From a virus: 64,000 bases of DNA. The notes under the pieces are model-generated. The model searched no databases, was not told the DNA's origin, and saw nothing but the letters and a program-made list of their open reading frames with translations. Where the stretch lies: IMG/VR virus record IMGVR_UViG_3300024346_009227, positions 32,001 to 96,000 of that record. One strand, given 5' to 3'. The position numbers were made by a program, and so were the translations under genes. Of this stretch, positions 1 to 64,000 are shown piece after piece (position 1 is the first letter of the stretch; each line of letters starts with the position of its first letter).

Positions 1-638
1 CAGAGCAATATTTTGATATAGAAATTGAAGAATCTTGGGCTAAATACGAATACTATTTAGACGATGGTACTGTTATGTCTGGAAATCTTAGAATCAAAGG
101 AACAATGGACTTAATAACCAGAGTAGACAAAAAAACAATAGAGTACATAGACTGGAAAACAGGAGAAAGAAAAAACTGGGCAACTGGAAAAGAAAAAAAC
201 TACGATGATTTTTATAAAGACTTTCAATTAAGGCTTTATCATTATGCATTAAATAAACTTTATCCAGATGAAGAAAATATAATTATTACTATTTTTTTTA
301 ATAAGGCTGGTGGTCCTTTTACATTATGTTTTCATAAAGATGATGTTAAAACAACAATTGAAATGATTAGATATGAATTTGAAAAAATAAAGTCTTGTCA
401 TTTCCCATCAAGAATTATAGACTATGGAAAGGATAAGTGGAAGTGTGAGAAGCTTTGTAGATTTTATAAAGAAAAATACGAAGACACAGAAAAATCAATA
501 TGTGACTTTATGAATAAAGAACTTATACAATTGGGCATGAATGTTGCGTATACTAAATATGCCAATAAAAAAACAGTTGTATCTTATGGCGATGGTGGTG
601 GTCAATCTAATAGGGAGAATAATGATGTCAAAAAGTAA
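1..638 (+). CDS. PD-(D/E)XK nuclease (Cas4/AddB-like), 5'-truncated by the window edge
   Basis: The frame is open from position 3 (EQYFDIEIE...). It contains GTMDLI..IEYIDWKTG, QLRLYHYAL and a C-terminal Cys cluster (WKCEKLCRF...C). Confidence 0.8.
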   Translation, partial: EQYFDIEIEESWAKYEYYLDDGTVMSGNLRIKGTMDLITRVDKKTIEYIDWKTGERKNWATGKEKNYDDFYKDFQLRLYHYALNKLYPDEENIIITIFFNKAGGPFTLCFHKDDVKTTIEMIRYEFEKIKSCHFPSRIIDYGKDKWKCEKLCRFYKEKYEDTEKSICDFMNKELIQLGMNVAYTKYANKKTVVSYGDGGGQSNRENNDVKK

Positions 639-1377
639 AAAGTGGATAATGGATCTTTTTGAAAAACAAGCTTCTACTACAGAAGATCCAACTCTTACTT
701 CTACAAATGAAGATTGTCCAAACTTTTCTGATGAAGAAACAGATACCTGTTTAAAAACATCAGAATATATACCAAAATACAATGGTGAAAAGGTTCTTGT
801 TTTCAAAAAAGAATTATTAACTCAAGACTTTTCATTTCAAGGCATGTTGACTGGAGAAAAAGCTTCTTTTATTAAAAATAAAATTCTTACTCCAGAAAAT
901 TTGTTTTATATAGATAGAGATACAGCAGAAAACGACTTGAATTATAAACAAGTAATTCCATATTGCGTTTTTACAAAAAACGATCAATTATTTATTTATC
1001 AAAGATCAAAGCATGGTTCTGAAAATAGACTACATGATCTATGGTCTGTAGGTGTTGGTGGTCATGTTAATCCTTGCGATGGAAATAACATTGAAACAAT
1101 AGGAAATGCTTGTAAAAGAGAAATAGAAGAAGAGGTTCAATTTTCAGATCCTCATTCTGTAAGATTAGTTGGTGTTATAAATGATGATTCATCTACAGTT
1201 AATGCTGTTCATTTTGGCGTTGTTTTTCATGTTCACTTAAAAGATGGAACTCCATTTAATACAATTGATAAAGCTCTTGCAAATGGTGGTTTTAAACATA
1301 AAAAAACAACAGTAATATCAGATGTAAATTGGGAAGATTGGTCAGTACATGTAATTAGGAACTACTTAAGAAATTAA
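622..1377 (+). CDS. NUDIX-family phosphoesterase (COG4112-like)
   Basis: Motifs YKQVIPY, SVGVGGHVN, ACKREIEEEV and GVINDD..VNAVHFG. Start placed at ATG 622, behind a GGGAG Shine-Dalgarno (SD), rather than at 541. Confidence 0.85.
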   Translation: MMSKSKKWIMDLFEKQASTTEDPTLTSTNEDCPNFSDEETDTCLKTSEYIPKYNGEKVLVFKKELLTQDFSFQGMLTGEKASFIKNKILTPENLFYIDRDTAENDLNYKQVIPYCVFTKNDQLFIYQRSKHGSENRLHDLWSVGVGGHVNPCDGNNIETIGNACKREIEEEVQFSDPHSVRLVGVINDDSSTVNAVHFGVVFHVHLKDGTPFNTIDKALANGGFKHKKTTVISDVNWEDWSVHVIRNYLRN

Positions 1378-1405
1378 TTAATTGAAAAAAATTTAAGGAT
1401 TGAAT

Positions 1406-3322
1406 ATGAATTGGATACCATTGCATTGTCATACCCATTATAGCTTATTGGATGGATTAAGTAAGCCAGATCTTTTAGCAAAAAGATGCAAAGAACTTGG
1501 ATATACTTCATGTGCCATAACTGATCATGGAACTATATCTGGTGCTATTTCTTTTTCTAAAGCTTGTATTTCACAAGGTATAAAACCAATCATTGGTTGT
1601 GAATTTTATATTTGTGCAAATCCAGCAACAGAACATAATAAAGAAAACTCAAGTTTAACTCATCTGTGTGTCATTGCTAAAAATCTAAATGGCTGGAAAA
1701 ACTTAATTAATTTGTCTTCTTTAGCTAATTCGTTAGATTATTTTTATTACAAACCAAGATTAAACTTAAATGACTTCAAAGGACTTTGCAGTGATTTAAT
1801 TGCATTTTCTGGTCATCCAGGAACAGATTTGGCTAATTCTTTATTTGAAGATCATAAAGAGGCTTACAAAAGAACTGATTATGATGAAATAAAAGAAATG
1901 CTTAAACCCAACTGGCTAAATGAAGCTGGAAATATTTGTGCAAAATACATTGAGATATTTGGGGCAGATAATTTTTTTGTAGAAATACAATTATTTGATA
2001 GCTCTAACTTAGTTGCATCAAAGGTTATTGCTGAATGCCTAAGAGAACTTTGTGCAAAAACTGGTATTAAAAAAATAGCAACTCCAGATGTTCATTATGT
2101 TATGCCAGAAGATGCTCCTGATCAAAGGGTTTTATTGTGTTCTTCAATGGAAACAACCCTTAAGAATGTAAATAGCAAATTAGAAAACAACGAAGAATTT
2201 GGCCTTTCTGTATTTTTTAAATCAAATAAATACTATCTTCCAACAATTGAAGAAATATCTAGCTTCCACGAAGAAGATGAAATAAACAATTGTTGCTTAA
2301 TTGATAGCTTGTGTGAAAATTATTCACTTATAAAACAACCAGCCATACCAAACTTTGCTTGTCCAGATGGTCTTTCTCAGATCCTTTATTTGAGGAAGTT
2401 ATGCAGAGATGGGTGGAATAGGCGTTTCTCTGCAATAAAGCCAAAAACAGATGAATATAAGGTATACACAGAGAGAATAAAGCACGAACTTGAAGTTATA
2501 GATACTTCTGGTTTGGCTGGATACTTTTTAATTGTGCAAGACTATTGCAATTGGGCAAAGTCTAAGGGTTGGATTATGGGTAGAGGTAGAGGTTCTGGTG
2601 CTGGCTGCATGATATCTTACCTCTTGGGTATAACAGAAGTAGACCCCATTAAACATTCTCTTATATTTGAAAGATTCTATAACGCAGGAAGAAACTCTGC
2701 TGGCCGTATAAGTTTGCCAGATATTGACTGTGACTTTCCAATTACAAAGCGTGATAAGGTAATAGAATATATAAAGCAAAAGTATGGGAGCAGCAATGTT
2801 TGTCAAATGATAACATTTAGTCGTATGCAGGGGCGTGGATCATTAAAAGATGTTCTTAGAGTTCATGGGTTTTCCTTTGAAGAAAGTAATAATGTAACAA
2901 AGTATATTCCAGACGAATCAGAGATATCTGAACAGTTACAAGATATGAAAGATGAAGATGGAGATTCTTCAATAATAAGGTGGGCGTTAGAGAATATTCC
3001 TGATAGATTATCTGAGTATTGTAGGATTGAAAAGGATGGTACTTACTCTGGAAGATTAGCAAAGGAATTTGCACAAGCAATAAGATTAGAAGGAACAAAA
3101 AGAAGTCAGGGTAAACATGCTGCCGGTATAGTTATTAGCAACATTCCATTATCAGAAGTTTGTCCAATGACATTTGATAAAAAGACAAAGCAGATGATAG
3201 CTGGCATGGAAATGTCAGACTTAGAATCAATCGGAATGGTTAAGTTTGATATACTTGGAGTTGCAGTTTTAGACAAAATAATGGGTTGTATAAATATTTT
3301 AAAGGGTAAACCAAATGAATGA
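1406..3322 (+). CDS. dnaE: DNA polymerase III alpha, N-terminal half (PHP + palm/thumb)
   Basis: PHP motifs HCHTHYSLLDG, TDHG, GCE and DVHY. Polymerase motifs GRGSGAG, FERFYN, PDIDCDF, GKHAAG and KFDILG. The ORF stops shortly after KFDILG. Confidence 0.95.
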   Translation: MNWIPLHCHTHYSLLDGLSKPDLLAKRCKELGYTSCAITDHGTISGAISFSKACISQGIKPIIGCEFYICANPATEHNKENSSLTHLCVIAKNLNGWKNLINLSSLANSLDYFYYKPRLNLNDFKGLCSDLIAFSGHPGTDLANSLFEDHKEAYKRTDYDEIKEMLKPNWLNEAGNICAKYIEIFGADNFFVEIQLFDSSNLVASKVIAECLRELCAKTGIKKIATPDVHYVMPEDAPDQRVLLCSSMETTLKNVNSKLENNEEFGLSVFFKSNKYYLPTIEEISSFHEEDEINNCCLIDSLCENYSLIKQPAIPNFACPDGLSQILYLRKLCRDGWNRRFSAIKPKTDEYKVYTERIKHELEVIDTSGLAGYFLIVQDYCNWAKSKGWIMGRGRGSGAGCMISYLLGITEVDPIKHSLIFERFYNAGRNSAGRISLPDIDCDFPITKRDKVIEYIKQKYGSSNVCQMITFSRMQGRGSLKDVLRVHGFSFEESNNVTKYIPDESEISEQLQDMKDEDGDSSIIRWALENIPDRLSEYCRIEKDGTYSGRLAKEFAQAIRLEGTKRSQGKHAAGIVISNIPLSEVCPMTFDKKTKQMIAGMEMSDLESIGMVKFDILGVAVLDKIMGCINILKGKPNE

Positions 3323-3593
3323 TAACTCTCTTGAAATATCTATAATAAGTAAGTTAGTAGTTCAACAAACAGCCTTGTTAGATGCTTTGTCTGATTGTTC
3401 TTCATTAAAGAAAGATCTTGTTAAACAGGCTAATAAACTATTAAAGGCAATAACAATTCAAAATGGAGGCATATTAATTATAGATAAGGATTTTTTAGAT
3501 TCAGCAGAAGATGCAGAAGTTGAACTTAAAATACAGCAAAATGATGATGGATCAATAGAATTAACTATTAAAGGAGAAGAAGATGAAGAGTAA
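3315..3593 (+). CDS. Small acidic hypothetical protein between the dnaE halves
   Basis: 92-aa ORF overlapping both neighbours, consistent with translational coupling. Confidence 0.7.
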   Translation: MNDNSLEISIISKLVVQQTALLDALSDCSSLKKDLVKQANKLLKAITIQNGGILIIDKDFLDSAEDAEVELKIQQNDDGSIELTIKGEEDEE

Positions 3594-4221
3594 TACGATT
3601 ATTGTTTTTGATTTTGAAACAGGATCTTTAGATACAAATACTTGTGAAGTTATTCAAATTGCTGCAAAGGCAATAAATAGAAAAACTCTTCAACCAATAG
3701 AGGGTGCAGTTTTTAACAGTCTTGTAAAACCTAGAGACTTTGGAAATTTGCAAGAAGCAGCACTAGCAGTAAACAAAAAGACAAGAGAAGAACTTCAGCT
3801 TGCACCTAATCTTGATGTTGTTTGGAGTAGGTTTATTGATTTTATATCTACTTTTGCAGTTGGTAAAAGCAATATATTAGCCCCTGTTCCAGCAGGAAAA
3901 AACATCAGATTTTTTGACATGCCAATCTTTCAAAGGGTTTGTGTTGAATTAGGATATGTTCAACCAAATGCCACACAATCTTTCTTCAATAAAAGAAGCA
4001 TGTTTGATTTAGATGAAATGATGTTGCTTTGGTTTGAAAATTCAGATGATATGCCTAATATGAAAATGGATACTATTAGAGATCATTTTGGAATGTCGAA
4101 GGCTAATGCTCATGATGCACTAGTTGATGTTGAGCAAACAGCAGACTTAATCACATACTTCTTAAAACTACATAGATCAATATACCCAAAGGTTAAATTT
4201 AAAGACTCATTTAAGAAATAA
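3583..4221 (+). CDS. DEDDh 3'-5' exonuclease (DnaQ/epsilon-like)
   Basis: ExoI VFDFETG, ExoII GKNIRFFD, ExoIII AHDALVD. Confidence 0.9.
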   Translation: MKSNTIIVFDFETGSLDTNTCEVIQIAAKAINRKTLQPIEGAVFNSLVKPRDFGNLQEAALAVNKKTREELQLAPNLDVVWSRFIDFISTFAVGKSNILAPVPAGKNIRFFDMPIFQRVCVELGYVQPNATQSFFNKRSMFDLDEMMLLWFENSDDMPNMKMDTIRDHFGMSKANAHDALVDVEQTADLITYFLKLHRSIYPKVKFKDSFKK

Positions 4222-4225
4222 TAAT

Positions 4226-5851
4226 ATGACAAAAACATACAAATTTTCATGCGGTTGTAGTTTTCCAATAATTGGAGATCCTTTAAGCAAAGATTCTTTG
4301 CCTCTAATGGAAGTAGATCCAACCAATCTTCCTTCTTGCGATATTGCTTGGGATATATTTTCTAGGGGCGATACAAAAGGAATTTTTCAGTTAGAATCAG
4401 ATCTTGGAAAACAATGGTCTAAGAAACTAAGACCAAAAACTGTTGATCATTTAACTGCTTTAGGTGCTCTTATCAGGCCAGGAGCTTTGCGTTCTGTGGA
4501 TGATAAGGGCGTTAGTATGACCGCACATTATTGTCGTATTGTAAATGGTGAGGAACAGGTTTCATCCTATCATCCTATTGTTGATGAAGCACTCAAATCA
4601 ACTTATGGATCACTTGTTTTTCAAGAACAGGCAATGGAACTTTCTAGGGTTATCGCTGGATTTACTTTGCAAGAGGCAGATATGCTTCGTAAAGCAATGG
4701 GAAAGAAATCATCTAGTGAAATGGCAAAATGTAAGAAGATGTTTATTGAAGGTGCTAAAAAAATAGAAGTTGTTTCAGAAGATCAAGCCGAAGAAATATT
4801 TGGATGGATCGAACAGAGTCAAAAATATTCCTTCAATCGCAGTCACAGTTGTTGTTACGGCTTAATTGGATATGATACGGCATATTTAAAAAGTCACTTT
4901 CCAGTTCAATTCTTTACTAGCTGGCTTTATTTTGCTAAGGACAAGGCAGATAGTCAGCTTGAAATATCTGACTTAATTGAAGATGCAAAAAAATTTAATA
5001 TAGCTGTTCACTCTCCAGACATAATGATGTTAAATAGCAATTTTTACACTGACGGAATATCAATTTGGTTTGGTATTACTGATGTAAAAGGAATTGGACA
5101 ATCACAATTTGAAAAAATTAAACTAGCTATAAATAATTATGGCAAAAGTATAGATTCTTGGGAAGAATTTGTTGTTAAATGTTCTGATGAAATGCCAAAA
5201 TCAAGTATTGAAAAACTAATTGCCGTTAACGCTCTAAGAAAATTTGGCAACAAAAGAAAGGTTCTTCTTGCTGAATTTAATGCTTGGTCTGAATTAACAG
5301 ACAAGGAAAAGGAATGGATAAAAGCCAATGTTGAAATTACTAATATACCAGATATGATTTTAAACTCAGCAAAGACAAAAAAAGAAGGTGGTTGTTGTTC
5401 TTCAGTCAAAAGAGTTGAGGTTTTAAAAAGCATAGCCTCTATGATTAAAAATCCTCCTTCTCCTTTGATAGATATTCCAAGTTGGGTGTGTTGGATTGAA
5501 AAGGATTCTTTAGGAATTTCTTTAACATATAATGCTACAGACTCTTGCGATACAAGTAGTTCTAACACTACATGCAAAGAATACTTAGATGGAAAGAATG
5601 GCTATATGGTCTTTGGTGTTGAAGTAAGAAGGTCTAAAGAAGTGCTTACAAAGGCTGGAAAAACACCAGGATCTAGAATGGCATTTTTATCAATATCTGA
5701 TGCTACTGGCAAAATAGATGATGTTATCTGTTTTCCAAACTCGTACAAAGATTTTGCTTCTTTGTTAAAAGAGGGTAATACAGTCTTGATTCAAGGTGAA
5801 CGAGACAAAAAAAGTGACACTCTTTTAGTTAAAACTGTTGTTCAAATTTAG
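4226..5851 (+). CDS. dnaE: DNA polymerase III alpha, C-terminal half (fingers, HhH, OB fold)
   Basis: GIFQLES, ALIRPG, FQEQAM, ADMLRKAMGKK, YSFNRSHS, YLKSHFP, HhH GITDVKGIG and OB-fold MAFLSISDATG. Confidence 0.93.
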   Translation: MTKTYKFSCGCSFPIIGDPLSKDSLPLMEVDPTNLPSCDIAWDIFSRGDTKGIFQLESDLGKQWSKKLRPKTVDHLTALGALIRPGALRSVDDKGVSMTAHYCRIVNGEEQVSSYHPIVDEALKSTYGSLVFQEQAMELSRVIAGFTLQEADMLRKAMGKKSSSEMAKCKKMFIEGAKKIEVVSEDQAEEIFGWIEQSQKYSFNRSHSCCYGLIGYDTAYLKSHFPVQFFTSWLYFAKDKADSQLEISDLIEDAKKFNIAVHSPDIMMLNSNFYTDGISIWFGITDVKGIGQSQFEKIKLAINNYGKSIDSWEEFVVKCSDEMPKSSIEKLIAVNALRKFGNKRKVLLAEFNAWSELTDKEKEWIKANVEITNIPDMILNSAKTKKEGGCCSSVKRVEVLKSIASMIKNPPSPLIDIPSWVCWIEKDSLGISLTYNATDSCDTSSSNTTCKEYLDGKNGYMVFGVEVRRSKEVLTKAGKTPGSRMAFLSISDATGKIDDVICFPNSYKDFASLLKEGNTVLIQGERDKKSDTLLVKTVVQI

Positions 5852-5860
5852 GAGATAGAA

Positions 5861-6247
5861 ATGAATATTTGTTCTTTCCTTGGCAAGCTAACTAGAGAAC
5901 CAGAACTTATAAAATTAAACAACGGAAAATCTGTTGTTAACTTTTGTATTTCGGTTAGAAATCCATCTAAAAATCAAGAAAAACCAGAAATGACTTTTAT
6001 TGATTGTGTTGCTTGGGAAAAAACTGCTGACTTGATAGGGAAGTATTTTAAAAAAGGCTCTAGAATTTTAGTGCATACTTCTGCTAAAACAGAAAGTTGG
6101 GTAGATAAAGAAAATGGTAAAAACAGACATAAAATAAAATTTATAGTTCAAAAATTTTGGTATGTAGATCAGAAATCAAGTGATGAAGAAGAACAACAAA
6201 CAGAAGTATTTGCAGAAGAAGAAGATTTCGGCAATCAAATACTGTAG
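5861..6247 (+). CDS. ssb: Single-stranded DNA-binding protein
   Basis: LGKLTREPEL, FIDCVAWEKTA, YFKKGSRI and an acidic tail. AGGAG SD. Confidence 0.92.
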   Translation: MNICSFLGKLTREPELIKLNNGKSVVNFCISVRNPSKNQEKPEMTFIDCVAWEKTADLIGKYFKKGSRILVHTSAKTESWVDKENGKNRHKIKFIVQKFWYVDQKSSDEEEQQTEVFAEEEDFGNQIL

Positions 6248-6255
6248 GAATTAAA

Positions 6256-7755
6256 ATGTCAAAAAAACGAATACTCCTGTGTGGTGAAGCAACATTTATA
6301 AATTCTGGATATGCCAACTATGGTTGTCAGATTATGAATAGACTTTATCAAACAGGAGAATTTGAATTAGCAGAAATAGCTTCTTTTGGCAAAGAAAATT
6401 CATCAACTCAAAAACCACCTTGGAAAATATATTATCCAGAAGAAAATAAAGGTAATGGAAGATTTGGATCTTCAATTTTTGAAGATGTTCTTTTGCAATT
6501 TAAGCCAGATATAGTTTGGTCTTTTAGAGATCCTTGGGTTGATGATTTTATTGGAGATTCACCTTATAAAAGACATTTTCATTGGGCTTATATGCCAACC
6601 ATTGATTCTATTCCGTTAGATCCAGAATGGATATATACCTTAACTAAGGCAGACTCTATTTTTACATATTCAGATTGGGCATTAGATGTACTAAAAGAAA
6701 ATTATCCAAATTTAAATTTAATTTCTTCTGCTTCTCCAGCAGCAGATAAAGTATTTACTATGATTAAAGATAAAAAAGAATTTAAAAAGTCTCATGGCTT
6801 AGATCCAGATTCTTTAATAATTGGTTCTGTTATGAGAAATCAAAAAAGAAAGCTGATTCCAGATCTTTTTGATGCATTTGAAATGTTATTAGATCAAGCA
6901 CCAAAAGAAATATCTTCAAAATTAATTTTATATTTACACACTACTTATCCAGATGTTGGTTGGGATATACCAAAACTGATAGCAGAAAGACCAAAAATAT
7001 CAAAAAAACTATTTTTTACCTATAGTTGCAGGGGTTGTTTTAACATATCAATATCTAATTTTAATGGTGCAATTATAGAATGCAATTATTGCAAAAAAAC
7101 ATCTTCTTTGTTTCCCAACACAAGTTCTGGTGCAAAAAGAGACTCTATGGCAATGGTGTATAATCTAATGGATCTATATGTTCAATATTCTTGTGCAGAA
7201 GGATTTGGAATGCCATTAGTTGAAGCAGCTTCTTGTGGAGTGCCTATTTCTGCTACAGACTATAGTGCCATGTGCGATATAGTTAGAAAACTCGATGGTT
7301 TTCCAATAAAAGTACAAAGAATGCATTATGAAGTTGAAACACATAGAAAATTTGCACTTCCAGACAATCAAAATTTTGTAGATATTTGTATTAAATATTT
7401 TAAACAGCCAGAATCAGTAAGAAAATTTAAATCTAATAAAACATTAAGTTTAGCAAAAGAAAAGTATAGCTATGATGCTGTATCAGAAAAATTAAAAAAT
7501 CACTTTTTATCTTTGCCAAGCTCTAGCACATGGAATGAACCCAAAAAATATATGGATATACCTCCAGAAATATCTTTTAATAATAATTCAGATTTTTTAA
7601 AACAATTGTTAAAATGTTTTAACGATGACTTTTCTCTTTTATTTTCAAAGTTTTTAAAGAGAATGAATTATAATATGTCTTCTAAGGAAGATGTATATAA
7701 AGAAGTGGAAAAAATAATATCTAAATACAATTACTACGAATCTATAAGGAACTAA
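6256..7755 (+). CDS. GT-B (GT4-like) glycosyltransferase with a Cys4 insertion
   Basis: SGYANYG, RNQKRKLIPDL and AEGFGMPLVEAASCGVP. Inserted CRGC...CNYC. Confidence 0.88.
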   Translation: MSKKRILLCGEATFINSGYANYGCQIMNRLYQTGEFELAEIASFGKENSSTQKPPWKIYYPEENKGNGRFGSSIFEDVLLQFKPDIVWSFRDPWVDDFIGDSPYKRHFHWAYMPTIDSIPLDPEWIYTLTKADSIFTYSDWALDVLKENYPNLNLISSASPAADKVFTMIKDKKEFKKSHGLDPDSLIIGSVMRNQKRKLIPDLFDAFEMLLDQAPKEISSKLILYLHTTYPDVGWDIPKLIAERPKISKKLFFTYSCRGCFNISISNFNGAIIECNYCKKTSSLFPNTSSGAKRDSMAMVYNLMDLYVQYSCAEGFGMPLVEAASCGVPISATDYSAMCDIVRKLDGFPIKVQRMHYEVETHRKFALPDNQNFVDICIKYFKQPESVRKFKSNKTLSLAKEKYSYDAVSEKLKNHFLSLPSSSTWNEPKKYMDIPPEISFNNNSDFLKQLLKCFNDDFSLLFSKFLKRMNYNMSSKEDVYKEVEKIISKYNYYESIRN

Positions 7756-7756
7756 A

Positions 7757-8896
7757 ATGAAAGTTCTTTACATAGGAAATTATAGAGATGGAACTGGTTA
7801 TGGTCAAGCTGCTGAGGATTATATATTATCTTTAGATTCAGTTGGCGTGAATGTTGTTTGTAGACCATTAAAATTTAACACATTAAATCATGTTCCACAC
7901 AAAAGAGTTCAAGAATTAGAAAAAAAACCATCGGATAATTGCAATGTTGTTATTCAGCACACACTTCCAATTCATATGCAGTATGATTCAAACTTTGATT
8001 TAAACATAGCACTTTTTGCTTATGAAACATCTTCATTTAGAATGTCTGGCTGGCAAAATCATTTAAATAACATGGATTGTTGTGTTGTTATAAATAATCA
8101 AATGATTGAATCATGCAGAGACAGTGGGGTAAAAGTTCCGATATATGTTGTTCCTCACGCTAGAGATTTTTCTATTTATACTGAAAAGTTTGAAAAGCTA
8201 AAACAAGTTGAAGACAATACACTTAAAAATGACTTTATCTTTTACACTATTGGAGAGCATAAAAGAAGAAAAAATTTATCAGCATTATTAAAAGCGTATT
8301 TTTTAGAGTTTTCGAGAGATGAAAATGTTTGCTTAATAGTAAAAACAAATCATGATAACAAAGAAGATTTTACTAAATACTGTAATTCTATTTCGTCTGG
8401 ACTTAATGTAAAAAGACCAGCTAGGGTATTTTGCATAAAAGAAAGATTATCAAATAACGCAATATACAAACTACATAATTCATGCGATGCTTTTGTACAA
8501 GCATCTTATGGTGAAGCTTGGAGTATACCAGCATTTGATGCAATGGGTTTTGGAAAGACACCTATTGTAACTAATTGCTCTGGATACAAAGACTATTTGA
8601 ATGACAATGTTGGTTGGATGGTTGATTGCCACAAGGAATTTGTTTTTGGTGAAGAAAGGATTTTTGATGGCATTTACGATGGTTCTGAATATTGGTGGTC
8701 AATTGATATTCATGATCTAAGAAGGAAGATGAGAGATTGTTATTCGATGGAGGACATCAGAAAATCTAAGGCTACTTCTGCTTTAGATCGTGCCTACGAA
8801 TTCTCCCACGAAAAAGTGGGGTTAAATTTTTTAAAGGTGATTAAACATGCCTCCAAAAAAGAAAAAACAAACTTGGGTAGACATTGCAAACTATAA
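7757..8896 (+). CDS. GT-B (GT4-like) glycosyltransferase
   Basis: TGYGQAA, RRKNLSALLKAY and SYGEAWSIPAFDAMGFGK. Confidence 0.88.
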   Translation: MKVLYIGNYRDGTGYGQAAEDYILSLDSVGVNVVCRPLKFNTLNHVPHKRVQELEKKPSDNCNVVIQHTLPIHMQYDSNFDLNIALFAYETSSFRMSGWQNHLNNMDCCVVINNQMIESCRDSGVKVPIYVVPHARDFSIYTEKFEKLKQVEDNTLKNDFIFYTIGEHKRRKNLSALLKAYFLEFSRDENVCLIVKTNHDNKEDFTKYCNSISSGLNVKRPARVFCIKERLSNNAIYKLHNSCDAFVQASYGEAWSIPAFDAMGFGKTPIVTNCSGYKDYLNDNVGWMVDCHKEFVFGEERIFDGIYDGSEYWWSIDIHDLRRKMRDCYSMEDIRKSKATSALDRAYEFSHEKVGLNFLKVIKHASKKEKTNLGRHCKL

Positions 8897-9581
8897 AGAA
8901 GAACCTACGGAGCTTTCTTGGAAGGAAGAAAGAGATAAGGCAGTTGAAGAAGAAAAAACGAATCAGATAAAAGGAAAAACAAAAAATCAAGATATCTATA
9001 TAGAGGCAATTGAAAAACACACGCTTACAATATGTTCTGGTCCTGCTGGTGCAGGAAAAACATTTATAGCATGTGGTGTTGCTGCTGGACTATTGATGCA
9101 GAAAAAAATAGAAAAAATTATTATAGCTAGACCATTAATTGAATGCGGACAAAAAATTGGTGCTTTTCCAGGCGATTTAAAAGAAAAAACCGAACCTTTT
9201 ATGGTTGCCATGCTTGAAGCAATTGGTAATTTTGTCACAAAAACAAAAATGAAAGCAATCAGAAATGATCAGATATTAGAAATATGTCCTCTTGAATTAA
9301 TGAGGGGCAGAACATTTAATGACTCTATGATTATTTTAGATGAGGCACAAAATGCCACAAGACGGCAATTGAAAATGTTTTTAACTAGGTTTGGCCAAAA
9401 TTCAAAAGTTGTTGTTTGTGGTGATCATACGCAAACAGATTTGCCTCACTATGAAGGAAATACTATGGAGTGGATTTTAGAAAAACTTAACCATAAAGAT
9501 ATTGCTAAAGTCTTCCTAACTGGTGATGATATACAAAGGCATGGTCTTATTAAATATATCGTTGAGCAGTTAGGGGAATAG
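8847..9581 (+). CDS. phoH: PhoH-family ATPase
   Basis: GPAGAGKT, MRGRTF, ILDEAQN, LTRFG, GDHTQTDL and DIQRH. Confidence 0.95.
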   Translation: MPPKKKKQTWVDIANYKEEPTELSWKEERDKAVEEEKTNQIKGKTKNQDIYIEAIEKHTLTICSGPAGAGKTFIACGVAAGLLMQKKIEKIIIARPLIECGQKIGAFPGDLKEKTEPFMVAMLEAIGNFVTKTKMKAIRNDQILEICPLELMRGRTFNDSMIILDEAQNATRRQLKMFLTRFGQNSKVVVCGDHTQTDLPHYEGNTMEWILEKLNHKDIAKVFLTGDDIQRHGLIKYIVEQLGE

Positions 9582-10577
9582 ATGCATCCTGCATTAAGTA
9601 ATATAATAAGGTCATCCACTAGAAAAAGTGGAGATAGACTTAAGATACTTACATTTTCAACTCACGAAAGATATCAGTCTAATATGGCTAATATCAATGC
9701 TGATTTTTGGGTTATAAATAATCCAAAGATTAAGTCTTGGAATACTCAATATGCAGAAATACCAAAAAACCATAAGATACTAAATGATATAGAAAAAATA
9801 TCTGATATTCCAAATTATCTTAATTTTGATGCTATTCTAAGCCATGAAAAATTTATGCAGTTTGATATAGCTTTAACCATATCTAGACATTTACATATAC
9901 CCTTAATATGTTTAGAACATATATGCATGACACAAGCAAGAACGCCACTAAAGAAAAAGATTGGTAATACAAACATATTTATTTCTGAATATTCTGTAAA
10001 ATCATGGGATTTTAAAGGAGAACATGAAGTTATAAATCATGGAGTTGATACGAAAGTCTTTAATAATAAAAAAATAAAAAGAGAAAATAATATTTTAAGT
10101 GTTGTTAATGATTGGCAAAATAGAGATTATGAATGTGGATTTACATTATGGCAAAATATAACAAAAGATATGCCAGTAATTGTAATTGGCAGCAATCTTG
10201 GGCTTTCTGAACCAGCTAAAAATATCGATGATTTAGTCAATGGTTATAATAGATCTAGCATATTTTTAAATACATCAATATTTAGTCCATTGCCAACCAC
10301 TTTAATAGAAGCTATGGCATGTGGGTGCTGTGTTATTACTACTGCAAATGGTATGTGTTCAGAAATAATAAAAAATGGCGTAAACGGATTTATTTCAAAT
10401 GATGAAAATGAACTCAAGTCTTTCTTAAATAATTGTTTAAAAAATCCTTCTTTATGCAGGAAAATGGGTGATGAAGCAAGAAAGACAATACTTGAAAATT
10501 TTTCTTTAGAATCTTTTACGAATAGATGGAATGAAGTTTTACAAAAGGCAGTAACCAAAAACTGGTGGGAATTATGA
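9582..10577 (+). CDS. GT-B (GT4-like) glycosyltransferase
   Basis: INHGVDTKVF, PTTLIEAMACGCCVITT and EIIKNGVNGFI. Confidence 0.88.
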   Translation: MHPALSNIIRSSTRKSGDRLKILTFSTHERYQSNMANINADFWVINNPKIKSWNTQYAEIPKNHKILNDIEKISDIPNYLNFDAILSHEKFMQFDIALTISRHLHIPLICLEHICMTQARTPLKKKIGNTNIFISEYSVKSWDFKGEHEVINHGVDTKVFNNKKIKRENNILSVVNDWQNRDYECGFTLWQNITKDMPVIVIGSNLGLSEPAKNIDDLVNGYNRSSIFLNTSIFSPLPTTLIEAMACGCCVITTANGMCSEIIKNGVNGFISNDENELKSFLNNCLKNPSLCRKMGDEARKTILENFSLESFTNRWNEVLQKAVTKNWWEL

Positions 10578-11053
10578 AAATAAATATAGGAATACCATTC
10601 TTTAAAGAAGATGTCGAGGACAGTGAGTTTACATATATAAGCCCATTTCCAACATCGTCTGAAAGTGTTTTATATTGTCATTATCAAGATTTAAGTAAAA
10701 TTGCAGATGATGGTGAACTAGATGCTATTTCCTGCAAAAGAGTTTTAAATTTTATAAGTCATTTAGAAATAAAAGATACTATTAAACATTGGTGCAAAAA
10801 ATTAAAGCACGAAGGAAAATTATTTTTATTTTTTGAAGATATTATTGAATTATGCAGATTAATAACAATTGGATCTATTAAAGAACAAGATATTTCACAA
10901 TATGTTTATGGCGGTCAAGAAGAAGGATGGAACTTTAAAAAATCTGGATTTACAATACCTTTTATAAAAAATATACTTGTAGAAAATGGTATGATAATAG
11001 AGAATGTTAAACTTGACTCATTTTACTGTTATATAGAATCAAGGAGAAAATAA
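10574..11053 (+). CDS. Class I SAM methyltransferase-like protein (divergent)
   Basis: DGELDAI..KRVLNFI..HWCKKLKHEGKL..YGGQ resembles short methyltransferase_11-type phage proteins. The GxG motif is not conserved. ATGA overlap with the upstream gene. Confidence 0.55.
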   Translation: MKINIGIPFFKEDVEDSEFTYISPFPTSSESVLYCHYQDLSKIADDGELDAISCKRVLNFISHLEIKDTIKHWCKKLKHEGKLFLFFEDIIELCRLITIGSIKEQDISQYVYGGQEEGWNFKKSGFTIPFIKNILVENGMIIENVKLDSFYCYIESRRK

Positions 11054-11874
11054 TGCTAGGAAGTGTTCATACATCATGTAAAGATTGTATTTTTGCTATT
11101 TATTCTGATAAAACACAAACGGACTGCTCTTTTGATAAAATAAAAAAGCTTAAAGAAAATGGTGTTGCTGTAGATGAATCATTTGATGATGAAAAAGAAT
11201 TTTTTGTAATTAACAATCATGCTTGTATGACATATAGACCTCCAATTTTTTTAGAAGGAAAAACATTTGAAGAAGCAAAGCAGAGTGCTAGAGATAGATG
11301 TTCAGTTAGAATTGGTTGTTTAGTTATGATAAAAGAAAATCAGGAAAATTTAATTAGAATTATAGATAGCATTTGCAATCAAACCAAACAATTTAGTGAA
11401 GTAATTTTTTGTGCCAATCCAGAAGTTCAACCATCAAAAATAATGAAACTTCTTAATGATAAAAAAGTTACATTTAAGTGGTCTATTAGACATATACTTG
11501 ATAGTGAATATATTGGTGATGTTTCTATAAATGTGGCAATGCAAAAAACAAATTGTATATATATGTCTGTTTTTACTTCAGACTTTATTATTCCAAATAA
11601 ATTTGTAGAAGAAATTGATATTGCATTAAATGATGATATGCAAAGATTTTTATTGTTAGAACCAATTGATTCTAAAAATAATGGTCTTACCTTTCAATCT
11701 TTTATATTTAATTCCTTGCGTGGAAATGAAGAGGCTGTTCTTGATGATGATTCAGAAAAGTCGGCAAATAGCATTATTGAAAAAATAAAATATGTGGCTA
11801 CAACTCAAAACCTCACTTCCATGATTAAAAAGTGTGAAGATATATGTCCATGCATAGTAAACAGCCAAGAGTAA
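11053..11874 (+). CDS. Hypothetical protein: Cys-rich N-terminus plus a degenerate GT2-like region
   Basis: TSCKDCIFA...C...C, then a segment resembling the GT-A N-terminus (LIRIIDSICNQT...EVIF). Located inside the GT operon. Confidence 0.5.
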   Translation: MLGSVHTSCKDCIFAIYSDKTQTDCSFDKIKKLKENGVAVDESFDDEKEFFVINNHACMTYRPPIFLEGKTFEEAKQSARDRCSVRIGCLVMIKENQENLIRIIDSICNQTKQFSEVIFCANPEVQPSKIMKLLNDKKVTFKWSIRHILDSEYIGDVSINVAMQKTNCIYMSVFTSDFIIPNKFVEEIDIALNDDMQRFLLLEPIDSKNNGLTFQSFIFNSLRGNEEAVLDDDSEKSANSIIEKIKYVATTQNLTSMIKKCEDICPCIVNSQE

Positions 11875-12617
11875 CTGTAGTTGTACCAAATTACAATTAT
11901 GGTCGTTGGATAGAAAGCTGTTTAGATAGCATAGCTAATGATCCGTATGATAGCAAAAGCATTGTAGTTGTTGATGATGGATCTACAGATAACTCAGCAC
12001 AAAAAGTATATAATTTAATAACTAATCCAAAACCATTTTTAGAAAATGAAATATCTGGAATAATTGGAACATATAAAGATTATAATTTTAAAATAAAATT
12101 AATTGCTGCAAATGTATCTAGAGGCCCATCAGCAGCTAGAAATATTGGAATAAAGTCTTGTTTTAATGAAACAGATTTCTTTTCATTTATTGATTCAGAT
12201 GACATGCACATTTCTGGGAAAATAAAAAAAACAGTTAAAAAAATGATTGAGCATCAAGGTTATGTTGGAGTTGTATATTGTGATTATGAAAATTTACATG
12301 TAGATAAAAATAAAGTTGATCAACAATATAAAGAACCATTCTGTTTAGAGAGATTGCTTTTGGAGTGCATAATTCCACCACATAGTTTAGTTGCCAAGTA
12401 TGCAATTGAAGAATCAGGTTTTTTTGACGAAGAAATGCGTGTGGCAGAAGATTATGATTGGTGGATAAGAATAGCTAAAAAATTTGTTTGTTATCATATA
12501 CCAGAAAAATATGTAATCATGAGAACAGGAAAACATAATTCTTCTAATACAGTAGAAGAAAATATATGGGTTAAAAATTGGGCAAGAATAAGAGACAAAA
12601 TAAGTAATGGCTCATAA
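11844..12617 (+). CDS. GT2 (GT-A) glycosyltransferase
   Basis: VVVPNYNYG, VVVDDGSTD, GPSAARNIG, FIDSDD and AEDYDWWIRI. Confidence 0.93.
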   Translation: MSMHSKQPRVTVVVPNYNYGRWIESCLDSIANDPYDSKSIVVVDDGSTDNSAQKVYNLITNPKPFLENEISGIIGTYKDYNFKIKLIAANVSRGPSAARNIGIKSCFNETDFFSFIDSDDMHISGKIKKTVKKMIEHQGYVGVVYCDYENLHVDKNKVDQQYKEPFCLERLLLECIIPPHSLVAKYAIEESGFFDEEMRVAEDYDWWIRIAKKFVCYHIPEKYVIMRTGKHNSSNTVEENIWVKNWARIRDKISNGS

Positions 12618-13293
12618 ACTTGGCGTTGTTATATTAGCTGCTGGCCTTGGCAAAAGAATGAAGGCATATGGTCCTAAATCGGCTATTGGTATATCTTCAG
12701 ATCAAACAGTTATAGGTAGACAAATAAGTATAATTCAATCATGTTTTCCAAAATATGAAATAACTGTAATAGTAGGCTTTCAAAAAGATAAAGTATTAGA
12801 AAAAATGCCATCTTTAATTTCATATATAGAGAACAAAAGCTATGAATCTACTAATACATCAATGTCTGTTAATTTAGCTTTAAGTAGAAATAACTATTCA
12901 AAACTTTTAATAATTTATGGCGATCTTGTTTTTACAGATGAAATATTTAAGGAAACGCCAAAAAATAATTCTTGGGTTGCTATAGATAATGAAAAAAATC
13001 AAAGGTCTATGGAAGTTGGAGTTAATGTAGTTGATAATAATGTGGTTCATTTTTCCTATGGCGTAAGTCCAAAGTGGGGGCATATAGCTATGCTTACTGG
13101 GAATGAACTACTTCTTTATAAAAAAATAACAAATAACGAAAGATCACATAAGAAATTTTGTTTTGAAATTTTTAATGAAATAATAGATCAATCTGGTATA
13201 TTCAAAGCTCATAGAAACAACAATTGGAAAATGGTTGAAATAGATACTTCCAAAGATATAGATAGAGCAAAGAAACTAGTGAAAAGAGGCTAA
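12607..13293 (+). CDS. Sugar-phosphate or choline-phosphate nucleotidyltransferase (LicC-like)
   Basis: ILAAGLGKRM..GPK, IYGDLVF and EIDTSKDI. Confidence 0.85.
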   Translation: MAHKLGVVILAAGLGKRMKAYGPKSAIGISSDQTVIGRQISIIQSCFPKYEITVIVGFQKDKVLEKMPSLISYIENKSYESTNTSMSVNLALSRNNYSKLLIIYGDLVFTDEIFKETPKNNSWVAIDNEKNQRSMEVGVNVVDNNVVHFSYGVSPKWGHIAMLTGNELLLYKKITNNERSHKKFCFEIFNEIIDQSGIFKAHRNNNWKMVEIDTSKDIDRAKKLVKRG

Positions 13294-13294
13294 G

Positions 13295-14161
13295 ATGAAT
13301 ATTCTTTGTGTTCATGGAGAACAATTAAACATAGAAGAATTCTCAGGTTGGGGTAAGGCTTTTATATCTTGTGGACATGATTTCTTATTTATTAAACAAA
13401 AAGAAAAATCAATTTTAGATGCTTTTTACGAAAAAAAACCAGACTTATTTATTACATGTGAATCAGTATTTGATAGAGCCACAAAAAAAGCAATAAACCT
13501 TTATCCAAAATGCAAGGTTGTTATATTTTATAAAAACATATCTTTTTTACAAAACAAAAACTTTCATGAAAATGTTTATTGTTTTAATCAATTTGATCCA
13601 TCTATAGATATCTATCCTTTGCTCAAAGGAAAATCAAAACCAAATTTAATTTCTGACATTAATTATGTAGGCGAATATATAGATCATGATGACAATGTTA
13701 TTTTAAATACGCTTTCTGAAAATGGATTTGTTGTTAAGGTATGGGGAGATAAGAAGTGGCCTTACAGACAGTACTTAGGTAAGGCAAAGGAAAAGCTAGT
13801 TAAAGACATTATAATGTCATGTTCACTGTCTATTTCCTCTGATTTATTTTCTGGTGAAATTTGGCCTTTAAAGGTGTTCGCATCTGGAAAACCATGTATA
13901 CTGTATAGATCGGCTAAGACTAAAGATTTAATAGGTGCAGATAACTTTAATTATGAAGATGAAGAATCGTTTTTTAAAGCTATTATCGACTTGCTTCAAA
14001 ATCCAGATTCTTTAAATGACGAAGTAGAAAGAATAAATAAAGATGTAAGGAATAATCATACATCACATAATAGAGTAGCAAAACTTTTTAATCTATTGGG
14101 TATGGAACAGGAGTCAGATAAATGTCTACTGGAACTAAAGAAAATTCTAGAGAAGTATTAA
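13295..14161 (+). CDS. CgeB-like GT-B glycosyltransferase (divergent)
   Basis: SDINYVGE, KVWGDKKWP..YLG, and a C-terminal VRNNHTSHNRV typical of Glyco_trans_1_2/CgeB proteins. Confidence 0.65.
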   Translation: MNILCVHGEQLNIEEFSGWGKAFISCGHDFLFIKQKEKSILDAFYEKKPDLFITCESVFDRATKKAINLYPKCKVVIFYKNISFLQNKNFHENVYCFNQFDPSIDIYPLLKGKSKPNLISDINYVGEYIDHDDNVILNTLSENGFVVKVWGDKKWPYRQYLGKAKEKLVKDIIMSCSLSISSDLFSGEIWPLKVFASGKPCILYRSAKTKDLIGADNFNYEDEESFFKAIIDLLQNPDSLNDEVERINKDVRNNHTSHNRVAKLFNLLGMEQESDKCLLELKKILEKY

Positions 14162-14826
14162 GTGTAAATTTAGGTTTTGTCAAATCTTCAGATCATCTTA
14201 GAAAGTGTTTGTGGTGGATAACTAGAGACTTTACTAATACTACCTTAAAAGTAATTATAGCCATAGAAGACAATGAAACATCTAATGATATAATAGATGT
14301 TTTAGAAACATATTCAACAAGATGTTCTTGGATTGTTATTAAAACTAAACCAGAACATTTAATAGAAACATATAACTTAAAAACATATCAACAATCAAAA
14401 AGTTTAGCTCATAAAATATGCGATAAGTTTTGCACTAATAAAAAAATAATTGCAAGTCCTCAGATAATTTATGGCAATAATTGCTTCAAAGAATTTGCAG
14501 ATCAAATAAACAATGATTTTGTAAATACAATGAATTGCTATTCAATGCCACCATATGTTCAAGTTGGTCTTATGGATGCCTCTTCTAATCTTTCAAACTT
14601 TTTAATGAAAGAGTGTTTTAAATTCCCAATATACAATTTTGAATATCCAGCAAAAATAGCTGATTATACAGTTAAGTCGTTTTATAAAACCGAAGAAAAT
14701 AAAGAAGTTAAATTTTTAGATTTTAATTGTTTCTTTTTAGAAACAAATGATTCTTGCCCACAAATAGATGTTGAGCCTAACGAATCTACAATAGAACAAA
14801 GCAGTATTGTGGAGTGGTTATGTTAG
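14122..14826 (+). CDS. Hypothetical protein in the glycosylation cluster
   Basis: 234-aa ORF that overlaps its neighbours. Weak GT-A-like N-terminus. Start position uncertain. Confidence 0.55.
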   Translation: MSTGTKENSREVLSVNLGFVKSSDHLRKCLWWITRDFTNTTLKVIIAIEDNETSNDIIDVLETYSTRCSWIVIKTKPEHLIETYNLKTYQQSKSLAHKICDKFCTNKKIIASPQIIYGNNCFKEFADQINNDFVNTMNCYSMPPYVQVGLMDASSNLSNFLMKECFKFPIYNFEYPAKIADYTVKSFYKTEENKEVKFLDFNCFFLETNDSCPQIDVEPNESTIEQSSIVEWLC

Positions 14827-15560
14827 CATTTAAAATACCAAAACCAATAACTATAATCGGTGATCATACTAATAGAGCAATTAGTTTTGCATCATGTAAT
14901 TTTTGTACATGCATTAACTTTAATACTATAATTGAGCAAAAAGAACCATGTGATTCAACATTAAAGGTATTAAAGTATTTAAATTTACATAAAACTTTTG
15001 AGAAAAATATAATTATAAAAGATCTTTATCCCAATGATGACTTTGCTAAAGTTCAATCTGCTGTATTTGGTGGGTTAAATTATTTAACAATTTCAGATCA
15101 TCTTTGGTTTTCAATAAAGCTTAATTATAAAAAAGAATTTTTTGACCATATTATGCTTTATGAAATAAATAAAGATTTTTTTGAATACGATAAATCTATA
15201 GCTAAATCATTTCATAAAATGGACAACCTTGAAAAGATGGTTGGTGATTTTTATGATGCATATCAAGAAAACAATTGGTTGTTTTTAGGACAATTAATAA
15301 ACTCCTACTGGAAAATAAAAAGAGATATTGATCCAGCATCTAAAAACCCATACATAGAAAAACTCTATTCTGATTGCAGATTGAATGGTGCAATAGGTGG
15401 TAAAATGGATGGTTCTTTAATGTTGTTATTTGTAAAACCAGAAAATCAAGATTCAATAAAGTCAATAATGAAAGACCATGTTCAAATAAATAGTGGTTTA
15501 GATTTAACTGGCATAATTCATGAGGAACTATTCAGTGGAAATAGCAATTGTTGTAAATAA
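14820..15560 (+). CDS. GHMP-kinase-like protein (HddA-like), catalytic motifs degenerate
   Basis: The C-terminus LGQLINSYWKIKR..SKNPYIEKLY...NGAIGGKM matches the HddA-type GHMP C-domain. The Gly-rich ATP loops are absent. Confidence 0.6.
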   Translation: MLAFKIPKPITIIGDHTNRAISFASCNFCTCINFNTIIEQKEPCDSTLKVLKYLNLHKTFEKNIIIKDLYPNDDFAKVQSAVFGGLNYLTISDHLWFSIKLNYKKEFFDHIMLYEINKDFFEYDKSIAKSFHKMDNLEKMVGDFYDAYQENNWLFLGQLINSYWKIKRDIDPASKNPYIEKLYSDCRLNGAIGGKMDGSLMLLFVKPENQDSIKSIMKDHVQINSGLDLTGIIHEELFSGNSNCCK

Positions 15561-15993
15561 AATAAGATTTAGCCAGCTTTCTTATCTTCTTACTAAACAG
15601 TCAGAAGACAACAACTTAATTGTATTTTCTCAAAGAGAATACACTATTAACGCAAACAATGGATTTTCTATCTGTATGATGTATGATTTTTGGAATTATA
15701 AAGGCAAGAACATTGTTGCTACAGATATAGATTCATGTAAACTTATCTTAAAAAACCCATCTGTAAAAAGTTTTTATTTTTATGTTTGGGATTTAGAATG
15801 GATTAGGTTTGAGTCTTTTGATTATGAAGACATTCAACAAATATATGGTAATAGCAAAATTAAACTAGTTGCTAGAAGTGATAGACACGCATTAGCGATT
15901 GAACAAGCATGGAATAAAAAATGTTTGGTGGTTGAAGACTTTAAATTAAGCGAAATATTTAGGAGCGATAAAAATGAACCAGTTAACGCATGA
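15520..15993 (+). CDS. Hypothetical protein, possibly a glycosyltransferase-related domain
   Basis: NIVATD, FYVWDLEW and LVARS pattern. Last gene of the GT cluster. Confidence 0.55.
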   Translation: MRNYSVEIAIVVNKIRFSQLSYLLTKQSEDNNLIVFSQREYTINANNGFSICMMYDFWNYKGKNIVATDIDSCKLILKNPSVKSFYFYVWDLEWIRFESFDYEDIQQIYGNSKIKLVARSDRHALAIEQAWNKKCLVVEDFKLSEIFRSDKNEPVNA

Positions 15994-16738
15994 GTATCTA
16001 ATAGAACATTATGTGCAACAACTTAAATCTACATATCAAATAGCAGAAGAATTTGGCACATACCCCAACAAGGTTAGAAGGGCTTTAGTTGAGTTTGGTA
16101 TACCACTTAGGGATAAATCTCAAGCACAAGAGAAGGCTATAGAAACTGGTAGGTGTAAACACCCCACAAAAGGGAAGAAAGCATCAGAAGCAACAAAAAA
16201 TAAGATAAGTGATTCTATAGCTAATGTATGGCAAGAAATGGGTGAAGATGAAAAGAAGAGAAGGGCTGAAATGTCTAGACAGCAATGGGAATCTAAGTCT
16301 GTGCAAAAAGTAGAAGAAATGCAAAAGGCAGCAGCAATATCAGTTAGGGCAGCAGCAGTATACGGATCTAAACTAGAAAAGTTTTTGATTACTGGATTAA
16401 AAAAAGAAGGCTTTAAAGCAGACTTTCACAAAGAATTTTGGGCTATTGACAGAAAACAGCACATAGATATATTTATATCTGATCTTAATTTGGCAATAGA
16501 AATAGATGGGCCAAGTCATTTTAGATCAATTTGGGGTGAGGATATACATAAAAAACAAGTAGCTAGTGACAGTAAAAAGACTGGGTTTATAATAAATGCT
16601 GGAATGAAAATGATTCGTGTAAAAAATATAGATGGAAATAGTTCTGGATTTTATATGAGAACGATCTTGAAAAAACTTTTACATACAATAGACTTAGTGA
16701 AGAATGGTACGAAGGAAAGCTTTTTTGAACTGGAGTAA
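15974..16738 (+). CDS. Free-standing homing endonuclease-like protein (HTH + NUMOD3-like + Vsr/DUF559 nuclease)
   Basis: STYQIAEEFGTYPNKVRRAL (HTH), GKKASEATKNKIS (NUMOD3-like), SKLE..HIDIF..LAIEIDGPSHF. Confidence 0.75.
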   Translation: MNQLTHEYLIEHYVQQLKSTYQIAEEFGTYPNKVRRALVEFGIPLRDKSQAQEKAIETGRCKHPTKGKKASEATKNKISDSIANVWQEMGEDEKKRRAEMSRQQWESKSVQKVEEMQKAAAISVRAAAVYGSKLEKFLITGLKKEGFKADFHKEFWAIDRKQHIDIFISDLNLAIEIDGPSHFRSIWGEDIHKKQVASDSKKTGFIINAGMKMIRVKNIDGNSSGFYMRTILKKLLHTIDLVKNGTKESFFELE

Positions 16739-16741
16739 TTA

Positions 16742-17407
16742 ATGTTAGATGAAGAAGAGAATGAAATTCCTCTTAGGACTAGTAGAGATTGGAACGAGTA
16801 TGTACTATCTCATTTTGGTCCAGATGAATTAGCTGATGGAAACCCAACAGTAGATGGTTTAAGAAGGGTTACAGAACTTCTTCTTGGGCCAATTATTGAT
16901 GGAAATGCCAAGGTAGTACAATCACCAACACCTCAGAATGACAATAGATGTGTTGTTGAATATGAAGTTACAGTTCGTATTGGAGAGGAAGTAGTATCGC
17001 AACAAAGTGTGGCTGATTGTTATCCTGGCAATTGTGACCACCGATTTGCCGTCTATTCTTCTGCAATAGCTGAAACTAGGGCTGAAGGTCGAGCATTGAG
17101 GAAACTTCTCAAATTACGCAAAGTAATCGCTGCTGAAGAAGCAGGGCTAGTTCCTCTTGAAGAAACTGGGGTTAATGGTAAAATAACTCCTACGCAGATG
17201 AATTTCATAGAAACTCTCTGCCAAAGAAATGATATCAATGTACCAGCTTATTTGGGTGCAGCAAAGGATTTTAACTTTAATGGAAAGCTTGAAGAAATTC
17301 CATACAAGTCAGCAGTTGCTGTAATATCACATTTGTCTGAAATGCAAAGAAATCAAGCGTCTATTAATGTTAAGTTCAAGGGCTATAACTCTAACTGGAG
17401 GAAGTAA
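16742..17407 (+). CDS. Rad52/Sak-like single-strand annealing protein
   Basis: Beta-beta-beta-alpha pattern ending AIAETRAEGRALRKLL, plus a C-terminal ITPTQMNFIETL helical domain. Confidence 0.6.
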   Translation: MLDEEENEIPLRTSRDWNEYVLSHFGPDELADGNPTVDGLRRVTELLLGPIIDGNAKVVQSPTPQNDNRCVVEYEVTVRIGEEVVSQQSVADCYPGNCDHRFAVYSSAIAETRAEGRALRKLLKLRKVIAAEEAGLVPLEETGVNGKITPTQMNFIETLCQRNDINVPAYLGAAKDFNFNGKLEEIPYKSAVAVISHLSEMQRNQASINVKFKGYNSNWRK

Positions 17408-17409
17408 TT

Positions 17410-17778
17410 ATGAAGGCTATCATCCCAACAAAGTTTTGCACAATTGAAATTGATTGTGACTCTGTTAAAGATGTGTTTAGAGAAGTAGGAGGAATCTCCG
17501 AGATCTTTAATGAAGAAAAGTGTGGGTTGTGTGGTAATACAGCAATTATGCCAAAAACACGATCTGTAGAAAAAAACAAGAAAGTTTACGAATATTTTGA
17601 GATGGGTTGCACTAACTCAAAATGTAGGGCAAGGTTGTCTTATGGGCAGCGACAAGATGGTGGTGGGATTTTCCCAGTACGCAAGCTTGATACTAATGGT
17701 AAGCCTGATCGTGAAGCTGGTTCTTATGGTCCACATAATGGTTGGAGCAAATACCGAGGCGAAAACAAAGATGAGTGA
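17410..17778 (+). CDS. Zn-ribbon-containing hypothetical protein
   Basis: CGLCG...CTNSKC. Confidence 0.7.
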   Translation: MKAIIPTKFCTIEIDCDSVKDVFREVGGISEIFNEEKCGLCGNTAIMPKTRSVEKNKKVYEYFEMGCTNSKCRARLSYGQRQDGGGIFPVRKLDTNGKPDREAGSYGPHNGWSKYRGENKDE

Positions 17779-17929
17779 TGTTGGTATTGATGTTAGCTCT
17801 TTAAAGACTGAAGAGCTTAAAAAAGAACTCCTTTGGCTAGACGGATATGATACCGAATGGTCAAAGGAGATTTCTAAATTAATTAAAGAAGAACTTAAGC
17901 TTAGAGATATTCAAGTTCAACCCACATAG
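17771..17929 (+). CDS. Small hypothetical protein, last gene of the + strand arm
   Basis: ATG 17771 overlaps the end of the upstream gene. Reads MSDVGIDVSSLKTEELKKELL... and its 3' end overlaps the convergent gene. Confidence 0.5.
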   Translation: MSDVGIDVSSLKTEELKKELLWLDGYDTEWSKEISKLIKEELKLRDIQVQPT

Positions 17930-18515
17930 CATATTGGGTTTTTGAACCAATCGAGTCTGGAGATGCAGATAGAGCAAGATACCAGTCGTGCCTATTTGAT
18001 ATAGTTCCACTTCCACTTGGACTTAAGCCTGACATTCCAGGCGAACTGGCTAATGATACAATTGATCCAGATCCTGCTGGCGTTTGCCAAGAAGAAGATC
18101 CAGAACCATCTAAGACATTGGTTACGCTAGGATGAATAAGCTCTGCAACTTTAGTAGTAACACCACTAGCTGCATTATTAATGTTTGATCTATCGTAGAT
18201 CCTTAGCTTTACATTCTGTGTAGCTACTGGGCTAGTATGGGTAAAACGCACATTTAAACTAGCTTGAGCATTGGTTATTGCTTGAAGATTTAGACCACTT
18301 GGAGATCCAATCCCATTAACTATTCCAGAGCTTGGATGAGAATATTTAATATTTGTTAGTGCAGCACCAGCAATTGTGCCATTACTATTAGTTATATAGG
18401 TAGAATCTTGATATGCACCTACAGAAACAGACGATCCAAATCCAGAGCTTCCAAAGAAACCTACACCACTGGAACCAATATCGTTTGTTGCTGAATAAAA
18501 AGCAAATGTAGCCAT
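17901..18515 (-). CDS. Putative virion structural protein (Ser/Gly-rich, beta-rich)
   Basis: AGGAG SD, its own copy of the promoter motif, and terminal position in the structural arm. Confidence 0.65.
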   Translation of the reverse strand: MATFAFYSATNDIGSSGVGFFGSSGFGSSVSVGAYQDSTYITNSNGTIAGAALTNIKYSHPSSGIVNGIGSPSGLNLQAITNAQASLNVRFTHTSPVATQNVKLRIYDRSNINNAASGVTTKVAELIHPSVTNVLDGSGSSSWQTPAGSGSIVSLASSPGMSGLSPSGSGTISNRHDWYLALSASPDSIGSKTQYAMWVELEYL

Positions 18516-18537
18516 GATTTTTTCTCCTGATATATAG

Positions 18538-18549
18538 TATATTACACCA
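18538..18549 (-). promoter_or_regulatory. Putative late promoter motif TGGTGTAATATA
   Basis: One of four near-identical copies found immediately upstream of structural genes. Confidence 0.6.
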
Positions 18550-19951
18550 ATCTGGTTATAGTTACAGTTCCTTTTTTATATTCATGGTCAGGTGTATTAA
18601 TCGTAAATGCCCTACTTGTTACGACATAATATGAATAATATTCATCTAAATCAAGCGTTACTTTAGAATCTTCCAAGGTATTACGCCAAGTACAATCCAA
18701 AACTAATTTTCCATCTTTTGCATTAAAATCATTGAAAAATACATCAATTCTAGAGTCAGAAGACATAGAAATCTTTTGATTGTTTCCTGCACCACAGTCG
18801 CAAATCGCTATGCCAAGATCTGTTCCTTGACTACTTGAAAATGAAAGTGGAGTAATCATATAAGGATAAGTTAATCTAGAATCAACACAATTTTTGTGAT
18901 CTACAAAAACACATTCAAGATTACCTGTTTCATATCTATAATTATCTCGCTCTATGCCACCTTGAATAAATGTGTATATTCTTTTTGCATTATAATTTCC
19001 ATGCGATACACATTTTGGTTCATTAGTAAATGCTACTGGATTAGTAACCCAACTTGCCTGACCATTGCCTTCAAGTTTATATACTGGTTGCTCTTCATTA
19101 GCTGGTCTTGCATAACATAATAATTGTTGGCAAACATTTATTTTTAAATCTACTCCTGTTACTCCACAACAAAACCATTCTGATGGTAAAGAAACTATTA
19201 TAGCTCCATCTTGCATATTTGTTTTTTTAGTTGAATAAACTTTTGTCCATTCTACATCATCAAAAACTGGAAGAGTTCCACCAAATGTTCTTTTCGGTCT
19301 TGCGTATAATGAACAATTAATTCCATTATTAGTTTCTTTTACTTGAATCCATGTAGTTGATTCTATAGTGTTAGTGCCATCTTGAGATCCATTCCAATCA
19401 TCTACTCCAAATGCACCCTGATAAAGTCCAGCATATTTCATATTATATACATTTCCACTTTTTGTACTCCATCCCGAAAAATCTATGGTTCCAGCAAACA
19501 ACAATCTTTTTCTTCCGTCTGGCATAACATTTCCATATGGACCCTTATCTGTTTCTACCATGTCTGGTGCAGTATATACTCCATATGTGTTGCTCCATAC
19601 TGCTTCATGTGCTGGTATTGGGTATGGTCTATGTACAAAAATTAAAAATCCAGTAACAAGACTAAAAGTGCTTTTAACACCATCCATTTCTTTACATGGA
19701 CATAGACCCTTTGAGCAACAAGCACATATTACTGGGGGTGGAGTTGTTGATGGTTCTGGTGGTCCAACAGTTGTCGTATTTGGATTAACAGTTGTCGTGT
19801 TTGGATTAACAGTTGTCGTATTTGGATTAACAGTTGTCGTGTTTGGATTTGTGGTTGTAGTTGGTCTAACTGTAGTTGTTGGTGCAGCAGTAGTGGTTGT
19901 TGTTGTAGGGCAACATACAGAACACTGAAATGTTTCTGGTGACTTAGGCAT
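18542..19951 (-). CDS. Putative tail/receptor-binding protein with a Cys-flanked Thr-rich linker
   Basis: CSVCC, then a Thr tract, (NPNTTTV)n, CACCSKGLCPC and a beta-rich domain. Confidence 0.65.
   Translation of the reverse strand: MPKSPETFQCSVCCPTTTTTTAAPTTTVRPTTTTNPNTTTVNPNTTTVNPNTTTVNPNTTTVGPPEPSTTPPPVICACCSKGLCPCKEMDGVKSTFSLVTGFLIFVHRPYPIPAHEAVWSNTYGVYTAPDMVETDKGPYGNVMPDGRKRLLFAGTIDFSGWSTKSGNVYNMKYAGLYQGAFGVDDWNGSQDGTNTIESTTWIQVKETNNGINCSLYARPKRTFGGTLPVFDDVEWTKVYSTKKTNMQDGAIIVSLPSEWFCCGVTGVDLKINVCQQLLCYARPANEEQPVYKLEGNGQASWVTNPVAFTNEPKCVSHGNYNAKRIYTFIQGGIERDNYRYETGNLECVFVDHKNCVDSRLTYPYMITPLSFSSSQGTDLGIAICDCGAGNNQKISMSSDSRIDVFFNDFNAKDGKLVLDCTWRNTLEDSKVTLDLDEYYSYYVVTSRAFTINTPDHEYKKGTVTITRLV
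19764..19849. repeat. 21-nt coding tandem repeat x4 (NPNTTTV)
   Basis: Unit aacagttgtcgtRtttggatt, with a/g alternating between copies (42-nt higher-order unit). Confidence 0.9.
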
Positions 19952-21361
19952 TTATTTTTTTCCTATAATCTTTATTCCATACATTTCAAGTGTTTTATAT
20001 ATATTTGAAAGTTCCTCTTTGAGCAAAGAGAGTTCATCAGTTTCTTCTTGGTTAGATTGTTTAAATGGTGAGTATGAAGATATAGAGCATCCTTGAACAT
20101 CTGCATATGTAACAGTTATGCTTCCATTAGAACAACTAATGCTTTTAACTACCGAAACTACATTTGTACATGTATTTGGTGAAGAAGTTGTTGTTGGCGT
20201 AGCAGTGGTTGTTGGCTCTGAAGTAGTTGTAGTAGTTGGATCTGGAGTTGTGCTAGTTGTTGTACTTGTAGTTGTACTAGTTGTTGTACTTGTAGTGGTA
20301 CTAGTTGTTGTGCTGGTAGTGGTACTGGTGGTTGTGCTTGTCGTACTAGTTGTACTAGTTGTGCTGGTTGTAGTCGTTGTTGTTGTTGGATCTGGTGTTG
20401 TACTGGTCGTTGTAGTTGTAGTAGTTGTTGTGGTTGTTGTTGGATCTGGAGTTGTACTAGTCGTTGTACTAGTCGTGCTAGTGGTGCTAGTTGTAGTCGT
20501 TGTTGTAGTTGGATCTGGCGTTGTACTAGTCGTTGTACTGGTGGTTGTCGTTGTAGTTGGATCTGGAGTTGTGCTGGTCGTTGTACTTGTTGTGCTAGTC
20601 GTGCTAGTTGTAGTCGTTGTTGGATCTGGAGTTGTGCTGGTCGTTGTACTTGTTGTGCTAGTCGTGCTAGTTGTAGTCGTTGTTGGATCTGGAGTTGTGC
20701 TGGTCGTTGTGCTTGTTGTGCTTGTTGTGCTAGTTGTACTTGTCGTAGTAGTCGTAGTAGTTGGATCTGGTGTTGTGCTTGTTGTAGTAGTAGTAGTCGT
20801 AGTAACAGAATCACAAGAACCTAATGATGCAACTGTTCCTCCTGATATGTTATAAAAATTAGTTTTGTCTGAAAGAATAATTGATATTAAATATGGATCA
20901 TTTAATCCTGTGTCAAGATACAATGATGAACCGATTACTAAGTTTTCATCTTCAGAATATAAAGGAAAGCTATCTGTAGAATCACAAGCTTCTAATGCTA
21001 TGTTACCACTGATTCCATAATATAAAGTATGTGTGTAGTATACCGGTGGAGTAAATGTAAGATATCTTGTAAGAGTTGCCCCAGTAATACCAGTAGGATA
21101 GTCTGCACCAAAAGTTATATTTGAGTACTGACTAAATACCCCTAATTGAAGAAATGATGACCCACCAGGAAAAATAACTTCATAACCATTAACTGTTGCA
21201 CTACCTCCATCAAAGTTATAAGTTGAAATAACTTCTAATGTTCCACGATAGTAAAGTCTCCAAACAGTATTGCAATAACCATCTACAGTTAAAGTATTTC
21301 CACTAACGCTTCCGCAAATACTATTTCCGCTAACATAACTAAATGTTGGATTTGCTGGCAT
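19952..21361 (-). CDS. Mucin-like Thr/Ser-rich virion protein
   Basis: About 210 aa of T/S runs punctuated by PDP, between a globular N-domain and a short C-terminal helical tag. Confidence 0.75.
   Translation of the reverse strand: MPANPTFSYVSGNSICGSVSGNTLTVDGYCNTVWRLYYRGTLEVISTYNFDGGSATVNGYEVIFPGGSSFLQLGVFSQYSNITFGADYPTGITGATLTRYLTFTPPVYYTHTLYYGISGNIALEACDSTDSFPLYSEDENLVIGSSLYLDTGLNDPYLISIILSDKTNFYNISGGTVASLGSCDSVTTTTTTTTSTTPDPTTTTTTTSTTSTTSTTSTTTSTTPDPTTTTTSTTSTTSTTTSTTPDPTTTTTSTTSTTSTTTSTTPDPTTTTTTSTTTSTTPDPTTTTTTTSTTSTTSTTTSTTPDPTTTTTTTTTTTTSTTPDPTTTTTTTSTTSTTSTTSTTTSTTTSTTTSTTTSTTTSTTTSTTTSTTPDPTTTTTSEPTTTATPTTTSSPNTCTNVVSVVKSISCSNGSITVTYADVQGCSISSYSPFKQSNQEETDELSLLKEELSNIYKTLEMYGIKIIGKK
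20165..20805. repeat. Imperfect coding repeats (T)n(ST)nTPDP, including 63-nt direct duplications
   Basis: ggatctgg recurs 9 times. Near-identical 63-nt units start at about 20559 and 20622. Confidence 0.9.
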
Positions 21362-24300
21362 TATTTATCCCCTAATGTTTTTATCCCATACAATTCAAGC
21401 ATGTTATATAGGTTTGACAATTGACCAGTTAATGATTGAACTTGAGCACTTAAAAGTTTTATTTGTATACTTGTTGGCAATCCACTTTGAGGTGGTGGTG
21501 GCATAGTTGTGGCACATTTTACTGCATAATCATAGTCTACAGATAGTTCGCCATCAGCATCACAAGTAACGCCAACCACAACCCTTAGACAACCAGCATT
21601 TGGATCTGCTGTTGTTGTTGGTCCTTCAGTGGTAGATGTTGGGCTAGCTGTTGTAGTTGGAGCCTGAGTGGTGCTGGTAGTACAATATCCCCCTAATGGT
21701 TCATCTGTTACAACTCTAGCATCTTCACAATTATTGGGTGCATCACAACCTGTGTATGGACCAGAACTACTTTCATCTACTTCCGTTGAGCAATAATGAC
21801 ATTCATTATCTTCATATTTATTTAACCAATAATCTGGACATAAAGTTGTCGATGTTGATGTAGTTGTTACACATGGGTATCCTACATTCTCATTTTGTTG
21901 ATCTGCATCTATAGCACAATCTTCTGCTTTAGTTGGACCAGTATATTCTCCATTTGAATCATAATGACAACTAAAGCATGGATCATCAAAAACAAGTGTC
22001 ATTGAACAATTAGTGTTAAGTCCAGGCAATTGTGATTCACAGACCTCTAATGTGAATGGTCCAGATACATAATTAGGACTTCCACAAAATTGAGTACAAT
22101 TATAACATTCTGACTCTGTTTCAACAACACAGTATGCTGGTGCAGGAGTTGTTGTTGGTGCTATTGTTGTTGGTGCTATTGTTGTTGGTGGAGCAGTGGT
22201 ATTATTATTAGGATCTGTTGTTACTGGAACAATGTCTTTTAAAAGACCATTTTTAAATTTTAAGGTTGTTATTGATCCTTCTTTTGTAACTAATACTGCT
22301 TGATTACCAGTAAATCCATTTGTATTAACAAAGAACATTCCTTCTGTTGATTCGCATTCATCCTGTGCAACTTGTACTTTAAAGTCAGAACTATTCTCTT
22401 TAGTGGTTGTTGTTGTTGGTGTGTTTGGATCTACAGCAGCAGGACAATCTGATACTTGACCATCAAATTTTATTTTTATTTGTTCGCCTTTAATAATCCA
22501 TCTTCCGTCATTAGCTGAATAGCAAAGAAGTACAGATTGATTAGCGTATATTTTTCTTGCTGAAAAATTTTTAATTAATATTTGTTGTGATGATCTATTA
22601 CCATTCATGTTTAAATATACATAGCCATCATCAAATGGTCTTATGTTTGATACAGCAAAGCCAGTGGCTATATCGTGAGAAGTCCAAACACCTCTATACT
22701 TATCCCACATTAAATCAACTGGTCCAGCTAAACCTTCTCCTGTTGCATAAGCAACACTATTTGGCAATACTTTTGGTATAGGAACAGCAACTACTTCATC
22801 ATATCTATTTTTTACTGTTACTAAATTTCCATCGCCATCAGTTAATAAATCATAATCCATATATGAATTGCCATACCCAACAACCATAATTGGGCCACGA
22901 AGACCTACTGGTTGACATTTAATTACATTTCTTGGACCATATCTTGAATGAACATATATTGCTTCTTTATTGCCATTAAGAACATTTCCTGACGATTCAA
23001 GAAAATCAGCAGCATGATAATTATCATAAATATAACCTCCATCACCATGAAAGCTATGTATTGCTGGAGGTCTGCCACCAGGAAATTTCCAATCTCCTTT
23101 TACTTCATCTGTATATCTGTATGGATTATATGTGTATGCTGTTGGGAGTCCTTCTGGAGCAGAAAGAAAAGAGCCATATGGAATTGATGTCACTGTATTT
23201 AATAGAGATTGACTTCCAAAATTGTTGAATGGTGAAAATAGACCATCATAAGAAACAGCACCTTTATTTCTATAATCTCCAGATTGAATCGCCATAGCAC
23301 CAGCACTCTCTATGTTGCTATGAGATCCACCAATTGTTTTTCTTCTTACAGTTGCACCCTTATCTGCCATAGGATCAATTGTTTGGGCTAATACTATATT
23401 TTGATGTGGTGTATTTCTGTCGTATCTTCTTCCAAGATAATTTAGTACAAAGTTTTGTATTTTTGCTCCAGCAAAAGATCTCTGTAGAGATTGAGCTTTC
23501 TTTATTGATTCCATATAAACAAACAATATATTTTTTCTGTCAGAATATGCTTTTATGGCAGACTTTTTAAGTCTTTCTGTATTATATCTTGATGGCATTC
23601 CAAATTTTGGAGTAAATGTTCTAAATGAATATTGTGTGGTTACACCAGATGGTCCATATGATGTATTTATTGATGTTACTATTGGACCATTCTTTACTAT
23701 TTCATCACCAAGATTATGTTCTGGCAAACCAATTTTATTTAAAGAACCAGTTTCAAAATAAGGAACTGGATTTATATCTTTTAATCTATTTTTAGCAGCT
23801 TCTTCTAATGTTCCAGATGCGTTGAATTGCCAAGGAACTAAGTCGTTGTTCTGCTCTATTTTTGTTTTTCCACCTTTTGTATTCCCAAAATACCAAGGGC
23901 CATAAAAATCATTTCTTGTAGATTTGAAGTTAAGCATTGCTTGAAATGGATATAGTGCAGGAAGACCTGTTTTAAAATTTTCAGATTGACCAAGCACTTG
24001 ATTTCTATATTGTAATCCAAAATAGCATGTTACAAGTGCATCAACGCCAAATTGATTGTGTATCAATCGATTAAATGCAGCAACAGATTGTCCTATTGAA
24101 ACTAATACATGCTCTGAATCTTTTTTGTCTACACCAATATATTGAGTGCTTATCCATGTTCCAACAGTTCCTAAACCAACTACTTCAGAATGCACTGTTG
24201 TTTTTATTAATGCGTTTTGGGCTATTGGAATAGTTACATATTGTTCGTTTACTGAGGCTTTGACCCATAAATATTGAGAACCGCTATCTGAATAAGAAAT

Positions 24301-26082
24301 TGTGTCTGAAGAACTACTATCGTATGTAAATTGAGTTTCCCATGAATTTGGTAAGTTAAAAATTAACCAATTCTGCATTTTTCCATCTTGATTTAATGCC
24401 ATAGCATTTAACATTTCTCTAGGCAAAGAAGTATTTGTCTTTGCTTCAAGAATTGCTGGATCTATCCATCCAGAATCAGTTGGTAAAATATTGTATATTT
24501 TTTTAGGTTGATTTTGTTTAATATTTAAATCTAAACTGTCTGAACTTGTATAGCTTTCTAATACTTGTTTTATTAAAAGGCCATCGCTTTTAGAATCTGG
24601 CTTGTTTTGTCCATTATCAACAGTATTATAATTAAGGTCACCTTTATAATTAACTTCTACTAAAAATTGTTTGCCGTAATATGAATCTATTACTGATTTT
24701 AAATAGGTAAAAAGTTGTGCCCCACGAATAACTCCTATATCATTATCTTTTTCTGAAAACTCTCTTTTCAATGGAAATTCTGTAGATCCACCACCAGCCA
24801 TAAAGTTGGCAACCATAGAGATATTTGTTCTTGGAGCTTTAAGAAATACTCTAGTGTATATATTGTCATTAGCAAAAGCATCATCCCATATTTCTAAATA
24901 CAATGACCAATTGTCTTGATTGCCACCAGTTATCAACAACAACTCATCCATTGTCATTTCATAATATGTAGCACCAGGAAATATTGATTCCATTCCAACT
25001 AAAGGTATTCCCCAAGCATTTGCTTTTATAGTAGAATGACTAGATATGGAAGGTCTTAAACTATTAAATCTATAGTTATAATACGGACATGCACATTTTA
25101 CAACATCATAAGATGCAGATGACCAATATGCTTCTCCATTAATATCATATCCCCAAAATTGTTTTATTCTTGAATTTGGACCAGCAGCATTGCCATAATA
25201 ATTTTGAGTGTAATTTACTGGTGTTCCAACAACAACATTCATTTGAGTTAAACTTACATCGTTATTAAAACAAATACTATGTTCTTTTAATCCACCCCAA
25301 AGCATAAAGTTTGATTCAATATTGTTGGAAGACTCAACTCCAGCATCCCAAGAAATAACATTCCTGTCTTTTGCCAAATCTTTTATAACATTTTGAACTT
25401 TTTGATTGGCTGCATCTACACCTAGACTTGTTGTTTGAACTGTAAATTCTGTGCCTGTGAGAGTAATCTTAAACAATAAACCTAAATCGTCACAAATTTT
25501 AGATATTAAATCCATTAAGTTTATATATGGGCCTTCTATTCTATAAAATTTTGGTACTTTGGTTGCAAAATCTAACTTTATTGAATATGGTACTCCAGCA
25601 GAAATAATCCCATATTTTTTAGAAAGTTCATTTATGCCTTCTTCAAGTTTTGAATACGGCATCCCTCCTTCATTAGCCTGACTCTTTCCAAACTCTTTGC
25701 TCTCCCACCATCTAAAAACATTGAACATGTTTATTATTGGGGAGTCTTCTTTTGCATCATTAGTTCCATATAAACTACTAGTTATTACTTCAACATTTTT
25801 AATTAATTCTTTTCCATCATTTAATTTTACTTCATAAAAAGTTCCACCAGTATCATGTTTTTCAATAACTCTATCTAGAAAACCATTAAAAACAAAAGCG
25901 TTATCTTTTTTTAACTTAAACTCATAATTTTTTCCTAACTCATATGTACCTATTGTTGTTTCATTATTTTCTGGATCTGGAGCAAGTTTTATATTTACAG
26001 ATGATTCTGTATCATTCCACCCAATAGATGAATTGAAATCTACTATTGTTAAACCTAAAAATTTTAATCTTTCAAAACTCAT
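21361..26082 (-). CDS. Large tail-tip/baseplate hub-like protein with a Cys/Thr-rich C-terminal extension
   Basis: 1573 aa, downstream of the TMP. Hub-like N-terminus (FNGFLDRV..YEVKLND, NLMDLISKICDD) and PIVTSINTSYGPSGVTTQYSFRTF. Confidence 0.65.
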   Translation of the reverse strand: MSFERLKFLGLTIVDFNSSIGWNDTESSVNIKLAPDPENNETTIGTYELGKNYEFKLKKDNAFVFNGFLDRVIEKHDTGGTFYEVKLNDGKELIKNVEVITSSLYGTNDAKEDSPIINMFNVFRWWESKEFGKSQANEGGMPYSKLEEGINELSKKYGIISAGVPYSIKLDFATKVPKFYRIEGPYINLMDLISKICDDLGLLFKITLTGTEFTVQTTSLGVDAANQKVQNVIKDLAKDRNVISWDAGVESSNNIESNFMLWGGLKEHSICFNNDVSLTQMNVVVGTPVNYTQNYYGNAAGPNSRIKQFWGYDINGEAYWSSASYDVVKCACPYYNYRFNSLRPSISSHSTIKANAWGIPLVGMESIFPGATYYEMTMDELLLITGGNQDNWSLYLEIWDDAFANDNIYTRVFLKAPRTNISMVANFMAGGGSTEFPLKREFSEKDNDIGVIRGAQLFTYLKSVIDSYYGKQFLVEVNYKGDLNYNTVDNGQNKPDSKSDGLLIKQVLESYTSSDSLDLNIKQNQPKKIYNILPTDSGWIDPAILEAKTNTSLPREMLNAMALNQDGKMQNWLIFNLPNSWETQFTYDSSSSDTISYSDSGSQYLWVKASVNEQYVTIPIAQNALIKTTVHSEVVGLGTVGTWISTQYIGVDKKDSEHVLVSIGQSVAAFNRLIHNQFGVDALVTCYFGLQYRNQVLGQSENFKTGLPALYPFQAMLNFKSTRNDFYGPWYFGNTKGGKTKIEQNNDLVPWQFNASGTLEEAAKNRLKDINPVPYFETGSLNKIGLPEHNLGDEIVKNGPIVTSINTSYGPSGVTTQYSFRTFTPKFGMPSRYNTERLKKSAIKAYSDRKNILFVYMESIKKAQSLQRSFAGAKIQNFVLNYLGRRYDRNTPHQNIVLAQTIDPMADKGATVRRKTIGGSHSNIESAGAMAIQSGDYRNKGAVSYDGLFSPFNNFGSQSLLNTVTSIPYGSFLSAPEGLPTAYTYNPYRYTDEVKGDWKFPGGRPPAIHSFHGDGGYIYDNYHAADFLESSGNVLNGNKEAIYVHSRYGPRNVIKCQPVGLRGPIMVVGYGNSYMDYDLLTDGDGNLVTVKNRYDEVVAVPIPKVLPNSVAYATGEGLAGPVDLMWDKYRGVWTSHDIATGFAVSNIRPFDDGYVYLNMNGNRSSQQILIKNFSARKIYANQSVLLCYSANDGRWIIKGEQIKIKFDGQVSDCPAAVDPNTPTTTTTKENSSDFKVQVAQDECESTEGMFFVNTNGFTGNQAVLVTKEGSITTLKFKNGLLKDIVPVTTDPNNNTTAPPTTIAPTTIAPTTTPAPAYCVVETESECYNCTQFCGSPNYVSGPFTLEVCESQLPGLNTNCSMTLVFDDPCFSCHYDSNGEYTGPTKAEDCAIDADQQNENVGYPCVTTTSTSTTLCPDYWLNKYEDNECHYCSTEVDESSSGPYTGCDAPNNCEDARVVTDEPLGGYCTTSTTQAPTTTASPTSTTEGPTTTADPNAGCLRVVVGVTCDADGELSVDYDYAVKCATTMPPPPQSGLPTSIQIKLLSAQVQSLTGQLSNLYNMLELYGIKTLGDK

Positions 26083-26090
26083 TTGTTCAC

Positions 26091-27347
26091 CTAGTTATAA
26101 TTCCAAACTACTGATCTTGTAACTTTTTTAGTTCTATAATCAAATGTCATATCATCTTTTTCTACAAATATTTCAGTGGCTGTTGGTGCATAAGAAGAAA
26201 CATCTGGTGGACCTTTAGAGCCATCATTATATAATACTTCAATATTGAGTGTTTTAACACCATTTTTTTTGGCAGGAAGCTTTTGTATAATTGGACCTAA
26301 TTCTTTACCAACTGCTGGTATTACAACAATAAGATCTATGGGTGGCGTATCTGTCCAGCTTATAGACTTAAATCTTTCATCAGTTTTTTCTATACCTTCA
26401 GAAATTTCTACAGAATAATTTATTGTTCCAGATATTTTGTTTGTTCCTACAGAAACAGACTTTACTTTACCAGTTATTGTTCCAATAGTATATGATTTGC
26501 CTATTTCCCATTTTTTAACCAAATCAAATTTTTCTGATGCATTTGTATATTTTGTTTTACCTTTACCTTCGTATCCAGTTATAGTTCCTTGTAAGCTTGC
26601 AGATTTATATGCAGAATCAAAACTTTCTTTTTCTGTATATGTTTCTTCAATTACAAATGGGTCTTTTGATAGTATCCAAGATTCATTACAATCAACAGTA
26701 TTCTTATATGTATTGACTGAATAACTAGTTGTTTTATTATAAGAATCTTCTGTTGGCAAAGTAAAGTATGTAGCAGCATCAGAATCAGCTATAGATGTAG
26801 TTAAAAGCATCTTCTCATTTTCCATCGCTAATTGATAATCTTTAGCTGGATCTTCAGTGCTTTTTATTTGTATGCTTCTAGTTCTGTTTATTTTTACAAA
26901 TCTATTGTATTCATCTGCTGGATCTAATGACCAAGTTTCATCTGGTTCTTCGTTATCCAATACTATTTGTTCTAAAGATATTGTGTAATCACATATTAAA
27001 CTTGATTGTTCAAGCTGAAAACTTTTAGATTTTAATTTAAATTTTCCAGATAAATTTGGGCCACTTATTGATGTGCTTATATTGATGTCATCTATTTTAT
27101 GGCTTACTAAACCTTCTAAAGTTGCCATTTTTCCTATAATCAACCCTAATTTAGCTTTGTCTGCTTCTTCAGCAGTTCCAGTTGGTTCTGAGTCACCCGC
27201 TATTGGATCTACAGCTAAAATTTTTCCTTTTAAATCTACTGTTATTGTAGTAGTTTTTACTTTACCACTTTCTCTAAACTCTGATTGTTGAGTAATACTT
27301 ATTAATGGTGTTGGTCTTATTGCAGTTCCATTTAATGATATAGACAT
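26091..27347 (-). CDS. Putative tail protein, paralog of 27357..28712
   Basis: Shares CDYTI, E[ST]WS, L.GTITG, GP..Q and K[KV]..R motifs with its neighbour. Confidence 0.65.
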   Translation of the reverse strand: MSISLNGTAIRPTPLISITQQSEFRESGKVKTTTITVDLKGKILAVDPIAGDSEPTGTAEEADKAKLGLIIGKMATLEGLVSHKIDDINISTSISGPNLSGKFKLKSKSFQLEQSSLICDYTISLEQIVLDNEEPDETWSLDPADEYNRFVKINRTRSIQIKSTEDPAKDYQLAMENEKMLLTTSIADSDAATYFTLPTEDSYNKTTSYSVNTYKNTVDCNESWILSKDPFVIEETYTEKESFDSAYKSASLQGTITGYEGKGKTKYTNASEKFDLVKKWEIGKSYTIGTITGKVKSVSVGTNKISGTINYSVEISEGIEKTDERFKSISWTDTPPIDLIVVIPAVGKELGPIIQKLPAKKNGVKTLNIEVLYNDGSKGPPDVSSYAPTATEIFVEKDDMTFDYRTKKVTRSVVWNYN

Positions 27348-27356
27348 AAATCATTC

Positions 27357-28712
27357 CTAATATGGTCTAGGTATTTGTGTGCTTATCAAATCAAAACTGG
27401 TAATGGTTGGTAAAGCTGGTTTTGAACCATCTGCCCATATAAATACTGTAGTTCTTGATATTTTTTTATTTTGTGCAGTAAAATTAATAGTATCAGATTC
27501 AATCATACTTCCTGCTGGTTGATATTGCAATGTGTTTGGAGTAGTCTCTGTTCCAACTCTTTCTATTGTGATAGACATAGTTTTTGCTTTATTCATATCA
27601 ATACTTTGAAATACTGGCCCCTTATCTCCATAGATAGTATTATGTATGACATAAGTCTTAAGGGCATCAGCTAAATCTCCAAAGTAACTTACAGTTATTG
27701 TTTCATTTTTTACTCCAGTTGTTGTTGGTCTTTTTATATTTTCAATTTCATAGTTATAAGTAATTATTCCTTTTACTTTATCATGTGTTTCTGAAAATGA
27801 AGTTATTGTTAATGCAAGATATTTAGTGTTTAAAGCACTCTTTACCGTTGTCCATAATGCCAATGCTTCTGTATATCTATTGCTTGGAGTTGATGTAGAA
27901 GATGAAGATAGACCAGTTATAGTTCCTTCTATAGAAAGCGTATCTCTTAATGTTTCATTAGATTGTTTGTCTGTAAGTGTTTGTTCATGGTGTGCTTGTG
28001 GTAATTGAGGAATAATTGAATTTTTTAATAAATCATTATGATAAGTTAAATTTATTTCAGCAGAGAATTCCCCACCAAGTACATTGACACTATAATTAAT
28101 TAATTTATTTGAAGGTGAAGCTTTTAAATAAGTATTTTTAGCAGCATCTTTTATATCTGTTGGAATAAGTTCGTTTATTTTTTTTAGAACTTCTGTTTTT
28201 GATGTTTCCCAACCATTTTTGCCATCAACATCTTTAGACTTACAAGAAATTTTATGGTTTACTTTTGTGAATCTTAAATCTTCATCGTTATAATCAACTG
28301 ACCATGATTCATCTATATCTGAAGCGTTGGTTTTATCTGGTACTGATTTTGATCCAATGGTTACTGAATCTGCTTCCATTTCAATTGTGTAATCACAAAA
28401 ATTAACCCAAATATCTTCTTTAAAATTTAGACTTTTAATTCTAGGAATAAATTTAATTGGTGAGCTTTTACCATCTCTTGATTGAATCTCAAAATATGTT
28501 TTGTCTGTAAAAGCATTGACTTGTGCTATTATCGCTGCTTGTCTTGCAATAATGGCAGAGTGTCTTGCATCTACAGATATAGCTTGACTTGGAACAATTT
28601 TTGCAGATACAGATATATTAAAAAGATATGTCTTTGCTTTTCCATTGTCATAAAATTGAACGCTTTCTTGCAATGAAAATGTTTGAATTGGGTCTGATAA
28701 TGTTCCAGCCAT
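27357..28712 (-). CDS. Putative tail protein, paralog of 26091..27347
   Basis: FCDYTIEME, DESWSVD, IEGTITG and GPVFQSI. Located after the TMP. Confidence 0.65.
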   Translation of the reverse strand: MAGTLSDPIQTFSLQESVQFYDNGKAKTYLFNISVSAKIVPSQAISVDARHSAIIARQAAIIAQVNAFTDKTYFEIQSRDGKSSPIKFIPRIKSLNFKEDIWVNFCDYTIEMEADSVTIGSKSVPDKTNASDIDESWSVDYNDEDLRFTKVNHKISCKSKDVDGKNGWETSKTEVLKKINELIPTDIKDAAKNTYLKASPSNKLINYSVNVLGGEFSAEINLTYHNDLLKNSIIPQLPQAHHEQTLTDKQSNETLRDTLSIEGTITGLSSSSTSTPSNRYTEALALWTTVKSALNTKYLALTITSFSETHDKVKGIITYNYEIENIKRPTTTGVKNETITVSYFGDLADALKTYVIHNTIYGDKGPVFQSIDMNKAKTMSITIERVGTETTPNTLQYQPAGSMIESDTINFTAQNKKISRTTVFIWADGSKPALPTITSFDLISTQIPRPY

Positions 28713-28714
28713 GT

Positions 28715-29866
28715 TTAATCCTCAAAGCCATGTGTATATAACTGCATGGTTTCATTAAATGGTTGATTTACTTCTGGAATAACTAACTCTATTGAATCAA
28801 AACAAACATCATTTGCATATATATTAAAATCAATACTATTAGTTATGGCAGAAGAAGCACCATAAGCTATTAAAGGCATATAATTCCAAGTTGCTTCAAC
28901 ATCTCTTTGTATAAACATCTCCATAGATGAACCATCTGGTATTGCATTGAATGTAGTTCCAAGACCAATTATAGTAATACTTAATGATTCATTAATAGAT
29001 GCATACTGATTGCTCAAATAAAGATTTAAACTTTCAAAGTGTGATGGGTTTATTATATCTCCAGATATATATGTATAAACAAACCCTGTTGTTAGTGCAG
29101 TATCATCTACCATCAAAAACAATTCTAAATTATTTTCAAAAAATGATTTTATATAAAGCTCTACACTATTTATTTGTTGGTCTATTGTTGATGAACGAAT
29201 ATTGAAATCAATAGATCCATCTGCATCAGTATATAAATACAAATTTTTTATGAATAAATCGGCTGATGATTCTACAAATGCTTTTAAATAAAGTTCTTTA
29301 TTGTCTTGATGTTCATTCCAATATTTTATAAATAAATTAATTGAATTTTGTGGAAATGATTTTAAATATAAATTTGTTTGTTCTTGCGTGTTGGCTTCTA
29401 AATACAAAGCTCTTGCACCAAAAAACATAGCTGTTGATTTTATATATAAAGAAACATTGTTGTCAAAATTTGATTTTAAAAATAAATTCCTAAAATTAAA
29501 AAATGTTGATGGTGAAGGAGTGGGTGCAGGAGTTGTTGTGGTAGTGGTAGTTGTAGTGGTAGTTGAGGGTTGTGGGGTTGTTGGTTCGCCTGTTGTAGTA
29601 GTAGTTGTTTCTAATGTGATCGTTGGTGCTGGTGCTGAACCTAAAAATGGTAACCATCCTGATAGTGGCACATTTAATGGGTCATCTGAGGTGTTATAGT
29701 AATAAACATCTGAATACTGTTGAATAACCCATTGAGATACTATAATGTCATAAAACAACACATAGCTTGTATCTAAAGAGTTTCTATATGTAACAACATT
29801 GTAGTATTCAAATGTTCCATTAAAATTACCTCCGCTACCAGCACCAGATATAATATAATTTGCCAT
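28715..29866 (-). CDS. Putative tail protein with a Thr-rich linker and L[YF][IL]K repeats
   Basis: First gene after the TMP. Poly-T/TP linker followed by about a dozen xL[YF][IL]K-like units. Confidence 0.65.
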   Translation of the reverse strand: MANYIISGAGSGGNFNGTFEYYNVVTYRNSLDTSYVLFYDIIVSQWVIQQYSDVYYYNTSDDPLNVPLSGWLPFLGSAPAPTITLETTTTTTGEPTTPQPSTTTTTTTTTTTPAPTPSPSTFFNFRNLFLKSNFDNNVSLYIKSTAMFFGARALYLEANTQEQTNLYLKSFPQNSINLFIKYWNEHQDNKELYLKAFVESSADLFIKNLYLYTDADGSIDFNIRSSTIDQQINSVELYIKSFFENNLELFLMVDDTALTTGFVYTYISGDIINPSHFESLNLYLSNQYASINESLSITIIGLGTTFNAIPDGSSMEMFIQRDVEATWNYMPLIAYGASSAITNSIDFNIYANDVCFDSIELVIPEVNQPFNETMQLYTHGFED

Positions 29867-29877
29867 AATTTACCTTA

Positions 29878-32800
29878 CTATGAATTCATTTCATTTTTAA
29901 GTTGTTTACCTATCTGTGTAACTATCCATCCTTTTAGTTCTTCTGTCGCTTGTGTTACCGCTGTATATACACCTTCTGGATTAAAGTCAATATTTAAAGA
30001 AGCATTCAAATTGCCCATTACTTCTATATTTATTATTGATGGTATTTTATTAACTTGTGTTTGTAATGCTTCAGCATAAGCTTTAAATGTATCTATTTGT
30101 TCGCCAAAAGGCTTAAGGAATGTAGTTCCTAGTTTGTTTATTGCATCAGCTAATTGTGTAACGGAAGTCATATCTATTGCTGGAGTTGCGTTTTCTTGCT
30201 GATTTGGAACAAATGCCCCTCTTCTAGCATACATAACTCCACCATTAGACATATAACTAGTATTTCCATTTATATGTTTTAATAAATTTAAATTTTTAGA
30301 TGTTGATTCTCTATTTACCACAAACTCTCCTGGTGTGAGCATGGCAGGAACAGTGTCTGTACCTCTTGGTGTGAATCCACCATCTGCAAAATAGTTTACC
30401 AGACCACCAGAATTATAACCTTTTCTTTTTGACATTTTGTTGGCAGAATCAGCAAAACTTCCAACTCCAGCATTAAATCTAGACGAAGAAGCTAATATGT
30501 TTTGTGATCCTTCCTTATTAGCATTTGCCCCACTCTTAAATGAATCGCCACTTTGAACAAATTTGTTTCCAACTCCAGATAATTTTCCAGTTAATTCATT
30601 TATTCCAGATTCTATTGGATCTACTTTCTTGCCACGAATATTTCCAACACTACCACCAGTTCTAAACCCAGTAACTTCTTTGCCACTATTGATTGCATGT
30701 AACAGAGAATAATTTTTAGATGAAGCTTGTTTATTTACTACAAACTCACCTGGAGTCAACATAGCTGGAATAGTATCTACATTGCCACCAGTACTATATG
30801 AACCTAGATCCATTCCAAGAAAACTTAATTTTTGTCTTTGTGGTTGTTGTGGTTGTTCCTGTCTCTTTTTGGCAAATGCTGCCATTTGACGATAACCACT
30901 AGGCATTTGTTCTTGTGGTTGTTGTTGCATCTGTTGCTGTGGAGCTTGATTAAAGAAGCTTTCTGCATAATTACTTGATTGAAATGCTGGTTGAGCAACT
31001 TGAAGGTTTTGTGGTCGTTGTTGTGCCTGTTGTTGTGGCAACTTTCCTGCAAAATTACTTGGTCTTGGACCTGATTGTAATGCTGCTAATGCTGCTTGTT
31101 GTTTTTGTTGTTGTGATTGTTGCTGAGGATTCTGATTAACTTGAAGTTGTGATCTAAATCTATTCGCTCTTTGTCGTTCTATAGCATTTCTTGCTAGTGT
31201 TGATCTTTGTTGTCTAGCCCAATCATCTTGAAGTTCTCTTTGTTTTTTTTCTTCCGCTTCTTTTTTAAGTTTCGCCCTTAAATATTCATCTGTTGCAAAT
31301 GGGTTTGCTGGTGATAATGTTGTAAGTCCATTTTCCGCATAAATCAAACCACCTAAACTTGCATATGTACTACCAGATTCTTCTTCTTGTTGTTTTTTTT
31401 GTTCTTCTAGATATTCTTTGATTTGTTTTTTAAATTCATCAGAATTACTTTGTATTCCTGATTCATTTGCTTTTGCTGTTTTTAATGCGTTTACTTCTGC
31501 ACCAGTAGCAGAAATATTTCCAAAGGGATTGTTGCCACCACGCATTCTAGACTGAACATCTCCAAGCATACCCATTGCTGCTGATGTTACGCCTTCGCCA
31601 CCAGGCTTAGTTGGATCTTGAAAAGATAGTGCTTGTTGAGCAGAAACGCCACCAGACCCAGTAGAAAATCCAGCTTGCGTATTATCAAAAAGACTACCAG
31701 TTCCATCATTAAATCTAGTGTTAGAAAACATTTGGAATGCATTGTTTTCAGCTTGATTTTTTGCTGCTATTCTATTAGTTATGTCTGAAGTAGTAGCTTT
31801 TCCAATATTGTCAATATATCCTTCTTGATCAACAGTAAGAGATGTTTCTTCTTCACTGCCACTATAAGAACCTAAATTTGCTCTTCTTTTTAAGTATCCG
31901 CCATCATATAAATAACTTACTAATCCACCGCTTGCATATCCAAGTAATTTTTCCGTATTTGACTTAAAAAGATCTACGCCTTTATGCTGTACTTTTTCTT
32001 GAAGATAGTCTTTTCCAACATGTTTTGCTCCATGTAGAGCAGTCTCAAGTGATGGCTTCATTGCAAATTTTGAAATCGCAGATATCCCTGCTTTTGCAAG
32101 TCCAGTCATCCCCATAGCATTAAAGACCATATCTGTTGCAGCATTATTGCTGTTGTCTTCATTTTGTAAAAATTGATTCTGTCTACGAGAGAAAGTTTGA
32201 GTTGCCCTATTAGAAGTAGATTCTAAATCATCTTTCCTATCTTGCATGTAAGTATATTTATCTTTATTTTTATCATCAACTAAATATCTCGAATCTTCTT
32301 CGTATTTTTTTTGTCTATTCATTTTTTCATAAAATGCTTTTTTTCTTGCTTGTCCACCATCTTCTAAATAAACTATTCCACCAGTAGCTGAATATCCAAC
32401 ATCTTTACCACTATTTATTGCACTTAATAAGTCACCATGTTTAGCAGTAGCAGAGGCATTTATTACAAACTCACCTGGCGTAAGCATAGCTGGTACTGTA
32501 TCTGTACCTTTAGGCTTAAAGAACGAAGGATCAGGATTAGGACTATGGCTAGGAACACCACCAGATGAAAGATAGCTTACCATTCCACCAGATGACATTT
32601 TTCTAGCTTGTCTTTGTCGTTCTATTTGTGCTGCTGCTTCTTCTCTAGTTATTTCACCCCTATTTAATCGACTTTCAACACTTAGTTCTCCATATTGTCC
32701 TTCAAATAATTGTTGCTCTTTGGTTGCTCTAGGAAGTCTAGCTGCAAGAGCACTCTGTTCTTTTTGTTCTTTTATAATTGCAGCTTGAAATTCATTTGGT

Positions 32801-35800
32801 TCACCTTTAACCACATTTTTATTTTCTTCTGGTGCGATAGCTTTTGTTTCACCTTTCATTTGCTTCAATCTATTTTTCATTGCCTCTCTAGTTTTAGCAT
32901 TTTCAATATTTGCAACATCTAAATTTCTTTTATAATCAATTTTTCTTTGTTTTTTACCATCAACATCTTCTTCTACAACTACTGCTTTTGATGAAATAGT
33001 TGCATATCCTGGAGAATTACTAACAAGATTTAAAAAATCTTCTGTCGTAAAAAGACCTGGACCGTCTGCTGGAAATGTAAAAGAGCTATTAGGACTTCCT
33101 AATGTTGGTCTATCTCCAGCTAATTGTTTTAATCCATCATTTGTATATGCTTGGTCTGCAAGTTCATTTCCATTAATGCTTGGAGCTACCGCAGCAAATT
33201 TTGCTAATGCAGCCATAGGATTTGAAAATGCAGTAGTAATTACATCAGTAGCTGCACTAAGTGTAGAAGAAAGACTTTTATAAGGAGCAGCTATTCTCAA
33301 TGCGGTATTTTTGGCAGACATAGAAACTTGACCTTTTCCAGTTGCTGCCTTTATAGTTGCATAAGCACCATCTTCACCTTCTGCAAAATCAATTCCAGAG
33401 AATGGTCTAACAATTTTTTGTGCTTTTCCTTCTTGTTTTTCGGAAAGCTTATCTAATAGATTAAAGTCTTTATTTCTTCCAATAGCACCTTCTAAGCTCT
33501 TTCTGCTTATACCACCAACATTTGCTGCTGCTGCATTAAGAACGCTCAACGCATTTATTTTTCCTTCTTCTATCGCCCTTACAACTAAAGGTATAGCATC
33601 TGGTCCAGCTTGTTTTACTTTTGCATCAACAAAACCCTTAGTGTCTTTTATGTTTGAGTATTGATCAATAAAGTCAAGAAGACCCTTACCACTTATTGCT
33701 AAAGATCTTGTGCTTGCCTGTTGTTTAAAGAAAGAACCAACAATTTCTTTTTGGAATGGAAGTATAAGTTTAGGATTATCAAAGTCTTCTTTTGCCAAAC
33801 TTCCTTTTTGTCCACTGTATAAATTATTGTATTCTTTTAAGCCTAAAGGTATTAATTGATTTGGATCTTTACCAATTTCAGCAAATTCTTTTTTGTTTAA
33901 TTCTTCGCCTTGATTTTTAGCAAAAATACCTTTTAGCTTTACCATTTTGCCAAGTATAGCACTAGCTTGCACTTCTCTTCTTAAACCTATTTGTGCTAAT
34001 CTTCCTGCATCGCCCTGTCTCTTTAAGAAAAGCTCGTCTTCTTTTCCCATATCTGTAGCGACAAACTTCTCTCCAGTTCCTTCTTTTATTTGAGTAAGAT
34101 AAGCCTTAGAGTCAACATAGCTCTTATCTATTTCTGGTCTATTTTGACCATAAGCATTTCTTAACTTTTCATTAGATGTTAATCCAATTTGGTTATAGCT
34201 TGTTCTTCTTAGCTTTAATATTTCTAATTCTGCTTTTTTCTTAGATTCTAATTCTTTATTCCCTCTTGCTGCAAGAACCTCATTCTCTGCCATTCTTATC
34301 TGCGTATCTATGGGCGTTGTGCCTTCTTCGTTTGCAATGTTGGCAACTATATTTTCTTGTTTCTTTTCTGAAACAATGTCTTTCTTTTGTGCTTTTAAAT
34401 TTGCTATTGTTGCAATATATTGTGGTATTTTAGCATCTATATCAGCATCTATACCTTTATTAGATTCAGCACCAATATTTTTAAAGTAATCTGGATTTAT
34501 TTGAAATTGATCTAAACTTTCTATTTTTTCTGGTATGTTATATTTTTTATTCCAATCAATTATTTTCTTTTCTTTTAAATAATTTTCTATTAATTCTTTT
34601 CTTGTTGGTATTTTCTTTTTTGATTCTTCTTCTAAAAGATTTACATCGGTGTCGGTATGTTTATCCCCATAATTCTTAATGCCTTTCCATTTTTCTCCAC
34701 CGCTTTTCCAAGCAAGAGCTTTTTGTTTTTCTGGACCATTCCAAAAATAAGTATCATAAAAATCACCTTGTGATCCACTAAAAGCATTTGATTTTTGTGC
34801 ATCTCCATTGTGAAAAGTTGTAAATAAACCGCCCCTTACATTTTTTGAAAGCTTTGGATAATCATCTTCCTTAATTGAATTTGTAGTTAAATCAGAAAAG
34901 TGATCTATAAAAGTTCCAGTAATCCTAGCATCTTTATATGCTCGATGTCCTCTTAGATAATTATCTAAATCAAATACTCTTGCAACCTTTCTTTGTAATG
35001 GTCTAATAAGGCCAAATGCAGAAGTAACTTGTTGAAGTCCAGCACCAATCGTTCTACGCCATGTTGTATCAGATGTAGCATCATTATCAAATTTTGCTTT
35101 TGTATGATCATCAACTGCATCTGGCCCATAATTTAACATTAAAGGTATAAGTTTTTCTTTAACTTTTTTTGCTTTATCTTTTTCTAAGTTTTCTGTAGAT
35201 AAGCCTCCTTTATCACTAATTTCTTTTTTAATGCTTTCATATTCTTTGTTAAGTGTTGTTTTTGCTTCTTGTGACGAACCTTCTTTTATTTGAATTTGTT
35301 TAAAGTTTGAAAAAATATTTCCAAAATCTTGAAGTGCTTCAAATCCACCATTTTCTTCAATTGTTTTTTTAACATTAGGATTTTGAGAAAGTTGTCCACT
35401 AGATAAAGACGAAATAACTTCAGATAATATAGACAGAGATGTTTTTTCTCTATCTTCTGGTTTTACTATTGCAGAAGGAACATTGCTTAATGATGATTTT
35501 ACAAGTGAGTCGTATTTTCCTTTTATGTTGCTTTTAATTGCTGCTGTTTTTTGTTCATTCGTTGGTCCTACTTGATTCCATATATTCATCACTTCTTCTG
35601 ATGCTTTTATTCTTTTATCTAATACTTCTCCACCTTCTGCTAAATATGATGTTTTTCCACTATTGATAGACTTTAACAAAGGCAAGTTTTGTTGTGCTGC
35701 ACTTCTATTTACTACAAATTCTCCTGGTGTTAGCATTGCTGGAACAGTATCAGTTCCTCTTGGAGAAAATGCTTGACCGCCAATTGCAAATCCAATTGCT

Positions 35801-38800
35801 TGTGCAGGATTAACATTGGCGTTAACTGGAGCAATACCTTGTTGTTGTGCTGCTAATCCACTAATAGATGCAGACAATCTATTAATATTAGCTGTAGCAG
35901 CATCTGCTGCTGCTGTAAGTTTTACTCCAATTCCTTGATTTAATTCACTAACTGCTGTAAGACTAGATTCAAATTTTTCTGCATTTATTCCTTGGTCCTC
36001 TGCTTTATTTGCAATTTTAACCCCAAGAGAATTTGATCCTCCAAGTTCTTGTTCGGATTTACTTACTTTTTCTCTTGCATCTTTATTTGTTTGTTGCGTA
36101 ACATTTTGTACGGCTTTTGTTATTGCATCTTGTATATTTCCACCTTCTGAAACTGTAGCTATTGCTTCTGATTGAACAGATTTGCTTTCTTTTCCTGATA
36201 ATCCTATTTTTGATAATATTTCATTTAATGTATCTGATTTTGCAGCAATTTCTTTTGCTGCTTCTGGACCTTGTTTATTAGAAAATGAACTTCCTATTGA
36301 TTTTTTAAATTCATCACCCCTTAAAGATTCTCCAACATTTGAATATTTTTTATCTGCTTCTTTTTTTTCTTCTCTTGCTTTTATTAAACTTGATATTTTT
36401 CCTTTGTTTGCTGTAACATCTTTTAGGTTTTCATCAGTTACTCCAGCTTCTCTAAGAAAACCACTTTTTTCTTGAACATCTTTTATTCTTGCAGACTTTT
36501 GAACTTCCCTATTTTTTTCATCTTGAACTTGACTCTTTTCCATGCCAGCAATAAATTTATCTAGGTTTGAATAAAATGTAGTGTTCTGTTTTGTCAACTG
36601 AGAAAAATAATCAGTCTGTAAACTTCTTTGATTTCCAATTAACTCTTGATTTGCTTTTACTTGTTCGTCATATACTTTAGCTAATTTTCCAACCAACATA
36701 TCTTCTTCTGGTTTCTTTTTTCCTAAACCAGTAGTATTACGCACAATATTGTCCGCAATATCTTTTCCAACTGGACCAAAACTATCTAAAAATGCAAAAA
36801 GTGCCTTGTTTTGTTCAGAACTAAAATTACTTACATTTCCACCTTGAGCTTGTGCTTGTTTAAGTAATCCTTGTCCTTGAACTCTATCTCTTAATATTTT
36901 TTGTCTTTCTTTTGGATCTGCCGTTAAAAACTCTCTTCCTCTTTGAGTTTCATTATCTCTTTCTTGTCTTACTTGACCAAGCTTGCCTTCCAAAATAGCA
37001 AGATTGTTTGATTGATCTGCCAAGTTCTTTAATGACTCTTGCAAATTTGAAGCTTCTGATTTTAATTTAACTAACTCAGATGCTGCACCTCTAAATGCAG
37101 CCCCACCACCTTCTGCACCAGAAGCATTCTGTACTTTTGGTTCTAACTCCCTAATTCTTTCTTGTGTTCTTTTTAGATTATCTCCGATTACTCTAGAGTC
37201 CTGTGCTTCTGCTCCTTTAGTTCCAGTAAGCCTTTCTTGATTTGTTCTAAAGCCCTGCATTTGTCTATCTACTGAAATCAAGTTCCCTGCTTGTGATGGC
37301 AAACCAGCATTTGTAGCAACAGTCTCTGCTGTAAACTTATCTCTCTGTAGTTTTGCACCTTCTAAGTTTTTAAAAGATTCGCCAATTTGTTTTTGTCTTT
37401 GAGCTAAATTTTCTAAACCACTAATATATTGATTACTTGCATTTTCTAATCTTTGACTTATATCTTTAGCTGCATTTAAAAATGGGTCTTTTATATTACC
37501 AAGTAGTTTTTCTGCAACCTTAGATACATCGCCACCAGCTTCAGCAAGCAGCTTCGTGTATTCTTGTCCAGATACATTTCCAGCAACAGAACTAACAACT
37601 CTTTCTGCTCCAGCCCCACTAATACCTTGAGCACTTAAAGCTTCTCTTAAACCAGAGGCTATTTGTATGGCTATGTCCTGACCACCAACAGGATCTTCTA
37701 TTGCACCAGCAAGTAATGACGGCAATGCTTGTGAGGCTGCATTAATTGCATTTCCTTGAGTCTTAAATTCATTGCCATAAGTTCCAAGTGAATCAGAAAG
37801 TTTAGAAACGGCAGAATTAAAAGAATTAAAGTCTGGAGTTGATTTTTGATCAAACTGATTAGAAATTCCAGTTACTTTTGTTGATCCAATACCGCCACTA
37901 AAAAATGACTCATTTGTGCTTAACCTATTAGAGAAACTTTCTACCGAATTAGCAGCAGCAACAACTGCTTCTGATAATAATGCCATAGAATTTATAGATC
38001 TTTGATTTACAGTTACTGCTTCTTTTTGAGTTTTTTCTAATTGTGCAGCTTTAAAAGAATCTTTCATTACTTTTACAATTTCTTTTTTAACATCATCAAA
38101 GCTTACATTTCTTGCATTAGCAATTTTTTGTATTTGTGCATTATTAAATCCACCACCGCCACTAGTTAATTTGGTATCTAATGATGCTGCAAAATCTTTA
38201 TAGTCTAATGTTCCAGCATTTCCACCAGCCTGTCTTACTGCACTAGAACCAAGTTGTTCGGCTTGTTTATTTAAAATATTCGTAAGTGGAACTATTTGTG
38301 CAGCACCAGCTTCTTTTTGACTTTTTGAATTTAATTCGTTGAATTTTTTAACATCAAATCCACCAAAACCGCCACCAGTAATTCCAGATATTAGTCTGTC
38401 AAAACCATTTTTCTCTCCACCAGCTTCAACGAATGCTTTTCCAGCGTTTGCTTCAGTAATAATTTTTTGATTTGCTGCAATTGATTCGGCAATAGTATCA
38501 TCAAAAGTTCTTAACCCAGTATTTAATTTATCAAATGTTCCTTGCAATCCTGTTAGTGCAGCACCTAACTTTACTTCTCTTATTTGTGCCTCTGCTTCTT
38601 TAGTGCCATCAGCATAACCTTTTATTAATCCAACAAATGCACCTAAAGCACCGCCTACAAGAGTACCTACTGGCCCAAGTGCCGAAAAAGCGGTAGCAGT
38701 AGTAGCAGCATATGTTCCAGCTTTTTCAATAGCACCAGCAAATTGAAGTGTGGACCTATAAGCTTCTTGCTGTGCTTTATCTTCAACAACTACTCCTTGT

Positions 38801-41800
38801 TCATTTGCTTTTGCAAGAGAAGAAACTTCTGGTGCTCCTGCTCTCATTCCAGAAGCAAGTAAAGATCCACCAACAGCAGCAGTTGTTATTCTATTGGCGT
38901 AACCAGATGCTCTATCTTGTTTAAACTGTCTTTCTCCCTCTGCACCAGCTTCAAAATCAGTTCGTTTTGAACCTACAAGTCTTTGCCCAAAATCTTTTAC
39001 CTTACCTTGGAATGTTAAATCGCCACTTTCTTTATAATCTCCACCTTTAATTAATTTTGATCCTAAAGACTTATCTCCTGTTAGTTCTCCTTGTTTATTA
39101 AAAACTGCCCCTCTTTTTCCTTGAGCAAACTGCTTAGTGTATTGATCAGTCATAGACTGGATTTGCAATTCGCTAACAGGTTTTACTTCTTTTTGTGCTT
39201 TTGCTCTAAGTTGTTTTTCTGTTGCTGCTCTATATTCATTAACTATTCCACTTCTTATATCTTCTCTTTCGCTTTTTCTAGGGGCTTTACCATCATTTTG
39301 TTTAGCGTATTCTTTTTCTCTTTGTTTTGAAATTTGTTTTATTGAATCAGGTGTAGTTATTGGCTTTGTTTGTCCAATTGGCCTTCCTTTTTCATTTACA
39401 ATCTCACCCTTTGCATTTACTTGGAATGATCTAGTGGCTTTTTCTCCTGATGCTTTTGCTGCTGCTTTTGCCGTTTCGGCTTTTTGTATATTTGCTTCTG
39501 CATCTTTTATAGATTGTTCTGTTTTTAAAATTTCATTTTGAACATTTAATTGTTTAGTTCCAACAGCAGTAATGCTATTTTCTATTGCCACTCTATTTTG
39601 AGCATTTGTATTTCTATCATTAAGAAGTTTTTGATAATCTTGATTTAACTTTAAAATTTGTGCATCTTCTTTTGATGTGTCTACTGCCGTTCTTGCCTTA
39701 GTATCTCTTGCGTTTGTTGCTGTAGTCAAAGCACTTTCAGCTTTTGTTATTTTTGCATCTATTGCTTTTGATTTTAATGGTTTTTCAGCTTCCAATTTTT
39801 CTGCTTTCGCCTTATCGATTTCTTCCTGTTCTTTTTTTGTGTTAGGAACTTTGTTGTCTCTTGCAGTAGTAGCTTGCGTAAGAGCATCTTCTGCTCTCAT
39901 TATTTTTGTGTCTATGTTTTTTGTTTTTAATGGCTTACTAGCTTTTGCTAATTCGTCTTTTGCTTTATCAATTTCTTCTTGTTCTTTTTTTGTGTTAGGT
40001 CCAGCAGCAGTTTTATCTGCCATCTGTTTTGTCAATACATCTCTTTGTCTTTTTGCTTCTGCTATTTGTGCATTCACAACTCTAACTGATTCACCAGCAT
40101 CTAATTTAGATTTTTTTCTTGCTTCTAGAACAGAAATTCTTCCGGTAATATTTCCAACTTTTGCAGTTTCACTTTTTAAGTTTACTGGCTGTTGAGATTT
40201 TAATCTTTTTGCTTCTTCTGCTTCTGCAAGTCTTTGACTCGCTGCATCAATTTTTGCTTGCTTCGCTTCTTGCATGTCCTTCTTTTTTTGCTTTAAATCA
40301 TCGACTTTTTGTTTTGTCGAAACAACTCTTTTATTTTCTTGAGTTAAATCTACTGGTTGAGCTTCTTTTGTGATTTTTGCTTGTTCTGCTGCTGCAATTC
40401 TTTGATCTGCTGCATCTATTTTTGCTTGTCTAGCCTCTTCCATGTCTTTCTTTTTATCTTTTAATTCATTTACTTTTGTTTGTGCAGATCCAACCCTTGT
40501 ATTTTCTTTAGTTAAATCTTGTCCTGCTGCTGCTTTTGCATCTCTAGCAGCTACTATTGCTGTACCCTTTGCCCTTAATTCTAATTCAGCAGTATATGAA
40601 GCATCTGCTGCATCTGTATTCTTCTGAAGTGCTTCCGCTAAACTAGTTGCTTCTTTACCTAAAGTAGATAGTGTTTTACCAAAACCCTTTAGTTCTGTAT
40701 TAAAAACACCAATATTTGATTTTTCTGCCGATATGTCTTGATCTGCTCTAGCAACATTTCCAATTGCTTGATTTGATGTTTGATTTTGAACTTTTATTTC
40801 ACTTACAATTCTTGTGGCTTCTGCTTTTGCATCTTTTTTTGATATTTCTGGATCTGACTCCATTATTTGATCAACTAATGTTAAAAGTATTTTCTTTAAA
40901 TTGTTTGGGCTATTTAAAAATGTATCACTAACTATACTATTACCAACTTCACCACCTTTTTTAAATTTTGCAAAACTATTCATTTGATGAAGTTTATTAG
41001 CACCAATTTTCTTTGCTTCGCTAGGGCTATATACATATTCACCTGGCGTGAGTAATGCAGGAACTTTACCACCAGATGCAAATTTGTGAGCATTAGCTAA
41101 ATTATCAATGCCTATGCTATTAACTGAAGACTTTTTAATTACAAAAGAACCTTCGTCTAAATCCATTGGAACTGTGTCAGAATTGCCAGTTCCTGGTACT
41201 AATCCACCAGAAGCAAAACCCCTAGCTTTTTTTCTTTCTTCCATCATTTCTTTTGTGATTGCTACTGATTTTCCTAAAGTTGGATCTAATGCTAATGCAG
41301 GAAGTGGCTTGTATATATCTTCACTATATTTTTTAGATTCTTTGGTCTTTTTAGATGGTTTCCTTACCATTATTGGTGGGGCATCTCCTTTGCCTATGCT
41401 TTTACTAAATTTTCTTTCACGACTACGAGATTCCCTATTTGTCTCTTCTATTGATGCCTTTTTTATACCAAAAATATCATTTCTTTTTTGTTCGAGATAT
41501 TCGCCCCAAGATCTTTCTGGTGCAATTCTCCGAATATTTGTATTTATTGGTGTGATACCATCATTCATTAAAGACAATTTTCTTAGTGCTTCCTCTTTAT
41601 CTCTAGCGGGAATACTTCCTTTTTTACCCTGTTCGTCTTGATAAGAAAATCTAGCCAAACCTTTATTTTTTTCATCTTCTGATTTTCTTGATTTTTCATA
41701 CATCATACCGCCAACTGCTCCAGCACCAAATCCTAAAGTGCCACCAATAAATGCCCCCGGAATACCACCAAGAAGAGCACCACCAACAGCACCAGTAATA

Positions 41801-44703
41801 CCTCCAGCAATAGCACCAGCGGGTCCAGCCAAAATTCCTTTAGCATCTCTTTCTTGTCTTTCTGATTCTTCTATTGCAAGACTGTTACCTCTTTTTGGAG
41901 GTCTAGATGTATTAATGTCACCTGTGTCTGTCTCATTCATATTCCAATATCTTCTAAGTTCTTTCGCTCTTTCTTTTGCTTGATCTCTTCTGTCTTGTCT
42001 TTCTTGTAGTTTTTGTTGTGAGGCTTTTTTGGCAGCAACAAGCTTAAGAGATATAACAAAGTATCCCATCTGCCTAATCTTTTGACGCATTTCATCTTCT
42101 GTTGCAGCATCAACACTATCACGAACAATATTCCCTTTTGTATCTTTAGCAACAAACTTACCACTAGCAAACTTTTGTCTAACTACATCTCCACCATAAG
42201 CAAATTTTCTTTTTGCTTTAGCAGCTTTCTGTCTATCGGTATATGCAGAAGAAGCATTCATTGTTTTAGATAGTTCTTCTTTTTCTCTAAATTGACTAGC
42301 ATTTCTAACTGCTTCAAAACTATCAAATCTATTTGGTCTGGTGAATGTTTCTGGATTTGTACCTTTCCATTGACTTCTTGCTTCGTCTTTAGTTGGAGCA
42401 TCGCCAAAGATAGACCTAAACATTTGGTCTTCTGACTGAGCATTATTTTTTGGCGGTGGTGGAGGTGAATTTGCAGTCTTTGGTCCACTTTGTGATCTTG
42501 CTTTTTTAAGATCACTCCGATCTTTTAAACGCTGAAAGGCAGCATTTACTTGTGCCATATTTTCGGGCAGACCGCCCCTATCTGAATGATGAATTAAAGC
42601 TGCTCTTCTAAATGCACTTGTTAGTTCTGGACCTTGCGGTATATAACCTTTAGTAAATCCAAGTATTTCTTCTGGATAAAGACCTTTAGGAAATGGTTTT
42701 GATCTTGCTTCATTTCCTTCCATGAATCTTTGACGATAGATTGGTCCACCAAACGCTTTTTTAGTAGGATCTTTTCCACCTATAGCTGTATTTATATCTT
42801 CAGCCTGACCTTCAGTTGCTCTTTTTCCTGTTCCATTATATGCTATCGCTACTTTAGATCTTATTAGCAGACCAGCTAATTTATTATCAGTAAACATTGG
42901 TCTACCATATTTATCTTGACCTTTACCTTTAAATAAATTAGTTAGTTTATCTGAATCTTGATAATTAGAAGCAGCGTATTTTTCAGTTATAGCCTTTGCC
43001 TGTTGACCTTTTTCTCTTTCTTTTTTTGTTCCTTTATTTAATTCATAAGCATCAACACCTTCTAGCCTTGTGCTTGTTCTAAATCTTGCTCTTGTTGGAA
43101 CAACGCCTACATTTAAACTATCTCCATCAACTGTTTTGTTGTATTTTACACTGCTAACATCTCCACCCTTTAAATACTTGCTTCTTCTGACTTGATTTCT
43201 AGGTACAACCATCTCACCTGGCTCAAGCAAAGCTGGCACTTTATCTCCAGTGCCACTTCCTGGCACTATACCCCCTGTTCTCATCCTAAGAAAACCGCCA
43301 TCTGCTTTTTTATTTGTTCTTGCAGACGAACTATCTGCACCAGCACCCTTTACAAAACCTGTGGCAAAAGAGCCAATACTTTGACCAATTTTTACAGCAG
43401 CGAGAGCAGTAAATAATGGGAGTAAACCTTTAAGTGAATTGATTAATGACAAGACAGAAGTGGCAGCACCAATGAATGTATCAGCCAAACTTCTAAAGCC
43501 AGGGCTATTAACAATACTTCTACCAACCTCAAAAAAGCTTTCCTTCAACTTCTGTAGTTTTACAGCAAGAGCATCCTGTGCCTGACCAGCATTAACAGCC
43601 AAAGACACACTACCAGCTTGAGCTACCCCTAATGCCTTCTGTGCAGTAGCAAATTCTTGAATAAGTGGGATAACCTTACTGATCTGCCTATAACCACCTA
43701 ATTGCTCAACAATGGCACTAAATCGGGGGTCTGTTGATCTTAATTCTGAAAGTCCAGAGGACAACCTTTTAATTGCTTCATATGGTCCAACAAACTGCTG
43801 TTCTAAGCCAACATCTCCTAAAGCCCTAGCTTCATCTGCGGTATATCTAAGATTTATACCAATTTCTTTTAGAGCATTAGCCGTATCATTTCTTTGTATT
43901 CGTGTAAATATAGTTCTTAAGCCAGTACCAATACTTTCGGCACTTTCTCTTGTCGTTTGTCGTACTGATGTAAATAAGGCTATAAGCTCATTTAAATTAC
44001 CACCAGCAGCTTTAAAAGCACCCCCTGTCTTTCTAATCGCCTCAATAATATCTGATGCTTCAACAGCAAACTCACCCGCTACAGCATTAACAGAACCTAA
44101 AGCTGCACCAAGATCTCTTGCTTCAACTTTAAACTGCTTCATAATAGCAATAGCACCTTCAGTCGTATCTTTGAGGTTATCAAAGTTTGGTGCTAAAGCA
44201 GCTTGTGCCATTGCTTCTAAGGCATCTTTAGTTTCAGACAGAGTTAAGTTAGCTTGTTTTAAAACTACTGCTACGCCAATTAAATCTTTACTGGAAACAC
44301 CTAAATTTTTAGATAAGTTTGTTACTTGATCACCTACAGCAGCAACATCTTGTACTGTATCTGAAGAAACTTGTCTTAACCTAACCATTTCTCTATCAAA
44401 ATCTACGGCAGCAGAAACAGCTTGTTTCATTGTGTTAGTAAAAGCAATGATTGAACCAGCAGTAACAGCGAATGCAGCAAATCTTTTAGCAGCAAAGCCA
44501 GCTTGCCTACCAAAATTTTCTATAGAATTAGTAACTTCAGAAAGCTGAGTTTTTAATGGAGTAAGAGAAGCAAATGTTGCAGAATTTGTTCCTATTTTTA
44601 AACTGTTCACACTTCCTAATGTGCTATTTATTTGATTGGCTGCTGCTTTTAAAGCACCACTATTTACAGCAACATTCAAATTGGCAGTCAAATTAAAAGC
44701 CAT
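29878..44703 (-). CDS. Giant multi-domain tape measure protein (4941 aa)
   Basis: N-terminal TP901-type TMP domain (AVDFDREMVRLRQVS...ESAESIGTGLRTIFTRI), long Ala/Lys/Gln coiled-coil regions, seven D.VPA.L.PGE-type motifs, and position after the tail tube and chaperone genes. GAGGT SD. Confidence 0.92.
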   Translation of the reverse strand: MAFNLTANLNVAVNSGALKAAANQINSTLGSVNSLKIGTNSATFASLTPLKTQLSEVTNSIENFGRQAGFAAKRFAAFAVTAGSIIAFTNTMKQAVSAAVDFDREMVRLRQVSSDTVQDVAAVGDQVTNLSKNLGVSSKDLIGVAVVLKQANLTLSETKDALEAMAQAALAPNFDNLKDTTEGAIAIMKQFKVEARDLGAALGSVNAVAGEFAVEASDIIEAIRKTGGAFKAAGGNLNELIALFTSVRQTTRESAESIGTGLRTIFTRIQRNDTANALKEIGINLRYTADEARALGDVGLEQQFVGPYEAIKRLSSGLSELRSTDPRFSAIVEQLGGYRQISKVIPLIQEFATAQKALGVAQAGSVSLAVNAGQAQDALAVKLQKLKESFFEVGRSIVNSPGFRSLADTFIGAATSVLSLINSLKGLLPLFTALAAVKIGQSIGSFATGFVKGAGADSSSARTNKKADGGFLRMRTGGIVPGSGTGDKVPALLEPGEMVVPRNQVRRSKYLKGGDVSSVKYNKTVDGDSLNVGVVPTRARFRTSTRLEGVDAYELNKGTKKEREKGQQAKAITEKYAASNYQDSDKLTNLFKGKGQDKYGRPMFTDNKLAGLLIRSKVAIAYNGTGKRATEGQAEDINTAIGGKDPTKKAFGGPIYRQRFMEGNEARSKPFPKGLYPEEILGFTKGYIPQGPELTSAFRRAALIHHSDRGGLPENMAQVNAAFQRLKDRSDLKKARSQSGPKTANSPPPPPKNNAQSEDQMFRSIFGDAPTKDEARSQWKGTNPETFTRPNRFDSFEAVRNASQFREKEELSKTMNASSAYTDRQKAAKAKRKFAYGGDVVRQKFASGKFVAKDTKGNIVRDSVDAATEDEMRQKIRQMGYFVISLKLVAAKKASQQKLQERQDRRDQAKERAKELRRYWNMNETDTGDINTSRPPKRGNSLAIEESERQERDAKGILAGPAGAIAGGITGAVGGALLGGIPGAFIGGTLGFGAGAVGGMMYEKSRKSEDEKNKGLARFSYQDEQGKKGSIPARDKEEALRKLSLMNDGITPINTNIRRIAPERSWGEYLEQKRNDIFGIKKASIEETNRESRSRERKFSKSIGKGDAPPIMVRKPSKKTKESKKYSEDIYKPLPALALDPTLGKSVAITKEMMEERKKARGFASGGLVPGTGNSDTVPMDLDEGSFVIKKSSVNSIGIDNLANAHKFASGGKVPALLTPGEYVYSPSEAKKIGANKLHQMNSFAKFKKGGEVGNSIVSDTFLNSPNNLKKILLTLVDQIMESDPEISKKDAKAEATRIVSEIKVQNQTSNQAIGNVARADQDISAEKSNIGVFNTELKGFGKTLSTLGKEATSLAEALQKNTDAADASYTAELELRAKGTAIVAARDAKAAAGQDLTKENTRVGSAQTKVNELKDKKKDMEEARQAKIDAADQRIAAAEQAKITKEAQPVDLTQENKRVVSTKQKVDDLKQKKKDMQEAKQAKIDAASQRLAEAEEAKRLKSQQPVNLKSETAKVGNITGRISVLEARKKSKLDAGESVRVVNAQIAEAKRQRDVLTKQMADKTAAGPNTKKEQEEIDKAKDELAKASKPLKTKNIDTKIMRAEDALTQATTARDNKVPNTKKEQEEIDKAKAEKLEAEKPLKSKAIDAKITKAESALTTATNARDTKARTAVDTSKEDAQILKLNQDYQKLLNDRNTNAQNRVAIENSITAVGTKQLNVQNEILKTEQSIKDAEANIQKAETAKAAAKASGEKATRSFQVNAKGEIVNEKGRPIGQTKPITTPDSIKQISKQREKEYAKQNDGKAPRKSEREDIRSGIVNEYRAATEKQLRAKAQKEVKPVSELQIQSMTDQYTKQFAQGKRGAVFNKQGELTGDKSLGSKLIKGGDYKESGDLTFQGKVKDFGQRLVGSKRTDFEAGAEGERQFKQDRASGYANRITTAAVGGSLLASGMRAGAPEVSSLAKANEQGVVVEDKAQQEAYRSTLQFAGAIEKAGTYAATTATAFSALGPVGTLVGGALGAFVGLIKGYADGTKEAEAQIREVKLGAALTGLQGTFDKLNTGLRTFDDTIAESIAANQKIITEANAGKAFVEAGGEKNGFDRLISGITGGGFGGFDVKKFNELNSKSQKEAGAAQIVPLTNILNKQAEQLGSSAVRQAGGNAGTLDYKDFAASLDTKLTSGGGGFNNAQIQKIANARNVSFDDVKKEIVKVMKDSFKAAQLEKTQKEAVTVNQRSINSMALLSEAVVAAANSVESFSNRLSTNESFFSGGIGSTKVTGISNQFDQKSTPDFNSFNSAVSKLSDSLGTYGNEFKTQGNAINAASQALPSLLAGAIEDPVGGQDIAIQIASGLREALSAQGISGAGAERVVSSVAGNVSGQEYTKLLAEAGGDVSKVAEKLLGNIKDPFLNAAKDISQRLENASNQYISGLENLAQRQKQIGESFKNLEGAKLQRDKFTAETVATNAGLPSQAGNLISVDRQMQGFRTNQERLTGTKGAEAQDSRVIGDNLKRTQERIRELEPKVQNASGAEGGGAAFRGAASELVKLKSEASNLQESLKNLADQSNNLAILEGKLGQVRQERDNETQRGREFLTADPKERQKILRDRVQGQGLLKQAQAQGGNVSNFSSEQNKALFAFLDSFGPVGKDIADNIVRNTTGLGKKKPEEDMLVGKLAKVYDEQVKANQELIGNQRSLQTDYFSQLTKQNTTFYSNLDKFIAGMEKSQVQDEKNREVQKSARIKDVQEKSGFLREAGVTDENLKDVTANKGKISSLIKAREEKKEADKKYSNVGESLRGDEFKKSIGSSFSNKQGPEAAKEIAAKSDTLNEILSKIGLSGKESKSVQSEAIATVSEGGNIQDAITKAVQNVTQQTNKDAREKVSKSEQELGGSNSLGVKIANKAEDQGINAEKFESSLTAVSELNQGIGVKLTAAADAATANINRLSASISGLAAQQQGIAPVNANVNPAQAIGFAIGGQAFSPRGTDTVPAMLTPGEFVVNRSAAQQNLPLLKSINSGKTSYLAEGGEVLDKRIKASEEVMNIWNQVGPTNEQKTAAIKSNIKGKYDSLVKSSLSNVPSAIVKPEDREKTSLSILSEVISSLSSGQLSQNPNVKKTIEENGGFEALQDFGNIFSNFKQIQIKEGSSQEAKTTLNKEYESIKKEISDKGGLSTENLEKDKAKKVKEKLIPLMLNYGPDAVDDHTKAKFDNDATSDTTWRRTIGAGLQQVTSAFGLIRPLQRKVARVFDLDNYLRGHRAYKDARITGTFIDHFSDLTTNSIKEDDYPKLSKNVRGGLFTTFHNGDAQKSNAFSGSQGDFYDTYFWNGPEKQKALAWKSGGEKWKGIKNYGDKHTDTDVNLLEEESKKKIPTRKELIENYLKEKKIIDWNKKYNIPEKIESLDQFQINPDYFKNIGAESNKGIDADIDAKIPQYIATIANLKAQKKDIVSEKKQENIVANIANEEGTTPIDTQIRMAENEVLAARGNKELESKKKAELEILKLRRTSYNQIGLTSNEKLRNAYGQNRPEIDKSYVDSKAYLTQIKEGTGEKFVATDMGKEDELFLKRQGDAGRLAQIGLRREVQASAILGKMVKLKGIFAKNQGEELNKKEFAEIGKDPNQLIPLGLKEYNNLYSGQKGSLAKEDFDNPKLILPFQKEIVGSFFKQQASTRSLAISGKGLLDFIDQYSNIKDTKGFVDAKVKQAGPDAIPLVVRAIEEGKINALSVLNAAAANVGGISRKSLEGAIGRNKDFNLLDKLSEKQEGKAQKIVRPFSGIDFAEGEDGAYATIKAATGKGQVSMSAKNTALRIAAPYKSLSSTLSAATDVITTAFSNPMAALAKFAAVAPSINGNELADQAYTNDGLKQLAGDRPTLGSPNSSFTFPADGPGLFTTEDFLNLVSNSPGYATISSKAVVVEEDVDGKKQRKIDYKRNLDVANIENAKTREAMKNRLKQMKGETKAIAPEENKNVVKGEPNEFQAAIIKEQKEQSALAARLPRATKEQQLFEGQYGELSVESRLNRGEITREEAAAQIERQRQARKMSSGGMVSYLSSGGVPSHSPNPDPSFFKPKGTDTVPAMLTPGEFVINASATAKHGDLLSAINSGKDVGYSATGGIVYLEDGGQARKKAFYEKMNRQKKYEEDSRYLVDDKNKDKYTYMQDRKDDLESTSNRATQTFSRRQNQFLQNEDNSNNAATDMVFNAMGMTGLAKAGISAISKFAMKPSLETALHGAKHVGKDYLQEKVQHKGVDLFKSNTEKLLGYASGGLVSYLYDGGYLKRRANLGSYSGSEEETSLTVDQEGYIDNIGKATTSDITNRIAAKNQAENNAFQMFSNTRFNDGTGSLFDNTQAGFSTGSGGVSAQQALSFQDPTKPGGEGVTSAAMGMLGDVQSRMRGGNNPFGNISATGAEVNALKTAKANESGIQSNSDEFKKQIKEYLEEQKKQQEEESGSTYASLGGLIYAENGLTTLSPANPFATDEYLRAKLKKEAEEKKQRELQDDWARQQRSTLARNAIERQRANRFRSQLQVNQNPQQQSQQQKQQAALAALQSGPRPSNFAGKLPQQQAQQRPQNLQVAQPAFQSSNYAESFFNQAPQQQMQQQPQEQMPSGYRQMAAFAKKRQEQPQQPQRQKLSFLGMDLGSYSTGGNVDTIPAMLTPGEFVVNKQASSKNYSLLHAINSGKEVTGFRTGGSVGNIRGKKVDPIESGINELTGKLSGVGNKFVQSGDSFKSGANANKEGSQNILASSSRFNAGVGSFADSANKMSKRKGYNSGGLVNYFADGGFTPRGTDTVPAMLTPGEFVVNRESTSKNLNLLKHINGNTSYMSNGGVMYARRGAFVPNQQENATPAIDMTSVTQLADAINKLGTTFLKPFGEQIDTFKAYAEALQTQVNKIPSIINIEVMGNLNASLNIDFNPEGVYTAVTQATEELKGWIVTQIGKQLKNEMNS

Positions 44704-44714
44704 TTTTATACCTC

Positions 44715-44767
44715 AATAAAAAAGGGCAGAGCATAAGCGTAGTTACTTCTACGATTAAACCCTGCCC
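44715..44767 (-). terminator. Long imperfect hairpin plus U6 directly upstream of the TMP ribosome-binding site
   Basis: mRNA GGGCAGGGUUUAAUCGUAG-AAGUAA-CUACGCUUAUGCUCUGCCC-UUUUUU. Confidence 0.65.
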
Positions 44768-44787
44768 ATCTATGCGATACTGTCCGT

Positions 44788-45672
44788 TTAGTTCTTGACT
44801 TCTTCAGCAGGAACTTTAGCTGCTTCAACAACAATTTCTGGTGCTGCCGTTGTTTTGACAGTCTCAACCTTTTCTTGGATTGGTTTACCTTCGTCATCAA
44901 GGAACGGAGAGAATTCAACAACATAATCTCCTTCCTCATTAACTCGATTACCATGAATATCAATGAGTTCACCAGCCTCATTAATATACCTACCATCCTT
45001 ATTGACTAGCCTACCCTCAGAATCAACCCTTCGGCCTGTCTTATCAACTAAATGCAACTCTTCATCCACAAAGTTATATTTAGCTAAAAACTGGTTCTCA
45101 GGGAGCTTCTTTTCATAATCTGGATCAAGATTATAAAGCAACATAGCAAGACTTCCTGCTGCCTGTCCAGTTGCTGGATCGTCATCTCTATTTAAGTAAT
45201 CTTCATAATTACTAAAATATGTTTTCCCTGTCTCTGAATACACCGTACATGAACTAACCCAGTAATTGAATTGGGCATTATCTGCTTGACCTTCAGCAGT
45301 ATTATTATCTAGGGATGATCGCTCAGAGGTTAAAGCCCTAAGTTCCGCACGATCTTTCCTCATTTCAAGAGCTAAGTCCTTAGCCTGATTGAGTTTAATA
45401 CCGCCAGACTTAATCTTTCTTTCTGCCCCATTAATTTTTTCCAATAATTTACGATATTCAGCTTCTTTGTTATCATCCCAAAGATTCTGCTCTCGCATAA
45501 CATTATTGACTTTGCCACGAAGAATTGCACCAGATTCAACAGCATCTCGAAATGCCTTATTGTAAATCTTTTGCCCTTCTTGCCTCTGTTTAACATTAGG
45601 TCGAACAACACAAAGTTCAACTTCTTTGCTATCCAAGGTTACCTTAAACTGCTTCTTATTTGTGACACTCAT
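44788..45672 (-). CDS. Putative tail assembly chaperone
   Basis: Immediately upstream of the TMP. Helical, with C-terminal 7-aa [VI][DN]xxG repeats. Confidence 0.6.
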   Translation of the reverse strand: MSVTNKKQFKVTLDSKEVELCVVRPNVKQRQEGQKIYNKAFRDAVESGAILRGKVNNVMREQNLWDDNKEAEYRKLLEKINGAERKIKSGGIKLNQAKDLALEMRKDRAELRALTSERSSLDNNTAEGQADNAQFNYWVSSCTVYSETGKTYFSNYEDYLNRDDDPATGQAAGSLAMLLYNLDPDYEKKLPENQFLAKYNFVDEELHLVDKTGRRVDSEGRLVNKDGRYINEAGELIDIHGNRVNEEGDYVVEFSPFLDDEGKPIQEKVETVKTTAAPEIVVEAAKVPAEEVKN

Positions 45673-45674
45673 AA

Positions 45675-46040
45675 CTAATCCTCCTTTTGCTTAAGAATAT
45701 TCTGGTGTCTGTTCCAATAAACAATATACTGCATTATCTCATTTTCGCAAGATCTAATTTGATGATTACCATTGTTCAAAACATTTGTTCTACATAAATC
45801 CCATAGTTCCCTCCACTTTCTTTGTTTGTCAGTCAAATCCGCTTCACTTATCCCATATCCCCAAATCTCTCCGAAGTTTTGTTCAAAAGAAGAAAGAGCA
45901 CCAATAAACGATGTTCTTAGCTTAGTAGTTATAATTTTTTGCAGTCTTGCTTTTGATTCAGTCTCGTACTTTTTCCTGTTTCTATCTTCATCTTTTTTAG
46001 AAAAATTAGAAGCATCTTCCATTTGCGAATAGATATCCAT
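45675..46040 (-). CDS. Hypothetical protein in the tail chaperone region
   Basis: ORF with a GGAGGT SD upstream of ATG 46040. Confidence 0.7.
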   Translation of the reverse strand: MDIYSQMEDASNFSKKDEDRNRKKYETESKARLQKIITTKLRTSFIGALSSFEQNFGEIWGYGISEADLTDKQRKWRELWDLCRTNVLNNGNHQIRSCENEIMQYIVYWNRHQNILKQKED

Positions 46041-46041
46041 T

Positions 46042-47088
46042 TTAACTACCTCCAGCATTCATTTGCATTTGAATATCCCTTACGGAATCGGGCATATTTT
46101 CTTCTGCAAGAGTGCCATGTTTTTTTAGAGCTTGTGATCTTTCTTTCTTAATCATCCTTGCGGACATATCATTTAAAGATTCTATCTTTTTAGCATCTTC
46201 CATGCTTTCTGCAATTAAAAATATTTCTTTACTATTTCTTATTTTGTCATTTCTTATTAATCCATCTACTCCAGTTTCTACTCCTTTTTTAGTCCTTTTC
46301 CTTCTTTGCAAAATCAACCAACCATCAAGCATATCATCATCTTCTAAAACTTCTTCTACTGGAGATTCTGGATGCTCATATATATTATCATAAAGTGATG
46401 ACCAAATGATAATACTTTTTTGTTCTTCAGTTAAATCTACAGCAGGAACGCCAAACAAACTTGCTTCAGATTTTCTACATGACCATGTAGATCTCCAAGG
46501 ATCTGTTCTGGCTATTTCTCTAAAATTAGAATCGGATATTTTATTTTCAATAAATACTGAAGTGGCATCTTCTAGAAGTGGTTCTGTTTGCTTCCAAAAA
46601 TCATCGCCTTCCCAAACTCTAGTTCCATCTTCAAAAGACAATCCTTTTCCAACTAAATATCTCATTCTATCCATAGAGGCAATACCCTCACAAGATAAAT
46701 GATTATATGCACTCTTTTCTTTATACAGACTAGAGAATGTTTCCTTTGCTATTTTAAGCATTTTCCTAATTGTTTTTCTTTCTTCTGTTTTGAATGTAGC
46801 TTCAAATAGTCTTACTTTTAATTCTTCAATATCTTTTGGCATTTGAACGATTTGTTTTTCTTTTTCATCATCCCAAACATTATTGCTATACATAAAGAAT
46901 TCTAATTCTTGTTGATTGTATAGACCTTCTAATTCTGCTTCTTCAAATGATTCTATAAATATTTCTTGAGCGATGTGACGAGTGTGGCGATCTGGCTGTT
47001 TAAGCAAAAAAACTTTTCCGTTGATTTTACAACGAAAAAATCCAGTAATAATTCTGCTAATATATAATTCCTTCTTAAACTGATCCAT
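46042..47088 (-). CDS. Putative tail assembly chaperone / hypothetical protein
   Basis: 348-aa helical, acidic ORF between the tail tube gene and the TMP. Confidence 0.6.
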   Translation of the reverse strand: MDQFKKELYISRIITGFFRCKINGKVFLLKQPDRHTRHIAQEIFIESFEEAELEGLYNQQELEFFMYSNNVWDDEKEKQIVQMPKDIEELKVRLFEATFKTEERKTIRKMLKIAKETFSSLYKEKSAYNHLSCEGIASMDRMRYLVGKGLSFEDGTRVWEGDDFWKQTEPLLEDATSVFIENKISDSNFREIARTDPWRSTWSCRKSEASLFGVPAVDLTEEQKSIIIWSSLYDNIYEHPESPVEEVLEDDDMLDGWLILQRRKRTKKGVETGVDGLIRNDKIRNSKEIFLIAESMEDAKKIESLNDMSARMIKKERSQALKKHGTLAEENMPDSVRDIQMQMNAGGS

Positions 47089-47099
47089 CCTATGTTCCT

Positions 47100-47132
47100 A
47101 AAAATAAGGGGCAACAGGTTTCCCTGCTGCCC
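47100..47132 (-). terminator. Intrinsic terminator after the major tail protein gene
   Basis: GGGCAGCAGG-GAAA-CCUGUUGCCC (10-bp stem, GNRA loop) followed by CUUAUUUUU. Confidence 0.85.
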
Positions 47133-47152
47133 ACATATTTATAAATCAACCA

Positions 47153-48286
47153 TTAAAACTGGTCAGTTGTTGCCCTTATAGTTTCACTAGGATCTACCAA
47201 GTGAGTTACAGTAAAGTCATTAAAGGTTCTGAATGAGTAAGTAACAGTTGCGTTATTACCATCAACACCACCACCTTGGTAATTACAAGACTGCATCTTG
47301 CACTTAGAACCAAGATTAATAATAGTGCCTTCATTAAGAACTAATTTAATAGCCTGATTTGACAAGTTATTACCATTGTAACTATTTAATGCAGAGCCAG
47401 TTTCGGTTACTTCAATATTATCACCACCCTTTGCCAATACTTCAAATTCGGCAGTAACTTCTACTGGGAATTTGGTATATCGGAAATAAGGTGCTTTTCG
47501 ACCCAATTCTAAAATCTGCTCACGACCAAGAGTAGCAGAAGCAGAAGCAGATTGGAATGATACATTGTAACACTTAAGTGTTTCATTTATAGTATTATAT
47601 CCAGATGGCGAACCTGCATGAGTAGGAGTAATACCAGGAATCATAGTTGGGAAAAGTGATTTGGACATATTAAGATGCTGTCTTCGGGCAATACCAGAAG
47701 CAGATCGTTGAGCATCATAATTAGTGTTAGTTACTTCACTATATGGATCAGCATCCCATGAAGCATCCGAAGTTTGAGTGCCAGAATCATCTGGTCTGAA
47801 ATCGGGAACCCATTTACCAGTTGCACCAGTATTCCAAACCTTATTGTTTGCAACCATAGTTACTGATTCAGTAGCATTTCCATCAATCCCAATTTTGTAA
47901 GAGACTTGACTTACAAAGCATCCAGAAACAACGCAAGTAGAACTTGGGGTTCCAGAAGCAGCTTCTTGAGTATCATCAGTAATAGAAAGAGCAAGAATTG
48001 TCTTTTGATTAGATCGACCAACCAAAGTTGCACTAGTAGAACCTTGAGTTCCAAGATGGTACAATAATGGAAAGCCATCAAGTACTTTTTCAAGAGTAAT
48101 TTCTACATCTGCAACACCTTCAATGTTTTCATAAATTGAAATCATACCAATTTCAAAAACTTGTTCAAGATTGAAAGTGGTATTAATACCAACAGACTGA
48201 AGACCACGAACTTCTTTGTAGTCAGTAGTATTATCTGCTGCAATACCAACTGCTTGACAAGCATAAAATATTCTTCGATTTGCCAT
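47153..48286 (-). CDS. Major tail (tube) protein
   Basis: Two tube-like half-domains (VRGLQSVGINTTFNLEQVFEIG / FQSASASATLGREQILELG). Has its own promoter motif, SD and terminator, as expected for a high-copy protein. Confidence 0.75.
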   Translation of the reverse strand: MANRRIFYACQAVGIAADNTTDYKEVRGLQSVGINTTFNLEQVFEIGMISIYENIEGVADVEITLEKVLDGFPLLYHLGTQGSTSATLVGRSNQKTILALSITDDTQEAASGTPSSTCVVSGCFVSQVSYKIGIDGNATESVTMVANNKVWNTGATGKWVPDFRPDDSGTQTSDASWDADPYSEVTNTNYDAQRSASGIARRQHLNMSKSLFPTMIPGITPTHAGSPSGYNTINETLKCYNVSFQSASASATLGREQILELGRKAPYFRYTKFPVEVTAEFEVLAKGGDNIEVTETGSALNSYNGNNLSNQAIKLVLNEGTIINLGSKCKMQSCNYQGGGVDGNNATVTYSFRTFNDFTVTHLVDPSETIRATTDQF

Positions 48287-48335
48287 TTTATAAATCTCCC
48301 ATATGAATTTCTATCCGAAAATCAACCCTCATTTA

Positions 48336-48347
48336 ATTAATACACCA
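48336..48347 (-). promoter_or_regulatory. Putative late promoter motif TGGTGTATTAAT
   Basis: Intergenic, about 50 nt upstream of the major tail protein ATG. Confidence 0.65.
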
Positions 48348-48349
48348 AT

Positions 48350-49306
48350 TTAAAGAGAATCTATTGAGAAAGTAACCCTTATACTAGATCTATACATAGG
48401 TGGAGCAGCAAACTGCTCTTGAGATCTAATTTTATCAAAAGATATCAGCTTCCATTGGTAGTCAGTTGTTATTTTTTCGTAATTTAATCCAGATGGAGCT
48501 ATTTGCCCATCATATGTAAGTGGGTATTTTTGATCGGCTAAGAGCCTTGTCTTGTCTATGCCCCAAAATCTTTTTTCCCATTGATTAATAATAACATCAT
48601 GAACTTGCCTTCTATCCCAAGGTGTCTCTGCAAAAACATGCATTAATATATCTTGTTTGTGAACTCTATTGATAGCTCCTAGCTCATAAGGTGTCATACT
48701 TACAGATGGCAATGTTTCTAAAACTATAGCAGGAAGCTGTATTCTATTTAGGGAAAGAACATCCCAAGCACCAGACCCTTTAGACGAAAATTGAACATCA
48801 TCAACTCTAAAGCTGTCGTATTGTATAGTTTGAAACCAAGGTATATCAGCAGATACAATTTTTACATTTCTGTAAGAATGTTCACATTTAACTGTGCTAG
48901 TTGTAGCTATTGGGGAATTAAAAATAATTTTACCTTCGGGATAATTTATCTTATATCCAGAAGGTCCAGATGTATTTTTAGGTATAAAAGATGTGTTTAC
49001 ATATATACCACTAATGCTTATAGGCTGATGGGTATACTCAACTCCAGATTCCCATACCCAATCTGATCTAGCTCCTTCCCACACAGAACCATTTGCATAT
49101 CTAGGATCTCTAGAGAGCCTCATTTTATAAGACGGCAAAGAATGTGAACCAACTCCTGTTGGGTAAACTCCTGTTGGAACATAGATATTTGTAAAAGCAC
49201 CAGTACATAAAAATCCATTTTGCATAAACATATGAACAGATGTTTCTAATAAATCTGAAGTTAATGCATCACCATAATTTGTTACGCCATGAAATTTTAT
49301 ACTCAT
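48350..49306 (-). CDS. Putative tail terminator/completion protein
   Basis: Directly upstream of the tube gene. RIQLPAIVLE...PYELG...ILMHVFAE pattern. Confidence 0.55.
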   Translation of the reverse strand: MSIKFHGVTNYGDALTSDLLETSVHMFMQNGFLCTGAFTNIYVPTGVYPTGVGSHSLPSYKMRLSRDPRYANGSVWEGARSDWVWESGVEYTHQPISISGIYVNTSFIPKNTSGPSGYKINYPEGKIIFNSPIATTSTVKCEHSYRNVKIVSADIPWFQTIQYDSFRVDDVQFSSKGSGAWDVLSLNRIQLPAIVLETLPSVSMTPYELGAINRVHKQDILMHVFAETPWDRRQVHDVIINQWEKRFWGIDKTRLLADQKYPLTYDGQIAPSGLNYEKITTDYQWKLISFDKIRSQEQFAAPPMYRSSIRVTFSIDSL

Positions 49307-49950
49307 TTCAATAATCCCTCTAAACCTTCTTTTAACTTCGTAAGCATGTCTACTTCTGTTGCAGCTAATGCCCTAGTTATCCAGTTGTCATCTATTGTTC
49401 CAGAATAGGCTGGATCTACTCTAAATCCTTTTGACATTTTTGGGGAAATCATTAATGCGTAACCGCTTCTTGATCGAGGTGTATCCTTATAAATAACTTC
49501 ATAATCAGCAATAATTATACTATCGCCAGCAGTTAGTAGCCATTTTAGCCAATCAACAGTATTTCCATTTGAATCATAAGCCCCAAAATTTTTGTCTAAT
49601 AAAAATTCTATTCCACCCTTCAATAACGATAATCTAATACCACCCAAACTTGCTGAAGTTGGTCCAAGTGCATTAAGCTGAATTGATGAGGATACTGCCT
49701 TAACAACTCTTTCTCCAACATTTTCTCCTGGCCTAAAACCAAAATCTTTTCTTAATTGTCCAATATCTAAAGAATAGTATGTATCACTTGGATCTTTTCT
49801 TAGCTTGTTTTCAATATATTCAACAAGACTCGGTCTTATTTTTACAAGTAGTCGATCTATTGTGCTGCGAAGAGTTTGTTTTAGTTCTTTTACTACAGCT
49901 AATGCAAATTGTTGTTCGTCAAGTCTAACATCATATTTAAAAGAAGCCAT
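49303..49950 (-). CDS. Putative neck/tail completion protein
   Basis: Synteny in the neck module. WLKWLL, SRSGYALM and C-terminal DNWITRA. Confidence 0.5.
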   Translation of the reverse strand: MASFKYDVRLDEQQFALAVVKELKQTLRSTIDRLLVKIRPSLVEYIENKLRKDPSDTYYSLDIGQLRKDFGFRPGENVGERVVKAVSSSIQLNALGPTSASLGGIRLSLLKGGIEFLLDKNFGAYDSNGNTVDWLKWLLTAGDSIIIADYEVIYKDTPRSRSGYALMISPKMSKGFRVDPAYSGTIDDNWITRALAATEVDMLTKLKEGLEGLLK

Positions 49951-49951
49951 T

Positions 49952-50473
49952 TTAAGCTCCTATTCTATTCCATACAGCAACCCAATATCTGTTTTGGACT
50001 ATGTTTCCTTGATCAATAGGCTCGCCAGCAAGTTCATATGTATATCTAATCATTGGCTCTAAGCTTATTTGCATAATCATTTTTCTTGACTGCAAAACAT
50101 TTGCTAAATCTTTTATATATCCTTTAGTCTGAATTGTTCCCGCTGGATGCTGTATGTTTGCTGGAATTTTAACAAACCAATCAGAAGGACTATTTGATAT
50201 TAAAAGCTTTATTGGGGTTGTACTTTCTGAAAAATGATAGCCCCTACCATCACATAAAGGGCAAATGCTTCCGTTTGGAAAAGGCATAGGTCCACCATTA
50301 GTCCAATGGTTTGATGACTTGTTACCGATTGGATCTATAATACAATTAACACAAGCACTTGGAAGTGGGGGATATACCAATAGGCAATCCTTGCCCAATT
50401 GATCTATTAGGTCATCTATAGCATCTTGAGCTATTTTTTTAACATCATCAGATAATGTGAATAATTTGCCCAT
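49952..50473 (-). CDS. Putative head-closure protein with a Zn finger
   Basis: CVNC...CPLCDGRGY and neck-module position. Confidence 0.55.
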   Translation of the reverse strand: MGKLFTLSDDVKKIAQDAIDDLIDQLGKDCLLVYPPLPSACVNCIIDPIGNKSSNHWTNGGPMPFPNGSICPLCDGRGYHFSESTTPIKLLISNSPSDWFVKIPANIQHPAGTIQTKGYIKDLANVLQSRKMIMQISLEPMIRYTYELAGEPIDQGNIVQNRYWVAVWNRIGA

Positions 50474-50477
50474 AATG

Positions 50478-50489
50478 TATAATACACCA
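50478..50489 (-). promoter_or_regulatory. Putative late promoter motif TGGTGTATTATA
   Basis: Intergenic, ending 4 nt before ATG 50473. Confidence 0.6.
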
Positions 50490-50504
50490 CTGATAATTAT
50501 ACAA

Positions 50505-52304
50505 TTAAAGCTTCTTTAAAATTAAATAATCATCTGAATACTTAAGCAAACTAAGTTTTTCTGATTTTTTATAAATATCTGCAATTTCTTGATCTGCATT
50601 TACTATGATTAAAAAATCTTCTGGCCTTAAAAAAGTTTCTTGTTTTAACAATGAAAAATCAATAAGTTCTTGAGACAAGCCTTTATAGTTAATTAATAAT
50701 GTTCTAGTATTTTCATCTGGTGCTGCAAAATCATCTTCTTTATCTGTAAGAATAAAGTTTTCATAATTAAAGTTATTTATGTATTTTTGAATTGATTCTT
50801 TACACATATTTTTGTATTCATCCACTCTAACTACCCCAAGGCCTTTTTGGCAAAGAGCAATGGTAGTTTGTAATCCTTCTGAGCTTATATCTAAACAATA
50901 TGAGTTATTTGCTGCCCAAACAATTTCTCTTACTGCTTCAACTGAAAGTCCACCATCAACATTAGTTAAAGGAACATATTGAAATTTTAATCTCATTAAT
51001 GCTTCTTCAAATGTGTACAAGATAGGAACAATTTTTTCTTTCTGGCATATATAAGAAAATTCAGTTGCTTCTTGATAGTCATCTAGTACTTTTTTTGCAA
51101 AATCTTTACTTATCATCCATAAAGTTGAATCATCTAATTCATCAATATCAACAATCTTGTAAGATAATTGAGAATGTGTTGTTTTCAAGCAGCCTTTATT
51201 TATTTGATCAAATATAGTTATTTTTGCCTGATTTGTTTTTATTAGTGGCCAAAAATCAAGCATGAAGTTAATGCTTTTTTCTAGTCTTAAATTGCCTTTG
51301 CAAATTAAAGCGTAATCATATTCTTCTGCAATAAACTTGTGAAGAGTTAACTTTAGATTTGCTCCAAGCATATATTCTTTTTCTTTTTCCCATTTCATTT
51401 TTTTAAATGATTCTTCAGTAGTATTGCTTTCTCTTCCAATAATATAAGCTTTAATTTTTACATCATTTTTTTGTGCGGAAATTATAGGTGTTGGATTTCC
51501 AACTACTTTAGCAGAATCGGTAATTGATCTAAACAATTCATCTTGACTCACTTTTCCAGTAAAGTAAGTGATTGCCTCTCTATGATTCCAACCAAGTTCA
51601 GTCCAGCCAACTATATAATTGAATATTCTATCTACGATTTGTAGTGGGTAAGGAACGCCTTTTGGTCTGCTAAATCTGTGTATCCATTTTAAAAATGGAA
51701 GACACAAAGACTTGCCACCATTCTGCCTTACTTTTTCTTGTATGTAACCTTCTTCACCACCAAAACCTCTGAAATTTTTGTTGAATGTCGGCCAAACATC
51801 TCTTCTCATGCAGAAAACGCCTAGACCCTGCATAGGTATTTCAAATGGTTTTCCTTCGTGTACTCTTTTATCTGTTTCCCAAGTTCCATACATATGCCCT
51901 CTCCAACCTGGCTGAAAATGAGTAGATAAATCTCTTTGGTTGTCATACAAAAGTGGCCCTTGAATTAAATCTTTTGTGTTTTCATTTTCCCTTAAGTATT
52001 TTTTGAGTTCACTAATCACATCTTTTTTGAAAATAACATGACAATCAATGCACATTACAAATTTTCCAGTTGCCATTTCAAAAACATGATTTCTAGACTG
52101 AGATGTTCCAGCTTTTTCTGGTGCGTGTATATACCTTGCTCCAACATGACCACAAGCATTTTTTGTGTCTTCACAAGATTTTGGTTTTGTATCTACTATT
52201 AAAAGCTCTACATCTTCTAGATCGTGATAAGCTTTTAGTGCTTGAAGTGTAAAATAAACCCCATCAAAATCATCGTATGTAGCCATACCAATGGTTAAAA
52301 ACAT
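50505..52304 (-). CDS. GT2 glycosyltransferase with additional C-terminal domains, inside the virion module
   Basis: TIGMATYDDF, ELLIVD, GTSQSRN, MCIDCHV and FRGFGGEEGYI. AAGGAGG SD. Confidence 0.85.
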   Translation of the reverse strand: MFLTIGMATYDDFDGVYFTLQALKAYHDLEDVELLIVDTKPKSCEDTKNACGHVGARYIHAPEKAGTSQSRNHVFEMATGKFVMCIDCHVIFKKDVISELKKYLRENENTKDLIQGPLLYDNQRDLSTHFQPGWRGHMYGTWETDKRVHEGKPFEIPMQGLGVFCMRRDVWPTFNKNFRGFGGEEGYIQEKVRQNGGKSLCLPFLKWIHRFSRPKGVPYPLQIVDRIFNYIVGWTELGWNHREAITYFTGKVSQDELFRSITDSAKVVGNPTPIISAQKNDVKIKAYIIGRESNTTEESFKKMKWEKEKEYMLGANLKLTLHKFIAEEYDYALICKGNLRLEKSINFMLDFWPLIKTNQAKITIFDQINKGCLKTTHSQLSYKIVDIDELDDSTLWMISKDFAKKVLDDYQEATEFSYICQKEKIVPILYTFEEALMRLKFQYVPLTNVDGGLSVEAVREIVWAANNSYCLDISSEGLQTTIALCQKGLGVVRVDEYKNMCKESIQKYINNFNYENFILTDKEDDFAAPDENTRTLLINYKGLSQELIDFSLLKQETFLRPEDFLIIVNADQEIADIYKKSEKLSLLKYSDDYLILKKL

Positions 52305-52333
52305 AAATCCTCCTTTAATTTCCTAAGTCTTAA

Positions 52334-52792
52334 CTAAGCTTGTTTTGCAACAAACAAACCAGATAGCTCAACTGAATAAACATTGACCGCATCCAATGGA
52401 ACAAATCCATTTTCAAATACTAATTCTTGATTTGATGACAAATTATATGATGTAGTTGTATCAGCATCTTCACCAAAATTCAAGTACATAATTCCAGTAG
52501 AATTGTTTTTAAAGTAAAAATAATTTCTTCCTGATTTTGCAGGGAAAATTTGTTGGCTAATTCCTGTTGCAACAATAGCACTAGAGCCATCTTCAAGACT
52601 ATCGCTCATGCTGGTATCTACATTGTAATAACCAAAATTTCTACTCAAATTTACTGGTTCAATATCAGAAAATGTTCTAACATCAACCCTATTGTAAGTA
52701 GTTACTTCTCCAGAAGGATGCCCTTCAGTTGATTGAATAGTCGAAGACCCAATTTTAATAACACCGCTATTAATTATATGATGAGTTGCCAT
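52334..52792 (-). CDS. Hypothetical virion protein (small beta domain)
   Basis: SQQIFPAKSGRNYFYFKNNSTGIMYLNFG pattern. AGGAG SD. Confidence 0.65.
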   Translation of the reverse strand: MATHHIINSGVIKIGSSTIQSTEGHPSGEVTTYNRVDVRTFSDIEPVNLSRNFGYYNVDTSMSDSLEDGSSAIVATGISQQIFPAKSGRNYFYFKNNSTGIMYLNFGEDADTTTSYNLSSNQELVFENGFVPLDAVNVYSVELSGLFVAKQA

Positions 52793-52803
52793 CTACCTAC
52801 TCC

Positions 52804-53334
52804 TTATCTTGGGAAAAATGTTCTACCTTCATTGCTAGTATAATAAACCTGATCTCTAGAACCAGCAAATATTCTAAATGGACTCATTATAGCAGCACCA
52901 GCTATAGATCCAATTCTAGCAGTTTGATATTCTAGTTTAACTTCTTCGTAAACAGAACACCAACCCTTTTCTAGCAATTTCATTCTACCATCCATAGTTC
53001 CACGCAAGTCAATAGAAGAACTGCCATCCCTAATAGCAATTCCTTGACCAACAGCCCTTCTTGTCTCGCCACGCTCTATTAAACATGCTGATTTTATAGT
53101 TACTAAATTTATAAAGTTATCATCTCTAGTAGTTGCCCTATCTACTGGACTAGGCTCAATTGTAAGTGCTTGAATATCAACTTGAAAATTATTTGCAAAT
53201 TTTAGTTCTGAAGTAACTAGTTGAGCAGCAACAGCAATCACTTGCGTAAGTCGTTTGTCTGTATATAGTTGTGGAGAAACTAAGTCATCTAATAAAACTC
53301 TCAATAATGTTATAAATTCTGCTTGCCAGTACAT
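52804..53334 (-). CDS. Putative head-tail adaptor
   Basis: LLRVLLDD...YTDKRL helical N-terminus and IRDGSSSID hairpin typical of adaptor proteins. Synteny. Confidence 0.6.
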   Translation of the reverse strand: MYWQAEFITLLRVLLDDLVSPQLYTDKRLTQVIAVAAQLVTSELKFANNFQVDIQALTIEPSPVDRATTRDDNFINLVTIKSACLIERGETRRAVGQGIAIRDGSSSIDLRGTMDGRMKLLEKGWCSVYEEVKLEYQTARIGSIAGAAIMSPFRIFAGSRDQVYYTSNEGRTFFPR

Positions 53335-53367
53335 AATAACCTCTATGGTTAGAGCATTGTTTCAATT

Positions 53368-53379
53368 AATAATACACCA
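53368..53379 (-). promoter_or_regulatory. Putative late promoter motif TGGTGTATTATT
   Basis: Intergenic, upstream of the GAGGT SD of the adaptor gene. Confidence 0.62.
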
Positions 53380-53383
53380 TATT

Positions 53384-54028
53384 TTAATCGGTAAATGGTG
53401 GCACTATAACTATATTGCCAACAGATAGTGTGACTATATGTCCATTAGACAAGGTAGATCTAAACTCATAAGACCATCTTCCTGCCCCAATTTGACTTAA
53501 TTCTTCATTACTAAGCTCTACTCTTAGAGATGTTTGATTAAGAAGTTCTGCAATTTTAGTAAATGTTGGTCTAGAATCTATAATGAATTCTGTAGTTGAA
53601 CCAATAAGATCTGGCCAATCAACAGAAGTTATATCTATAGATCTAGATTCTTCTACTAAATAATCATCTGTCAATCTTAACTCTATAGGATTTTCTGGAT
53701 TAATTGGTATTGGGTTTGTTAATGCAGGAACACCAATTCCAGTAGAGCTACATCTTGTGCTAACTTTAACATCTATGTTTTCATATTCTTCTGGATTAAT
53801 TGCTAAAACACCAAGAAATTCAACCCCACAATAAAATTTGATAGCACCTCTAAAAGATGCTGGTATTGTTGGAGTAAATAAAAAGTAGCCATTAGTTAAA
53901 TTTACAAATCCAGTTGTATATGGAGTACTATAATTTGTTCCATTTCCGTTTATTAATTGTGCAGATAAAGTTGTGCAATTTTCATAATTTTTGCCAAAAG
54001 ATAAGCTTATACCCATTTCAAATGCCAT
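53384..54028 (-). CDS. Hypothetical virion protein; C-domain paralogous to 54030..54359
   Basis: Shares TDDY, IGAGRWSYE.RS and GH.VT.S.GN with its neighbour. Confidence 0.7.
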   Translation of the reverse strand: MAFEMGISLSFGKNYENCTTLSAQLINGNGTNYSTPYTTGFVNLTNGYFLFTPTIPASFRGAIKFYCGVEFLGVLAINPEEYENIDVKVSTRCSSTGIGVPALTNPIPINPENPIELRLTDDYLVEESRSIDITSVDWPDLIGSTTEFIIDSRPTFTKIAELLNQTSLRVELSNEELSQIGAGRWSYEFRSTLSNGHIVTLSVGNIVIVPPFTD

Positions 54029-54029
54029 G

Positions 54030-54359
54030 TTAATCTCCAAAAGCAGGAGTTATAATTAAATTTCCAAAACTTACAGTTACAGTATGGCCACTAAGAAAAA
54101 CAGATCTAATTTCATAAGACCATCTTCCAGCACCAATACTTTGTAAATCTGTACTGCTAAGTTCAAGTCTTAAGGTTTTACTATCAATATAAGAAGTTAT
54201 TTTTGAAAAGTTTAATTTTCCATCAACATAAAACATTGTTGTAACTTCACTTAGATTTGGATAATCATCAGAGGTGAAATCTATAGCTCTACCATCTATT
54301 GCATAATAGTCATCTGTTGACCTTAAATCTAATGTTTCACCAGCAACAAAAGTGATCAT
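54030..54359 (-). CDS. Hypothetical virion protein (single beta-sandwich-like domain)
   Basis: Paralog of the neighbour's C-domain. Start at ATG 54359 through an ATGA overlap. Confidence 0.7.
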   Translation of the reverse strand: MITFVAGETLDLRSTDDYYAIDGRAIDFTSDDYPNLSEVTTMFYVDGKLNFSKITSYIDSKTLRLELSSTDLQSIGAGRWSYEIRSVFLSGHTVTVSFGNLIITPAFGD

Positions 54360-54466
54360 TTTTGCACAAACCCACTTGTACATATGTAATCAGACTGATT
54401 GCTATTTAATACGGTATACTCAATAGCAACAATAGTATCATTTGTGTAAATAACTTCATTCTGCAT
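54356..54466 (-). CDS. 36-aa small ORF missing from the ORF track
   Basis: MQNEVIYTNDTIVAIEYTVLNSNQSDYICTSGFVQK*. AAGGA SD. Overlaps the holin stop region and the next ATG (ATGA). Confidence 0.5.
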   Translation of the reverse strand: MQNEVIYTNDTIVAIEYTVLNSNQSDYICTSGFVQK

Positions 54467-54743
54467 TTGCTGTTTCCTTTTTAGTCCTTTTGAGTTCATG
54501 CAATTCTCTAGTGTTCAACAGTATCTGATTAAGTATGCCCATAGTATTTTCTTGGCTTTTAACTACACTTTCTAGTCCATTTTCTAATCTGTCTATAAAT
54601 TTGATATGCCTATCATGCAAAGGAAGGATAATCTTCTCGCCCAACCAATTTGCTGCTTTATAGGTTGTCCAAACAAAGAATATTAAGAAACTACAAGAAA
54701 CACCCAATCGTTCAACTAATAGGACAATTTCTTTTTCATCCAT
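54456..54743 (-). CDS. Putative holin / single-TM membrane protein
   Basis: One N-terminal hydrophobic helix (LGVSCSFLIFFVW) followed by a coiled coil and a basic tail (BhlA-like layout). Confidence 0.5.
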   Translation of the reverse strand: MDEKEIVLLVERLGVSCSFLIFFVWTTYKAANWLGEKIILPLHDRHIKFIDRLENGLESVVKSQENTMGILNQILLNTRELHELKRTKKETANAE

Positions 54744-54778
54744 TGTTCTAACCCCCAAATAATGTAGTTGTGCCTACA

Positions 54779-55339
54779 TTAAATTACACCTGTCACTCCA
54801 ACTTCTGTGGCATTCTCTACTACCTTTCTTTTTTCTGCAAAGGTGCTAGCTAAGATTGAACGAGCTTGACCATATTCTAAAAGAACAGCAGTCATTTCTT
54901 CTATAGACGAGAAAACAACAGGCGTATTATCCATGCTAATTAGGTTGGGAAGTTCTAGGCCCAATGCTGCTGCCTCTTTTGCAAGAGAAAATACACCCAC
55001 AAGAAGGGCGACATCAGAGGGGGAAATTCCTAAACGATAGCCACGACCAGAATCCCAACCAACTTTTTCTAAAGCTGCCCATTCATTATCTATATTTTGA
55101 AATGACCATGCCTTTGCTTGAGATAGAGCGTCTGGAGGTGCAGCAGCTATATAATCCCATGTTTGATCAGCAAGCTTAGATATAAATTTGCCAATTTCTG
55201 AATCAAGTAAAACTGGCATGGTTATATTTCTTGAAACACCATCTGAATTTGTTTTAATCAGATTAATGTTGTATATGTCCTCTGTTGCTATTCCAGAGTT
55301 ATCTATCCTGTTTGTCAGTATAATGCTTAAACTTAACAT
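54779..55339 (-). CDS. Putative tail fibre assembly protein (DUF4376-like C-domain)
   Basis: Follows the tail-collar genes. LISMDNTPVVFSSIEEMTAVLLEYG pattern. Confidence 0.5.
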   Translation of the reverse strand: MLSLSIILTNRIDNSGIATEDIYNINLIKTNSDGVSRNITMPVLLDSEIGKFISKLADQTWDYIAAAPPDALSQAKAWSFQNIDNEWAALEKVGWDSGRGYRLGISPSDVALLVGVFSLAKEAAALGLELPNLISMDNTPVVFSSIEEMTAVLLEYGQARSILASTFAEKRKVVENATEVGVTGVI

Positions 55340-55347
55340 TTTTTCTC

Positions 55348-56031
55348 CTATGCTTTTATGATAAAATTAACGACTATCGCTGGTGGAATAATGCCGAATG
55401 CAGTTCCACCTCCAGTACTGGAATTAGTAACGGTATGGTTATGGTTAGTGCTTTCAGTTCCTGTGGTAGTTGCATGGCTATGATCTTGATTAGCTGCTTG
55501 CATGTTAGGAGTTCCATTAGCACTTCTGCCAGCACCATCTCTCAAACCATATGATCCAGACGATCCTACATTTCTTCCCCAACCATGTGTATGATCAGCA
55601 GACACTGTACCACTTGTTCCTGAGTGTGTATGATTAGCGGTTTGCGTTCCTACTGTTGTAGCATGAGTGTGAGAAGCCATGTTAGCTTCAGATAAAGCAA
55701 CTGTTTCTGCTCCTACATTTGATCCCAAAGTTCTAGTAGTTAGAGAAGTACCTGTTCCTGCACAAATTGGAATCCTACCCCTCATATCGGGCAAAGTAAA
55801 AGTATCGTTAGAATTTCCAGAACCATAAGTAGTTCCAATAACTTTAAATAAATCGCCATAATCCTTTCTACTAACAGCACTTCCATTGCATAAAAGCCAT
55901 CCGTTAGGAACTACAGATCCAGCAAAAAATCTTATAACACCAATAGGAGTAATGGATGATTGTAAACCTTGAAAGGAACTACCCTTAGGAGAATTAGTCG
56001 GTATCGAATTATAAGAAAAAGATCCAGCCAA
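55348..56031 (-). CDS. Tail-collar domain fibre protein, paralog 3
   Basis: PIGVIRFFAG..PNGWLLCNG..DLFKVIGTTYG..FTLPDMRGR, repeated HxH motifs, and a VNFIIK end. TTG start. Confidence 0.88.
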   Translation of the reverse strand: MAGSFSYNSIPTNSPKGSSFQGLQSSITPIGVIRFFAGSVVPNGWLLCNGSAVSRKDYGDLFKVIGTTYGSGNSNDTFTLPDMRGRIPICAGTGTSLTTRTLGSNVGAETVALSEANMASHTHATTVGTQTANHTHSGTSGTVSADHTHGWGRNVGSSGSYGLRDGAGRSANGTPNMQAANQDHSHATTTGTESTNHNHTVTNSSTGGGTAFGIIPPAIVVNFIIKA

Positions 56032-56038
56032 TTTACAC

Positions 56039-56722
56039 CTATATTTTTATAATGAAATTAACAACTATGGATGGAGGCATAATGCCAAATGCCGTTCCGC
56101 TTCCAGTATTAGAGTTAGACACCGAATGATTGTGATTGGCACTTTCCGTTCCTGTTGTAGTAGCATGAGTATGGTTTTGCTGAATGCCACCAGTATTAGG
56201 TTGACCAGAACTACTAGCTGTTCCTGAGTCCATCAACCCATATGAACCAGATGTACCCGCAGTATGACTAAAGTAGTGGTTGTGATTTGTACTTTCACCC
56301 CCACTTGTTCCTGTGTGTGTATGTGTAACACTTTCTGTTCCAACTGTGGTTGCATGTGTATGAGAAGGCAAATTAGTTTCTGCTAATGTCGCTGTTTCTG
56401 CACCAAGAGTTGCTGCCAATGCCCTTGTGGTTAAACCAGAACCAGAACCAACACCAATAGGTAGTCTGCCTCTCATGTCTGGTAAAGTAAATGTATTGTT
56501 AGAATTACCAACACCATAAGTAGTACCTATAATTTTAAATAAATCACTAAAAGCTATTCTGCTTACAATGCTTCCGTCACAAATTAACCATCCAATTGGA
56601 GCAACGGAACCAGCAAACATTTCTATTACACCAGTCGGTATGATTGGTGTTTTTATAGGCTCAAACGAACTACCTTTAGGGGAGTTAGTTGGTATCGAAT
56701 TATAGGAAAAAGATCCAGCCAA
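56039..56722 (-). CDS. Tail-collar domain fibre protein, paralog 2
   Basis: Same collar and HxH architecture. TTG start. Confidence 0.88.
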   Translation of the reverse strand: MAGSFSYNSIPTNSPKGSSFEPIKTPIIPTGVIEMFAGSVAPIGWLICDGSIVSRIAFSDLFKIIGTTYGVGNSNNTFTLPDMRGRLPIGVGSGSGLTTRALAATLGAETATLAETNLPSHTHATTVGTESVTHTHTGTSGGESTNHNHYFSHTAGTSGSYGLMDSGTASSSGQPNTGGIQQNHTHATTTGTESANHNHSVSNSNTGSGTAFGIMPPSIVVNFIIKI

Positions 56723-56729
56723 TTTTCAC

Positions 56730-57416
56730 CTATATCTTTATAATAAAATTAATGGCTATTGATGGAGGCATAATCCCGAATGCAGTTCCACTACCTGTGT
56801 TAGAATTTGTAACTGAATGAGTATGTGTGGCACTTTGAGTTCCAAATGTAGTTGAATGAGTATGACCAACAGAATTACCACCTGTTAATGGTGTTCCCGA
56901 ACTGCTAGCAGTGGTTGAATCTATAATACCAACTTGTAAACCAGTAGTTCCTATAGGCTTATTGTAACTGTGCGTATGATTAACACTATGGCCACCGCTT
57001 GTACCTGTGTGAGTATGATTAGCACTTTGTGTTCCAACTGTAGCGGTATGGGTATGTGGTGGAAGATTTGTTTCTGCTAATGTTACTGTCTCTGCACCAA
57101 TATTCGCCCCTAAAGTTCTAGCAGTAAGCGATGTGCCTGTTCCAGCACCTATGGGTAATCGCCCTCTCATATCTGGTAATGCAAATGTGGTGTTGGAATT
57201 ACCAGCCCCATATGTGGTTCCAATAACTTTGAATAAATCGCCATAAGTCTTTCTACTGACAGCACTTCCGTCACATATAAGCCACCCATTTGGAGCAGTA
57301 GAACCAGCAAACATTTGAATAATACCAGACGATATAGTAGTCTCTTGAACTGCTTGAAACGCAGAACCTTTTGGAGAATTGCTTGGTATCATGCCATAGC
57401 TAAACGCTCCAGCCAT
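56730..57416 (-). CDS. Tail-collar domain fibre protein, paralog 1
   Basis: Same architecture. ATG 57416 overlaps the upstream TAA (TAATG). Confidence 0.88.
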   Translation of the reverse strand: MAGAFSYGMIPSNSPKGSAFQAVQETTISSGIIQMFAGSTAPNGWLICDGSAVSRKTYGDLFKVIGTTYGAGNSNTTFALPDMRGRLPIGAGTGTSLTARTLGANIGAETVTLAETNLPPHTHTATVGTQSANHTHTGTSGGHSVNHTHSYNKPIGTTGLQVGIIDSTTASSSGTPLTGGNSVGHTHSTTFGTQSATHTHSVTNSNTGSGTAFGIMPPSIAINFIIKI

Positions 57417-57862
57417 TAATAACTTCCCCCCATTACACAAACTTGCAATGCAGTAGTACTAGCAGTAGTAGTAACACTAACAGAGGCAAAAAGTTTAAAT
57501 GTAGATGGCAAAACAAGAGGATTGGCAAAAGTCAATGTGGTAGTAAATCCAGCAACAGTAGTTGAAGGAGTTACAGCGGTCACAAGTATTTCTGTAAACA
57601 AATAAGCTGTAGTACCATCATGTACCCATATGCCTACGATATTACCAGCGGTAGGTGCTGTAAAAGCGGTAGAGCAAGCATTGACTTGAATAGCATCAAT
57701 TCTTAGCCCATTAGTAGAAGTGGGTACAACCTCTACTATATTTGCTGCTGCAAGACTAGCTGTTACTGTTGGACCTCTAGTTGTACACGCTGTTTGTGCT
57801 GCAAGTGTTTTTGCAACAAAGTATGGAGCTTGAGGAAAAATAGGTGTTGATGTAACTGGCAT
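57416..57862 (-). CDS. Hypothetical virion protein
   Basis: Ala/Thr-rich beta protein coupled to the collagen gene (TAATG). Ends MGGSY. Confidence 0.7.
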   Translation of the reverse strand: MPVTSTPIFPQAPYFVAKTLAAQTACTTRGPTVTASLAAANIVEVVPTSTNGLRIDAIQVNACSTAFTAPTAGNIVGIWVHDGTTAYLFTEILVTAVTPSTTVAGFTTTLTFANPLVLPSTFKLFASVSVTTTASTTALQVCVMGGSY

Positions 57863-60147
57863 TATAAACCTCCAAAGTTGTTAGCTAAGAAAACATTGCT
57901 TGCTGCTGATGGGGCGGTTGACCAAGACAATACGCCAGAACCACTAGTGATTATTACTCCACCATTAGCACCATCTGTTGTTGGCAAAGTCCATATTACA
58001 CTATTTGCTATATTGTCGCCAGCTTTGAATCCTACATAAGTTGTTCCATTTGCTGCCAGTTCATAAAATCTTAATTCGCTTGTGTTGCCAGCAGAAGTAT
58101 TAAAAGGAGTTAAATTTAAAGATCTTGCTAAATATAGTGCGTAGTTAGTATCTACATAAAGAAGATTAGTTCCACCAAAGTTTTGTACTGTAAATAAATT
58201 TGCTGATGGAGAAGAAGATCCTTGGATAGCTATGCCAACTCCAGTCGAAACCTTTACTGTTGTGCCATCAAAAGTAAAGCTGGAAGATCCAGCAGCAGCA
58301 TTGCTTCCATCTTTATAAACAACTTGATTTGCAGATCCAGCCACTGGGCCAGTTAAACCTTGGTTTCCTTGATTTCCTTGTGAGCCTTGATTTCCTGTTC
58401 CAGTTAAACCTTGGTTTCCTTGATTTCCTTGTGAGCCTTGATTTCCTGTTCCAGTTACTCCTTGGAAACCTTGGTTTCCTTGTCCTTGAAATCCTTGATC
58501 GCCCTGATGACCTTGAAAACCTTGTCTGCCTTGAAAACCCTGTTCTCCTTGCCACCCTTGATCGCCCTGATGACCTTGAAAACCCTGTCTTCCTTGAAAT
58601 CCTTGATCTCCTTGTGAGCCTTGATTGCCTTGATGGCCTTGAAATCCTTGTGTACCTGTTCCAGTTGAACCTTGTAAACCTTGCGATCCCTGTGAGCCAT
58701 AACCTTGTGCTCCTTGTTGACCCTGCTGGCCTTGCTCACCTTGCAAACCATAGCCTTGAGCACCCTGTTCACCTTGTGATCCTTGTGAACCATAACCCTG
58801 CAATCCTTGTAAGCCTTGTAATCCCTGCGAACCAACTTGGCCTTGGCTACCTTGAAAACCTTGTTGACCCACTGAACCTTGTGACCCTTGAAATCCTTGC
58901 AATCCTCTTGATCCTTGTGCTCCTATTGCTCCCTGATCCCCCTGCTCTCCTGATCCTGATGGCATTGGAGTTGTAATTACACATGAACACTCTCCAGTAT
59001 CGCCCTTAATACCTTGTCTACCTTGATTGCCTTCAAACCCTTGCCTTCCTTGACTTCCTTGAAAACCATCATATCCTTGATAACCTTGAAAGCCTTGAAC
59101 ACCCTGATTTCCTTGTTCTCCTTGATATCCTCTTGCCCCAGTTAAACCTTGTTGACCTTGTTCGCCCTGATCTCCTTGTGGCCCTCTAATCTGCCCAATA
59201 TTTTTCCAATAGATCGGAGAAATGTCAGTATGTATTAAACCATCGCCAATAGCAGCAACTCGACCACTTGGATCAGGACATGGATATGTTGCAGTGCCTT
59301 GACTTACATCTGTTAATACCCAAACATCATGCAAGATGGCCCCAACAGTTTCATCGTTGAATACATTTTGCCAACTGTCAGAACCTATGATTACAGAACC
59401 ATATCCTACATCACCTTGATAACCTTGATCTCCCTGATTTCCTTGATACCCCTGATTTCCGCTATAACCTTGTTCGCCTTGTTCACCTAATCCTTGATAG
59501 CCTTGATCGCCCTGTTCTCCTTTATTTCCTTGATCTCCCTGACTACCATTTGATCCTTGGCTACCTTGATTTCCAGTAGTTCCAACAACGCCTTGATGCC
59601 CTTGAAATCCTTGTGATCCAAAAGTACCTTGACTTCCTTGATCACCAACATCTCCTTTTAATCCTTGAAATCCCTGATCGCCTTGATTTCCCTGATCTCC
59701 TTGGTAGCCTTGATTGCCCTGATTCCCTTGATCTCCATAAACACCTTGATTTCCTTGATCTCCCTGATCTCCATAAACACCTTGATTCCCTTGTCTTCCT
59801 TGATTGCCTTGATCGCCCTGATAACCTTGATCTCCTTGATATCCCTGATCACCTTGCGAGCCTTCATCTCCTTGACTTCCTTGTTGACCTTGTGATCCTT
59901 GGTCACCTTGATCTCCTTGATTTCCTTGGTCGCCTTGGTGTCCTTGTCTTCCTTGAAAACCTTGAAAACCCTGTTCTCCTTGAGTGCTTTGAAAACCTTG
60001 ATTTCCTTGATTTCCTTGATCTCCTTGAGAACCTTGTGCCCCTGGAACGCCTATAGATATCCAACCAGTATTATTGTATACCCATGACCTTTCGCCAAAT
60101 GTGTATATATCACCTAATTCTGGATCGTCAGGAAAATTTATTGGCAT
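57862..60147 (-). CDS. Collagen-like (Gly-X-Gln) fibre protein
   Basis: Three G-X-Q tracts, N-terminal MPINFPDDP...W motif, and a C-terminal fibre domain (WTLPTTDG..GVLSW). Confidence 0.88.
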   Translation of the reverse strand: MPINFPDDPELGDIYTFGERSWVYNNTGWISIGVPGAQGSQGDQGNQGNQGFQSTQGEQGFQGFQGRQGHQGDQGNQGDQGDQGSQGQQGSQGDEGSQGDQGYQGDQGYQGDQGNQGRQGNQGVYGDQGDQGNQGVYGDQGNQGNQGYQGDQGNQGDQGFQGLKGDVGDQGSQGTFGSQGFQGHQGVVGTTGNQGSQGSNGSQGDQGNKGEQGDQGYQGLGEQGEQGYSGNQGYQGNQGDQGYQGDVGYGSVIIGSDSWQNVFNDETVGAILHDVWVLTDVSQGTATYPCPDPSGRVAAIGDGLIHTDISPIYWKNIGQIRGPQGDQGEQGQQGLTGARGYQGEQGNQGVQGFQGYQGYDGFQGSQGRQGFEGNQGRQGIKGDTGECSCVITTPMPSGSGEQGDQGAIGAQGSRGLQGFQGSQGSVGQQGFQGSQGQVGSQGLQGLQGLQGYGSQGSQGEQGAQGYGLQGEQGQQGQQGAQGYGSQGSQGLQGSTGTGTQGFQGHQGNQGSQGDQGFQGRQGFQGHQGDQGWQGEQGFQGRQGFQGHQGDQGFQGQGNQGFQGVTGTGNQGSQGNQGNQGLTGTGNQGSQGNQGNQGLTGPVAGSANQVVYKDGSNAAAGSSSFTFDGTTVKVSTGVGIAIQGSSSPSANLFTVQNFGGTNLLYVDTNYALYLARSLNLTPFNTSAGNTSELRFYELAANGTTYVGFKAGDNIANSVIWTLPTTDGANGGVIITSGSGVLSWSTAPSAASNVFLANNFGGL

Positions 60148-63100
60148 ATCGTATGTCCTAAGTTTTTATTATGTAGTTCAATGCCATACTTGGCTGCATA
60201 TTGTTATGTGGATTATCACCACCAGTATTGTTTTTATTTTCTATAACTGGAGTAAATGTATGTGTATGGTCTAAGTTTGGAGAGTTATTAGTATAAACAT
60301 CCCAACCAGCTTTTTCATTTCCTCGAACTATAAGCCTATCTAAATAACCACCACCAAGATTAGCAAATCCATTTGCCCCTGTTCCCAATCCTGCTCCAGC
60401 AGCTATTAATTGACTATGATTATGTACTTGATTATTAGACATATAGCCAGTATTACCACCATTGCTACCATATACAATATTAGGATGACTATGTGATGGT
60501 ATTTGACTAGCATTTAAAGTAATAGTTTCTGCCCCTACTGTAACAGACAATCCTCTATTTGTTAAGCCACTTCCTTGCCCAACACCAATTATTGTTCTGC
60601 CTCTTAAGTCTGGTACTCCAAATGTAGTGCCATTTCCTGCACTATATGTTGTTCCAATTACAGCAAATAATGCAGAATAAGTAACTCTAGAATAAGTGTT
60701 TGTACCATCACACAACAACCATCCAGCAGGAGCAGTGCTACCAGCGAAAGCAACTATTGATCCACTTGGAGTTGAAACTGCTGCTGGTGAACTAACCCAA
60801 TTTGTTCCATCGCTTGTAAGAACATTACCAATTGTTCCAACAGATGTAAGCCCAGTTCCACCAGAGCTAACAGTTAAAGTTGCTGATAATCCACCAGCAG
60901 TAATTGCATTTTGATTTATCCAAGCTGGAGCAGCAGAACCATTTGATTTAAGTATTTGCCCACTAGTTCCAGCAGCAAGCATAGCTGTTGATCCAGAACC
61001 AGTTTGATATGAAATTTGTCCTGCTGCACCGCCAGCTAAATGTGTAGCTACTGATGATTTTCCAGTTGTGTCTTGATTAAGTATAGGTATATCAGAAGCA
61101 ACTAAAGCTCTAAATGATGGAGCACCAGTAGAACCATTGGGTGATGCAAGAATAGTATTTGCTGTTTGATTAACTAGACCTATTGTAAATCCACCAGCAG
61201 TAGTAACTGGAGAACCAGAAAGACTAAATATTGCTGGTACAGATAAGGATACAGATGTTACTGATCCGCTGGATTGAAATCCTTGAGATCCTTGAACACC
61301 AACTAAGCCTTGATAACCCTGATAACCTTGTGAGCCATTTGTGCCACTAGAACCCTGTGATCCAGTGCCACCAGTTGCTCCTTGATATCCTTGATTTCCA
61401 GAACTTCCTTGAAGACCTTGAAGACCTTGACTTCCATTTGTTCCTTGGGAACCCTGAGAACCTTGTGCTCCAGTAGATCCAATTATTCCTTGTAATCCTT
61501 GTCTTCCCTGATAACCCTGTTCACCAACAGATCCTTGAACACCTTGATTTCCTTGTCTTCCTTGAAAGCCAATATCTCCTTGACTTCCTTGAACACCTTG
61601 AAATCCTTGATCGCCTTGATTTCCGTAAATTCCTTGCCTACCCTGATCCCCTTGGTTTCCTTGGAATCCTTGAACGCCTTGAATACCTTGATAGCCTTGT
61701 GGCCCTCTAATAAAACCAATATTCTGCCAATAGATAGGGGCATTGCCATTGTATATTAAACCATTTCCAATATTTGCAATACCAATAGATGGGTTTGGGC
61801 ATCCTTCTGTTGCAGTTCCTTGTTCAGTGTCTGTAATTATCCAAACATCACCAACAGTAGCACCAGAGGTTTCAACATTAAATATATTTTCCCAAGTGTC
61901 AGAACCTTTAATGCTAACACCAGATCCTGTCTGACCTTGATAACCTTGATATCCCTGATGCCCTTGAATACCTTGACTTCCTTGGTTGCCTTGTAATCCT
62001 TGAAAACCCTGATAACCTTGAAATCCTTGTTGTCCTTGATCGCCTTGAAGACCTTGATTACCTTGGTTACCTTGAAATCCTTGTCTTCCTTGTAAACCTT
62101 GTCTTCCTTGAAAACCTTGATCTCCCTGTTCGCCTTGTTCGCCTTGTGTTCCTTGTCTGCCTTGAGATCCTTGATTGCCTTGAAAACCTTGATTGCCCCT
62201 ATTTCCCTGTTCACCTTGATCACCTTGATCACCTTGTTCGCCTTGATTTCCTTGAAAGCCTTGTCTTCCTTGAAAACCTTGATATCCTTGATCGCCTTGA
62301 TCGCCCTGATATCCTTGATTGCCTTGATCTCCTTGGATTCCTTGTCTACCTTGTCTTCCTTGAGATCCTTGTAATCCAAAATATCCCTGATAACCTTGAT
62401 CGCCCTGTTCACCTTTTAGTCCTAGAAATCCTTGGTTTCCTCTTAATCCCTGATTTCCTTGGTATCCTTGTTCACCTTGTTCACCTTGTTCGCCTTGTTC
62501 TCCTTGATAACCTTGATTACCTTGATCGCCCTTAGAAACCAATAACGCCCAACCATTATTTGGTGGCGAAGAACCTAATGACCAAGCACCAATGTTTACC
62601 AATTGATAAAATGAACCTTGGTATGTAACCGCATCATTTAAAACATATGTTGTTAATGAAGACCAAGTGCCTATGTATGAGAATGGAACTTCACCTTGAT
62701 AACCCTGATCACCTTGTGTGCCTTGATGACCTTGATATCCTTGATATCCTTGATATCCTTGGTTACCTTGATAGCCTTGCTGTCCTTGGTTCCCCTGATT
62801 TCCTTGAAGACCTTGAAAGCCTTGATAACCTTGTTCGCCTTGATGCCCTTGATATCCTTGTGTTCCTTGAAAACCCTGATAACCTTGATCACCTTGATTG
62901 CCTTGATGTCCTTGAAAACCTTGTAATCCTTGTAAACCCTGCAATCCCTGACTTCCTTGAAAACCAGAACCTTGATGTCCTTGTAAGCCTTGTGCCCCTA
63001 TAGATCCAACAGGTTGAATCCAAATTCCAGTAACGCCATCATATATAAATATGTATATAATGCCTGTCGTTGTGTCTAACCACATATCACCAGCATCTGG

Positions 63101-64000
63101 AGATGATGGGGCAGTAGAACTAGCAGTATATATACCTCTATTTATTCCTTGGTATCCCTGATACCCTTGATATCCAGTATCACCCTTATCACCAGTTCTT
63201 GCAAAAGTGAGCAATACTTCATCATCGTTAGAAAATGTTCCACTTCCAGATAAATAAGAAATTGTAACATCAAAGAAGCTAGGCTCTTGTTCTGATGAAT
63301 TGCTTATAGTATAAAGTGCAAATACTGTAGAGTCATTTTTCTTAGATAATTTAAAGTGGCCCTTCATCGTGCTTGTTGAAGCAGAGATTGTAGCTAAGAA
63401 TAGAGAAAGATCTATGTTTGCATTATTTGGATTATCATCAATTATAACATGCGTAGCTGATGCAAGAGAAGCATTGTTAAATCTTATGTAGTTATCGCCT
63501 GGATCATTGATTGAATAATTATTTGTATCTATTTTATATTCAACTGTTACACCGCCAAAACTACCAGTTGATCCCTGATATCCTTGATCGCCTTGATTGC
63601 CATAATTACCTTGATCGCCTTGTAATCCCTGATCACCTTGATTTCCATGTTCTCCTTGATTGCCTTGATCTCCTTGTAAACCTTGTTCGCCCTGCCAACC
63701 TTGATCGCCTTGATTCCCCTGATTCCCTTGTTCTCCTTGAAATCCTTGCTCGCCCTGATTTCCTTGGAAACCCTGTTCGCCTTGAAATCCTTGCTCACCT
63801 TGGAAACCTTGATCGCCTTGATTTCCTTGGAAACCTTGCTCACCCTGATTACCTTGTTCTCCTTGGAATCCTTGATCACCCTGTGAACCTTGTTCACCCT
63901 GCCAACCTTGATTTCCCTGATCTCCTTGAAAACCTTGAAATCCCTGCTCTCCTTGATTTCCTTGGAATCCTTGTTCACCTTGAAAACCTTGATTTCCTTG
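58345..64000. repeat. 9-nt-period collagen-coding repeats (ccttgNNNN on + strand) in several tracts
   Basis: Hundreds of CAAGG units on the - strand, interrupted by globular domains. Confidence 0.95.
60158..64000 (-). CDS. Collagen-like (Gly-X-Gln) fibre protein with a C-terminal tail-collar domain, 5' end outside the window
   Basis: The frame stays open upstream of the listed Met 63367 up to base 64000 (...GYQGSTGSFGGVTVEYKIDT...STSTMKGHF). Multiple G-X-Q tracts and a collar domain PSGSIVAFAG..PAGWLLCDG..PDLRGR. Confidence 0.88.
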   Translation of the reverse strand, partial: QGNQGFQGEQGFQGNQGEQGFQGFQGDQGNQGWQGEQGSQGDQGFQGEQGNQGEQGFQGNQGDQGFQGEQGFQGEQGFQGNQGEQGFQGEQGNQGNQGDQGWQGEQGLQGDQGNQGEHGNQGDQGLQGDQGNYGNQGDQGYQGSTGSFGGVTVEYKIDTNNYSINDPGDNYIRFNNASLASATHVIIDDNPNNANIDLSLFLATISASTSTMKGHFKLSKKNDSTVFALYTISNSSEQEPSFFDVTISYLSGSGTFSNDDEVLLTFARTGDKGDTGYQGYQGYQGINRGIYTASSTAPSSPDAGDMWLDTTTGIIYIFIYDGVTGIWIQPVGSIGAQGLQGHQGSGFQGSQGLQGLQGLQGFQGHQGNQGDQGYQGFQGTQGYQGHQGEQGYQGFQGLQGNQGNQGQQGYQGNQGYQGYQGYQGHQGTQGDQGYQGEVPFSYIGTWSSLTTYVLNDAVTYQGSFYQLVNIGAWSLGSSPPNNGWALLVSKGDQGNQGYQGEQGEQGEQGEQGYQGNQGLRGNQGFLGLKGEQGDQGYQGYFGLQGSQGRQGRQGIQGDQGNQGYQGDQGDQGYQGFQGRQGFQGNQGEQGDQGDQGEQGNRGNQGFQGNQGSQGRQGTQGEQGEQGDQGFQGRQGLQGRQGFQGNQGNQGLQGDQGQQGFQGYQGFQGLQGNQGSQGIQGHQGYQGYQGQTGSGVSIKGSDTWENIFNVETSGATVGDVWIITDTEQGTATEGCPNPSIGIANIGNGLIYNGNAPIYWQNIGFIRGPQGYQGIQGVQGFQGNQGDQGRQGIYGNQGDQGFQGVQGSQGDIGFQGRQGNQGVQGSVGEQGYQGRQGLQGIIGSTGAQGSQGSQGTNGSQGLQGLQGSSGNQGYQGATGGTGSQGSSGTNGSQGYQGYQGLVGVQGSQGFQSSGSVTSVSLSVPAIFSLSGSPVTTAGGFTIGLVNQTANTILASPNGSTGAPSFRALVASDIPILNQDTTGKSSVATHLAGGAAGQISYQTGSGSTAMLAAGTSGQILKSNGSAAPAWINQNAITAGGLSATLTVSSGGTGLTSVGTIGNVLTSDGTNWVSSPAAVSTPSGSIVAFAGSTAPAGWLLCDGTNTYSRVTYSALFAVIGTTYSAGNGTTFGVPDLRGRTIIGVGQGSGLTNRGLSVTVGAETITLNASQIPSHSHPNIVYGSNGGNTGYMSNNQVHNHSQLIAAGAGLGTGANGFANLGGGYLDRLIVRGNEKAGWDVYTNNSPNLDHTHTFTPVIENKNNTGGDNPHNNMQPSMALNYIIKT

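Follow-up and report, generated by a model that had tools for sequence, protein, structure and literature searches.

What do the numerous aromatic-xx-GG motifs in a giant tape measure protein (TMP) signify: sites of proteolysis, joints at which segments are exchanged, or both? The question is raised by a single open reading frame (ORF) at positions 29878-44703, on the minus strand, of the window, the whole stretch of 64,000 nucleotides (nt) analyzed here, which encodes a protein of 4,941 amino acids (aa), P0001. The preliminary description of this locus presented the region 30210-43310 as a TMP built as a polyprotein, in which the motifs would serve both as protease or sorting signals and as recombination joints, such that the TMP would be a cassette-loaded magazine of effectors.

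A repeated module in a giant tape measure protein

The TMP assignment is borne out by the N-terminal PhageMin_Tail domain (PF10145; aa 125-337, E 4.3e-24, scoring 85.9 bits where the cut-off is 33.2) and by matches to PHROG 28 (E 1.8e-23) and PHROG 167 (E 5.7e-14), both labeled 'tail length tape measure protein', so that P0001 is, as judged from its sequence, the TMP of an uncultured long-tailed phage. The protein, which contains no Cys, belongs to a large TMP family with members of 2.7-7.9 thousand residues; the TMP of Nodularia phage 2AV2, the tail of which is given as 795 nm in Table 1 of PMC6293099, consists of 3,404 aa. The source contig comprises 116,974 bp and is estimated to be 78% complete. 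The phage appears to be very divergent, given that none of the 10 ORFs flanking the TMP gene matches a PHROG at E <= 1e-3 and none reaches the Pfam cut-off.

The motif [FYW]-x(2,3)-GG occurs 23 times in P0001, on 22 distinct GG sites, compared with a mean of 4.2 (sd 2.0) in 2,000 shuffles of the protein, none of which reaches 23; the earlier count of more than 20 such motifs thus holds. The GG dipeptide itself is found 59 times, against 37.2 +/- 5.5 in the shuffles, with 1 of the 2,000 reaching 59. Aromatic residues, which make up 5.9% of P0001, are located at -3 of GG in 13 of the 59 cases and at -4 in 10, and at each of the remaining offsets from -1 to -8 in 1-3. Every motif listed in the preliminary description was recovered to within about 10 nt, including YLKGG (aa 510, position 43176), FAYGG (aa 834, 42204), FASGG (aa 1163 and aa 1208), FKKGG (aa 1247), FAIGG (aa 2972), YLAEGG (aa 3020) and YMSNGG (aa 4817, 30255). 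KAFGG (aa 651-655, 42753) is likewise present but does not qualify as an aromatic-x2/3-GG motif and is a variant, because its aromatic residue directly precedes GG.

All but four of the 22 motif sites (the outliers being at aa 230, 2091, 2267 and 3332) belong either to seven copies of a ~60-aa module or to three orphan double-GG strings, and the motifs appear to be glycine hinges flanking this TMP-specific module. Its layout is an aromatic-xx-GG string, the core DTVPAMLTPGEFV, a short helix LLxxINxG and another aromatic-xx-GG string, with the left flank often doubled as GG-h-h-x-Y-h-xx-GG. The features of the gene, in the order of the protein, are as follows.

29878..44703, minus strand: TMP gene encoding P0001; ORF with matches to Pfam PhageMin_Tail and PHROG 28/167
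43693..44331, minus strand: PhageMin_Tail domain (PF10145), aa 125-337
43138..43326, minus strand: module 1, aa 460-522, right flank YLKGG; HMM domain E 1.1e-13
42778..43149, minus strand: SNase-like endonuclease cassette, aa 519-642; PHROG 452, E 3.1e-7
42739..42753, minus strand: joint with the variant motif KAFGG, aa 651-655; identity in the alignment with P0004 resumes precisely at this site
42487..42702, minus strand: predicted J-domain-like fold, aa ~668-739; AlphaFold2 and VIA-align
42139..42204, minus strand: orphan joint FAYGG...FASGK, aa 834-855; sub-threshold HMM match at 831-859
41692..41817, minus strand: hydrophobic segment with a glycine zipper, aa 963-1004; Gly-zipper_Omp at E 0.056, short of the cut-off; SlyB-like at E 0.25; hydropathy peak at 963-990
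41062..41244, minus strand: module 2, aa 1154-1214; HMM domain E 1.4e-11; degenerate, core Glu missing
40933..41067, minus strand: module 3, aa 1213-1257; HMM domain E 3.9e-11; degenerate, core Asp missing; FASGG is common to modules 2 and 3
39704..40490, minus strand: two tandem duplications in a long Lys/Glu/Ala-rich stretch, from a repeat search; units of about 150 nt and 168 nt, 2 copies each; repeat families D3 at 40155-40490 (71%) and D4 at 39704-39999 (74%)
35605..35805, minus strand: module 4, aa 2967-3033, FAIGG ... YLAEGG; HMM domain E 2.2e-23
32317..32628, minus strand: module 5, aa 4026-4129, double-GG strings on both sides; HMM domain E 6e-27
31894..31938, minus strand: orphan double-GG string YASGG..YLYDGG, aa 4256-4270; motif scan
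31318..31365, minus strand: orphan string YASLGG..YAENG, aa 4447-4462; motif scan
30802..31236, minus strand: Gln-rich block by composition, aa 4490-4634, 41 Q in 145 aa
30622..30816, minus strand: module 6, aa 4630-4694; HMM domain E 3.4e-21
30184..30438, minus strand: module 7, aa 4756-4840, followed by the last 101 aa of the protein; HMM domain E 2.3e-25
29881..30183, minus strand: C-terminal tail, aa 4841-4941, presumed to be tip-proximal by analogy with lambda, T5 and Douge

The module profile matches 23,043 representative proteins at E <= 1e-3 (1,086 at E <= 1e-30); the highest number of module stretches in a single protein, one of 7,794 aa, is 11. In a tblastn search against named phages, the module hit 130 records; among the 40 matches listed, 37 fall under tape measure features and 1 under a feature labeled 'endolysin', the other 2 being in records that lack annotation. 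The module therefore appears to be both TMP-specific and widespread. Ordinary TMPs, such as lambda gpH, seem to contain it once, about 60-150 aa before the C-terminus, whereas in giant TMPs it is reiterated; Douge gp16 has two copies (7-copy profile, E 2.3e-6). The placement in giant TMPs is stereotyped: the first module begins at aa 400-700 in 231 of 251, no more than 250 aa separate the end of the last one from the C-terminus in 225 of 251, and the module count is positively correlated with TMP length (Spearman 0.59). Module zones extended by 20 aa on each side account for 13.6% of the residues of these proteins and hold 2,845 of their 4,427 [FYWLM]xxGG motifs. Across 85 diverse copies, an Asp, a Pro, an Ala, a Leu, a Gly and a Glu are invariant. 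Modeled alone as a monomer, the module is predicted to be mostly coil (pLDDT 60.8), with no confident fold. The earlier suggestion to look for the same motif elsewhere in the virion led to no further carriers: the contig has 193 further ORFs of 80 aa or more, and the module HMM search found it in none of them, which argues against a virion-wide processing code.

Segment exchange and the content of the cassettes

Among 119 giant relatives of P0001, the segments between the motifs are present or absent independently of each other. Residues 1-459 are common to 111 of the 119 (at >=50% coverage), whereas the SNase-like cassette is found in only 7 and aa 4271-4629, the segment that holds the Gln-rich block, in only 2. 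P0004 retains aa 1-459 at 95% and aa 656-833 at 97% but lacks the nuclease; in P0011, the values are 80% for aa 1-459, 94% for aa 656-833 and 38% for aa 1549-2966; P0017, P0019 and P0020 are 90% identical to P0001 at the N-terminus and 38-41% in the center. The C-terminal tail is 98% identical in P0004 and 39% in P0003. Several breaks can be placed at the level of single residues: P0003 is identical to P0001 up to YASGGL and unrelated beyond it, P0004 breaks at YLKGG and KAFGG, and P0019 and P0011 break after module 1.

Of 176 internal ends of long HSPs, 84 fall no more than 15 aa from a module, compared with 13.5% expected by chance; this statistic depends strongly on a single junction (aa ~500-539 accounts for 60 of the 84 ends), and its rows are related proteins rather than independent events. 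When the ends are clustered, 6 of the 14 junctions supported by at least two relatives have a motif GG no farther than 12 aa away (null 12%, p 0.004), whereas for all 39 clusters the figure is just 8 (p 0.09). Clusters at motifs include those at aa ~519, the right end of module 1 (60 relatives), aa 644-669 at KAFGG (11), aa 829-837 at FAYGG (3), aa 3025-3028 at module 4 (8) and aa 4126-4138 at module 5 (3); well-supported junctions away from motifs are located at aa 955, 1518, 1549 and 1626. Given that similarity starts and stops at the motifs and that the segments between them come and go independently, the cassette-and-joint reading is supported, and with it the earlier proposal that the motif is a recombination joint between swapped segments. 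These comparisons show that related phages swap, acquire or drop segments at the modules and their GG flanks. The module copies within P0001 reach no more than 62-84% DNA identity over 37 nt, with no long exact repeat, so that homology-driven recombination at the modules is not evident.

As the preliminary description had it, recognizable domains are bracketed by motifs: the SNase-like cassette (aa 519-642) lies between YLKGG and KAFGG, the J-like fold (aa ~668-739) between KAFGG and FAYGG, and the Gln-rich block (aa 4490-4634) between YASLGG and YSTGG. Nuclease homologs follow module 1 in six distant relatives, and a distant relative, P0078, carries PF00565 according to precomputed annotation. 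In P0001 itself, neither Pfam PF00565 (SNase) nor, for the nuclease-like segment, any PDB sequence matches at E <= 1, and AlphaFold2 leaves aa 519-642 below pLDDT 50. The same slot is occupied by ART-PolyVal in P0052 and P0054 (aa 534-735) and by ADPrib_exo_Tox in P0069 (aa 588-734). The slot after module 1 thus appears to house alternative enzymes, SNase-like here and ADP-ribosyltransferases in relatives.

For aa ~668-739, the AlphaFold2 model (block pLDDT 62-87) gave as the best VIA-align matches Tim14-Tim16 (Z 8.7, rmsd 2.3, 62 aa) and xRbj (Z 8.6), followed by a DnaJ-like domain (Z 8.2) and HscB (Z 7.4), with 19 J-type proteins by title among the 50 matches listed; as Z values near 8 are only moderate evidence for helical models, we assign a J-domain fold to this region with moderate confidence. 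The His-Pro-Asp motif that J-domains have between helices II and III is absent from the J-like fold, P0001 reading H-H-S-D at aa 705-708; Pfam DnaJ does not match P0001 at E <= 1, and the phmmer match of the region to the DnaJ 2 J-domain is weak (E 0.31). The recognizable enzyme or effector content of P0001 amounts to one enzyme-like domain (PHROG 452) and one J-like fold, the remainder of the chain being unassigned. Pfam search detected no recognizable cargo domain in most of the chain, including aa 1258-2966, a long segment that contains the tandem repeats and a hydrophobic stretch, so that 'cassette-loaded magazine' overstates the case.

Relation to lambda gpH and other known systems

Lambda gpH contains one copy of the element, which ends 56 aa before the C-terminus, in agreement with the preliminary remark that a single motif is common near TMP C-termini: aa 729-797 match the HMM built from 394 module copies (domain E 2.5e-9), and the 7-copy profile aligns with aa 728-785 (PDB 8iyk_H) at E 0.14. 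According to PMC12617516, gpH is matured to gpH* and gpHC by removal of a ~14-kDa C-terminal piece, the cut region being hydrophobic and Gly-rich. A C-fragment of 14 kDa would start at about aa 710-725. The single module of gpH directly follows this region, much like module 1 of P0001 follows the hydrophobic stretch at aa 410-437, and module 7 with the 101-aa tail reproduces the geometry of the C-terminal end of gpH. The extreme C-terminus of gpH is described as lying in the tail-tip lumen (PMC10721106), and the same is reported for T5 and Douge. Unlike gpH, P0001 has seven modules rather than one, is about six times longer and carries enzyme-like cassettes between modules. TIGR01541 matches aa 472-813 of gpH at E 1e-134 but not P0001 at E <= 0.1, and PF09718 (Tape_meas_lam_C) matches gpH at 627-701 but not P0001 at E <= 1. 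T5 pb2 is likewise converted to pb2* and pb2C, but its match to the module is not significant (E 0.024), and the best-matching stretch is located elsewhere in the protein. If pb2C corresponds to the last 92 residues, a GG-hydrophobic-hydrophobic-Tyr string begins two residues in, a resemblance noted by eye only.

Polyvalent proteins are described in PMC5512222 as virion-delivered chains of conflict-type enzymes, with an embedded zincin-like peptidase proposed to process them; neither 'tape measure' nor 'tape-measure' occurs in that paper (Iyer et al. 2017). Such a peptidase is frequent in the class, though not required. The likeness lies in the relatives of P0001, which carry ART-PolyVal and, in 90 of 252 cases, HExxH; the differences are that P0001 has neither HExxH nor an MPTase-PolyVal match and is built on a ruler scaffold with a dedicated repeated module between domains.

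In polymorphic toxins, the pre-toxin motifs at the constant/variable junction include VENN. As outlined in PMC3482391 (Zhang et al. 2012), a short conserved motif marks the point where variable enzyme cassettes are exchanged, and in some of these systems this point is also where the toxin is released. The P0001 family similarly has a conserved motif at the boundary of shared and variable segments, but on a phage TMP scaffold and with several cassettes in series instead of one at the C-terminus. In Tal of TP901-1/Tuc2009, a Gly-rich motif before the catalytic domain is reported to be proteolytically processed, and Gly-to-Arg changes block processing (PMC11409707); Tal, however, is not a TMP, and its motif is a Gly run with Asn/Ser that has neither the aromatic residue nor the DTVPAMLTPGEFV core. 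The TMP-related effectors of the Sle1 type are modular, are packaged in a tail-like tube and have 'reconfigurable' domains (PMC13277306); they differ from P0001 in that actinobacterial contractile injection systems carry them as cargo and in having just one functional domain, at the C-terminus, and the abstract of that paper mentions no repeated junction module. The remark in the preliminary description that no account of this arrangement was known holds for the literature searched.

Joints, cleavage sites or both

We consider it probable that the reiterated modules of this giant TMP are conserved joints at which cassettes are exchanged. The first ~520 residues, comprising the PhageMin_Tail domain, the hydrophobic stretch and module 1, would resemble the core of a small TMP to which further segments have been appended; the module would act as a conserved flexible joint that allows folded or foldable cassettes to be inserted in a ruler that is rod-like elsewhere, and enzymes near the N-terminus would exit the tail last, just ahead of the DNA. 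That at least some modules are maturation cleavage sites is a tentative addition that we find possible, if on the doubtful side, suggested by analogy with lambda gpH*/gpHC, T5 pb2*/pb2C and the Gly-rich site of TP901-1 Tal. The preliminary idea of a protease or sorting signal served by a cognate protease gene gained no support: searches of the 117-kb contig with six Pfam families, Prok-JAB (PF14464), NLPC_P60 (PF00877), C48 (PF02902), C5/adenain (PF00770), MPTase-PolyVal (PF18818) and S78 (PF04586), gave no match at E <= 1, to be read against the estimated 78% completeness of the contig and the strong divergence of the phage, and P0001 has no HExxH, which is present in 90 of 252 giant TMPs among the relatives. 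The invariant Asp, Pro, Ala, Leu, Gly and Glu, spread over 60 aa, exceed what a cleavage site needs, which points to a binding or structural role.

Two readings diverge on this point, and we regard each as rather unlikely. If every module copy were a self-contained maturation signal directing a cut, in cis or by an unrecognized tail-assembly protease with lambda's gpH-cleaving activity as the prototype, the 4,941-aa ruler would first measure a tail of about 0.75 um and then be cut inside the tube into six to eight separate, ordered products (the nuclease, a J-like mimic of a co-chaperone, pieces that insert into membranes and a tip plug akin to gpHC), which would leave the tail in a set sequence before the DNA; with cassettes exchanged at the modules, this would amount to polymorphic delivery of injected effectors. 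Conversely, the module might be purely structural or binding and never cut, the giant TMP staying intact. The module might then clamp the three (or six) TMP chains in register or serve as a hinge between them, fasten the TMP to the tube wall or to the assembly chaperone, or form part of the trans-envelope conduit that arises after ejection; mosaicism at the motifs would arise only because recombinants joined at flexible conserved joints survive. The latter possibility is consistent with the six residues invariant over 85 diverse copies, the presence of the module at stereotyped positions in essentially all giant TMPs, the predicted lack of a stable fold in the monomer, as expected of folding on a partner, the lack of protease matches in the contig and, as far as the sources consulted go, the location of the lambda and Douge modules in density not resolved inside the tube or tip. 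Against it, the sole event described for the module region of lambda in the sources consulted is a cleavage, the internal copies cannot all touch the tail tip, enzyme cassettes acting in the cytoplasm would remain tethered to a 4,941-aa chain, and HExxH in 90 of 252 relatives suggests processing within the family.

The full model of the preliminary description, in which aromatic-xx-GG is a sorting signal or the site of a GG-specific protease of the adenain or pS273R kind and the TMP is an effector magazine, accounts for the motif excess, its location at cassette edges and the enzyme cassettes of P0001 and its relatives. We nevertheless deem it highly improbable, because no clan-CE or other protease was detected in the contig, the motif forms part of a larger conserved unit, the module, instead of standing as a bare site, and most of the chain is without a cargo domain. 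Still harder to credit is that the motif excess is a by-product of internal duplication with no present function: similarity between the copies in P0001 is indeed confined to the ~60-aa module, but at 62-84% DNA identity the copies are old and yet keep the invariant residues, and the module is conserved across the 23,043 representative proteins and lambda.

Cleavage of the lambda TMP has been known since the 1970s, with site, catalyst and purpose still open according to PMC12617516. A conserved module that lies beside the lambda cut region, is found in TMPs by the tens of thousands and recurs at enzyme-cassette borders in the giant ones offers a defined target for mutagenesis and for mass-spectrometric mapping. 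Were the modules cut, long-tailed phages would have a general route to pre-load nucleases and ADP-ribosyltransferases and deliver them through the tail, and the 'polyvalent protein' idea would extend to the ruler protein; even uncut, the module would be a practical marker for TMP annotation in very divergent phages and for cassette exchange points.

Directly upstream of the TMP gene lies an overlapping pair of ORFs in a +1/-2 frame relation.

A repeated module in the tape measure protein

The window's tape measure protein (TMP), which carries a PhageMin_Tail domain at aa 125–337 (Pfam, E = 4.3e-24) and matches two tape-measure families in the PHROGs search, contains 23 occurrences of [FYW]-x(2,3)-GG, compared with 4.2 ± 2.0 in 2,000 shuffled sequences, none of which reached 23. 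The aromatic residue occupies position −3 before 13 of the 59 GG pairs and position −4 before 10. Every aromatic-GG motif listed in the preliminary description was found in its place in the protein, and the observation as such is confirmed. Judged by sequence, these motifs form both edges of a ~60-aa composite module. An HMM derived from 394 copies of it in the relatives detects seven in the TMP; two orphan motif strings (aa 831–859 and 4240–4277) are sub-threshold matches to the same HMM.

Features of the TMP gene and protein (module copies from the HMM search, n = 7)
29878–44703, minus strand: TMP ORF, 4,941 aa, a single ORF containing the whole finding
39704–40490, minus strand: two separate tandem duplications, units of ~150 and 168 nt, 71–74% identity, Lys/Glu/Ala-rich part
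aa 460–522: module 1
aa 1154–1214: module 2
aa 1213–1257: module 3
aa 2967–3033: module 4
aa 4026–4129: module 5
aa 4630–4694: module 6
aa 4756–4840: module 7

Across 85 diverse copies of the module, the core residues D, P, A, L, G, and E never vary, and the two GG pairs hardly do. A flank is often present in double form (GG-h-h-x-Y-h-xx-GG), hence the close pairs of the preliminary description. The HMM scan covered 194 ORFs of the contig, each 80 aa or longer, and the TMP alone was positive. AlphaFold2 predicts the module monomer to be coil with one helix; the model of module 7, computed from the 85 diverse copies, has a mean pLDDT of 60.8 and contains a helix only at model residues 49–64, and the complex prediction for three copies, run with the 85-row alignment and without controls, scored 0.00, which speaks neither for nor against a trimer.

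The source contig, of which the window covers bases 32001–96000 (116,974 bp, estimated completeness 78%), has zero megablast matches among named phages and comes from a very divergent, uncultured long-tailed phage. None of the 10 ORFs neighboring the TMP gene (17901–29866 and 44706–49306, minus strand), including one for a 1,573-aa protein, has a match in PHROGs or reaches the Pfam cut-off; the structural module of this phage is, on the sequence evidence, unusually divergent. Directly adjoining the TMP gene upstream is a pair of overlapping ORFs of 294 and 96 aa (44706–45672, minus strand) that recalls the G/GT tail-chaperone pair, the second frame being, by coordinates, +1/−2 relative to the first. 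The TMP itself contains zero Cys and only 16 His among its 4,941 residues.

Exchange of segments at the modules

Comparison of the TMP with 119 relatives using blastp shows that the blocks of similarity begin and end at modules. Of 176 internal HSP ends (HSPs of ≥300 aa and ≥30% identity), 84 are no more than 15 aa from a module, compared with a chance expectation of 13.5%. One junction dominates this figure, with 60 of the 84 ends at aa ~500–539; in addition, the rows are related proteins, not independent ones. When 163 ends were merged into 39 junction clusters, 8 had a motif GG no more than 12 aa away (null 12%, p = 0.09); for the junctions backed by two or more relatives, the fraction was 6 of 14 (p = 0.004). 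Three further well-supported clusters map to module edges or to the variant joint motif KAFGG (aa 1147–1164, 4126–4138, and 644–669), and four lie away from motifs (aa 955, 1518, 1549, and 1626), three of them inside the tandem-repeat region. A junction count based on HSPs of at least 100 aa was discarded because module-to-module matches make it circular. A blastp cluster at aa 557–626 (28 relatives) would place a break inside the nuclease segment, but in the two of these 28 relatives aligned by hand, P0019 and P0011, similarity stops right after module 1, and we therefore read this cluster as over-extension of gapped alignments.

Two relatives show the breaks at residue level. P0003 is identical to the window TMP until YASGGL (aa 4261) and unrelated beyond it. 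P0004 stays near-identical through module 1, has unrelated sequence between the right-flank GG and KAFGG, and regains identity at KAFGGPIYRQRF. In P0004, aa 1–459 are 95% identical and aa 656–833 are 97% identical, the nuclease segment being absent; the corresponding values in P0011 are 80% and 94%, with 38% for aa 1549–2966, and in P0017, P0019, and P0020, a 90% identical N-terminus is combined with a center of 38–41% identity. Of the 119 relatives, 111 share aa 1–459, 7 the nuclease segment, 10 aa 656–833, 4 aa 3034–4025, and 2 aa 4271–4629. Segments bounded by motifs thus act like cassettes independent of one another, and their identities are incongruent. The breaks at motifs in P0003 and P0004, together with the independent presence of segments among the relatives, support that part of the preliminary description in which the motif was cast as a recombination joint between cassettes.

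As to how the junctions arise, homologous recombination between module copies is unsupported because the copies are only 62–84% identical in DNA over 37 nt (63–73% over 109 nt), with no long exact repeats. Given this modest identity, the junctions may have been shaped by selection for joining at flexible linkers and not by exchange driven by homology. The first ~520 aa of the TMP resemble a small TMP core. We also considered the internal modules as former C-termini of whole TMPs that became fused and dropped this possibility, since, within the window TMP, unit similarity hardly extends past the module.

The slot directly after module 1 holds an SNase-like segment in the window TMP (aa 519–642; PHROG 452 ‘endonuclease’, E = 3.1e-7), and six distant relatives also have a nuclease homolog behind module 1. 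In relatives, the slot can instead hold ADP-ribosyltransferase domains, embedded in their TMPs.

ADP-ribosyltransferase domains directly after module 1 in giant TMP relatives
aa 534–735 of P0052 and P0054: ART-PolyVal
aa 588–734 of P0069: ADPrib_exo_Tox

The AlphaFold2 model of aa 505–860 (15-row alignment, full-length relatives) has a mean pLDDT of 47.4; its nuclease part is not folded and its J-like part is usable. The latter, aa ~668–739 (42487–42702, minus strand), is modeled with moderate confidence (block pLDDT 62–87), and its best structural matches are J-domain or J-like proteins (Z = 8.7, 8.6, 8.2, and 7.4 for the first four), the Tim14–Tim16 pair leading, with J-type titles for 19 of the best 50 matches. 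In this J-like domain, H-S-D replaces H-P-D, a replacement found also in J-like proteins without Hsp70-stimulating activity. A PDB sequence search with aa 523–1153 gave weak matches only (SlyB, E = 0.25; DnaJ 2, E = 0.31). A search for aa 515–860 in shorter proteins gave just two, both of them TMPs, and a scan of viral contigs with aa 505–860 yielded one locus.

Most of the TMP chain is without a recognized cargo domain. It includes a glycine-zipper hydrophobic stretch (aa 963–1004), a second hydrophobic stretch (aa 2005–2030), a Gln-rich block (aa 4490–4634), and the tandem duplications, which look like a ruler-lengthening device. For the 992-aa segment 3034–4025, the best ESM Atlas score was 0.77, with no named family and no recognizable relative. 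The closest concepts to serial, exchangeable enzyme cassettes are polyvalent proteins and polymorphic toxins; the accessible text of the polyvalent-protein paper (PMC5512222) contains zero mentions of tape measure. A literature search, with most subscription journals outside its coverage, found no description of the module or of a multi-module TMP.

Distribution of the module

A word-based search identified 120 giant proteins related to the window TMP (2,825–7,574 aa), most of them with PF10145; PF28597 is also listed in the precomputed annotation of giant relatives. With the query included, all 121 proteins contain at least two modules (two in 3 proteins, three in 11, four in 28, five in 25, six in 22, seven in 28, and eight in 4). 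With a threshold of E ≤ 1e-3, a profile of the seven copies searched against 1.84 billion representatives retrieved 23,043 proteins, with 6,201 remaining at ≤1e-10 and 1,086 at ≤1e-30; in one 7,794-aa protein, it matched 11 stretches.

Among named phages, tblastn detected the module in 130 records (90 Gordonia, 9 Nodularia, 6 Burkholderia, 5 Ralstonia, 4 Mycobacterium, and others), with two places each in many Gordonia phages. Under the matches, among the 40 listed, the annotated feature was ‘tape measure’ in 37 cases and ‘endolysin’ in 1, 2 records being unannotated. The cultured Nodularia phage vB_NpeS-2AV2 (KU230356.1), in which a 3,404-aa TMP (8983–19197) contains adjacent modules at aa 983–1043 and 1078–1129, offers a practical experimental system for studying the module; its tail length, according to Table 1 of PMC6293099, is 795 nm.

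The seven-copy profile matched two entries with solved structures. Mycobacteriophage Douge gp16 is matched twice (aa 962–1026 and 1411–1460; E = 2.3e-6), and lambda gpH once (aa 728–785; E = 0.14), the broader 394-copy HMM giving a domain E value of 2.5e-9 for gpH aa 729–797. Pfam has no model over gpH 729–797; NCBIfam TIGR01541 spans gpH 472–813 as one unit but does not match the window TMP. In the cryo-EM studies of these two TMPs, as far as the accessible text goes, only the extreme C-terminus is resolved (gpH 818–842, PMC10721106; Douge 1658–1699).

Possible processing at the modules

TMPs that are cut once, in lambda and T5, are already known, as are TMPs carrying an embedded lysin. By analogy, we infer that the window TMP might be cleaved at the modules, in line with the protease or sorting signal proposed in the preliminary description. 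In lambda, the 14-kDa C-terminal fragment of gpH would, by mass, start at ~aa 710–725, a Gly-rich run directly upstream of the first flank of the module (aa 733–737), and a Gly-rich processing site precedes the catalytic domain of TP901-1 Tal (accessible part of PMC11409707). Furthermore, of 252 giant TMPs, 90 carry HExxH motifs, which fall into two conserved sequence contexts among others and recall the processing peptidase that the authors of the polyvalent-protein study proposed (PMC5512222, accessible part), although Pfam names neither of the regions scanned, those of P0080 and P0092. The window TMP, however, has neither HExxH nor Cys, and a search of the 116,974-bp contig for a cognate protease gene, covering six protease families, gave no match. 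Moreover, the conservation of the module far exceeds what a cleavage site would need, and the prediction of the monomer as coil with one helix also speaks against processing.

A lambda gpK-like protease was rejected as the cutter because the contig lacks a JAB or NlpC/P60 domain; gpK itself is annotated as a C40 peptidase and, in the accessible text of PMC10721106, is not detected in virions. In T5 pb2, the module match is not significant (HMM, E = 0.024); if pb2C corresponds to the last 92 residues, it would start two residues before a GG-h-h-Y string, a mere lead. Among the giant relatives P0003–P0252, the two HExxH contexts, Y-H-E-x-T-H-Q-L (22 occurrences) and H-E-[ST]-F-H-D-I-Q (14), lie for the most part in the stretch from module 1 to the following module.
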